Made by a program: the position numbers and the translations under genes
The notes under the pieces: model-generated
The model's database searches: none
Seen by the model: the letters and a program-made list of their open reading frames with translations, nothing else
What the model was told of the DNA's origin: nothing
Assembly (NCBI RefSeq): GCF_001194135.2
Contig: NC_068983.1
Location: forward strand, 157,173,729-157,230,699
DNA length: 56,971 nucleotides
Source: Octopus bimaculoides
Taxonomy: Eukaryota
Direction of reading: 5' to 3'
Shown here: positions 1-56,971 of the stretch, piece by piece
Layout: the number at the start of each line of letters is the position of its first letter
Position numbering within the stretch: position 1 is the stretch's first letter

Positions 1-432
1 AAAAAAAATTTTTACAGGCGTGGGGGAAAAAAAATGAAGGCATGAGGAGAAAAACGAAAAAGGCGTTGTGAGAAGAAAATATAAGCGAGGTGGGAGAAAA
101 AAAACAAAGCAAAAAGGAAGATGGGACAATAGGGAGAAAATGGGGTGACAGGGAGAGAAGAAACGAGAGGAGAAAAGAAATGGAGGGAGAAGAATATAAA
201 GTAATAGGTGCAGATTAGAGAAAACAGATTAGGAACATCCAGAGTACGAAGAGACGGTAGGTGAAGGAAAGTAAAGGAAAAAATAAAGATGATAAGGGTA
301 ATAAAAGAGGTTTACAAAAGTGGAAAAGTTCAAAAGTTCGAAAGTTTTTTAGACGTCGTGGTATATTGAGGCGATTAAGTATGTACATATATGTGTGTGT
401 ATGTATGCCTATATATTTATATTTTATTTATA

Positions 433-463
<31 letters not shown>

Positions 464-1360
464 NNNNNNNNNNNNNNNNNNNNNNNNNNNNNNNNNNNNN
501 NNNNNNNNNNNNNNNNNNNNNNNNNNNNNNNNNNNNNNNNNNNNNNNNNNNNNNNNNNNNNNNNNNNNNNNNNNNNNNNNNNNNNNNNATATATATACAT
601 ACATACATACATACATACATCCATCCATACATACATACATACATACACATATATAACGTTATATATGTGTATGTGTACCCGACTTATCGTTCACCTTGTA
701 TCTTGAATATGCAATTTGTAGATCAACTAAAATTCTCATATACTCTTGTTCATTTTATCAAGAAGCTTCAGTTTAAACAGGTTTGACATATGTGTTTTAG
801 ATATTGTTCAAAAACATTTATATTATAATTAGGACAAAGTAATATTTTGAAATATAACCGTCGCTTTAATTGATGCAGACAGTTTATAACACATAATGAA
901 ATGTTGACATACTTTTCAGGTTGAACATGAATATTGAAGTGAAAAACTGGGCATAGAGTTGTATGGAGATGTAAACATTGTTGAACAGTGAGTAAAACGA
1001 AGTCAAGTGCGACATCCCAAAATAAAGAAATATATAACTATACTTTTTAAATGAGTTAATTTACCAGATCGTACAAATAAAAATTGGAAATAAGCAGTAT
1101 GTTAATCCCGGATGTGTTTTGATTTTATTCAACCTCTTCAGTGATGTACGATCATTAACATGTATGCTAGGTCAAGGTAGAGAAATATTAAAGGTCCCCG
1201 TTTTTAATTAAGACCACATTTTAGTATAATATGCTTTGACTTTTCCATGTTTTCCATTGAAGTTATAACCAGGTACCTAAATATAAGTACATAAAGACAT
1301 GTCGTTTGAAGGTTGAATACTATATTCGACCCTCTATCTCCCTCTCCGTTTCTTTCTCTT

Positions 1361-1421
<61 letters not shown>

Positions 1422-1991
1422 CTATCTCTCTCTCTCTCTCTCTCCACAGACACATACCTCCACGAAACAGGATGTTCATTTTTAAAGTTCCACATGCTAA
1501 ACAAAACTGAATGTAACATGCTACAGCAAGTGGAAAGGGATATGTTAATAGAATATGTATACGGTATATATATTCTGTACATATGCGTATGTATGTATAC
1601 ACACACACGTACGTACATACATACATACGTACATACATACATACATACATACATACATACATTTACTGGCACTCCGTCGGTTACGACAAGTGTCCCAGCT
1701 AATCCAAACAGCCAACTCATGAAAAACAGAACAGCCTACTCGTAAAATTAACGTGCAAGTGACTGAGCACTCCACAGACACGCGTACCCTTAACCAAGTT
1801 CTGAGAAACATTCAATTTGACACAGAATATGACAAGGCTGGCTCTTTGAAATACAGGTACAACTCATTTTTGCCGGCTGAGTGGAAGTAGAATTTCTTGG
1901 TCAAGGACACAATGCGCTGCCGAGTATCGAACTCACGACCTAACGATTGTGAGCCAGATACGCCTTCACCACATACATACATACATACATA

Positions 1992-2863
1992 CAGGGTATT
2001 CAGGCTAAATTTGACCATTCTTTATGTCTCCTTTTTGCAGCAGGAACAGCTTGATGTATAGGGGAATAGTCAACTGCGTTGGGGAGCATAAAGATCAAAG
2101 TTGTAGTCAGCTGACATGGACGACTGAAAACCATCTTGATATAGGAAAAGAGTTACCTGTATCAGGATGATTCGCGCCGAATGTCAAAATGCCGACTTCG
2201 TGATTACTTCTCAATACTCTGTGAACACTGTAAAGGCTGTAAGAAGTGACACGGACAACTGCAACGATGACTACGAAACAGTGGCCAGCACGGCGTTCTG
2301 ACTGCGTCCACACATTGGAATTCGTGCAACAACTGATGAACATGGCCTTATTCAGATGGCTATGTGAAGCTGCTGGAGACTGCAGTCAAATCCTACTAGA
2401 AAGGGCTGCTGCTGAAAGGCCATACGTGTAGCAGCAGGATTCCGTTTTTTTGCCATGCCTGCGGAAAGAGTCAGGAGTGGCTGCAGAAGAATTTCTATGA
2501 CTTTACCAGCCCAATTTCTGGCCTCCTAATTTCCCCGATTGTTATCCCATTGATTAATCTGTGTGGGACGTGTTTAAAGAGACACCAACCGCTCTGCCTA
2601 CAACACCAAGGCCGAACTGGTGGCCAAGATCAAGAAAGCGTTCGAAGATCTTCACAGGGACACAGTGAGAAATGCATACACCAGGTTCCGTAGCTGTCTT
2701 GAGATCATGATGGAAGCTGAGGGTGGCTACTTTGAGTAAACTGTTATCTCCCAGCTATAACCTAATTGATATTTTTTGATATTTTAAAATACTTTTGGTC
2801 TTGGATGGAATACTATTTTCTTTTCCTTTTATGCAAACCGTCAAATTCAGCCCGAACACCCTG
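1992..2863 (+). mobile_element. Internally deleted Tc1/mariner-type DNA transposon
   Basis: TIRs cagggtattcaggctaaatttgac / gtcaaattcagcccgaacaccctg with TA at both flanks. Frameshifted transposase C-terminus (WPPNxPD...DTVRNAYTRFRSCLEIMMEAEGGYFE*). Confidence 0.85.
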
Positions 2864-2879
2864 TATATACTATGTAATT

Positions 2880-2985
2880 ATGCATACATACATACATGCA
2901 TACATACACACACACATACATACATGCATACATACATACATACGTACGTACGTACGTACGTACGTACGTACGTACATACGTACCT
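2880..2985. repeat. (CATA)n grading into (CGTA)n microsatellite
   Basis: Direct reading; other microsatellites at 440-650, 1355-1445, 8470-8640 and 40492-40685. Confidence 0.95.
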
Positions 2986-3395
2986 ACCAGGGATCGCGCT
3001 AAAGAGTAAGCAGAAACATCTGTTAGAGGCATGGCTTCAGGCCAGCGGGTGAAACGATCAATACAAGTAAGGATGTAAGTATATCCTTGACTGATGGGCC
3101 AAGGTCCAACAAGATCAATGTGGATATAGTGGAAACGTGCGTCTGGTGTACTGGAGGTGTCGAGGGATACGCAAATGTGTCTATGCACCTTCGACCTTTG
3201 GCAGTGGAGACAAGATCGAGACTAGTCAGTGATGTCACGCCTCATGTTCGGCCAGAATCTAACCGTAATGAGCTTCACAGAGGCCGAGGCTCCAGGATGC
3301 GATAGATTATGTAGGACTTCAAACGCAGCTCGTCTAGAACGAGGAGACGAGGTGACTCTGTCGATACGTCACACAGAATCTGCTTATCAGAGGTT
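2985..3395 (-). mobile_element. Gypsy integrase fragment
   Basis: HIDLVGPWPISQGYTYILTCIDRFTRWPEAMP, with degenerate zinc-binding region upstream; truncated at the (CGTA)n repeat. Confidence 0.85.
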
Positions 3396-4098
3396 GGCCA
3401 CAGTCAAATGATTGAAACAAGTAAAAGAATGTTTTATGCCGAGACAACAGGGGTTGTCTCACTTACCACCCTGGGACTAAAAGTATGATTGAGCGATTCC
3501 ATTAGCTATTGAAATACACTCTCAAAGTATGTATTGATAATAGTAACAAGATAGAATAACTTCCTTTTGTTCGGTGTTCTATATCTGACACATTGTGTAC
3601 ATTGATTCCAAATGTCCAGTAAACCATGTTGCTCTTCATTCACAATTGTAGCCCATATACTGACCAATATTTAACAATGGTCACGTCTTCATCCATGACT
3701 ATGCGATTCAAAAGCCATTCAGCTGCCCTATTCCCTTCTATTTAAAGTGTTTCAAATAACTCCAAAGTACTTCGTTATTGATGTACACAGAAAATAAGAA
3801 AAGTAAATTGAGTGAAGCAAGCAAATAGGTTATTGAAACGATTAGATTGAAACATTTCGCCAGTTTCACCCTATCATTCCATTCATTTTCCTACACACCT
3901 AATTCTTCACGACGCTGTGAAAACATTGTACTCAATATTTCATCAATCCAATTCAAAACTACCACTTGTCCCTATTATCAGTGTTTGTTTCGTTAGCTTT
4001 GTTTTTTTTTTGGGGGGGGGGCTGTAGTTAAAACTAGGTCTGAAATATATAGAACCAAAAGCTTACAAATCGTTAGTTGAAAATTTTTAAAACAAAAT

Positions 4099-4522
4099 TG
4101 TAGTAACGCCTTTATAGCAGACGACATTTCCGGTAAGCTTATCCACGCATGCGCAAGGACTAGTTCCCGAAGGAACACGGGCAGTCTCATGCGCATGCGT
4201 GGTCATTGGACATCCAAGTTTTGCGCCCTTATTCATTCTCTTTCTCGGCCGGCTGACCATGAGCCTGGACGTCTTCAAGCTGTCTCTCTCCAACATTCCA
4301 ACTCTGGAGACAGCTCTTTCCAACATTCCAACTCTGGAGCTAGACAGATAACCACCAACATCACTGACGGCGTCTCAGCAACCAAAGGGCGAAGTGCTGC
4401 CTATTTCCTCTGTAAATAAATATTGTTGTGTTGATGGTTCAGAATCTGCGTTCCATTGTTTCTTCTAGAATTTAATGTACAGAAGCGGTGTACACCTAAT
4501 GGTGTATAACCACTTTCCTATA
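4099..4522 (+). mobile_element. Solo LTR, copy 1
   Basis: Starts TGTAGT, ends CCTATA, 4-bp TSD AAAT, internal AATAAA. Confidence 0.8.
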
Positions 4523-6229
4523 AAATCAAAACATATTGTGCATTCGCACATACCTCCAAGCTGTTATTTGCTAGTCTTGTTTGGACTGCTCATCTGGAGT
4601 AAATAACTATAACCTGCAGTACACACGTGCACACAATGGACCCACTGTCGAGGTCAGTTATTATCATAGGTCTTTATTTTGATGAACGTTTGTCATGTGA
4701 CCCTACCACTCGATTATCACACAACTTAACTTTGGTGCCTTTAAGAAAGCACTTGTTTGTAGATAACATTTTCAGAAGCACAGCATGTAATTATTTTCAA
4801 TCAGATTACTGAACATTATCACACTTGCTGCCAAATGTAAACGGATATTTGTTGAACACTGACCAGTATCGAAAATGAAATCAACAGGATTCCTCAACCT
4901 TTCAGAATTTCAAACTAATACACATTTTTGTTAAAATTCTTACAGATTAGAGCAGTGAGTTGGCAGATTCATTAGCATGCCAGGCAAAATGCTTTGCAGA
5001 ATTTCATCCAGCTTTATGTTCTGAGTTCAAATTCTGCTGAGGTCAGCTTTTGCCTTCTATCCTTTCAGGGTCGATAAAATAAGTACCAGTTGAGCAGTGG
5101 TGTCGACGTAATTGTTTTATCTTCTCCCACAAAATTGCTAGCATTGTACCAAAATTTCAGACCAATATTCCTAGATATATTTGGTCTCACAACTTTTGAA
5201 TTAACAAGATTTCATTCTTACATTCTATGAACTGTTTTTTTCTGGTGTAGTTTCAGCTCAGAGCTGTAGCCATGCTGATGCACCGCCGTTACAATATACG
5301 AAAGATTATATATGTAAAGATTATATACATTATATAGCCATCTTTGCTGGCTATACAATAAACATAATCTTTACATTCAAGAAATATATATATGTAGTAT
5401 TCAAATCACTATTTTTTAAAATTTACTGAAAAAGACTGAATATTTTATAGTGTGTACATAGTGTTACAATTACTTTTTTGTTATGAAATATATATTAACC
5501 TCCTAGTTAGTTATGCAGAAAATTCTAGTATTCTTAATTCTAAATTTGGAAAACATTCTCAATAATTTATTACAGAAGCAGTATTAACTGAAATCAGCAT
5601 TCTCTAGCCTTCTACAGTATATCCACGTTAAGGAAGATATACAGAATGCTATTCTCAACCAATACTGCTTCTGTAACAAATTCTACCCAGCCTACTAGCT
5701 ATATGCAACATCAGTGATTTTATTTTTTTTTTTTTTTTTTTTTTGTTAATCGCTATTTTTCTATATTAGTTGAGGCTAAATTTGTCTCAGCATGAGGTTG
5801 CTAGTGATTACTTGCTACTGTTGACACTCAAAGAAGCAGAAATCTAAATTTAGCAATTACACCACCACCACTAGGTACTTCTTTGCCTGCTACTGATATA
5901 CTTAGGTGCTCTTTAGCACTATATGCCAATACGAGATGCTTTCAACATTGTAACCATGTTAAGTAAGATATAGAGAATGCTAATTCTCATTAATGTTTTA
6001 TGAACATTTTCTTTTCTGTCATCTCCTTAATGGCATATATATTATGAGCTTTATTGATTAGACTAGTGAACAAATCATCACAGTTTCCAGTGTAACTGCT
6101 CATTTTTAACTTAGTAATTTCATTACACTAACACTGGATACCAACCAATTTTGAATTCTTCAAATATTAAGTGTTTAAGATGAAACTGATATTTGTTGCT
6201 GTGAAGTATATCAAAATGAATTATATTCA

Positions 6230-6665
6230 TCATCACCATCATCATCATCGTTTAATGTCTGCCTTCCATGCTAGCATGGGTTGGATGATTTGACTGAGGA
6301 CCAGCGAACCAGATGGCTACACCAGGCTCCAGTCTGATTTGGCAGAGTTTCTACAGCTGGATGCCCTTCCTAATGCCAACCACTCCAAGAGTGTAGTGGG
6401 TGCTTTTACGTGCCACCAGCACGAAGGCCAGTCAGGCAGTACTAGCAACGGCCACACTCAAAATGGTGTATCTTATGTGCCACCTGCACAGGAGCGACAC
6501 TGGCAACGACCTCGCTTGAATGTTTTTTCACGTGCCACCGGCACAAGTGCCAGTAAGGCGATGCTGGTACCAATCACGCTCAAATGGTGCTATTTACGTG
6601 CCACTGGCACGGAAGCCAGACAGCTGCTCTGGCAATGATCATGCTCGGACGGTGCTCTTAGCACT
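6230..6665 (-). mobile_element. RTE 3' UTR/tail fragment
   Basis: ggaagggcatccagctgtagaaactctgcc...taaacgatgatg tail family; further short copies at about 9185, 10610, 31545, 44740 and 45675. Confidence 0.8.
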
Positions 6666-7260
6666 GATTTTAGAAAAACCAATCTTGAACTAGTATTTTT
6701 AATTAATAAATTTAAGTATTCTTAACTAAAAGTACATATCAATAAAATTGTGACTAATTAACATACATTTTATTTCTTGAAGTGAATCTTTTTAAAAGAA
6801 ATCTTTTTGTCGCTTCATTGACGTCCTTTGCACAAAACTTCAACACTCATCTTCTCACAGCAAACTTATATAAATATGCAAACCTCTACAAATTTAGTTC
6901 AAATGGATGATCATTCACCTTGCCCAACTGATATAATTCATTAATTGAATGAAATGTGTTACGTATTGGGATGGAAAGCACTATAGAATAAGTTCTTGAC
7001 AAGGTGAGTTCATGTGTGTTGATACCTGGCTGAAGCTATTTCACTGCAAGGCATTGCTAATGTTTAGAGAAAGGAGAAAAACCTCACCAATTATCATTTG
7101 ACCCACTTCTTAATTATAAAGATTCTTTTCCTAGTTAAAGCAAACAATATATTTGATACATCTTCAATTTTTTATCACATATCATACAGGAAATTACATA
7201 AGTATAGATTATACAGTGTATAATGTAGACACTATATTTTGGTTTTGACAACAATAATAT

Positions 7261-7266
7261 TTTATT
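7261..7266 (-). terminator. Candidate Ku80 polyadenylation signal AATAAA
   Basis: tttatt on + strand, about 67 nt past the stop; another at 6769-6774. Confidence 0.5.
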
Positions 7267-7332
7267 TCAATGTAAGGAAAAGTAAATTTAATAGAATTCT
7301 ATATTCTTCAATATAAACTGTTTGACAGGCCA

Positions 7333-7347
7333 TCACATTTCATCCAA
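7333..7347 (-). CDS. XRCC5: Ku80 last coding exon (LDEM*)
   Basis: ttgtttaattgcag|TTG GAT GAA ATG TGA; equivalent to human LDMI*. Confidence 0.9.
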   Translation of the reverse strand: MDEM

Positions 7348-8484
7348 CTGCAATTAAACAAAACATGCATTATAAATAAATATTAGTCTTAAAATAATTG
7401 TTTTTTTACAAAAATTAATACACTTTTCTATTATTGGACTATAACATACACTAATATGTTATTATATTAAGGCAGCGAAATGGCAGAATCGTTAGCATGC
7501 CAGGCAAAATGCTTAGCAATATTTCGTCTGTCATTACATTCGAAGTTCAAATTCTGCTGAGATCAACTTTGCCTTTCATCCTTTCAGGATCAATAAATTA
7601 AGTACCAGTTGTATACTAGGGTCGATCTAATCTACTGGCCCCCTCCCCCAAAATTTTGGGCTTTGTGCCTAGAGTAGAAAACAATGTTATTATATTTGTC
7701 TTAAGAGGTCTAGTGAGAAATTTGATTCAGTTCCACTTCATAATAGACTATTTAGTTCTTAAAAACTATAAATTATCTACTCCAAACACATAAGCCCATA
7801 CAATAAATAATCTTTCTTAAAATGCAATTTCAGAGTTCTGTGTAGGCTTTACAACTCACCAAATCATCTGCAGAGCCCTCCATAGGCTGATCTGGTTTTG
7901 AAGACTCTTGGCTCTGGCTACCAGATTTGTCTTGTCCTGCATTCTCTTCAGATTTTTTAGTATCATGTGAATCATCTTTGCCCGAGAAAAGAATAATATC
8001 AAGAATCAGAATATTTCTTCCTATTAATGACAATCAATTTCCTATTCAAACAAAACTTTCTGACTGTAAGAAATTAAAAATGTGAAAAATCAACACACAT
8101 GAAACTCAATTGGTGAGGATCTGAGGCTTGGAAGTTGTCATACTATAACAACTGAACTAAGTGTTTAACTTGTCACCACTTACAATTTGTGAATATTACA
8201 AACTGTAATGTATACTTAGCGTTAATGCAACTTGAATTAATGTTGTATTGTTTAAGAGATTATGTTTTGTTATTGGAATATTATTGATAGTTCTCTTAAT
8301 ACTAAGAAGAAACATGACATAGAGAAAAGTTTAGAGGAAAAGAAATATTTGTTAACAATTAAAAAAAGTGTATGGAAGTGATTTATTAGATCAAACTGCT
8401 GATCTGCAAGACATATTGTTTATGACAGACACAAACAAATATCACTAATGCTAAAGCAGTGCTGTGAAAACACACACACACATA

Positions 8485-8569
<85 letters not shown>

Positions 8570-8584
8570 NNNNNNNNNNNNNNN

Positions 8585-8644
<60 letters not shown>

Positions 8645-11600
8645 GGGAGAATATACAAAAAATAACAACAGACGAGGACAGGTGGTGTAAATAACAAAAG
8701 TATATATTAGTATGACGCTCGGGAATACGGAAAGTCTTTGACGTTTCGAGCTACGCTCTTCAACAGAAAGAATACGGAGACAAGGAGAAAAACACGGAGA
8801 AAAAAAATTGAATAGTGTTCAGTCAACGGTCAATCATAATAATGTGTGTGTATGTATATATATATATATATATATACATACACACACACACACATTTAAA
8901 AAGGGCTTCCACATGGTTTTGACGACCAAATTTCAATTACAAAACATTCGTCATACCATGGTTATTCTCCTAAGATGCCAAACAATGGAATTGAACCCAA
9001 CACCAAATGGCTGCAAAGCCAACTTCTTCATCACACAACCATGTCTAATCTTATTCAAGAAAATTATACTTATACTTTTCCTAGAAGTACACATGTGTGT
9101 TAAATATTGTTAAATAAAAAAAAAAGAGATAATGGATATAATATTCAAAGAGAATCTTCAACTTGAAAAGACAGGCAAGTAAATATCATCATCATTATTT
9201 AACATCAATTGTCTATGCTCACATGGGCTGGACGGTTTGACCAGAGCTGGAACGCTGAGGAGCTGCGCCAGACTCCAGTCTGATTTGGCATAGTTTCTAT
9301 GGCTGGATAACCTTCCTAATGCCAACTACTTTACAGTGTGCTGGATGCTTTTACATGGCACCACATGGGTGTTTTTACAAGGCACTGCATGGGTGCTTTT
9401 ATGTGGCATTGCATGGGTGCTTTTACATGGCACTGTCACAAGTGCTTCCCACCACCAGAAGGACTGGTCTAAACACTTCTGCTTCAGAGTATGGGTCTTC
9501 TTGAGTACATGCAATTAATAACCAAATAAGAGAATGGACAATTGCTTTTTACATCAGATTTTTTTTTAAACTTATATGTTCTAGCTTAAATACTCTAAAG
9601 AAAATCATTTGTTTGCAACAAGCTTTCACATTAGCAACTATACGATAGCATTCTTAAACAATTTTGCATTTATTTCCAATGTTAGAATGTACTGGAATAA
9701 ATTTGCGTTAATTTTTGGCAAAGGTGTTTTCACAGTTAACCTCATTTCCTTATGTCAACCTGCCTGTGACATGTTCTAATTTCAAGATCATTTGTCCAGT
9801 TTTAATTAAGCAAGGATAATATACTTTTTTAAGATCAATAAAATGAAATACAAGACAACAGAAATTTTTTTTCACCTTTAAAATATTTTCCAGCAAGAAG
9901 AAGTTGTTTGAAATCTCCCTTTGGTGCATCATTGGGAGCCTGAAAGCATTGTTAAATAACAAACATTCAAAGAAATCTTAGTAGTATATATAGAGAAAAT
10001 AATTTGCTCAATATTGTTTCTAAAAAAATTTAGTAATATATGAAAATTTACAAATCCTTGAAAAATTAATTAGATTTAAACAATTTAGGTAATTACATTT
10101 GGATATGAAAAGTTGGTCTTAATCTCACTTAGGCCACGCAACATAGGTCATTCTATAACAATTTCAAAATCAGTAAAAATCAAGTTCATAAATTTCTCAG
10201 GTTGTGGCACTTTGTGAATATTTCTAACTAGGGAGTTTTATACCTGCTATGTGATATCAGAAAAGTTATCAATGGTTACATCAATGATAGGTAAAAAAAC
10301 AAAAATATTCTCTTTGCATTTTGGTAAGTAAATCCTGTTGTATGTTCATCTCTTCATACTGACTTTACAATCACTAAAAGGCCCAAACAATTTACAAAAG
10401 GGACTGGGACTTGCGGAGATTTGCTGTACTTGACAAGACAGGTCAAGCTAAGTAAAATCAGTCCATCCATACATAGAGGCATTCCTTTATGGCCACGACT
10501 CACTCCCTCTCCCAGGCGAGAGGTCTTTGTCTTGCAGGTGCTAGTGCCAAGTAAAATGCACTCATGCCGATGCCAAATAAGGTGCTATGTGAACACACCC
10601 ATACCAGTGGCACATAAAAAGCACACTCTGTAAAGTGGTTGGTGTTAGGAAGGGCATCCAATCATAGAAACTATGCCAAAACAGACAGTTGGAGCCTGGA
10701 CAGCTCTCTGACTGACCAGCTCTTGTCAAACCTTCCAACCCATATCATCATGAAAAACAGATGTTAAACGATGATGATGTGCTGGCAATAAAAAAATCAC
10801 AGTGCCTACAATCATTCTCCAACATCAACTGATCGTCACCAAGAAGAATCTTTGTGTGATATACAGTCTCTTTCATTATGGGCTTTTATATAAAGGTTGT
10901 CAGCCAAATATACTTGATTTTCAACTGGTGTCCTTGTAGTGAAAAAATAGGAATACTCCATCAGAAACAACGGTCATATTTACAGCTAACTTTACTTTCG
11001 AGTTCCATTCTTAATGCAGATGCACACACAAAGATCTTCGCCAAGATTTTCTTCTTTGTTCACAACTATTGCCAAAACCACCAAACTGGTCATTGTTGTC
11101 CAACTAGACAACTGCACTAGATGGTATTCCAGCCATCACTCTGAATAAATATGTTCTTGAGTTTTTCTCTTTTAACATTTTTATATTGCTGTCATATCCT
11201 GCTTACAATCATATCCAATGACATTTACTTCTATAACTGTCAACACACCACATTCAAATTCTGTACACAGGCTTTATGAGCCTCTAACTTCAAAACCTTC
11301 TACTCAGTCAGTATAACTTCCTTGTAAAGAAACATCTTGCATTGGAGATTTGACCATTTATTCACTTTCAAATATACTAAAATACAGGTCTATATATCTG
11401 AAGGGAACAAGTAAAAAAACCTCATTTCATCTATTTATGAATAATAAACATCCCAAACAGACTTAGCAATATCAGGTAAAATCTTAATGAAGAGTCTCCA
11501 TTTTTCCCATTTCCAAAGCTGTATTACAAAAGTTATATTTCTTCTTAAGTAAGCAACTGTTAACTCTTTCTAAAGCATAACATATTCTATATAAGAATTG

Positions 11601-14600
11601 TTTATATATACATATATATATTGAGAACAGTGCATCCACCACATTCATGACACATATATTACATTGAAACAGTACCAAAACTACATAATGCATTCACCCA
11701 TCCTACTCCTGCATCAATTTCTGTGTATAACCTATATATTAAATACATTGCATTTCTGTAACTTCTCTACACATATATTTTAAGTTAATATTTAAAAATG
11801 TTAAAGCACTTTCTTCGTGAAAATTATTATTCTAATACACACAAAAAATACAACTGTAACTTATCTATTACCAGTATTTCACATTTTACAAGACCATGAT
11901 TAAGAACAAATATATATATGATATTTTAAAGCATTTTACATCAATTTTTTTACTCACTAATTAAATTTGAATACTCTCACGTATTATTAAAGTGACATGT
12001 TATAACTAGAGGATTGTTCAAAATATTTACAGTAAAGACTATGTGATTTTCAATGTAAAAATAAAAAATATCACAGAAAATATTTTAGTAATTCTTGATA
12101 TTCTTAATAAAATACTAGTCCAGTTAATCAGATATAAAAATTTATATTTCTTCAATAAAAAAATATAGATGTAAGAAATACATTTAAAATTCTTTCTATT
12201 CCTATTTAATAGAGAGCAATAAATCAGAAATAGTGTGCATTTCTTTACCTCCTCAGAAGTCAAAGCTTTCATTTGAGACGAATCCATATCTAAGCTAAAA
12301 TAAAAGTAGTATATTCATTAACATTAAATAACATTTTTATTAAAATAGTTAACATGCACTGATATTACTGGAATGCAGTATTCTAAAATTTAGAATAAGA
12401 AATATAAATTATCTACAGGACAATCCAAAGATGAATTTGGGCTGGGGATAGTTTGAGAAAGACCAGGAAAATGAATTTACAAATTCTGCAATTTATCATA
12501 TGACAATACAGCCTTTATATAATTCACAAAAAATTGTAGAGCTTATTTAAGATCATCTCTGTGTACATCAGTATAACAATCTTTTCAATACAAAGAATGT
12601 TTGGTAGTTGATTAAGGTTACTCAAACCCTAAAAGGTACATGAAATGTTATGAAATAATTTTTTTTAATCCCTGTGTTATTTATGTAGCATTGAATTTTC
12701 TCTGATTATTCCCAAAAGTATAATTAAGTTGGTGAATTTTAACTTTAAATGGGTTCACAGTTAAGCTTATGTATAACTCTGTCAGGGTTGCTATCTAATT
12801 TGATAGCCATAAAATATACAGTGGATATTGCAAGGCAATAGGCATGAATGTAAATTTCTCTGAGTTGTAGTGCATCTAAACACTGTATACAATAAGTTCT
12901 GTGTTCTGAGTTCAAATGCCACCCAAGTCGACTTTGCCTTTTGTCCTTTCAGAGTCAACCATCTAACAGAGATAGACAAAGAACCTAGAGATAGACAAAG
13001 AACAAAACAGTTAGATATCTATAGTCTCAGTTGGTCACACTTGGGAATCCAGCCAGTAAGTTTAATAATGGTTGCTTCTGATAAGACCCTACAAAGGAGA
13101 TACTTGAGGTCTCTACTCTCAAAACCCTCCCAGGGATAATGGGAAGAGAAGAAGGGTGGATGCATGAGTATGTTTTGGAGGAACCGAAAAGAAATATTTT
13201 TAGAATATCAGTATTAAACTTACTTAATGCCAAACAGCTTTTCACCGGTCTTTTCTGTTTTATTGGGCTTCAAATTTTCAAGTGTGAAATTTTCTTTGAT
13301 TTTCTCCACAGCTTCTTTATTTTCAAAAAAAGATGCTCCATGTTTAGTTGGCAACTCAGGAATTGGTTTTGTAGATTCCAGTACTCTTTGTTCAAAACAC
13401 TGAGCCAAAATAACCAAAAACAAATTCAAATTAGAAATTATTTTAATGAATCAATAATATTAAGAATAATATTAAGAAAATACATTACTTTTTAAACAAT
13501 AATAAAAAAAAATAAAAAGTATCTTATCTGACTAATCTTCTGAACTATGTGCAGTTTCTTTCAAATGTGCATATCAATGTTAATATTAAGAACATCTGCA
13601 TAATGTAATGTTTAGCTGATAAAATAATTTTTCACTTAAGAAGAACAAGACAACATTAGCAGCAGTTCATTAAATAGTTAAGAGACCAAGACAATGGTTT
13701 CAAATGTTGGCACAAGGCCAGCAATTTCATAGGAGTGGGGTAAGTCAATTACATCAACCCCAATGTTCAACTGGTACTTATTTTATCAACCTCAAAAAGA
13801 TAAAAGGCAAAGTGGGCCCTGGCAGCATTTGAACTCAGAATATAAAGTTGGTGTAGTGACAATTCTGCCAGCTCACCACCTGTGACCAAAACAATATTAA
13901 CATCAATTTTTTTTTTTTAATTTACTTTATTAAACAATTATACATTTACTCCACTCATTTCTTTCATTTTCTACTGCAAAAATACTGACTAAAAGCAAAT
14001 CTTGTTGTAGATCACATTAATATCACATCAATTAATAGTGATTTCAAATTTTGGCACAAGGCCAGCAATTTCAGGGTAGGGGGTTAGTTGATTATTTCAA
14101 TCCCAGTGCTCAACTGGCACTTGTTTTATCGACCCCCAAAAGACAGAATATGAACGCCGAGCATTAGGATAGATAAAATGTTGCTAAAATTTAAGAATGA
14201 AGTAATAAACAATCAATAATTCATACCTGATAAAATTTCTGCAAAGATGGTGTAGATACGTATTTTGTATTTAAAAATTTGTGTTTTCCTTCATTACTAA
14301 ATAAAAATAAAATATTTGATTTATTATATCAAAATATTATAACAAGTCAACAATTTCTGAGAATAAATCAGTTTCAGACAGTGAAGATACAAAGATATCT
14401 TATTTATACAATTAAAATATATTTCTTTACATAACTTGTTGAGTGCCACAGACCAAATCCATGGCTGGTGCAAAGCCCCAACCAGACATAGGGTGACGTG
14501 GTGATCCCAACCAGACCTAGGGTAACGTGGAATGATGTTGTAGACAAGACTATTAGAGTGAAGAAACAGGCCTAGAAGGGCTGGAAGAATGGTTGTAGCA

Positions 14601-17600
14601 GAGAACTATATCAGGAGGGAGGCTAGAAGATAGGTATACTTAGCCAAGGGAGACGCAGAAAAGAGGAAGTTTACCAATGTGAGGACCAGAGGCTTGAGGT
14701 GTTCCGGATTGCAAGGCAAGTGTATCAGAGAAAATCGGGATGTGGTAGGAGAGAAATGCATTTGCATGGCTGATGGCTCCCTTGTAGTTAGTAATTCTGC
14801 AAAGAAGGGGGCTTGGAAGTGCCACTATGAAAAGTTACTAAATGTAGAGAATGCAGGAGAGAAGGACAGCCTGCCTAATGTGGACCCAACAAAGGGGCTG
14901 GTTATTCAAATTGACAGTAGCTTAGTAGATAAAGCGATTAAAGATATGAAGATAGGGGAAGCCTCCAGCCCATCAGGAATCACTGCTGAGATGCTTAAAG
15001 TATTTGGTGGAGTGGGGTATGACCTGATCACCCCGTATAATTAATCAGGTTGTCCACAAAGAAGTCATACCCAATGATTGATGTAGCAGCATTATAGTCA
15101 ACTGCTGCAAAGGTAATACCCTAGACAGAAATAATTACAGAGGCATCAAATCGCTGGACCAGGTGATGAAAGTTGCAAAAAGGGTGATAGCTCAATTAAT
15201 TAAAAAGAGAGTTAACATAGATGCGATGCAGTTTGGATTTGTGTCAAGAGAAGCATCACCAATGCTATCTTCCTGATGAGGCAACTGCAGGAGAAATATT
15301 TGGCCAAAAATAAACATTGTTGACATGGAGAAAGCCTTTGACAGGGTCCCCAACTACCTTATCTGGTGAGCAATGTGGAAGCTAGGGATAGATGAGTGGT
15401 TAGTGAGAGCTGTATAAGCCATGTACACGGATGCTGTTAATAAGTTATGAGTTGCCGATGAGTATATCAAAGAGTTTAATATACAAGTAGAAGTCAACCA
15501 GGGTTCAGTTCTTAGCCCCCTTTTATTTATCATGGTCTGCCAAGCTATAACTGAGGAATTTAAGACTGGCTGCACTTGGAAGGTTCTCTATGCTGATGAC
15601 CTTGTTCTTATTGCTGAATCACTACAAGAACAAGAGAAGAAATTTTAGGTATGGAAGCATGGATTGGAATCAAAGGGCCTTAGAGTTAATTTAGCAAAGA
15701 TCAAAGTGTTGATAAGTAGGAAAACAGACAAATCACAGATCTCTTCAGGGAGATGGCCCTGCTTGATATGTAGAAAAGGTGCCAGGAGAAACTCCATAAA
15801 GTGTACTCAGTGTAAGTTATGGACACATAAGAAGTGCAGCATTATCACTGGAAAACTAACAGAGAAAATAGTCTTTACGTGTGACAGATGTGCAGGTTCA
15901 TTAAACACCAGAAATGTTCAAAAAATAGATTCCTTCAAATGTCAGGGATGGATCCTTAGAAGTAGTAGACAGTTTCTGCTACTTAGGTGACCAAGTTAGT
16001 AGCGGGAGAGGTTGTTCCAAAAAGCATAGCTGCTAGAATAAGAATAGGCTGGGCAAAGTTCAGAGAACTACTACCTCTGTTAGTAACAAAGGGCCTCTCC
16101 TTCAAAGTGAAAGGCAGATTGTATGATGCCTGTAACAAATAGCTAAGCTACAGTGAGACATGGACTACGACTACTGAGGATATATGAAGATTTGAAAGAA
16201 ATGAAACCAGTATGCTCTGCTGGATGGGTAATGTCAGTGTGCATATACAACAGAGTATGATTTGAGAAAAAAAGCTGGGTATACGAGGCATCAGATATAG
16301 CCTGCAAGAGAGAAGACTGTGCTTTATGGCCATGTAATGCATATGAATGAAAAGTTGCATCAAGAGGTGATGATCTCTAATTGTAGAGGGAACATGAGGA
16401 AGGGGTATACCCAGGAAGACGTGGGATGAAAAGGTGAGAAAGAGACTCACTTCCTATGACAACCTCAAAAAGTGACATCTTTATTTCTCTTACTTTGCAT
16501 TGTCACCAAATGCAAAGGTACTGGTGCCATTCCAAACCTATTTCTACTTAATTATATCCCAATTCGTACACCAACAATTTTACAATACAGAATACCATCT
16601 ACCTCCTTTCTTGATAAATAAGCATGTCATATGTTAATATTGTTTACATATCAGGACTACATAATAACATTAATAAGAGAGGCCTCTATATAATTGCTGA
16701 ACTTGCAAGCAATAGCAGCCAAAACCTTCCTTAACCCTTCAGCATTCTGATTGCTCTGTCAAATGTAATGTTTATATATTCACATTGTTTGAATTAATGA
16801 TGCATTATCTCATAACTTTGAGACGTTGATGATACCATTGTTTACTTTTACAATGATATTGTAGCGTTTGTGTGAGTGGGTGCATCAGGCCGGTTTACAT
16901 ATAAAACAGGTAAAATATTTGGGCCAGATATGACCTGTTTAAATGCTAAAGGGTTAAACCACACCCTGAAGTCTTAAAAAAAATGAACATATTGGTCAAT
17001 ATAATCCTAGATAACACATTTTCTGGCATACAAGTCAAATTTTTCAGACCAAAATTTACAGCCAAAAAAAGGTGGATCAATTTATACACCACGACAATTT
17101 TGAAGGACGACAACTTTCATGTGAAATGCAGCAGGATTTGGAAAGATAGTGACAACATTTGAATGTTTGGACTACATGTTTGCACTATCTTCTACATCAA
17201 GTTGTATACCAGAAAATACAGTATATAAAAAGATCATGCTTGGAAATTCTTTGATCATAGATCTCCTCAATCAGGACTACCAAGGCTTAAGTAGCAAGAA
17301 CTATTTAAACCTTAATTTTGATAAGATTAAATGACAAAGTATAATAAACTCACGAAAATGTCATAGTGTCAATCAAGTTATCCATAGCCTTCAGCTGTGC
17401 ATCTGTAAAAAGATTTAAATGTAAATAATTATACCATTTAACACTTCATTAAATATTTACATTAATTCAAAAAATATCAGCTAACATTATCAAAAACTAC
17501 ATTAAGTGAGCTTCTAAGTAGCTGTTTAACCAGCTAAAAATAGCAGTCAAATTTCTCTCAAATCACACCCTCACCATCTTTAAAAAAGGGAAGGCATAGT

Positions 17601-19575
17601 CCTGGATACATACAAGAAAGACATAGCCGGAACTCCTTTGAGCTTAGGTCTGTTCATACAGGGCTGATCAATGACTAAACAACACTAAAGGATTCCAAAC
17701 TTACTTGATGGTTTGAACTTCTTCGGAGTGTCACAGCTATCCACTGGTAGTGGGTCAAATTCACAATTAAGTATATCTTCATAAAATGGTAATTCGTAAT
17801 ATATCATACACTGAAGAATTGAAAGAAAAAGAAATCAAATTACATGTAAACCACAATAGAAATATAAATTAAATAAACTATGGAAGTGTTGTTTGCAAGA
17901 AAAAACACAGGGAGAATACCTAGTGGATAAAAGAAAAGCTGTAATAGAGCAAAACAGACAAGGTGCATTGAGTAGAAATGATTGTTATACGGGTACAAAA
18001 ACTGATAGGTTGTAATAACAAATTCAAACATGGGAACAATGACATAGAAAATATCAGAGAAAAATCAGAGAATAGAAAAACAGATTGACAGAAACAATGA
18101 TAATAAATAAACATTAAAAAGAAAACTAGAAATATTAAAGCACAACTCAGCATTTAGCATTTACTGCAGTATATGCCATTTGTGTTGAAGAGATGGATAA
18201 ACCAGGTACCTAGAAACATTCTCAGTCATTGAGAAACCACAAGTATAAAAAGAACATTGACTGTCTTCTTCAATCTGTTAGTGATATATTGCCATACAGC
18301 AAAACTTATTCATATTACTTTAGACTTACATTAAGTTTACCCCCAATAATACATGTGTGCCTTCCTTCCAGTCTGCCTGTCTACATGTCTTTCATTTAAT
18401 AAATTCTCATGTTTATTTGCCATCCATTTGTCATCCACGTGGTACCAGTGAGTCACTACCAGATGAACCTGTCTGAGATTGTATCAACATTTCAATGGTA
18501 ACAAGAATTTTAGAACATTCCTGATACTCACAGCATACTTTCCTAACTCGATACTAAATCACTCGTATTAATACTCTCATGTAGAAAACTTGTAGAATAA
18601 TAATAGTTATCATAGTCGAAAATAAATATTTTCATACTGAAAATAAATGCTTTGCTGTTATAGTCATGCTTTTGCTGTAATCAATCTTATAATGGTGTTA
18701 TAGGAAAGTGGTTATACACCATTAGGTGTATACCCGCTTCCATACATTAAATTCTAGAAGAAACAACGGAACGCAGATTCTGATCCATCAACACAACAAT
18801 ATTTATTTACAGAGAAAATAGGCAGCACTTCGCCCTTTGGTTACTGAGACGCCGTCAATGATGTTGAGTGGTTATTTGTCTAGCTCCAGAGTAGGAATGT
18901 TGGAAAGAGCTGTCTCCAGAGTTGGAATGTTGGAGAGACTGCTTGACACGTCCAGGTTCATTGCCGGCCGGCCGAGAAAGAGAATGAATAAGGGCGCGAA
19001 ACTTGGATCTCTAATGCCCACGAGACTCTTCCCGTGTTCCTTCCGGAACTAATCTCTGCGCATGCGTGGATAAGCTTACCGGAAAGGTCATCTGCTAGTA
19101 AGGCGTTACTACACTGTCATTCATTTTCAACACAGGCTGACAGTACATTTGCTATTACTTGCAATGCACCACAGCCATAACGAAAAATAAAACTGTAGGT
19201 CATTAGAACCATTTTGCTTTTTTAATTCATTCATGGCCGTTGATCATTAACAACGTCGCCTCCCTGGCACTTGTACCAGTGGCACGTGAAAAGACATTCG
19301 AGCGAGATTGTTGCCAGTGCCGCTGGACTAGCTCCTCTGCAGATGGCACGTAAAATACACCATTTCCATCGTGGCCGTCGCCAGTACCGCCTGACTGGCC
19401 CTCGTGCCGGTGGCAAGTAAAACACCCACTACACTCTCGGAGTGGTTGGCGTTAGGAAAGGCATCCAGCTGTAGAAACTCTGCCAAATCAGATTGGAGCC
19501 TGGTGTCGCCTCCTGGTCCACCAGTCCTCAGTCAAATTGTCCAACCCATGCTAGCATGGAAAGCAGACGTTAAAC

Positions 19576-19613
<38 letters not shown>

Positions 19614-22600
19614 NNNNNNNNNNNNNNNNNNNNNNNNNNNNNNNNNNNNNNNNNNNNNNNNNNNNNNNNNNNNNNNNNNNNNNNNNNNNNNNNNNNNNNN
19701 NNNNNNNNNNNNNNNNNNNNNNNNNNNNNNNNNNNNNNNNNNNNNNNNNNNNNNNNNNNNNNNNNNNNNNNNNNNNNNNNNNNNNNNNNNNNNNNNNNNN
19801 NNNNNNNNNNNNNNNNNNNNNNNNNNNNNNNNNNNNNNNNNNNNNNNNNNNNNNNNNNNNNNNNNNNNNNNNNNNNNNNNNNNNNNNNNNNNNNNNNNNN
19901 NNNNNNNNNNNNNNNNNNNNNNNNNNNNNNNNNNNNNNNNNNNNNNNNNNNNNNNNNNNNNNNNNNNNNNNNNNNNNNNNNNNNNNNNNNNNNNNNNNNN
20001 NNNNNNNNNNNNNNNNNNNNNNNNNNNNNNNNNNNNNNNNNNNNNNNNNNNNNNNNNNNNNNNNNNNNNNNNNNNNNNNNNNNNNNNNNNNNNNNNNNNN
20101 NNNNNNNNNNNNNNNNNNNNNNNNNNNNNNNNNNNNNNNNNNNNNNNNNNNNNNNNNNNNNNNNNNNNNNNNNNNNNNNNNNNNNNNNNNNNNNNNNNNN
20201 NNNNNNNNNNNNNNNNNNNNNNNNNNNNNNNNNNNNNNNNNNNNNNNNNNNNNNNNNNNNNNNNNNNNNNNNNNNNNNNNNNNNNNNNNNNNNNNNNNNN
20301 NNNNNNNNNNNNNNNNNNNNNNNNNNNNNNNNNNNNNNNNNNNNNNNNNNNNNNNNNNNNNNNNNNNNNNNNNNNNNNNNNNNNNNNNNNNNNNNNNNNN
20401 NNNNNNNNNNNNNNNNNNACTTGGCTTGCCGGGTCTTCTCACGCACAGCACATTTCCAAAGGTCTCGGTCAGTAGTCATCGCCTCGGTGAGGCCCAATGT
20501 ACGAAGGTCTTGCCTCACCACCTCAGCCCAGGTCTTCCTGGGCCTACCTCTTCCACGGGTTCCCTCAACTGTTAGGGTGTGGCACTTTTTCACGCAGCTA
20601 TCCTCATCCATTCTCACCACATGTCCATACCAGCGCAATCATCTCTCTTGCACACCACAACTGATGCTTCTAATGTTCAGCTTTTCTCTCAAGATACTTA
20701 CACTCTGACGGTTTGGCAATTTAATTCTAGTGTTGGAACTGATAATATAACATGTACAAGATAGGAAGAATTTTAGGGTCATGATGCTTTCTTTATAATG
20801 GCTAGATTATTTGATTACATGTATCAGAAGCTTAACACCATATAAAAGTGATGAGATCAAAATGAGATCTGTTGATGGTAGTTATCTAAACTGACAACAA
20901 ATGGAATGCAGTAATCCTTCGCCGTATTGTGGTTCACCTATCACGTACTCAGTACATCACAGATTGTTCTGGCTAATATATAGGCACAGGAGTGGCTGTG
21001 TGGTAACTAGCTTGCTTACCAACCGCATGGTTCCAGGTTCAGTCCCACTGTGTGGCACTTTGGGAAAGTATCTTCTACTATAGCCTCAGGCCAACCAGAA
21101 CCTTGTGAGTGGATTTGGTAGACGGAAACTGAAAGAAGCCCGTCGTATATATATGTATGTATGTGCATGTATATGTTTGTGTGTCTGTGTTTGTCTCCCC
21201 CAACATCGCTTGACAACTGATGCTGGTGTGTTTATATTCCCGTAACTTAGTGGTTCAGCAAAAGAGACTGATGGAATAAGTACTAGGCTTACAAAGAATA
21301 AGTCCTGGGGTTGATTTACTCGACTAAAGGTGGTGCCCCACAGTCAAATGATTGAAACAAGTAAAAGTAAAAAAGAACATGTAAATTTATATCGCAGAAT
21401 CCTCAGTATATCATGGGTTTCTGCAGTCAATAATAATTTAGATTTTTTTAGATTTTAATTATTTCTGTGGGAGGTTTTGGAATGTAACACCTGTGATAGT
21501 CGAGGGATTACTGTAATTAAAAAATATGCAAGACATTAGCCTATGTATTCAATGATGTGAAAATGGGTAACATGTTTGGTACAAAGGTATTTCAAATTGA
21601 ATATAAAAGGTAAGCTAAATGAAATAAACTGGGATTTAAAAGGTCTTACATATGAAATGACATAAGAATCATGTCTTCAGAAAAAAAATCTACATTACAG
21701 ACGCTTCCTCTATAGAGAAACAGACCTACTGATGATGACAGCCAATCATTATAATAAAGAATAAATCTCCCTTACCTCATAATCATTTTTGATATGTGGT
21801 TTAAGACAACCAATTCGAGGTCCTGAACGTGCATCATAAACTCTTCTTACAATAGCAAGCATATTAGTTTCAAATAATGCATTAACCAAAGCTGAGAACG
21901 CAACAGATATTACCTTTAGGAAGAAAAAAAATAACATTTATATTTAGTATAAGAAAAACGTCATTTGAGATTTTAAAAATTTTTTAAAAAGAATAAGAAA
22001 AAACAAAATTAACATCAATGAAGAGAAACTAAGTGACTATAGATTGACGTATACATATAGATCTTCAAGAAAATACACCCACAACTTATAATTAACATTA
22101 TATCTTTTTTTTTATTACTCAACCCTCCTCACTGGCTTATCAATCTCTAACTCTCACTAAAACCCTGATGTTACTTTTCACTTCCCATCTATTACACACT
22201 TCCCTAACAATGTCCCTACTTTCTCTCAACAATAAACCTGTGTAACCCCAATAAAATCTGTCTTGAACCTTAATGAACCATCCAACCCATGCTGACATGG
22301 CAGATGAACTGATCCATTCCATTACTGGATCCACCTACTCAACCCACCTCGTTACCATTTCCACTTTGTCCACTCCCTCTCTTTTTCACACTAACCTTTA
22401 ACATTACTTATCCTCTTCACGTCTCCTATTCCCACCCCAACACTCTGACAAGGGAGTACCAAAGAGAAACAGGAGTTTCACAATATCATTTTAGTCACTT
22501 AATATTAAAGCGTGAACACCACTTGTAAACCTGTATTTTGCACATGGCAGCATCCTTGTAAGTTGTTTGAAGCTTGACAACTGCTTTGGCCGCCGTTTTC

Positions 22601-25600
22601 CACAGCAGAAAACAGAATTTCACAGAAGCACATTTTGTTCCTTCATTTCAGTCATTGCAAAAATCGATGAACAGAGGAGAAGCACTGCAAAACAAAGACA
22701 CACCACATGGCAGCACGACTCCACCCAATGACACTGGTCAGCAGACTGATGCCTGAGGGTCGCATCAAGAGGCTTCTAACAGCGGAAGCCTGAACTACAA
22801 TGGGCTTGTCCCACAGAGAATGTTCCTGGTCATTACCATCCTCTCACAAATTTATTCCTTTCTACCATCCTCCCTTTCATTTCACAAGCTACATGGTGAC
22901 CCCCAACTGCTGGTGCTACAACAAGCACCTACTACACTCTGTTTGGTAATCAATTCAAACAGTGACAACTCAGAGCCGAAGATGGCTCTTTTGTCTTGCT
23001 AAAGGCAAGGCAATCTCTGTAGTGCTGATATTACAAGAAAATGTGTCCAGTACACTCTGTAAAGTAGCTGATGTTATCCAGCTATAGAAACCTTTGACCA
23101 CTGAATCCTGTTGAATTATCTTGTAGGAAAGTGGTTATACACCATTAGGTGTACACCGCTTCCGTACATTAAATTTCTAGAAGAAACAACGGAATGCAGA
23201 TTCTGAACCATCAACACAACAATATTTATTTACAGAGGAAATAGGCAGCACTTTGCCCTTTGGTTGCTGAGACGCCGTCATTGATGTTGGTGGTTATTTG
23301 TCTAGCTCCAGAGTTGGAATGTTGGAAAGAGCTGTCTCCAGAGTTGGAAAGAGCTGTCTCCAGAGTTGGAAAGAGCTGTCTCCAGAGTTGGAAAGAGCTG
23401 TCTCCAGAGTTGGAATGTTGGAGACAGGCTGCTTGTACGTCTGAGCTCATTGCCGGCCGGCCGAGAAAGAGAATGAATAAGGGCGCGAAACTTGGATCTC
23501 GAATGACCACGCATGCGCACGAGACTCTTCCCGTGTTCCTTCCGGAACTAGTCCCTGCGCATGCATGGATAAGCTTACCGGAAATGTCTTCTGCTATTAA
23601 GGCGTTACTACAATCTGAAACATGCCAGCAAGGAAAGCAAACATAAAATGACAATGGTGGCAGTGACCATGGCAACAATAGTGACAACAATGATGACGAA
23701 TTTTGAATTATAATCTGAATCTTCAGAAGCAAATTACTTTATTATGAAAAGAAAAATATTCATTTTTTTCAATTATCCCAACAGATGCATTTAAATGCTG
23801 TGCAAAGCACTTTTTTCATTTACAAATGAAAACGTCTTTATTTTAATGGCAATAATTACAAAAATATTAAATAACATACTTGATCATTTGGTTCTGCTAT
23901 TACATACATAGTATTATCTCCCATGTAACTATAAGCTGGAACCTGCAGCAACAAAAAAAAAATAATGCAAATAATTTTACTTTTTATTGATTCTCTTAAC
24001 ATCATATATTTTATTTTTTACTTATTTCAGCCAGACTGAAGCCATGCTAAAGAACTTTAGTCAAACAAATCAACCTCAGTATTTACAGTATAGTCCCGCT
24101 TATTCATGGTTTGGCATTCATGGTCCCGGTTATTCTCGGAACTGGTAATTGTTCGTGGAAACAACTGCATATTCACAGAATTGTAAACATCGTCCGCAAT
24201 TTTTTATGGCATTTTTTCTGGCAATATATACTTTTCCACACATTTTAAGGCTAAATTATTAATAATAATATACTGTATTTGCCAGTTTACCGGACATCCG
24301 TTGACAGCTGAAGATCCCTCTAATTAGAATAGCCGTGCATCATGTCGCTTAATTTTTTTTTTTTCAAATACAAGTACACAGTATCTTGTATCTCTTATTC
24401 TTCCTTTCAATCAAAGCTTGCTAATTAGTATAGCGACTACCAGTGCATTTTTTAAAATTATCGCTACATTTGATCATGCACAATGTTTATTTCAACAGGA
24501 TAATTTTTAAGGTCATGAGCCAATGTAGCCTCATTGAAATTAGGTTACTTGCTGGTCCCTCTCTCTCTCATTATTATAGTATAGATTATATAGTATGTAG
24601 CATATGGTGCTTTCATTGACAACATAATAGCAACCTACTGCAGCGTAACTTTTACCTTCCCAGAACATATCCAGCAGTTGTGCCTTCTCGTGGAGCATCA
24701 TGACCTTTTTCTGGCGCTTAGGTTCACTGCCAGAAGTCTTAGAAGGTGTAGGGCGTTTGGGTGGCATCTTAGGGCTTTAATAATATGCTGCAAAAAACAC
24801 AGCACTCAACAAAATACTAGAGATAGCTATTGGACGCAGTTTTTCCAAAAAAAAATTTAGTTTGTATCAAGTGGTAATACAAACTAAATTTTTCAAAACC
24901 ATGATTATCTATAATCTCTGCTCAACCTCCCATTGGTGGTATGCGCATATCAGATGCAATAAAGATTTTTTTGTAGGTTTTTTTTCTTTGGAAAAACTGT
25001 GTCCAGTAGCTATCTCTAGTATTTTGTTGAGCGCTGTGTTTTTTGCAACATGTTATTAAAGCTCTAAGATGCCACCCAAATTCCCCTCACCTTCTAAGAC
25101 TTCTGGCAGTGAACCTAAGCACCAGAAAAAGGTTATGACACTCCATGAAAAGGCACAACTGTTGGATCACGAACATTGGCGGCATCAACAATGGAGGTTG
25201 ATAGTCTTCCTGATGAGCGTTGGTACTGCGTTGCCACCTCGGATGGTAGAGTGAGGGTGTGGAGTAGGAAGGGTGAATGCTACAGAGACACATGTATCAT
25301 GGAGAGAAACATGTAGGGTGGCCAAAGCATCATGATTTGGGGTATTATAGGCCTGAATCAGAGAATTGGGCCCCATGTGTTCCAAAATGTTGGTGCAGAC
25401 AGAGGGAATGGCACCACAACTCCAAAGATCTCACATTATACCTTTCTTCACACATCAACATAGCCACGTGTTCCAGCAGGACAATACTCCCTCCCACATG
25501 GCCCGGGTCACCATGCACTTCCTGCGTTGCCACAACATCAGAACCAAGACGTAGCCAGCTCTCAGCCTGGATTTGTACCCAACTGAACACTTGTGGGATG

Positions 25601-26883
25601 AAATCCAGAGACGGCTGAACCTAGTGGTCCCAAGGCTGACAACTAATGTGGAACTGCAGGCAGCTTTCCTCAGGGTGTGGGCATAGGTGCCAATGGCTTT
25701 TGTGAACTGCTTCATGTACTCCATGTACCAACGGTGTATGGCCGTTTTGAACACCAAGTGAGTGTATACACAGTTTTGAACATATCATGCCCTACAATCT
25801 CAATGTGCTGGATCCACCCACTACCATAATACATGACAACAAACCATAGACTGTGGTCAAGGTGCATCCAAGAAATTGACTTTATCAGATTTATCAAAAT
25901 TTATCTCTGACTAATGAAACTAAAACATATTTCACAGTCATGTTTCGCATTTCTTTTGCAGTTCAGTGTATAATGAAGGTATAAAAAAGGAATGTTAGAG
26001 TATTAGAGCAGAAGATAAAGTGAAGAATAATGAAATGCAGTTTGAATTTATGACAGGAAGATGAACAGATGATACAACTTTTATTGTAAGGCAATTGAGC
26101 CACAAAGGAGCCCCTGCGTGGTTGCTGAGGAGGAGGAGAAGAAGAATGCAGTAAATTAGCATTTTTATAATAAAACTATATTTGATAATATTCGTTGTTT
26201 TAGTGTGGGTAAGCATTAGTGCTCACCTTGTCAACCCAGATGACACATCCCTGTGATAAAGCCTACATAAAACCAAGACTTTGTATTTGAAAGTAAAACT
26301 CAGAGTAAACTACTGCAGCAAAGCTTACATCTGATAAGAGTAAGTTACTAACAGTTTTACTTACATTTTCCTTGGATGTAAACCCAAGTACTGTAAAACA
26401 TTTTGTGCTTTTATATTTTTCACTCTCTTCAGAGAGAGGAACAAGAGTAGAGCCATAGTAAAAACCTAAGAAAAAATTAAAATATGTCATTTTATGACAC
26501 AATAGAACAAAATATTACACAGCACAATAAAATATTCATACATTAAGATTGTAAAATGAGTTTATACCTTAAATCTTTCCTGAAAAGAAAATATATATTT
26601 TTTTAGAAAAATACTGAATTTAAATTTTTAAAACAAAGAAAAGGGTTGTTGTATAGTAACCCTCTTCTTTGTTGTACTTTTAATATCTTTCTCCAAGTTG
26701 AAATGACAAAGACATATAGGCGTAGGAGTGACTGTGTGGTAAGTAGCTTGCTTACGAACCACACGGTTCCGGGTTCAGTCCCACTGCGTGGCACCTTGGG
26801 CAAGTGACATCTACTACAGCCTCATGCCGACCAAAGCCTTGTGAGTGGATTTGGTAGACGGAAACTGAAAGAAGCCCGTCGTA

Positions 26884-26922
<39 letters not shown>

Positions 26923-28092
26923 GCGTATATGTTTGTGTGTCTGTGTTTGTCCCCACAACACCGCTTGACAACCGATGCTGGTGTGTTTACGTCCCCATAA
27001 CTTAGCAGTTTGGCAAAAGTGACCGATAGAATAAGTACTAGGCTTACAAAGAATAAGTCCTGGAGTCAATTTGCTCAACTAAAGGCGGTGCTCTAGGATG
27101 GCCACAGTCAAATGACTGAAACAAGTGAAAGAGTAAAAGAGTATGTACATAAAACAGCCCAAGTGATCTTTTTCATTTTAAGTCTTTTTCTGCTACATTG
27201 TGTGCACTCTCTACAACCAAGGCACACCAATTCTACAACACCACTCCATTACATATCATCACAGCTACCCCTTGCATATATCAAGTAATACTTTTAATGA
27301 TCAATTACTTTCAGCTCTTATACTCCATGTTTTGCAAACAACTTGCACATGCAAATACTACCAGTCGAAAGCTCTGCATACTGGAAGCCAACAAGTGTAT
27401 GGGGTCACCAGGAGAGAATGCGTGCCATTTCAGGGCCTACTTCTTGACAGCATCATTGCGCACTGGCCCCACCTCATTGATATGTGACTTCACTTGCTAG
27501 ATCAACTGGTTATCAAATAAAGCTCAATATTCTTCTAGCCATCGCTCATCTCTTTTTAACCAAATCCCATGGCAAGCCTTTTCCACTGCAGTTTGGATAT
27601 CGGTCATGGCAGTATTTACTTTACTATGAATTAGGCCTAATGATAACAACAGTCACCTAACACTGTGTCCCAACAAATTCTCTACATCCAACTTCGATTG
27701 GAAAATGCTCTACTTTCCAGCCTGCATCTTCACATTCCTCAAAGAGGTTTACATAACGGTCAGTCTTTCAAGCCCAAGCGGCATCCATGTTATCTTCATG
27801 AGGAACCATTAACTAGACTAGATTCACCACTTTCTTTCTTTCACACCACATTAAAATGTCCCTTTTTTGTCATAACTAGGATGGGAAGGAGTCCCTGGCA
27901 CCCTGGTGAATCTGCAGCCACTTCCCAATAGCCGTTCCACTTTTCATTGCTCAGAGGAAGTTTCTTCTTCTTGAAACGGATCTGCTGTCCTGAGCACATG
28001 AAGGTAATGAAATCTCTGGTCGGTACTCATTTTATATATTTTAAATCTATTTTGAATACAATCTTTAGAATTTAATGTACAATACCAAAAAC

Positions 28093-28126
<34 letters not shown>

Positions 28127-31100
28127 GTTTAACGTCCGCCTTCCATGCTAGCATGGGTTGGACGATTTGACTGAGGACTGGTGAAACCGGATGGCAACAC
28201 CAGGCTCCAATCTAATTTGGCAGAGTTTCTACAGCTGGATGCCCTTCCTTACGCCAACCACTCAGAGAGTGTAGTGGGTGCTTTTACGTGTCACCTGCAT
28301 GAAGGTCAGTCAGGCGATACTGGCAACGGCCACACTCGAAATGGTGTCTTTTATGTGCCACCCACACAAGCCAGTCCAGGGGCACTGGCAACGATCTCGC
28401 TTGAAAATCCTACGGAGGCCAGTCAGGCAGTACTAACATTGATTATTATATTCTAAAACTCTGATAGACCTTATCACTTTGCTCATGCTGGTCTCTATGG
28501 CATGAAGGCAGTGAATTAAAAGTTCACTTTATGCCCCAATAGCTCAATGCCATCATTATTTCTAAACCAATGAGTTGTAATCAAAATGATATGGCTTTAG
28601 AATGTACTGTACAATTCAAAATTTCTACATTTATACAGAATTGTTAATATATGCCAAAAAGCAAAGGGGTTTTACCTTTTAATCCCTGGTTGACCAGCAA
28701 TGAATATAATTTAAAATACAAATTTACATAATATTAATTACATTTATACTATAATAAAGAAAGCTGCTTACTATTAGTTTGGTTTATGTAATTTTTATTA
28801 ACAGTAAGCAATTATTAAAGTCTATGTTATCTAGACAATTTTTATAAATTTCAATTTTAATATATTTTTATCAAAATGTGGTTTCTGAATATGTTTTATT
28901 ATTAAGGATTTCAAAACTAATTTTTATTCACTATGACACAGTGTTTTTTTAATATCTAATGCTAAAATATTTGCAATGCTATTTCTAGAAATTATAAGTT
29001 TAATCCAGCATCAGCCAAATTATGTTGATTCCAGTATGCTTTCATATTTGTTGGGTGTTGTTGAAGAAATAGGAAGCTAGATAAAGAAAGTAGTTTTAAT
29101 ATACTTATTGTTGTGAGGCATAACTATAGAAGGTGCCCCACTATCACCAGATTTGTTTCCTTATAACTTTCTGAAAAATGTATATTTTGCAATGAAATTT
29201 CCTACAAACACATTTCAGATAGTGTAGATTACAATTATATCACAATTTGTTGTGTATAAGAAATATCAGCTTGCTTGGAAACAAATAAAGATTGGTGACA
29301 AGAAGGGCATCCTGCTATAGTAAATCTGCATCAATGAATTCCATCTGACCCATGCAAACAAGAAAAATCGGGCATTAAAACAATGATGATGGTAGTGGTG
29401 GTGGTCTTTATGATAAAATTACTTGCATGTAAACTTAAAAATAAAACCAAAATAGCAAAATTACCAGGAATAGTGTCCTCATGCTCAATTTCTGTTTCAT
29501 TTTCATCATTCAAATGCAAAGTTCTTGCTTCTTTGAGTGCAGCATCTTGATCATTAGCAAAAACTTTCTTCCAGCTTTGAGCAGGCTTGTAACTTTTCAA
29601 CTAAATGAAACAACAGAATAAACATAAAGTTGAATTTCGTTCAAATAATTGGAATAATTGTTAATACAGTTCAGTCAATAAATCATCTAAATTCAATTAC
29701 AGTAACTCAGAGGAGCTGTCTGACTTCCATGCTAGTGGCCTGTAAATAGCACCATTAGAACGTAATCGCTACCAGTGTTGCCTTCCAGCACTTGTGCTGG
29801 TGGCACGCTAGAAAATCATTCGAGCGAGGTCATTGCCAGTGCCGCTGGACTGGCTCCGGTGCAGGTGGCACGTAAAAAACACCTTTTGAGCGTGGCCGTT
29901 GCCAGTACTGTGTGACTGGCCCTCGTGCCGGTGGCACGTAAAAGCACCCACTACACTCTCAGAGTGGTTGGCATTAGGAAGGGCATCCAGCTGTAGAAAC
30001 TCTGCCAGATCAGATTGGAGTCTGGTGCAGCCTTCTGGCTTGCCAGTCCTCAGTCAAATCGTCCAACCCATGCTAGCATGGAAAGCGGACGTTAAACGTT
30101 GATGATGATGATGAGGAGAGCTAAAAATAACTGGTAAATTAATGACAAAATATGAACAGCAAAGTAAATACTCTACACCATCCTAGTCTGTTGTCATATA
30201 GTAATGAGTTCAAATCCTACTAAGGTCTACTTTATTTCTTCAGGTTTGATCAAACAAGCCTTATTTTACTGAGTATCAATTTATCACCACAATGGCACCT
30301 AGAGTTACAGAAGAGCTTGGGGTTGGCTCTAATTTCAAGTGACTTATTTTCTTATGCTAATGTGAACAAATATTTTAAAATGTATATCAAATACTCGAGG
30401 TCTAAATCTAATCATTACCATCGTTTAACGTCCGCTTTCCATGCTGGCATGGGTTGGATGGTTTGACTGAGGACTAGTGAACCAGAGGCTGCACCAGGCT
30501 CAATCTGATCTGCCAAAGCTTCTACAGCAGGATGCCCTTCCTAACACCAACCACTCTGAGAGTATAGTGGGTGCTTTTTATGTGACACCAGCATGAGGGC
30601 CAGTCAGGCGGTTCTGGCAACGACCATGCTCAAAAGGTGTTTTTTACATGCTACCTGCACAGGAGCCAGTCCGGCAGCACTGGCAATGACCACGCTTGAA
30701 TATTTTTTCACGTGCCACCAGCATAAGTCCAGTAAGGCAACACTGGTAACGATCACGCTCGAATAGTGCTTTTTACATGCCACCAGCACGGAAGCCAATC
30801 CATGGCCCTGGCAATGATCACGCTCGGATGTACATTTAACGCTCCAGTGGCACGAGTGCCAATCGGCGGTACTGTCATCAGCCACATCAGCGATCTGCTT
30901 TATCCATAAAAATAGACTATACACATTGGGTTCCAAATAAATGGAGTATTAACCCCAGTGAAAGTTTCCTGCTCACCAAGAATATAAATCTCGATAATGG
31001 CTTGAAATTTTTTTTCATTATTTTGAAGTGCTAATCAGCTATGTTTAACCCCTTCATTACTATGTTTCTTTTGAGATGCTCTGGTTTCTTTCAATTAATT

Positions 31101-34100
31101 TTAAATATAATAAAGAATTTAGTAAAATAACTTAGTTATCATTAAGCTAGAGTTAAGAACATAAATTGGGACTAAGGTTTAGTGGAAGATTTTAATTCAG
31201 AACTTATGAAAAGATGTTTGTACTACAGAGCCAGAGGCAGTTTCAGCTGGTTTGGTATCGAAAGGGCTAATAAACCTGTCACTCAAATGTAACTGATATG
31301 ACTCTTTACTTACAAATGCAACATTTTTAATGCGATACAGTGAAATGCCAAATTTCAGTCTGGTTCTGGGAGAAAATTGTACGCTACATTATACAATGAT
31401 TGCTTATGTGAAGTAAAGTGTATATTATCCAGTTCTTTGCATTCTAGGTTAGTTTAAGATGTCTATAAATGGTAAAAATATATTAATATGGGTTTGTAAA
31501 CCAGCAAAGAATTGATGTAGGTGTTATAAATATTTTCATTATCATCAACATTTAAAGTCCATTTTCCATGCTGGCATAGGTTGGGCGGCTTGACAGGAAC
31601 TGGTAAGGCCAGGGGCTGCACCAGATTCCATAGTCTGTTTTGGCTTGGTTTCTATGGTTGGATGCCCTGCCTAACACCAACCACTTTACAGAGTGTACTA
31701 GGAGCTTTTTTGATTTACATCATGTGAATCATAACTCCTCACCCATACCGAAGACAGCCCATCTAGGAAGCTGGACACACCAAACAAATCCAGCAGTAAA
31801 TGAGAAAATGAAAGCAATATTACATACCCAAATTGGATTATTACCTTAATATAACCACAAATTGGAATTGAAAGATTGCTACCAATTTCCAGATTACATT
31901 TCCATGCTGAAGAACTGTGGTGTTTTGTAAAGATATTTGGTCTAGACAATGCTTCACTGCAACAAATAAAACAAATATATAAGATTGTGTTAAAAAGAAA
32001 ATGTTAAAAAACATACATGTTAAAAATCAGCAGTATATGATGATACCAGTGATATATGTATAAATGAAGATAAGCACTGAGAGAAAAACTGATATACATC
32101 TTAGATGCAAGACAAATGTATTTTTACTCACTGAAAAGAGTAATTATGTCCTTTGACCATTGAATACATTTGCTCAATAATAGTTTCTGCTTCTTTCTGT
32201 TGTTCAAATTGAGATGCTTCATCACTGACTTGATTGCTATCACCTGTAGATTTTGAACTTCTTTAATATTCAAAAGAAAAAAAAGCATTATATATGCATG
32301 AAAACTGGTAAAGCAAGTCTAGCTCACAAGGAAATGATATATTTTATAAATATTGTTAATATATGAATTAAATGAAAAAGATCAGGAACACTTATAGAGA
32401 ACAACTAGAAGCAAATGTTTCATCATGTAGTTAAGTAACACAGTTATACAATTATAACATAGATGAAGCTGGAAGAGATATGTATGTGATATGCTTGGAA
32501 AGAGTAGAAAAATAAAAAGAAAGTAGTAGGGAATTTGAAAATTAGATATAGAAATTAAAATAAGATTTCCCAGATGTTTTTAATAGCTTCTTATCTTACT
32601 GATATGTGATAGTCTATCTTGGATATTGTGACCCTAACTAGTTTCTGTATATATATAATCTTTCCCAATGCTTACACTTTGTTGAAAAAATTTATGTCAA
32701 TCCAAAGTTATAAAAATGTCTGTTTCTAGCAAATAGCTAATAGTCCAGATAATATTGCTTTACTATTTTCAGACGGTGCATCTTTAAAAACAATACAACC
32801 ACACTATCTACAAATATATCTACTCTAAAATATTTATGGGTTCCATCCCAAGAAGCAAAACCTTTTTGATTCATCAACTTATCACTCAAAGCTCAAATAT
32901 GTTTAAACCTGTTCTAAGACACAAACCTCCTGTTTAAAATGAGCTAAATTAAAATCTTCCATCAAAATTTCATGTTAATTTATGTTCCAGACACCAGCTT
33001 AATAATGACAAAGTTATTTTACTAAATTCGTTATTTTCAAAATTAAGTGAGACAAATGCAATTTCAACAGAAATATGGTAACAAGGATTAATATAGTAAA
33101 CATAAATAACAATATCCAACAACCTGAACACCTCCTCAGTGACTAAACCAATTCAGTAAAAGCCAACTATCAATAAACTGCTATCTCTATACACACCATT
33201 GGAGAATTTGGGATTTTGTCCTATACAAATGTATTGGATTGAGTTTGACATGACATTCTTCAAACTAAACTTACAACTTATGGACTTACTTAAACATTTA
33301 GAATAATAGTTTCTCTACTTTTATAACTTTGAGCAAATTCAATCAAGTCTCTTCCATGAATGTGCTCATCTTTTAATTCCTATATCTCCTCTACACCAAC
33401 TTGTATCACTTCCAATGACCTTATATACCATAGACATCGCTTTCAACAACAAAAACTGTCTATATATCTGTATTTGCTCACAACAAAGATTTCAACAAAT
33501 TCAGTAAGTCACATGGAGAAAATGAAAAATATCTAGCAACTGAAACCAAAACATTACTTCTTTCTAAGAAAACAAAACTAATACATCATCCTTCTTCTCA
33601 GAAACAAGCTACAATTATAAAAATTATCAAATTTTTCACACATTCATGAATCAATATTTTTAGACTACTTAGTTAAAATCACAAAAAAATTCTTTATCTG
33701 GAGCTGTTACTAATCTTTTACAAAATCCAACTATGAACAACTATGCCTCATATCAAGATCATTTTGCCTACTTCAACAAGAAAAATGTACCCACCAGCAA
33801 ATTACTGCCTTCACTTTGTCTACTATTACTACAACTACAAAAAGGCGGCGAGCTAGCAGAAACGTTAGCATGCCGGGCGAAATGCTTAGCGGCATTTCGT
33901 CTGCTGTTACGTTCTGAGTTCAAATTCCGCCGAGGTCGACTTTGCCTTTCATCCTTTCGGGGTCGATAAATTAAGTACCAGTTGCACACTGGGGTCGATG
34001 TAATCGACTTAAAAAGAAAAAGTAGAGATGCGATGGCCCAGTGGCTAGGGTAGCAGACTCGCGGTCATAGGATCGTGGTTTCGATTCCCAGACCGGGCGT

Positions 34101-37100
34101 TGTGAGTGTTTATTGAGCAAAAATACCTAAAGCTCCACAAGGCTCCGGCAGGGGATGGTGGTGAACCCTGCTGTACTCTTTCACCACAACTTTCTCTCAC
34201 TCTTTCTTCCTGTTTCTGTTGTACCTGTAATTCAAAGGGTCAGCCTTGTCACACTGTGTCACTCTGAATATCCCCAAGAACTACGTTATGGGTATACGTG
34301 TCTGTGGAGTGCTCAGCCACTTGCAAGTTAATTTGACGAGCAGGCTGTTCCGTTGATCGGATCAACTGAAACCCTCATCGTCGTAAGCAACAGAGTGCCA
34401 ACAACAACAACACTACAACTACAAATGTTACGGCTTTTCTGAAATTAATTGCTGTATATTACCCAAACGAAACACATTTCTTATCATCAGCATTAAAACT
34501 ATAGCTGTAAACCATTGGTTCCCAAAGTGGGCAGTATTGCCCCACCCCAGGATGGTGGAAAGTTCCAAGGGGGCGTTAAAGTGGAGCAATAATGGGGTGG
34601 CAATTCATGTAAAAACAACAAAATAATGGTTTTATTTGTGAAATACAGTTGCTTTGAATTTGCTTCAGTTGGGTGGGGGCGCTAGGAATGTGGCCTGGGT
34701 GTCAAGGGGGCAACAGCCCGAAAAAAGTTTGGGAACCACTGCTGCAAACCATCAAAATTCAGAAATTTTAACAAATTTGACATTAACAATACCAACATCA
34801 CATAATCATCCCATCCTTCTAATACAAGAAGACCCAGATTGGAACTTTGGTTTTTCTCCATCTTAAACTAAAAAACAAACTCAAGATGTAGTCACAATTT
34901 TCACAAATTTAAGCAAATTAATTTAATAAATAGAAAGTATAAATAACATACATGACATTTAATGTAATTTCCTGCTGCTTCATACTGATCATAATGTTGC
35001 CAATTTGATCATCAACAAACGAACTCATCAAATTAGATAGCAAAATAATCTGGCGATGTTTAAGTCCTTTCTTTGTTCTGAAACAAGATAAAAATTAGGA
35101 AATATTATTAGATTAAAAAATATTGCAATAAATTAAATTTATTATTACCTCCGCCTTAGCGAAGGCAGAGGTATTGTTTTCAGTTGTGTTTGATTGTTTG
35201 TCCGTAGACAAGATATCTCAAGGACCACTGGATGGATTTTGATGAAACTTTCAGGGATGTTTGGCCTCATGACTAGCACAAACTGATTAGATTTGGTTCT
35301 GGACAAGGATTCTGGATTATTTTTCTTGTTTTTTTACTTAATTTTTGAGAGTGGTCAGGTTCATTTTCAGTATTCTCATTTGTGAGAGCAGTCAAGTTTA
35401 TTTCAGATACTCTCATTTTAAACATCATCTCTGGCTAATTGTTGAGAGGACATTGGTGTTGCCTTGGTAGAGGTTTGCACTCTCTGAGTGCTCTTGCTTT
35501 TAAATGAAATTTTCATTCAATTGTACAAAAAAAAAATCATGGGACAATCATAAATAAGTCTAAAGTGTTAAATAAATAAAGTTAAATGGTTTATTCTAGA
35601 ACAAACTACAATATCTTTTTTATCTTTCTATATCCTGTTTCAGTCAGTTGACTGCAACCATGCTGGGGCACTGCCTTGAAGGGTTCTAGTCAAACAAATC
35701 AATGAAGGACTTTTTTCAGCCTAGTACTTATTCTATCGGTCTCTTTTGCCAAACCACAAAGTTACAGGGACATAAACACACCAATAGCAGTTGTCAAGTG
35801 GGGGGGGGGGGAAATACAGACACAAAGTCATGTACATCATCATCATCGTTTAACGTCCATTTTCCATGCTAGCATGGGTTGGACGATTTGACTGAGGACT
35901 GGCGAACCAGATGGCTGCACCAGGTTCCAATCTGATCTGGCAAAGTTTCTACAGCTGGATGCCCTTCCTAACGCCAACCGCTCCGAGAGTGTAGTGGGTG
36001 CTTTTACATGCCACCGGCACGAAGGCCAGTCAGGCGGTACTGGCAACGGCCATGCTGAAATGGTGTTTTTTACATGCCACCTGCACAGGAGCCAGTCCTG
36101 CAGCACTGGCAACGACCTCGCTTGAATATTTTTTCACGTGCCACCAGCATAAGTGCCAGTAAGGCAACACTGGTAACACTCAAATGGTGCTTTTTATGTG
36201 CCACCAGCACAGAAGCCAGTCAGCTGCTCTGGCAACGATCACGCTCGGATGGTGCTCTCAGTGCTCCACTGGCACGGGTGCCAGTCATCGAATTTGATTT
36301 TGATTTCACTTGCCTCAACAGATCTTCGCAAGCAGAGTTTAGTGTCCAATGAAGGAAAGGTATGCATAAGTGTGCTGGTTACACCCCTGACATAGGCCAC
36401 GGGTTATGGTTTCACTTGGCTTGCGAGGTCTTCTCAAGCACAGCATATTTCCAAAGGTCTCGGTCACTAGTCATTGCCTTGCTGAGGCCTAATGTTCGAA
36501 GGTCGTGCTTCACCACTTCATCCCAGGTTTTCCTGGGTCTACCTCTTCCACAAGTTCCCTCAACCGCTAGGGTGTGGCACTTTTTCACACAGCTATCCTC
36601 ATCCATTCGCACCACATGATCATACCAGCACAATCGTCTCTCTTGCACACATCTGATGATTCTTAGGTCCAACTTTTCTCTCAGGGTACTTACACTGTCA
36701 AGTATGCAAACTGACATTACACATATAGCGGAGCATACTGGCTTCATTTCTTGCGAGCTTAGGCATGTACTCGGCACTCACAGCCCGTGTTTCATTGCCA
36801 TGTAACTTGGCTGTTTGTGCACATGCGTCATACAGTCTACTTTTTACTCTGAGCGAGAGGCCCTTTGTCACCAGCAGAGGTAAGAGCTCTCTGAACTTTG
36901 CCCAGGCTATTCTTATTCTAGCAGCTACACTTTCAGTGCACCGACCCCCACTACTGACTCGGTCACCTATGTAACAGAAGCTATCAACTACTTCTAGTGT
37001 TTCGCCCTGGAATCTGGTGGAAGTTGTTCTCTGCACAATTTCAGTGTTTATTGCTCCTGAGCATCTGCCACAAACAAAAACTATCTTCCCAGTTAGCCTT

Positions 37101-40100
37101 CCTTTGATATTGCTGCACCTCTTATGTGTCCATAGCTTACACTGGGTACATCTTATAGAGTTTCTACCTACGCCTTTTCTACAAATCGAGCAGGGCCATC
37201 TACCTGAAGGGATTTGTGGTTTGTTTGCTATTATTAGGACTTTGGTTTCAGCTAGGCTGACTCTAAGGCTCTTCGATTCTAATCCTTGTTTCCACACCTG
37301 AAGCTTCTCCTCTAGTTCTGATAGTGACTCAGCAAGTAGAGCAAGGTCGTCAGCATAGAGAAGCTGCCAGGGGCATCCTGTCTTGAATTCATCTGTTATT
37401 GGGTGGAGGACTATGATAAATAGAAGGGGGCTGAGGAATGAATTTTGGTGGACCCCAACCTCTACCTAGAAATCTTCACTGTATTCGTTGCCAACCCTCA
37501 CCTTTCTGACAGTGTCCCTATACATGCCTTGCACAGATCTCACTAACCACTCATCTATCCCTAGTTTCTTCATTGACCACCAGATAAGGGATTGTGAGAC
37601 CATGTCAAAGTCTTTCTCCATGTCAGCAAAAACCCAGGTACAGAGGTTTATCTTTGGCTAGGTATTTCTCCTGCAGCTGTCTCACCAGAAATATAGCATC
37701 AATGGTGCTTTTCCCTGGCACGAACCCAAACTGCATCTCATCTAAACTAACTCTCTCCCTAATTAGTTGGGCTATGACCCTCTCCATGATCTTCATTACC
37801 TGATCCAACAACTTGATACCTCTGTAATTATTTGTATCTAAAGCATCACCTTTACNNNNNNNNNNNNNNNNNNNNNNNNNNNNNNNNNNNNNNNNNNNNN
37901 NNNNNNNNNNNNNNNNNNNNNNNNNNNNNNNNNNNNNNNNNNNNNNNNNNNNNNNNNNNNNNNNNNNNNNNNNNNNNNNNNNNNNNNNNNNNNNNNNNNN
38001 NNNNNNNNNNNNNNNNNNNNNNNNNNNNNNNNNNNNNNNNNNNNNNNNNNNNNNNNNNNNNNNNNNNNNNNNNNNNNNNNNNNNNNNNNNNNNNNNNNNN
38101 NNNNNNNNNNNNNNNNNNNNNNNNNNNNNNNNNNNNNNNNNNNNNNNNNNNNNNNNNNNNNNNNNNNNNNNNNNNNNNNNNNNNNNNNNNNNNNNNNNNN
38201 NNNNNNNNNNNNNNNNNNNNNNNNNNNNNNNNNNNNNNNNNNNNNNNNNNNNNNNNNNNNNNNNNNNNNNNNNNNNNNNNNNNNNNNNNNNNNNNNNNNN
38301 NNNNNNNNNNNNNNNNNNNNNNNNNNNNNNNNNNNNNNNNNNNNNNNNNNNNNNNNNNNNNNNNNNNNNNNNNNNNNNNNNNNNNNNNNNNCAAGTCTTT
38401 GGTCCTCACGGCACAGAACATTGGCAAATTTTTTTCTTATCTGCTTCCCCTCTGGCTAAATAAACCTGTCTCCTAGCTTTCCTTCTGGCAGTCTGATACA
38501 ATTCCCTGCTACCACCGTTCTTCTAATCCTTCCAAGTGCGCGCACGCATGTGTGTGTCTGTGTCAGGTTTCTTTCGGTTTCCATCTGCCAAATCCACTAA
38601 TAAAGCTTTGGTCGGCCCAAGGCTATAAGTAGAAGACACTTGCCCAAGGTGCCACACAGTGGGACTGAACCTGGTTGGGAAGCAAGCTTTTTACCACACA
38701 ACCATGCCTGTGCCTATCTGTTGTAAGAAAATTATAGTCTGATACTATTTTCATTCTTCCAGTGTACATTGTAATTTATTTCAGCTGCATTTTCTGTTTT
38801 CAAATATACAAACATTTTAATGAGAAAACTATGAAATAATGCTGAAAAAAATTGGTACTTACTCTAAATTTGTCTGAAGATGGTCCATGGCCACAATCAA
38901 TGCATCAACGACTAATATCAGTCAAGGATCATGTAAACTATTAAAAAGTGTAACTTGAATTAAAATTGTTTATAATCATTTGAATGAATTTGTTTTAAGA
39001 TTTTAATTTAGTTATCCTCAATGTGCAAAGTGCACCTGCATATTTATACAAAAGACCATTATTTTAATAATATTAACATTTAATTTGTAGGTTTTGATCT
39101 ACCCAGAGCTATAGTAAAAGACATCTGCCTAAGGTGCCACACAGAAGGAATGAACCCAAGACCACAATGTTGGAAAGTAAGCTTGAGTAAAACACTTCAT
39201 CTCACGTTACTCAGCAACCACTTTGACACCTGACGTGTGGTGCACCTGTTCAGGCAAAGTCAATTTGATGGAGAGTGAGCACCGTTTGTGTAGGTTGTTC
39301 ATCAAAAACTGAACACTCATACGTTGTCTTCAATGGGAGATTCTATTATAATATATATATATATACAGGGGTTGGACAAAATAATGGAAACACCTTAAAA
39401 TTTCAAACAAATTTATTTTAATATGGGGTAGAACCGCCTTTGGCAGTATTGAATTCTATGAGGTATAGACTCATACAAAGTTTGAATTGTTTCCAAAGGA
39501 ATTTTTGTCCATTCTTCAGCTAAAACAGTCTCCAGTTCTTGTAGTNNNNNNNNNNCAACTTTAGCTGTGTGAATTGGTGCATTATCATCCTGAAAGATTG
39601 CGTTTCCCTCCGGAAACAGTTCCACAACCATAGGATGAATTTGATCAGATAAAATTCTTAAATAGTCTTGACTATTAATTCTGCCATGAAGGAAAACTAT
39701 TAAGCCAGCAGATTTCCAAGATATAGCCCCCTAGATCATCACAGATCCTCCTCCATGTTTAACAGTTGAAAGAAGGCAGTCTGAGTCAAATGCTTCTTTT
39801 GGCTGTCTCCACATGCATACTCGGCTGCTGGTTGGAAATAGGTAAAGGGTGAATTGTCTGAGAAAATAACATTCTTCCACTGCTCTAGGTACCAATTCTG
39901 TAGGTTTTTACTCCACTCTAAATGCTTTGCAACGTTTGTTTTTGAAAGTAGTGGTTTTCTGATTGCAGCTCTCCCATGAAATCCGGCTTTGTGCAGCTCC
40001 CTGCAGACAGTTTTTGTGGAAACTAGGTTCTCAGGTGGTCATTAAGCTCTGCAGTAATTTTTGGATCCGTACTTTTGTGATCCTTTCTAACAATTCACAT

Positions 40101-40488
40101 AAGAGTCTGATAGTCCCTATCTGAAAGTTTTGGCTTTCTTCTGGAGTTTTACTTCGATGAGGAGGCTTTTCCCTCTTTCTCAAAGGCCGTCGTTACTTTT
40201 GAGACAGTATTTCTTGATATACCAAACATTTCAGCTGTTTTCATTATGCTAACGCCTGCCATACGAGCACCAACAATTTGACCTCTTTGAAAGTCCAATA
40301 GATCTGTCATTTTAATAAATTTTAATTATCTTTTTCTGATGATATCTCAAAAGAAACAGCGATTTTAACATAACATATTAAACAACACTAATAATAAATC
40401 AAAAAACATAAACAAGCTTTTCATGATTTTATAAATATTTCAAAATTATGATGCAATGATGCTAGGTGTTTCCATTATTTTATTCAAC

Positions 40489-40534
<46 letters not shown>

Positions 40535-43500
40535 CTACCCATAATATGATCTACACCCATGCACACACACATATACATTATATATACAAACATACATATA
40601 CACACACATATATACATAGACACACAAACATATATACATTCATACACATATATACACACACATATCATCATCATCATCATCATCATTTAACGTTTGTTGT
40701 CCATACTGGCATGCGTTGGACAATTTGACCAGGCTGGCACGCTACACCAGACTCCAATCTGATTTGGCAAGGTTTCTACAACCGGATGCCCTTCCTAACA
40801 TCAACCACTCTGAGTGTAATGGGTACTTTTATATGCCACTGAAATGGGTGCCATTTGTGTGACACCAGTATCTGCAATGACTGCGATTTTACTTGGCTTG
40901 ATGGGTTTTCTTCTTGTACAACATAATGCTAAAGGTCTCCATCATCATTGCCTCCATAAGGCCCGACACTCAAAAGGAGCTTTTGACATGCCACCGGCAT
41001 CAGCCACTTTGCCTTGTGAGGATCGACACTTGAAAGGCGCTTTTCATGTGCCACTGGCATGGGTGCCAGTTACATGACACCAGTATCAGCCATGACTACA
41101 ATTTCACTTGGCTTGATGGGCCTTCTCAAGCACAGCATATGGCCAAAGGTCTCAGTTACTAGTCATTGCCTCTGTGAGGCACAAAGTTTGAAGATCATGC
41201 TTCACTATCTTGTCCCATGTCTTCCTGGGTTTACCTCTATCACAGGTTCCCTCTACAGTTAGAGATCAGCACTTTACAGAGTTGTCCTCATCCATACGCA
41301 TCAGATGACCATAACAACGTAGTTGTCTCCCTTGCACACCACATCTGATGCTTCTTATGCCCAACTTTTCTCTCAAGCTGCTTACACTGTCAAACATGCA
41401 CACTGACATTGCACATCCAGTGAAGAATACTGGCTTCATTTTTTTCAAGCCTACGCATGTCCTCAGCTGTCACAGCCCATGTTTCACTGCTGTGTAGCAT
41501 AGCTGTTCACAAGCATCATAGAATTTGCCTTTCACTCTGAAGGAGAGGCCCTTTGTTGCAAACAGAGGCAGGGGCTCTCAGAACTTTGCCCAGCCTATTC
41601 TTATTCTCACAGTTACGTTCTCAGAGCATCCACTGTCACTACTAACTTGATCACCTAGATAACAGAAGTTATCTACTATCTCTAGCTTACTTCTCCTGGC
41701 AGTTGATGGAGTCTATTTGCAATACATTTTTGGTGTTTAATGTACCTGTGCATCTTCCACAAACAAAAACTATTTTCCCTGTTAACCATCCTCTAATATT
41801 GCTGCACCTCTTATATGTCCATAACTTACACTGGGTACATCTTATGGAATTTCTGCCTACATCTTTTCTACAGATCGAGCAGGGCCATCTACCTGAAGGG
41901 ATTTGTGATTTGTCTGCCTTCCTACTTACTAAGATTTTGGTTTTTGTTAGGTTAACTCTAAGCCCTTCAATTCTAGACCTTGCTTCCATACCTGAAACTT
42001 TTCTATTTCTGGTAGCGGTTGAGCTATATGAACAAGGTCATCAGCATAGAAGAGCTCCCAGGGGCGCTTGTCTTAAATTCCTCTGTTATTGCCTAGAGGA
42101 CTATGATGAACAAGAGGAGGCTGAGGACTGAACCCTGGTGAACACCTACTTGTATCCTGAATTCTTCACTGTACTCATTACCAACCCTCACCTTACTGGT
42201 AGCGTCCTTGTACATGGCTTGTACAGCTCTCACCAACCACTTGTCTATCCCTAATTTCTGCATTGACTATCAGATAAGGGATTGGGGGAGCCTGTGAATA
42301 GCTTTCTCCAAGTCAACAAAAGCCCAAGTACAGAGATTTGTCTTTGATTATGTATTTCGCCTGCAGCTGTCTTACCAGAAATATAGCATCAGTGGTGCTT
42401 CTCCCTGGCACAAAACCAAACTGCATCTCATCTAGGCTGACTCTCTCCCTAATTAGTTGGGCTATGACCCTCTCTGCAACTTTCATTACCTGATCCAAAA
42501 TATGTGTGTGTATTTATAAAGAATAAAGACCCCCTTCAGTCATGAATGACCATGGGATTGCACCTAGAAAGTTCCCTTCTGAGGCACAAGTGTGGGCAGA
42601 GTTGTTTAAGGAAGACCAGTAGTCACTCATGCATACCAGCCTCCCCTCTCCACGCCACCAATGTTACACACGGAAAAGGCAAAGGCCAATACAGCTTGGC
42701 ATCAGTGATATTGCAACTCATTTCTACAGCTGAGTGAACTGGAGCAATGTGAAATAGAGTGTCTTGCTCAAGAACATAACACACAGCTTGGTCCAGGAAT
42801 TAAACTCACTACCTCATAATTATAAGCCCAACACTCCAACCACTGAGCCATGTGCCTTCACATTTATATTTATATAAATGTATTTATATATCTTAGCTAA
42901 ATAGGTATGCACAAGAAAATTTATTATGAAATGCTTTCTGTTCTAAAAGAACATTAGAATGAAATACAAAGGATACAGTCTGCTTCAGTTGTATCAGTAG
43001 GATGGAAATTAACCAGCCACTCCAAGAGATTAAAATCAGGAACAGATAGAGATCTCTCAACACATATATTTTGGTAGTCACCTTCATCGGCCAAAGGGTT
43101 AGAAGTTTTAGATGTTCCAAACAAAATAACAGCTATTTCATCTTTACTCTCAGAAAATACCTATAACATAAACAAGATTTACTCAGCAATGATACAACAT
43201 CAAACAAAATACTGATATTTGTGTATTTATACAGAGACCACGTTAGAAAAGTTTTTAATATTTATGAGCTGGCAGAATCATTAGATTGCCAGGCAAAATG
43301 CTTGATGGTATTTTGCCTATTTTTCTGTTCTGCACAGAATGCAGCCTTTAAGCTAGTACTTAATATGTCTGCATTTTGTTAATATTGAAAATATCAAGAT
43401 AGACATTTAGATTCACTGCAGAATTTCAACAACCATTTTACATTGCTTATGGATTTAAGGTGCTAAATTATTAATCATGCTATTGTGATATATTTTATTC

Positions 43501-44078
43501 TCTGAATAAAGCATCTAACTCTGCAGGGCCCAAAATATTAGCTTTTCCCATTCATCACTTAAACCAAGCTTCTTTACATTTAACAAACAGTCCCCGGATT
43601 TGCTCTAATCAACCTGGCTGAACAAACACCATAGGAACAGCTTTCAAATATAAAAGCAATTGCTCTAATAAATACACCATCCTACTTATGCAATTAAAAA
43701 AAAATTTTTAATTATTTCCACAGCTAGTCACCTACACTTTTCTCTGCAAAATAGGGATGTTTATCCTGTTCAGGGTATATTATTAGCATTATTCTGCGAT
43801 TGAGAATTTAAACATCACTTCTTTAACTTAATTATTTCAGTAAAATCATAAGCATTTGTAAATGTTTTATCTGTAACTCATTATTAAAATTTTATCAGGT
43901 TTTAAATATCAAAATAAATTCTAAAAGTAATTAATATAAGAGATATAAAACAATAGCAACATACTTTACGATACACAATTTGCTTGATGATCTGCAAAGC
44001 TTGGCTCAGATATGAATCTTGAGCTAGGTCTTTAGCGCACATAGATGGACTAACATCCAAAATAATAACAATGGCCGT
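7333..44078 (-). CDS. XRCC5: Ku80 / X-ray repair cross-complementing 5, multi-exon gene (18 coding exons listed below; first exon unresolved)
   Basis: Hand-spliced exons give vWA (IILDVSPSM; VFSESKDEIAVILFGT; DALIVAMD), beta-barrel core (GFYYGSTLVP; LAIVRRVY; ELPFYED) and C-terminal DDLLDEM*. All introns are GT-AG and phases chain in frame (1794 nt including the stop, using the shorter penultimate exon). Several exon sizes (114, 184, 49, 63, 138, 15) equal those recalled for human XRCC5. Confidence 0.95.
7860..7975 (-). CDS. XRCC5: Ku80 penultimate exon (DSHDTKKSEE...PMEGSADDL); acceptor at 7975 or 8020
   Basis: Donor TTG|gtgagt is clear. Two phase-1 acceptors are possible (116 or 161 nt). 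The end matches human EEGGDVDDL. Confidence 0.8.
8690..8830. mobile_element. Possible Penelope-like terminal fragment
   Basis: gacgtttcgagctacgctcttcaacaga resembles Penelope pseudo-LTR ends; no ORF support. Confidence 0.3.
9876..9939 (-). CDS. XRCC5: Ku80 exon 17 (APNDAPKGDFKQLLLAGKYFK)
   Basis: gctttcag|GCT ... G|gtgaaa; 64 nt, phase 0-1; aligns by eye to human VGSVNPAENFRVLV. Confidence 0.75.
12249..12294 (-). CDS. XRCC5: Ku80 exon 16 (LDMDSSQMKALTSEE)
   Basis: ttattttag|C ... GAG|gtaaag; 46 nt, phase 2-0; weak homology, supported mainly by phase. Confidence 0.7.
13224..13399 (-). CDS. XRCC5: Ku80 exon 15 (CFEQRVLESTKPIPEL...KLFGI)
   Basis: ggctcag|TGT ... AA|gtaagt; 176 nt, phase 0-2. 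Confidence 0.92.
14227..14296 (-). CDS. XRCC5: Ku80 exon 14 (NEGKHKFLNTKYVSTPSLQKFYQ)
   Basis: atttag|T ... CAG|gtatga; 70 nt, phase 2-0; matches human LFPTTKIPNPRFQRLFQ. Confidence 0.9.
14440..16445 (+). mobile_element. Decayed RTE-clade LINE (RT region), 3' truncated
   Basis: Frameshifted RT segments (QFGFV, QGSVLSP, YADDL, GLRVNLAK) and cysteine-rich insert. Confidence 0.9.
16735..16953. mobile_element. piggyBac-like MITE
   Basis: TTAA|cccttcagcatt ... aatgctaaaggg|TTAA; related copy at 45302-45506. Confidence 0.75.
17354..17402 (-). CDS. XRCC5: Ku80 exon 13 (AQLKAMDNLIDTMTF)
   Basis: ttttacag|AT ... TC|gtgagt; 49 nt, phase 1-2; matches human AQLNAVDALIDSMSL. Confidence 0.92.
17705..17810 (-). 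CDS. XRCC5: Ku80 exon 12 (CMIYYELPFYEDI...KKFKPS)
   Basis: ttcttcag|TGT ... A|gtaagt; 106 nt, phase 0-1. Confidence 0.95.
18699..19113 (-). mobile_element. Solo LTR, copy 2 (Ku80 intron 11)
   Basis: Same family; flanks gtgt/ctgt (3 of 4 TSD match). Confidence 0.8.
19230..19613 (+). mobile_element. RTE 3' UTR/tail fragment
   Basis: Same tail family ending in (GAT)n at the gap. Confidence 0.85.
19614..20418. other. Assembly gap
   Basis: N run; others at 464-588, 8570-8584, 37856-38391, 39546-39555 and 48906-49036. Confidence 1.
20419..20708 (-). mobile_element. RTE LINE ORF C-terminus running into gap
   Basis: RWYGHVVRMDEDSCVKK...GRGRPRKTW. Confidence 0.9.
21776..21913 (-). CDS. XRCC5: Ku80 exon 11 (VISVAFSALVNAL...PHIKNDYE)
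   Basis: cctaaag|GTA ... GAG|gtaagg; 138 nt, phase 0-0. Confidence 0.95.
23122..23612 (-). mobile_element. Solo LTR, copy 3 (Ku80 intron 10)
   Basis: Intact TG...CA, perfect TSD ATCT, three extra 22-nt internal repeats. Confidence 0.85.
23880..23942 (-). CDS. XRCC5: Ku80 exon 10 (VPAYSYMGDNTMYVIAEPNDQ)
   Basis: gctgcag|GTT ... CAA|gtatgt; 63 nt, phase 0-0. Confidence 0.93.
24086..25968. mobile_element. Composite Tigger/pogo remnant plus Tc1 transposase remnant
   Basis: TA|cagtatagtccc end; MPPKRP...KKVMMLHEKAQLLD present twice in inverted orientation; Tc1 motifs (QWRLIVF, FQQDN, SPDLxPTEHLWD) and cagtg|TA end. Confidence 0.7.
26365..26465 (-). CDS. XRCC5: Ku80 exon 9 (FYYGSTLVP...KCFTVLGFTSKEN)
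   Basis: ttcttag|GT ... AAT|gtaagt; 101 nt, phase 1-0. Confidence 0.95.
26716..27140 (+). mobile_element. tRNA-derived SINE with internal (TA)/(TG) microsatellite (family B)
   Basis: A-box-like tgactgtgtgg and B-box-like ggttcagtccc, tail cagtcaaatgactgaaacaag; copies at 20985-21370(+), 35625-35830(-), 38560-38715(-) and 45940-46290(-). Confidence 0.8.
27500..27960 (-). mobile_element. HERO-like RLE-type non-LTR retrotransposon remnant
   Basis: Hand translation DILMW...VPHEDNMDAAWA*KTDRY...GWKVEHFPIEVGCREFVG...GIWLKRD resembles the restriction-like endonuclease C-terminus. Confidence 0.6.
28096..28430 (-). mobile_element. RTE 3' UTR/tail fragment
   Basis: Same tail family, (ATC)n at left end. 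Confidence 0.85.
29465..29600 (-). CDS. XRCC5: Ku80 exon 8 (LKSYKPAQSWKKV...LNDENETEIEHEDTIP)
   Basis: catttag|TTG ... G|gtaatt; 136 nt, phase 0-1. Confidence 0.95.
29740..30115 (+). mobile_element. RTE 3' UTR/tail fragment
   Basis: Same tail family. Confidence 0.85.
30415..30880 (-). mobile_element. RTE 3' UTR/tail fragment
   Basis: Same tail family with hairpin-repeat UTR. Confidence 0.85.
31049..31266. mobile_element. piggyBac-like MITE, second family
   Basis: TTAA|cccctt ... aaaggg|CTAA; partial opposite-orientation copy at about 32880-33100. Confidence 0.6.
31845..31956 (-). CDS. XRCC5: Ku80 exon 7 (EALSRP...WKCNLEIGSNLSIPICGYIK)
   Basis: gttgcag|T ... AAG|gtaata; 112 nt, phase 2-0. 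Confidence 0.95.
32132..32260 (-). CDS. XRCC5: Ku80 exon 6 (SSKSTGDS...QQKEAETIIEQ...NYSF)
   Basis: Pyrimidine tract then taaag|A ... CA|gtgagt; 129 nt, phase 2-2. An in-frame TAA just upstream limits the acceptor position. Confidence 0.85.
33842..34012 (+). mobile_element. tRNA-derived SINE with CORE-like domain (family A)
   Basis: B-box-like gagttcaaattcc followed by ttcatcctttcggggtcgataaattaagtaccag; other copies at about 4945, 7471, 12870, 13700(-), 14040(-), 43266 and 45110. Confidence 0.8.
34026..34420 (+). mobile_element. tRNA-derived SINE (family C)
   Basis: A box tggcccagtgg, B box ggtttcgattccc, (CAA)n tail; copies at 44272-44645(+) and 1665-1975(-). Confidence 0.8.
34513..34741. 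mobile_element. hAT MITE
   Basis: TIRs cattggttcccaaa / tttgggaaccactg; 8-bp TSD ctgtaaac / ctgcaaac. Confidence 0.8.
34952..35077 (-). CDS. XRCC5: Ku80 exon 5 (TKKGLKHRQIILLSNL...ITLNV)
   Basis: tgtttcag|A ... AT|gtatgt; 126 nt, phase 2-2. Confidence 0.92.
35140..35500 (+). mobile_element. Helentron-associated (HINE/DINE-1-like) non-autonomous element
   Basis: 5' hairpin acctccgcctt-agcg-aaggcagaggt, 3' sub-TIR ccttggtagaggt and 3' stem-loop gcactctctgagtgc, in T-rich flanks. Confidence 0.6.
35835..37855 (-). mobile_element. RTE LINE with 3' UTR and (GAT)n tail
   Basis: RT motifs (MQFGFVPGKST, YADDL), C-terminal GRPRKTW, hairpin-repeat UTR, tail at 35835-35848. Confidence 0.9.
38863..38911 (-). 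CDS. XRCC5: Ku80 exon 4 (VDALIVAMDHLQTNL)
   Basis: attag|TC ... GA|gtaagt; 49 nt, phase 1-2. Confidence 0.93.
39366..40493 (-). mobile_element. Tc1-like DNA transposon, decayed
   Basis: 30-bp TIRs caggggttggacaaaataatggaaacacct / aggtgtttccattattttattcaaccccta, TA flanks, IFQDDNAPIHTAK motif. Confidence 0.88.
40662..42497 (-). mobile_element. 5'-truncated RTE LINE
   Basis: Same family; RT fragments in ORFs 42313-42498, 41687-41989 and 41266-41448. Confidence 0.9.
42977..43160 (-). CDS. XRCC5: Ku80 exon 3 (VFSESKDEIAVILFGT...TEAD)
   Basis: ttatag|GTA ... GAC T|gtatcc; 184 nt, phase 0-1. Confidence 0.95.
43965..44078 (-). CDS. XRCC5: Ku80 exon 2 (TAIVIILDVSPSM...IVYRK)
   Basis: ttattgcag|ACG ... 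AAA|gtatgt; 114 nt, phase 0-0. Confidence 0.95.
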
Positions 44079-45631
44079 CTGCAATAAAAAGTGTATGAAA
44101 TTGTACAACATGTATCCAAACATAAATATATACCAATTATAGTGTAATACACACAGCAAACAATGGAGTCTCCACAATAGCAATTTTCAACTATTTTCAA
44201 TCCATGGCACACTCTGCAAGTCATTAAAACTGTAATGTTACACCAGCCTTTTAAATATTTTATTATATGCAGGGGGAGGCGCAATGGCCCAGTGGTTAGG
44301 GCAGCGGACTCGCGGTTTCGATTCCCAGACCGGGCGTTGTGAGTGTTTATTGAGCGAAAACACCTAAAGCTCCACGAGGCTCCGGCAGGGGATGGTGGCG
44401 AACTCTGTCGTACTCTTTCACCACAACTTTCTCTCACTCTTTCTTCCTGTTTCTGTTGTACCTGTATTTCAAAGGGTCAGCCTTGTCACACTGTTTCACG
44501 CTGAATATCCCCAAGAACTACGTTAAGGGTACACGTGTCTGTGGAGTGCTCAGCCACTTGCACATTAATTTCACGAGCAGGCTCTTCCGTTGATCGGATA
44601 AACTGGAACCCTCGACGTCATAAGCGACGGAGTGCCAACAACAAATATATGCAGGTACCAAAATTAAAATTGTTTGAAAAGATAAATGAGGAACACACAT
44701 TGCACTTTGCCTGGAAAGAACAAACATGCAATATATCATCATCATCATCATTTGATAGGTTTTCCATGCTGGCATGAGTTAGATGATGAACAAGAGGGCT
44801 GCATCATGCTTCATGTTAGCTTTGGCATGGTTTCTAATGTTGGATGCCCTTCCTAATGGGGTTGCTAAGTAACTTACAAGACAGGAAGGAAAAGGGAAAG
44901 GGGAGAAAGAGAAAAGCCTAAGTGGGGGAGTATTTGAAAGGGTAGAGAAGAAATTTTAGGCAAGGGACAAGAGGTGGGGGGTCTTGCTATGGAGAAGATA
45001 CCCTGCATTTATATAAGAATGGGAGGGAGTATCTGGCAGAAAGGTAAAGATAGGAGCAATGGTTGCCAGAACAAAACCCTCAGGAAGCAAGAAATTATAC
45101 AAGCAGAGGTATTTCGTCTGTCTTTATGTTCTGAGTTCAAATTCTGCCGAGGTCGACTTTGCCTTTCATCCTTTCAGGGTCAATAAATTAAGTACCAGTT
45201 CCTTACTGGGGTCGATCTAATCAATGGGCTCCCTCCCCCAAAATTTTGGGCCTTGTACCTAGAGTAGAAAAGATTATCTTAACATTTCCAGCTTGCCTTA
45301 ACTCTTTAGCCATATCCAGCCTAAATATTCTACCTGTTTTATGTTCAAACCAACCAGATCCTGCTTCTCACACCCACCCTACAACCTTACTCTAAAAATA
45401 AACAATTACGTCATTGAAATTACAAAGCTACGTGAGATGGCTTGATTAATTGAAAGCAGTAATGAATAAGCTTTACATTTGACTGAGTAATATGAACACT
45501 GAAGAGTTAAAAACTAACAATATACGTATGAACCATATGTGGCACACAAGTACACTATGGCACAGGTGGAAAACAATTCCTCTAGCTTGCCAAGAGACCT
45601 GCAAGAAGAAGCAGCCAATAAACTACTACTG

Positions 45632-45678
<47 letters not shown>

Positions 45679-46627
45679 TCATCATCATTTTAACATCCAT
45701 TTTTCCATGTTTGCATAGGTCGGACAGAATTTGTTGAGATGGATTTTATACAGCCACATACCCTTCCTGTTGCCAATCCTCTCCTGTCTCCAAGGATGGA
45801 AATATTACCTCTTGACTAGATATGCTTTCATGGGAGACTGGAAACAAAGAATACTACTTGCATGAAAGTGATCCTCATTTAAAACTATCATGTAGTGTCC
45901 AAACAAGAAGACTAACACAAACACACATGCATGCATAAATACACACATCATCTTTTACTTGTTTCAGTCATTGGACTGCATCCATACTGGAGCACTGCCT
46001 AGAAGAGTTTAGTTGAACAAATAAACCTCAGTCCTTTTTTTTTCTTATTATATCAGTCTCTTTAGCCAAACCACTCAGTTATAGGGACATAAACAAACCA
46101 ATACCAGTAGAAACACACATATATATAAACAATAGGCTTCTTTCTGTTTCTGTCTACCAAAATCCTCTCACAAGACTTTGGCCAGCCAAAGACTATAACA
46201 GAAGAAACTTGGCCAAGGTGCTACAGAGGGACTGAATCCAGAACCATGTGGTTGGGAAACAAAGTTCTTATTACACAGCCATGCCTGCAATATACTGTCA
46301 TGTGGTCAAGAGGCTTGAGGATTATAATATACAGGAATCACTTGCTTTACGGAAGTAATACATTCCTGAAAATCTGCCGATTATGCAAAATTTATTTTCC
46401 AATTAGGGCAGGATGCCCATCGTTGGAATGTCTTTGATTCTAGATTTGCATGCTCATGGCTGACTTGGGGGCTAAACAATAATAAATGTGCCTCACATAA
46501 CACAATGATAACATGAGCCAACAAGGAAACAAAGTGGTTGAACAGTTTAGAAATAACAGCCAACTTTCCCAATTCTTTTTTTTTTCCTCTTTTCCTTCCA
46601 TCCTTTTTTCTTTCTTTCTTCGCTCAC

Positions 46628-46666
46628 GTTTGTGTTTTCTTCGGTTTGGGATTTGTAAAGTCTCAT
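46628..46666 (-). CDS. XRCC5: Candidate Ku80 first coding exon (MRLYKSQTEENTN)
   Basis: ATG at 46666, 13 codons, phase-0 donor AAC|gtgagc, just downstream of the E2F cluster. No sequence homology support. Confidence 0.3.
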
Positions 46667-46857
46667 TGTTAGTTTAATAAACTAATAATAAATAATAAAG
46701 AAAGAATCACAACCTATTTTTAATAAATGGTACATTGGACAATATAGTCCCTGACATTAAAAAAAACGTGATGGGACCTTTGATGACAGATAAATGAAAA
46801 TTTAAACTCTTTATTTAAAGAAACTTTAATCTGTGGAGTATATTTTGTACGGTGAGA

Positions 46858-47057
46858 GCGCGAAATCGACAATACGGAGTGAGAGAAAGAGAGAATTATT
46901 TAACGGGAAGGGAAACGCTTGCCTTGTCATACAATAGGTCATACATAGAAGGGGGAAATTATCTAGCGCGCCAAAAATTGTTTCTTCGAATCTCTACGTA
47001 GAATACGAATCAAACAACAACAAAAATAAGGGAGGAAGGAATTTTTGTCTCCCGCGC
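46858..47057. promoter_or_regulatory. Probable Ku80 promoter with E2F-type sites
   Basis: TTTCGCGC (-, 46858-46865), TTTGGCGC (-, 46968-46975) and near-match TCTCCCGC (+, 47048-47055) in a locally CpG-enriched non-repeat patch upstream of exon 2. Confidence 0.55.
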
Positions 47058-47340
47058 CGTACGCTTTGTCGTGTTTTTCAGTTTTTGACGCTTACAATTC
47101 TTTTTTTCTGGTTTTATGTTCTAAACATCTAAGATTAGGAGGTAAATTACCTGATTACGATTCTTTAAAATTATACAGGCATTTCCAACAAACAACTCTC
47201 TTTTAACAGTACTTAAAACATACAGTTCCGAAGAAATCACGATTTTTGGCACACTAGGTAATTTCTGGCCCTACTCTAAAGGAATGCCCAAAAGAAGTAC
47301 TTAGGATAATGGGTGGAATTACGATTTCAACACTCCATAT

Positions 47341-47700
47341 AGCTTTTTTTTTATTTTAAGGAATTTTCAGAAAATGTTTACGAATTTGTGTTCTACAGAC
47401 AGGAATTCATACGACTGTACAAAAACAAAACAAAAGTTTAGCTGTTATTTTTAGCACATCTCACAACCATCTGATACCGTCTTCGTTTCTTTGTCACTCT
47501 GACATGTATTGATGTTTTTCACTATTTTCTCCCCGATAAACAAACACATCTAATGGGCCTATGCTGGGATTTAAGCTAAAACATTCCGACTGTCCGAAAA
47601 TTAAAAAACAAATTTTTTTTTTCATAATCGTATGAATTCCCGTGTGAAGAACACAAATTTGCAAAACTTTTCTGAAAATTCCCAAAAATAAAAAAAGTTA
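47341..47700. repeat. Foldback / MITE-like inverted repeat
   Basis: Arms at about 47341-47430 and 47610-47700 (gaattttcagaaaa...gaattcatacga vs tcgtatgaattc...ttttctgaaaattc). Confidence 0.75.
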
Positions 47701-49061
47701 TTAGAGGTTACCTTCCAAAGTCGGGGTGTGGGGTACAACTCTGTAGTTATGCCATCGGATGCTTAAAGCAGAATTCCAGTGTAACAAAATTTATTCCCAT
47801 TCATTTAAATATTTGTATTTTTTCTTCAAAATTATTATTTACTCTATTGGAACTAAAATTAAAACACTAACAACTGATCCACTTTGGTCATAAATAATAA
47901 CAAACAATTGGTGCCAACGTAGATTTGAAAGGATGAATTAATATTACAAGTGGCAACTTATCGTTATAATAAGAGAGAGGATGTGGTTGCATAACAATAA
48001 CAGTAGACAGAGTGGAAAGCTTCCGTGTTCCTAGGGATTGAAATGAGTTAAACAACACAACTAGCATAAAAAACACTTTCATGGCATGAAGAAAACAATT
48101 ATCACCAAACATACTTTCATGAAGCAAATATAAAAACTAAAATTCGAACTGATATATTCAGAAACGAATTAGTACTGATTAATTTAAGTACTTTTTACTT
48201 CATAGACACACACACTTACGCGAAAATATATTTAGCTTATAAAATTATAAGTCATTCAATTCAAATGTTTAGCCTTGAATAAAAGAATAGACTGTCCTAA
48301 AAAAAATCCATTTACTCGTTAAAAATTACTTTCTTTAAGCCAGGTTTCCTAAAATAAAAGAATATATTCTTTACTTCGCACATAGTTGTTATTTTTTAAG
48401 CATAGGGACCTACAAGGGAATAAAATCACAATTTATAAGATGGTACTTATTTAATACATACCTTGTTGTACGCCATTCTGACAAATATATAAACTAAGTC
48501 CTAAACTTGTTTCCGGTTTCGTAAAATTCACGATGTGCGGTTGAGTGACAATCTCGAAGCAATGAACGTGTCGGAACTTGTACACGCAACAATTAATATA
48601 GGAAGATGGTTTAATATACCGATGATGCAATGTAAACATCACAATCCAAGATAATTTAATATATCGATGATGTACACATCATAATCCTGGTGTCACTCAA
48701 TGTACAGGACCAGCTTTACATATGCTAGGACCGTTCACTATGAGGTCCTGTAGTGCAAGGGTACCCGACTACCGGGCCGTATATCACTTGCTACCGGGCT
48801 GAACAGAAAGAATGAATTTTTAATCGCAGTCTGCAGAGTATTTTGGCGAACGTGGACTTTCGTTATTTTTTTTATCCCCCAATTTCGAATACGGAGATGG
48901 AAAGANNNNNNNNNNNNNNNNNNNNNNNNNNNNNNNNNNNNNNNNNNNNNNNNNNNNNNNNNNNNNNNNNNNNNNNNNNNNNNNNNNNNNNNNNNNNNNN
49001 NNNNNNNNNNNNNNNNNNNNNNNNNNNNNNNNNNNNCAATTTTGACTTTTTCCCCCCAACA

Positions 49062-49128
49062 CTAACCCTAAAACCCTAACCGTAACTCTAAAACCCTAAA
49101 ACCCTAACCCTAACCCTAAAACCATAAC
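49062..49128 (+). repeat. Degenerate telomere-like (CCCTAA/CCCTAAAA)n tract
   Basis: ctaaccctaaaaccctaaccgtaactctaaaaccctaaaaccctaaccctaaccctaaaacc. Confidence 0.8.
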
Positions 49129-50261
49129 AGTAAGTATAGAAATGTTTTGAAATATTTGTCCGAATCATGATGTCCGTATTTTTTTGCAGATTCGTATTCC
49201 TTGTAGCCAAAAAGGGGGGTTTGTGTCGAAAAAAAAAAAAAATTTTAAGGCTGGTTTGGGGGAGACGGGCGGAAGTTTTGCCGCAAGATGAAAATGCAGC
49301 TCAAAGGTCACCATTGTGAAGATCTACAGTGAAGCACAGAAGGTCCTCGATTTGCTTACAGAAAACAACTTCCAGGCCAAGTGACTGGAAGAGCAACTTT
49401 GAGCCATTGTAGCAAAGTCTTTGTTAATAAAATTTAGGCAAAAGGTAGAGAATGGATTTTATGTAAGCACAATACCACTGTAGCAGTGATTCAAAGCTAA
49501 ATCCTTGGATACACAGTCAAACATCATGAGCTGGACACGTTTACTCAAACATTCTAGAATTTGAGCCTCTGTCACCATGAATAAAGTGCAATTGTTTTTT
49601 GTTAGGTTGGGCAAGCCGCATGTTGCCGTATTAGAAGCTTGCTATAAACTCCAAGCAGTATCTCTCTCCCAGTATGTATTTATTGCTGTCGTTATCTGCA
49701 GATTGTATTTATGTGTGATAATATAAACTTCTGTTAAATGTTCACAGATTTTGTTCAGTTACTTCTACAAACAGCCCAAGAAACATATTTTCTTTCAATT
49801 TAACTAGCAACCATAGGCTACGACATTGGTGACCCTTGACATGAATGACTACAATAGCAACTCGACTTTGGCACTGCCAAACAGCATTCTGACAATCAAT
49901 GACAACTGAATTTCATCTCCTTGACATTTGGTGATATTCAATTCCAAAATAACCAACAAAAATCGTTCAAATAAATCCAACTCATTTAATGCATGAACAT
50001 CAACTCATCGCAATTACCATCATGACAAGAAAAAAAATGGACGGGGTACTACAAGTTTGTTCAAGATGCTTGGCAACCCTTTCCCTTTTTTGCCAAGCAT
50101 TTCAAACCAGCAAAATTAGGTACGATACTTTTGAAAGTATCTGGTAAAGCATTTTCACCGTTTCTTAGAAGGACAAACCTTCATCAAGTATACTGATCAT
50201 AAGCTGTTGATGTATGCATTGCAATCTGAGACTGATAAATGCTCTCCTAGAAACATCAGGC

Positions 50262-52243
50262 ATCATCATCATTATTTAACGTATGCTTTCCATGCTGGCG
50301 ACTGAGGACTGGCAAGCCAGGAGGCTGCATCAAGCTCCAATCTGATCTGGCCTTCCTAATGCCAACCAATCCAAGAGTGTAGTGGGTGCTTTTTACATGC
50401 CACCGGCATGGGGGCCAATCAGGTGGTACTGGCAACGACCATACTCAAATGGTGCTTTTTACATGCCACTGGCACAGGTCCAGTCAGGCGGCACTGGCAT
50501 CGACCACGTTTGTATGGTACTTTTTACATGCCACCAGCACGGGATCCAGTCCAGTGGGACTAGCATTGACCATGCTTGAATGGTGTCTTTTATGTGCCAG
50601 TCAGGGAGTACTGGCATCAGCCACAATAATGATTTCACTTGACTCAACAGGTCTTCTCAAACACAATATATTGCCCAATGATTGAAGGGTACTCTTAAAT
50701 GGGCCAGTTATGTGACACTGTCATAAGCCACGGTTATAGTTGCACTTGGCTTGCCGAGTCTTCTCAAGCACAGCATATCTCCAAAAGTTTTGGTCACTTG
50801 TCATTGCCTCCATGAGGCCCAATGTCCAGAGGTCATGCTTCACCACTCATCCCAAGTCTTCTTGGGTCTACCTCTTCCACAGGTTCCCTCCACTGTTAGG
50901 GTGTGACACTTTTTCACACAGTTGTCCTCATCCATACGCAACACATGACCATACCAGTGCAATTGTCTCTCTTGCACACCACACCTGATGCCTCTTATGT
51001 CCAACTTTTCTCTCAGGGTGCTTACACTCTGTCGTGTATGCACACTGACATTACACATCCAGCAGAACATACTAGCTTCATTTCTTGCAAGCTTATGCAT
51101 GTCCTCAGCAGTCACTGCCCATGTTTCACTGCCATGTAGCATGACAGTTTGCACACATGCATCATACAGTCTACCTTTCACTCTGAGTGAGAAGCCCTTT
51201 GTTACCAGCAGAGGTAGGAGCTCTCTGAACTTTGCCCAAGCTATTCTTATTCTAACAGCTACACTCTCAGAGCATCCACCCCCACTACTGACTTGGTCAC
51301 CTAGGTAACGGAAGCTATCAACTAATTCTAGTTTTTCCCCCTGGCATGTGACAAGCTATCAACTAATTCTAGCTTTTCCCCCTGGCATGTGACAAACTGT
51401 TTGCTGCACATTTTCAGTGTTTATTGCCCGTGCATCTGCCACACACAAAAACTATCTTCCCAGTTAGTCTTCCTTTGATATTGCTGCACTCTTTGTGTCC
51501 ATAGCTTACACAAGGTACATCTTATGGAGTGTCTACCTATGCCTTTTCTACAGATCAAACAGAGCCGTCTACCTGAAAGGATTTGTGATTTGTCTGCTTT
51601 TCTACTTACTAAGACTTTGGTTTTTGCTAGATTGACTCTAAGACCCTTTGGTTCTAGACTTTGCTTCCACACATAAAACTTCTCCTCTATTTCTGATAGT
51701 GACTCAGCTATTAGAGCAAGGTCATCAGCATAGGGCAACCTGTCTTGAATTCCTCTGTTATTGTCTGGAGGACTATGATTAATAAGAGGGGGCTGAGGAC
51801 TGATCCTTGGTGGACCCCTAACTCTACCCGGAATTCTTCACTGTACTCATTGCCAACCCTCACCTTACTGACAGCATCCCTGTACAGGGCTTGTACAGCT
51901 CTCACTAACCACTCATCTATCCCTACTTTCTGCATTAACCACCAGATAAGGGATCGGGAGACCCTGTCAAAGGCTTTCTCCATGTAAACAAAAGCCAAGT
52001 ACAGAGGTTTATCTTTAGCTAGGTATTTCTCCAGCAGCTGTCTTACAAGAAATATAGCACCAGTGGTACTTTTCTCTGGCACAAACCCAAACCACATCTC
52101 ATCTAAACTCTCCCTAATTAGTTAGGCTATGACCCTCTCTGTGACTTCATCACCTGATCCAACAATTTGATACCGCTGTAATTATTCATAGCTAATGTGT
52201 CACCTTTACCTTTGTAGCAGTTGACTATGATGCTGCTACACCA
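50262..52243 (-). mobile_element. 5'-truncated RTE LINE nested in Gypsy RNase H
   Basis: RT fragments; Gypsy RNase H reads ...SPRNIRH on the left and YISQFTVDICYIKG on the right. Confidence 0.88.
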
Positions 52244-53760
52244 GTCATTGTTTATATTTCACAGTTTACTGTGGATATTTGTTATATCAAGGGTGTTGAT
52301 AATTCTGCTGCAGCCCCTTTATCCCATGTCAATGTCAATGTTTAGTAGCTTACCAATACTATTGACTTATGGTGTGATGTTTCTACTGGATCGTCTAGAC
52401 TGTACATCCCAGAGAATCATAAGCAAACCATCTTTGCTCTCCATAATTTATTGCATCCAGGTATTTGAAATTAATTTCGAATTGCTTTGTTTGGCCAAGT
52501 ATGTAGAAAGATACTCAAAATTATGTATGCCATTGTACATCCTGCCAAAGAACCAAGGTTAAGTGCTACAGCAAAATACCATTAGACACTTTTGCTACTC
52601 CTAACACTTGTTTCAAGCATATCCACTTAGATATTGTTGGTCCGTTTCTACAATTTCAGGACAAAATGGATATTTTGACCTGTATAGTTGGTTTTTTTCT
52701 CAATGGCCTGAAGCCATACCAATTAAAGATATTTCATCCTTTACAGTTGCAAAGGCCCTAATGGCTGAATGGATTTCATTTGGAACACCTATGACAACAA
52801 TGTCTGACAGGAGTCATCAGTTCAAATTCAGTCTTTTTGCTAATTAACGTTAGGGCTAGGGTTAAGGTTACCTGCTAGGTATGTCAAATTCATACTACAG
52901 CTTGTCCCCCACCATGTCTAATGGAATGGTAGAATGTTTCCATCAACAGCTTAAAATAGCTTTACAAGCACATTCTAATTCAGATAGATGATTAGAAGCC
53001 CTACTGATTGTGTTATTAGCTTTACATACTGCTGTAAGGAAGACCTAGGTTACTCACTGGCAGAATTACTGTTGGGTTTGCACTTACACTGCCTGGTCAA
53101 TTGATATTAGCTACAGCTACTCAACATGAACCTACCAACTATGTTCATCAGCTGTGCAGTTACATGGCAGACTTACCTCTGTTAATAACAAAACCACAGT
53201 CAATTATAACTTTTGTTGCATCCAATATCAATACCTGAACTCACATATTTGTATGCACTGATGCAGTTAAGCATCCCTAGCAGATAGTTTATTCTGGCCC
53301 CCGCAGTGTTTTCAAAGATAAACCAAAGTATATGGTTTTCAACAGTCAGGGGGTCAATGTCAATCAACTTAAGCAGACTTTCATCAAATCTACTCCCCTA
53401 CTACAACACTCCTGTATTGCTGTACCCAAACAATCCACACATAAAAATGCATTATCCAACAATAGTGCACTTCAGACTGACAGAGTAACCAAAAGTGGAA
53501 GAAAAGTACATTGGCTAGCTAGGTACACTCACAAATATTTTTATTAACACGAAAAAAAAAAAATGTTTTCATTTTATAGTTCCTACAGAACTTTGCATTT
53601 TCTAGGATGTTTTCATTGTTGCATGGACATTTTTTTCAACGATTTTTCAGTATTTAATGCATGTATTTCTTTTTTTTTTGCCTCTTTGTACTTGTGTTGG
53701 TCTCTCTCTCTCTCTCTCACTTTTTATGTAAATGCACTTTTTACTATTTTGCCTTTTTTG

Positions 53761-53910
53761 ACATTGGTTGGCGTTAGGAAGGGCATCCAGCTGTAGAAAC
53801 TCTGCCAAATTAGATTGGAGCCTGGTGTAGCCATCCGGTTGCACCAGTCCTCAGTCAAATCGTCCAACCCATGCTAGCATGGAAAGCGGACGTTAAACGA
53901 TGATGATGAT
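53761..53910 (+). mobile_element. RTE tail fragment just before the Gypsy 3' LTR
   Basis: Same tail family; another copy at 56172-56345. Confidence 0.8.
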
Positions 53911-54375
53911 GTAAAGGGCTAGGAAGGACTGCTGTAGTGGTGATTCAAAACCAACTCCCTGAATACACAAACTCTCATCACAAGCAAACCACCATGGTTT
54001 CACATGATCAGTCTATTAACCAACCAATCAACATGAAGTGACGGTGTGGACAAGTTTTCTTGAACATTCTAGAATTTGACTTCTGGTCTCCTATAAAACT
54101 GTGCAGCACACATTTTCACCAGTCAGATGACACAGAAAGATGACAGAAACCTCCATCACCACAAATATAGCACAATTGTTTCCAGTTATGTTTGGCAAGC
54201 AACATGTTGCCGTATTAGAAGCTTGCCATAAACTCCAGGCAGTATCTCTCTCTCAGTATGCAATTATTGCTGTAAAAGGGCAATGTAGTTTGTCTTTATG
54301 GGTGATAAAGTTTTGTTAAATATTTATGGATCTTGTTCAGTTACTTCTACATGCAATCCAAGAAACATATTTTCA

Positions 54376-54612
54376 AAAAAGGCGGTGAGCTGACAGAAAC
54401 GTTAGCACGCCGGGCAAAATGCTCAGCAGCATTTCGTCTGCCACTGCGTTCTGAGTTCAAATTCCGCCGAGGTCGACTTTGCCTTTCATCCTTTTGGAGT
54501 CGATATAAATTAAGTACCAGTTACGCACTGGGGTCGATCTAATCGACTTAATCCCTTTGTCTTTCCTTGTTTGTCCCCTCTATGTTTAGCCCCTTGTGGG
54601 CAATAAAGAAAT
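54376..54612 (+). mobile_element. Family A SINE inserted in the Gypsy 3' LTR
   Basis: Perfect 16-bp TSD aagaaacatattttca (54360-54375 and 54613-54628); the 5' LTR shows the empty site. Confidence 0.9.
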
Positions 54613-55242
54613 AAGAAACATATTTTCATTTATCAACTCAACCAGTCACCATCACAAACCAACCCACACTAAAAGTCATAACACCACTTTTCAGTAAAAA
54701 ACTTAAATACAATCTTAAACAGTAGAGCCGAGTTAGAGATCATGAATGACAGATATGTCTCAGAGAAGATACATGGTCTGCAGTGGGTTGGATCAAAATT
54801 CATAGATATTTGTGTAAAAAAGAGAAAATAATTCATTGGGTTGTCTTTGTTCTTTGTCAAAATGGGGACTATGAATTGATGTTTACCACTCATGTGACTT
54901 GCAACCAGTCAATTAAAACTTTTTCTTCTCGCCCACCTTCATCTCTTGATGGAATAGGGGTCGTTTTAACTCTCTAGTGTTCTACTATAAATGGACTACC
55001 ACACCATATTGTGAGTATAACATGGCAGCATCATTGTATGTTGGTTCACAAACAATTTATTCTGAAATAAATTAGGCCAATCATTGAAAACAACATTGTT
55101 ATGTGTTACTTTGATTTTGACTTCCAAATAAGTCACCTTCAAAATAACTGAAGACTCTATAACCTATCTGGCATAGGATACTATATAGTTATTTTGTTGC
55201 AAAAACATTACTCTTATTCTTAAAATATAATGGAACACAATT

Positions 55243-55310
55243 TTTATTAAGTAAACAAAACTCTTCAAAAATAATATAAATGAAGTAATGATTGGTGTCA
55301 AAACTTTATT
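55243..55310 (-). terminator. Candidate MRPS25 polyadenylation signals (AATAAA at 55305-55310 and 55243-55248)
   Basis: Two tttatt hexamers on +, 110-180 nt past the stop. Confidence 0.45.
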
Positions 55311-55421
55311 TAGGATTTTAAAATTAAAATCCCTCAGGATTTGGAAGTTCATCTTTCAGAAAAATCTATAAAACTGGTAAATATTTGCAAATATAAATAT
55401 TCAAAACATACAACAAATTTT

Positions 55422-55617
55422 CTACATTTCCTCTTTTTCTTTCTGTTTAAGAACTTGCCATGTATTTTTACCCATTACTTCAGGACGAGTTGTAACAAAA
55501 CCAGAACAAGGAACTTGACCAGGAACTTCACATATACACCAACGAGAACAACCATGACCAAAATTTGCAGGATGTACGTTAGCTTCTTTGGTTGTGGCAG
55601 CTGTAGACAGGGGATTT
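55422..55617 (-). CDS. MRPS25: Mitochondrial ribosomal protein S25, last coding exon (upstream exons outside window)
   Basis: tttttatag|A AAT... translates NPLSTAATTKEANVHPANFGHGCSRWCICEVPGQVPCSGFV...KEEM*. HPANFG..CICEVxGQVPC is the MRPS25 C-terminal signature. Absent from the ORF track. Confidence 0.92.
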
Positions 55618-55681
55618 CTATAAAAAAAAAAAAATGAAATAAATGAAGACTTCTATATAAATCAATGAATATGTAACTCTA

Positions 55682-55865
55682 TGGGGGAGGGAGCCGGTTG
55701 AAATCGATCGGCCCCGGTGTGCGGCTGGTGCTTGATTTGTCGACCCCTGAAGGGATGGCGGGTAGGGTCAGCCTCGGCGGAATTTGAACTCAGAACGTGG
55801 TGATAAGCAAAATGCCGCTGAGTATTTTGTCCGGCGTGCTGGCGATTCTGCTAGCTCGCTGCCTT
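55682..55865 (-). mobile_element. Family A SINE, A-to-G hypermutated on the + strand
   Basis: Aligns to the reverse complement of 33842-34012 with a strong A>G excess. Confidence 0.85.
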
Positions 55866-56671
55866 AATAACAATAATGATAACAACAACAATAATAATAA
55901 TGCCCTGATGCAGTAGCAGGCATTGGCTCTCATGGCTTCTGATCTTAACTCATTGGAAGTGTTATCATGTACATTTTTTTTGTCTTGGTATAAAAGATGA
56001 GCTACAGCAAATATTCTGCTCAGTATCTCAGGTTTGCTTGTCAGTTGTTTGACCTTAACCAGTTGAGCATGTCCCTTAGTGGCTGACAATATGTGCATCT
56101 CTGATCATGAACAGAAGTAGTTGGGGAGCATCATAGTCAGGTGTTGAGAGGGATTCTTAAGAGTTTGGATAAAGCACCCACTACACTCTCGGAGTGTTTG
56201 GCATTAGAAAGGGTATCCAGCTGTAAAAACTCTGCCAGATCAGATTGGAGACTGGTGCAGCCATCTGGTTCGCCAGTCCTCAGTCAAACCGTCCAACCCA
56301 TGCTAGCATGGAAAGTGGACATTAAACGATGATGATAATGATGATGTGAAAAGATGCACAAAGCAGTGATGGAAAGTATACAAACTTAGAACTAGTTCAA
56401 ATATATTTGAGAGGTATTTGAACTTGTATAGGATTTTCACTGCAGTTTGTCACAGAGAAAAAAACATTCTCACTTGAGGCAACTCTGAGGTGACCAGGAA
56501 GAAAAGCTTCTTTTACTGTAAATCAGTAAAGATTATTAACAACTTTTTGTCTATAGGGAGAATTTTTTCTCCATGACAACCTGCAGTGGAAAACATTTAC
56601 ATGTTCAAATATCTCTCAAAAATATTTGAAATAGTCTTAAGTTTGTATATTTTCCATCACTGCTTCATTCA

Positions 56672-56848
56672 TATATATATATATGTATATATATATGTAT
56701 ATATATGTATATATATGTATATATATATGTATATATATGTATATATATATGTATATATATATACATATATATATATACATATATATATATACATATACAT
56801 ATATACATATACATATATACATATACATATATACATATACATATATAC

Positions 56849-56897
<49 letters not shown>

Positions 56898-56971
56898 CAT
56901 ATATATATACATATATATATACATATATATATACATATATATATACATATATATATACATATATATATACA
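56672..56971. repeat. TA-rich compound microsatellite
   Basis: (TA)n interrupted by periodic G, then by periodic C. Confidence 0.95.

What the first reader, a model, noticed from the sequence alone, without database searches (positions are those of the whole stretch)
7333..9939. Ku80 appears to have lost most of its C-terminal helical domain but kept the DNA-PKcs-binding tail
Seen: after exon 9876-9939 (ends phase 1) I find no credible exon until 7860-7975/8020 (starts phase 1), which encodes a low-complexity S/E/K/Q/D linker ending MEGSADDL|LDEM*. The protein is about 600-625 aa versus 732 aa in human. Knowledge (recalled): human exons 17+18 (110+97 nt, about residues 612-681) form a phase 1-1 cassette encoding most of the globular CTD, and the last about 12 residues (EGGDVDDLLDMI) recruit DNA-PKcs. 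Inference: clean in-frame loss of this cassette would give a Ku80 with a flexible tether and intact kinase-recruiting helix, a natural separation-of-function variant.
Basis: partly seen in the sequence, partly recalled or inferred. Interest (0 to 1): 0.75.

Follow-up and report, generated by a model that had tools for sequence, protein, structure and literature searches.

The report
Octopus Ku80 lacks its globular tail domain
The DNA-repair protein Ku80 of octopuses has lost the two exons that encode most of its globular C-terminal domain but keeps the short acidic tail that in humans binds the kinase DNA-PKcs. This is a real change shared by at least three octopod species, not an assembly artefact.

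Summary
The window holds XRCC5/Ku80 of Octopus bimaculoides on the minus strand: 19 coding exons, 48476 to 7333, 602 aa, identical to the public NCBI protein.

- **Splicing.** RNA contigs from three studies, and 56 raw reads from three further runs, join exon 9939-9876 directly to exon 7975-7860. No read shows another partner.
- **The gap.** The gap at 8570-8584 lies in an intronic (TA)n(CA)n microsatellite. That stretch is contiguous in the O. sinensis assembly.
- **Domain content.** Pfam finds no Ku_PK_bind domain in O. bimaculoides, O. sinensis or Argonauta hians. Two decapodiform Ku80s, one from Sepia esculenta, score 101-106 bits.
- **What was lost.** Octopods join the flanking exons directly. 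No relic of the lost exons is detectable in the intron of any of the three species.
- **What remains.** The tail (E-G/N-SADDLLDEM) is 10/11 identical between Octopus and Argonauta. The first CTD helix is also kept (13/16 identical). AlphaFold2 predicts residues 504-596 as disordered.
- **Open points.** An O. bimaculoides DNA-PKcs sequence appears in a published tree. Binding of the tail to DNA-PKcs is inferred, not tested.

This is a new variant of a known protein, of moderate interest.

The parts
7333..48476 (-). XRCC5/Ku80 gene of Octopus bimaculoides. The coding part has 19 exons and gives 602 aa. The 3' UTR continues below 7333 to at least 7200.
   Evidence: The spliced translation is identical to P0001, 'X-ray repair cross-complementing protein 5 [Octopus bimaculoides]'. 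Exons 5-19 are supported by RNA contig pieces and joints. Exons 1-4 were placed by exact protein mapping only.
12249..12294 (-). Exon 16 (46 nt), part of the linker after the Ku core (LDMDSSQMKALTSEE).
   Evidence: RNA joints 12294->13224 and 9938->12248. It corresponds to oyster exon 16.
9876..9939 (-). Exon 17 (64 nt, starts in phase 0, ends in phase 1): APNDAPKGDFKQLLLAGKYFK. It is the only surviving piece of the globular CTD, namely its first helix.
   Evidence: Canonical splice sites. Raw-read depth is 16-30 with zero depth in the flanking intron. It aligns with TPVEDFKMLLSSGKDF of the decapodiform protein P0004 and NPAEDFRILV of the hummingbird (Heliangelus) Ku80, and with NPVENFRFLV of mouse Ku80.
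9880..9924 (-). Codons for PKGDFKQLLLAGKYF, the remnant of CTD helix 1.
   Evidence: AlphaFold2 predicts a helix at residues 544-558, at low confidence. By direct count, 13 of 16 residues are identical between Octopus and Argonauta (sequences).
7976..9875 (-). Intron 17 (1900 nt), where the two CTD exons (113/110 + 97 nt in other animals) should lie. No coding relic is detectable.
   Evidence: tblastn with CTD peptides of eight species gives only noise (E>0.1) here and in the orthologous introns of O. sinensis and Argonauta. RNA depth is near zero except over a repeat at 9265-9344.
8486..8660 (.). Compound (TA)n(CA)n microsatellite that contains the assembly gap 8570-8584.
   Evidence: Sequence.
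7860..7975 (-). Exon 18 (116 nt, starts in phase 1, ends in phase 0): a low-complexity linker, DDSHDTKKSEENAGQDKSGSQSQESSKPDQPM, followed by EGSADDL. It corresponds to oyster exon 20 (143 nt).
   Evidence: RNA contigs and 56 raw junction reads. Exon map.
7860..7880 (-). Codons for EGSADDL, the first part of the acidic C-terminal motif.
   Evidence: Aligns with the conserved ADDLLD tail of Ku80 across 51 animals.
7348..7859 (-). Intron 18 (512 nt). It carries a repeat at about 7458-7715 that is heavily represented in RNA.
   Evidence: Joint 7347->7860 appears in three contig runs and in 14 raw reads.
7333..7347 (-). Exon 19, coding part: LDEM plus the stop codon. This is the end of the DNA-PKcs-binding motif.
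   Evidence: The same intron position (DDL|LD..) is seen in abalone. In O. sinensis, Argonauta and oyster the mapped penultimate exon likewise ends at DDL/EDL, but the short last exon was not itself placed there.

Best explanation
This is the orthologous Ku80 (XRCC5) gene of Octopus bimaculoides.

**What happened (shown).** In the octopod lineage, after the split from decapodiform cephalopods and before Octopus and Argonauta diverged, the gene lost two adjacent exons. In other animals these are 110-113 nt and 97 nt long, are flanked by phase-1 introns, and encode the middle helices of the globular Ku80 C-terminal domain (Pfam Ku_PK_bind, human residues about 595-704). Because the pair is a phase 1-1 cassette of about 210 nt, the flanking exons splice together in frame. 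The start of the next exon, which encoded the last helix of the domain, then drifted into low-complexity S/E/K/Q sequence.

**What is left.** After the Ku core comes a tether of about 100 residues that is predicted to be disordered. It carries a conserved remnant of helix 1 and a conserved acidic terminal helix, EGSADDLLDEM.

**How it likely works (inferred).** The Ku70/80 ring binds DNA ends as usual. The terminal helix still docks on DNA-PKcs, as residues 720-732 do in human. The contacts made by the globular domain are absent, and the tether is about half the human length.
For: - **Splicing and gene model.**: three contig runs, 56 raw junction reads, and no alternative partner.
- **Identity.** The model is identical to the NCBI O. 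bimaculoides XRCC5 protein of 602 aa.
- **Domain absent.** Pfam finds Ku and Ku_N, a weak Ku_C, and no Ku_PK_bind in O. bimaculoides, O. sinensis or Argonauta. Sepia esculenta and a second decapodiform score 106 and 101 bits. Against solved structures, octopus matches human Ku80 only at 418-511, while Sepia matches 584-730 plus 1RW2 and 1Q2Z.
- **Exon structure.** Oyster has exons of 73 | 113 | 97 | 143 nt, abalone 73 | 113 | 97 | 134 and swallow 70 | 110 | 97 | 68+72. Octopods have only 64 or 61 | 116 or 110.
- **No relics, gap explained.**
- **Phylogeny.** A cephalopod clade is recovered in 493 of 500 neighbour-joining bootstraps. P0039 comes from run SRR20545817, which is Sepia esculenta.
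- **Uniqueness.** In an exhaustive HMMER search of 1.84 billion representatives, only the octopod proteins align through to residue 602 among the best 150 listed.
- **Conservation and disorder.** The tail and helix 1 are conserved while the linker diverges. AlphaFold2 gives pLDDT below 50 for residues 504-596, with helices at 544-558 and 595-601.
- **Kinase present.** An O. bimaculoides DNA-PKcs sequence was used in a published tree (PMC8021618).
- **Roles in human.** The roles of residues 720-732 and 595-704 are taken from PMC10657183 and PMC8224183.
Against: - No functional data exist. Binding of the octopus tail to octopus DNA-PKcs is inferred from motif conservation alone.
- The presence of PRKDC rests on a figure legend in one paper. 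I could not check it with these tools.
- The octopod Ku80 core evolves faster than the decapodiform one: 40-42% versus 51-56% identity to other molluscs. That could mean general relaxation of constraint rather than a tuned variant.
- The timing of the loss is bracketed by only three octopods and two decapodiforms. Vampyroteuthis, cirrate octopods and Nautilus were not sampled.
- The AlphaFold2 model is of moderate quality overall (mean pLDDT 64.8).
Confidence: 0.85

Rival explanations
1. Assembly or annotation artefact: the CTD exons exist but are hidden in the under-sized gap at 8570-8584 or were missed by the reader.
For: A gap does lie in the intron, and its length is only estimated.
Against: Mature mRNA joins 9876 to 7975 in contigs of three runs and in 56 raw reads. 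Contig coordinates leave no room for extra sequence. The gap is flanked on both sides by one microsatellite that is contiguous in O. sinensis. Two other octopod assemblies have the same exon structure and ungapped introns.
Confidence: 0.01
2. Alternative splicing: a minor isoform includes cassette exons that restore the domain, and the short form is only the dominant isoform.
For: Assembled contigs drop rare variants. Only about 6% of each raw run was read.
Against: No joint or overhang other than 9876->7975 was seen. The 3 non-junction reads simply continue into the intron. tblastn finds no CTD-like coding potential in the intron of any of the three octopods. The NCBI models for O. sinensis and Argonauta also lack the exons.
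Confidence: 0.02
3. Decay under relaxed constraint: the Ku80 to DNA-PKcs axis is being dismantled in octopods. On this view the domain loss is one step, and the retained tail has no DNA-PKcs role (it may bind another partner, or nothing).
For: The whole octopod Ku80 core is markedly more diverged than the decapodiform one. The Ku_C arm scores below the Pfam cut-off in both Octopus species. The linker is shortened and of low complexity.
Against: The 11-residue tail is 10/11 identical between Octopus and Argonauta, while the adjacent roughly 30-residue linker is only about one-third identical. It is also almost identical to the decapodiform tail (SAEDLLDEM). An O. bimaculoides DNA-PKcs sequence is reported (PMC8021618). 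The open reading frame and splicing are intact, and the gene is expressed in all runs examined.
Confidence: 0.12

Closest known systems
Human Ku80 / XRCC5 (732 aa; PDB 1JEY core, 1Q2Z/1RW2 CTD, 6ZHA holoenzyme)
   Same: It has the same vWA (Ku_N) and beta-barrel (Ku) core and the same arm region (aligned to residues 418-511). It has the same acidic terminal motif (EGGDVDDLLDMI versus EGSADDLLDEM). The exon-intron layout matches that of other animals, compared here in oyster, abalone and a bird rather than in human itself.
   Different: It lacks the globular helical domain (human 595-704) except for its first helix. The C-terminal region after the core is about 100 aa instead of about 190 aa, and the protein is 602 aa instead of 732 aa.
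Decapodiform cephalopod Ku80 (Sepia esculenta transcript P0039, 727 aa; P0004, 726 aa)
   Same: These are the closest relatives outside octopods (neighbour-joining clade in 493/500 bootstraps). They share the DVSPSMC and ADFxDALIVAMDHLQT motifs and a near-identical tail, SAEDLLDEM.
   Different: They keep a complete Ku_PK_bind domain (101-106 bits). Their core is also less diverged from other molluscs.
Ku80 of lineages without DNA-PKcs, such as budding yeast Yku80 (own knowledge)
   Same: No globular Ku80 C-terminal domain.
   Different: Those proteins also lack the acidic DNA-PKcs-binding tail, and their genomes lack PRKDC. Octopus keeps the tail, and a DNA-PKcs sequence is reported for it.
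Engineered human Ku80 C-terminal truncations used to study DNA-PKcs recruitment (own knowledge; roles summarised in PMC10657183 and PMC8224183)
   Same: They separate the contribution of the extreme C-terminus from that of the rest of the C-terminal region.
   Different: As far as I recall, laboratory constructs usually remove the tail or the whole C-terminal region. The octopod protein is the converse: the globular domain is removed and the tail retained, and it has been maintained by selection across octopod species.

Membership tests
Ku80 / XRCC5 (Ku70/80 family) | N-terminal vWA-like alpha/beta domain (Pfam Ku_N, PF03731) | tested here: met
   84.2 bits against a cut-off of 20.6, residues 7-152.
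Ku80 / XRCC5 (Ku70/80 family) | Central beta-barrel DNA-binding domain (Pfam Ku, PF02735) | tested here: met
   124.4 bits, residues 230-430, full profile coverage. Also aligned to human Ku80 chain residues 418-511.
Ku80 / XRCC5 (Ku70/80 family) | C-terminal arm (Pfam Ku_C, PF03730) | tested here: inconclusive
   15.4-17.3 bits in the two Octopus species, below the cut-off of 23. Argonauta scores 25.1 bits, above it. The region aligns well by eye with other Ku80s.
Ku80 / XRCC5 (Ku70/80 family) | Orthology: groups with Ku80 of related animals and shares their exon-intron structure | tested here: met
   Cephalopod clade in 493/500 bootstraps. Exons 1-17 match oyster exon for exon in order, and nearly all are of the same or similar length.
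Metazoan Ku80 with full C-terminal region | Globular helical C-terminal domain (Pfam Ku_PK_bind, PF08785; human 595-704) | tested here: not met
   No hit at E<=1 in three octopod proteins, or at E<=10 on the C-terminal 213 aa. The positive controls score 101-107 bits. No match to 1Q2Z or 1RW2. The two encoding exons are absent.
Metazoan Ku80 with full C-terminal region | Extreme C-terminal acidic motif (human 720-732, EGGDVDDLLDMI) that binds DNA-PKcs | tested here: met
   EGSADDLLDEM lies at the C-terminus and aligns with the conserved ADDLLD consensus of 51 animal Ku80s. This test is by sequence only.
DNA-PK holoenzyme partner | PRKDC (DNA-PKcs) present in the same genome | not testable with these tools
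   The window holds only XRCC5. Literature: an O. bimaculoides DNA-PKcs sequence appears in the tree of PMC8021618, Fig. 2B legend.
DNA-PK holoenzyme partner | Physical binding of the Ku80 tail to DNA-PKcs and stimulation of the kinase | not testable with these tools
   This needs biochemistry.

The most novel reading that the evidence does not exclude
Octopods may be a natural separation-of-function experiment for DNA-PK. With the globular Ku80 domain gone but the tail kept, DNA-PKcs would still be recruited. Assemblies that lean on the Ku80 C-terminal region, such as the domain-swap DNA-PK dimer proposed to favour end resection, would be altered or lost. That would shift how octopod cells process DNA ends. 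The conserved orphan helix (DFKQLLLAGKYF) might then act as a short binding motif of its own.
Probability: 0.15. Interest if true: 0.65.

Novelty: new variant of a known kind. Interest (0 to 1): 0.42.

Why it matters
What the globular Ku80 C-terminal domain does, as opposed to the last 12 residues, is still debated in the field of non-homologous end joining. Its location in the holoenzyme was long disputed, and it features in the domain-swap dimer (PMC8224183, PMC10657183).

A whole animal order has lived for a very long time with the tail but without the domain. That suggests the domain is not essential for viability or for whatever the tail does. It also offers ready-made proteins (octopus versus cuttlefish Ku70/80 and DNA-PKcs) for comparative biochemistry and cryo-EM.

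The case is also a clean example of domain loss by removal of a symmetric-phase exon pair.

It does not change the general picture of Ku. Lineage-specific domain losses are common, and the short protein is already in public databases, though I found no paper that remarks on it.

Tried and rejected
- I worked around both with sub-stretches.
- **Failed scripts.** An ab initio scan for the missing exon 4 gave only noise and retrotransposon ORFs. Two scripts timed out and one failed on a label. All were redone.
- **Relic search.** The search for relic CTD exons in the window and in three octopod introns was negative.
- **Unidentified organism.** The species behind P0004 could not be identified, because no paper cites its runs. 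Only P0039 could be tied to Sepia esculenta.
- **Literature limits.** The supplement of PMC8021618, which would give the octopus DNA-PKcs accession, is not held. A literature search for Ku80/XRCC5 with octopus or cephalopod found no paper that discusses this loss.
- **Ideas considered and rejected.** Hidden exons in the gap, a minor CTD-containing isoform, and a pseudogene. The last is ruled out because the reading frame is intact, the gene is expressed, and the architecture is conserved in three species.
Full report
**What is in the window.** The region belongs to a minus-strand gene that tblastn with a recalled human Ku80 sequence identified as XRCC5/Ku80. I rebuilt the gene from RNA evidence. 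Read laying on sub-stretches gave contig pieces and joints for exons 5 to 19, all with canonical GT-AG sites and one continuous reading frame. A homologue search then returned 'X-ray repair cross-complementing protein 5 [Octopus bimaculoides]', 602 aa. Mapping that protein back onto the window reproduces my exons and adds exons 1-4. The result is 19 coding exons from 48476 to 7333. The window is therefore O. bimaculoides, and the short protein is already the public annotation.

**Checking the observation.** Exon 17 (9939-9876, 64 nt) ends in phase 1 and exon 18 (7975-7860, 116 nt) starts in phase 1. The last exon begins at 7347 and encodes LDEM plus the stop. Transcript contigs from three independent studies cover 7200-7347 and 7860-7979. 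They then continue with AAAATATTTTCCAGCAAGAAGAAGTTGTTT, the reverse complement of the end of exon 17; the four bases AAAG fit either side. In the 2665-nt contig, the 106 nt between the pieces on 13224 and 7979 are fully used by exon 16 (46 nt) and exon 17 (60 nt after the shared AAAG), so nothing else is spliced in. In raw reads of three further runs, 22, 20 and 14 reads stop at 7979 with that same overhang, at agreement 1, 0.96 and 1. Only 2, 0 and 1 reads run on into the intron. Depth beside exon 17 is zero. The acceptor is 7975, not 8020.

**The assembly gap.** The gap at 8570-8584 is in intron 17, inside a compound (TA)n(CA)n microsatellite. The orthologous intron of O. sinensis (1633 nt, no N) aligns with this intron at 82-91% identity in three blocks that cover all but two short stretches at the simple repeats. 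It is contiguous across the same microsatellite between the same flanks. The gap therefore hides repeat units, not exons, and it is irrelevant to the mRNA.

**What is missing.** Pfam finds Ku_N, Ku and a weak Ku_C in the octopus protein but no Ku_PK_bind. This holds at E<=10 on the C-terminal 213 aa, where my recalled human control scores 107 bits. O. sinensis and Argonauta hians behave the same way, while two decapodiform proteins score 106 and 101 bits. Against solved structures, the octopus C-terminus matches human Ku80 only over 418-511. The Sepia C-terminus matches 584-730 and the NMR structures 1RW2 and 1Q2Z of the CTD. Alignments show that the three octopods lack the block from just after 'DF..L...GK.F' to just before the acidic tail. 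AlphaFold2, run with a 51-sequence alignment, gives pLDDT below 50 for residues 504-596. It predicts a lone helix at 544-558 and a terminal helix at 595-601, so no folded domain is predicted there. The model is of moderate quality overall (mean pLDDT 64.8).

**How it was lost.** I mapped exons in genomic loci of the oyster Crassostrea virginica, the abalone Haliotis cracherodii and the swallow Hirundo rustica. After the exon homologous to octopus exon 17 (73, 73 and 70 nt, ending in phase 1) come two exons of 113+97, 113+97 and 110+97 nt. Next comes the exon that ends in ..DDL (143 and 134 nt in the molluscs, split into 68+72 nt in the bird). The pair is a phase 1-1 cassette of 207-210 nt. In O. 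bimaculoides, O. sinensis and Argonauta the flanking exons (64/61/64 nt and 116/110/110 nt) are adjacent. tblastn with CTD peptides of eight species finds no relic in the introns of the three octopods (1.9, 1.6 and 4.6 kb). The 5' part of exon 18, which elsewhere encodes the last helix (..LITK.E.E.S.V..EEA..FL), is low-complexity sequence in octopods.

**When it was lost.** P0039 (727 aa, complete domain) is encoded in run SRR20545817, a Sepia esculenta larval transcriptome. P0004 (726 aa) is 77% identical to it, but its organism could not be identified. A neighbour-joining tree on 560 shared columns groups these two with the octopods in 493 of 500 bootstraps. The loss therefore happened on the octopod branch, before the divergence of Octopus and Argonauta. 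In an exhaustive HMMER search of 1.84 billion representatives, only the octopod proteins align through to residue 602 among the best 150 listed. The alignment to P0004 stops at residue 542. No second octopod-like Ku80 appears.

**What is conserved.** The tail is EGSADDLLDEM in both Octopus species, ENSADDLLDEM in Argonauta and DSAEDLLDEM in decapodiforms. The roughly 30 residues before it are only about one-third identical between Octopus and Argonauta. The helix-1 remnant PKGDFKQLLLAGKYFK is 13/16 identical in Argonauta. This pattern argues for selection on the tail and, unexpectedly, on the orphan helix. The octopod core as a whole is more diverged: 40-42% identity to other molluscs against 51-56% for decapodiforms.

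**Likely mechanism.**
- *Shown:* the gene is expressed, correctly spliced and conserved in architecture across octopods, and it lacks the globular domain while keeping the terminal motif.
- *From the literature:* human residues 720-732 bind DNA-PKcs directly. The globular part (595-704) is a separate module of the Ku80 C-terminal region, and that region mediates the domain-swap DNA-PK dimer (PMC10657183 and PMC8224183). An O. bimaculoides DNA-PKcs sequence exists (PMC8021618).
- *Inferred:* octopus Ku70/80 loads on DNA ends normally and tethers DNA-PKcs through a disordered arm of about 100 residues ending in the acidic helix, without the contacts of the globular module. Whether this changes synapsis or end processing is unknown.

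**Comparison and novelty.** By core domains, phylogeny and exon structure it is a true Ku80 orthologue. It fails the Ku_PK_bind feature of metazoan Ku80 and passes the tail-motif feature. Ku80s without any C-terminal region are known from lineages without DNA-PKcs (own knowledge). The octopod combination, with the tail kept and the domain lost, is a variant I could not find described. The sequences themselves are public. I rate it a new variant of a known kind, of moderate interest.

Noticed in passing
window 7458-7715 (intron 18): A short repeat is very heavily represented in RNA, with word depths up to about 60,000. It shows many A>G differences on the + strand (for example 7519, 7562, 7589). 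These may reflect diverged genomic copies of a SINE-like element or A-to-I editing of repeat RNA.
   Followed up: no
window 9265-9344 (intron 17): A second repeat-derived RNA signal appears on both strands with several mismatches. It has no joints to the Ku80 exons, so it is not an exon.
   Followed up: partly
window 36400-37850, 41000-42500, 50800-52100, 19530-20640: Fragments of reverse-transcriptase / LINE-like ORFs (motifs such as FGFVPGRSTTDAIF and YADDL) lie in Ku80 introns and upstream of the gene. Two of them abut assembly gaps.
   Followed up: no
window 2847-3188 (-): An ORF with an integrase-core-like motif (DLVGPWP...YILTCIDRFTRWPEA) runs into a TACG/TATG microsatellite. It is probably a retroelement remnant downstream of Ku80.
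   Followed up: no
window 12249-12294 and 13224-13399 (exons 16, 15): The linker after the Ku core lacks the basic K-K-x-K stretch seen in oyster (SVKKMKMDD) and mouse (AAKKYKTE). In human Ku80 this stretch is the reported nuclear localisation signal (own knowledge). Decapodiforms also have only a weak version (TKNM).
   Followed up: no
whole gene; P0001 versus P0039: The octopod Ku80 core evolves faster than the decapodiform core: 40-42% against 51-56% identity to other molluscs over 560 shared columns. Octopus and Argonauta are only 65% identical.
   Followed up: partly
L015 (Argonauta hians) 3445-13005: The NCBI Argonauta model lacks the 63-nt exon 10 (PAYSYMGDNTMYVIAEPNDQ in Octopus) as well as the N-terminal exons. 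This may be an annotation miss in a 9.5-kb intron or a real difference.
   Followed up: no
window 9880-9924: The orphan first helix of the lost domain (DFKQLLLAGKYF) stays conserved in all three octopods although its domain partners are gone. No explanation was tested.
   Followed up: partly
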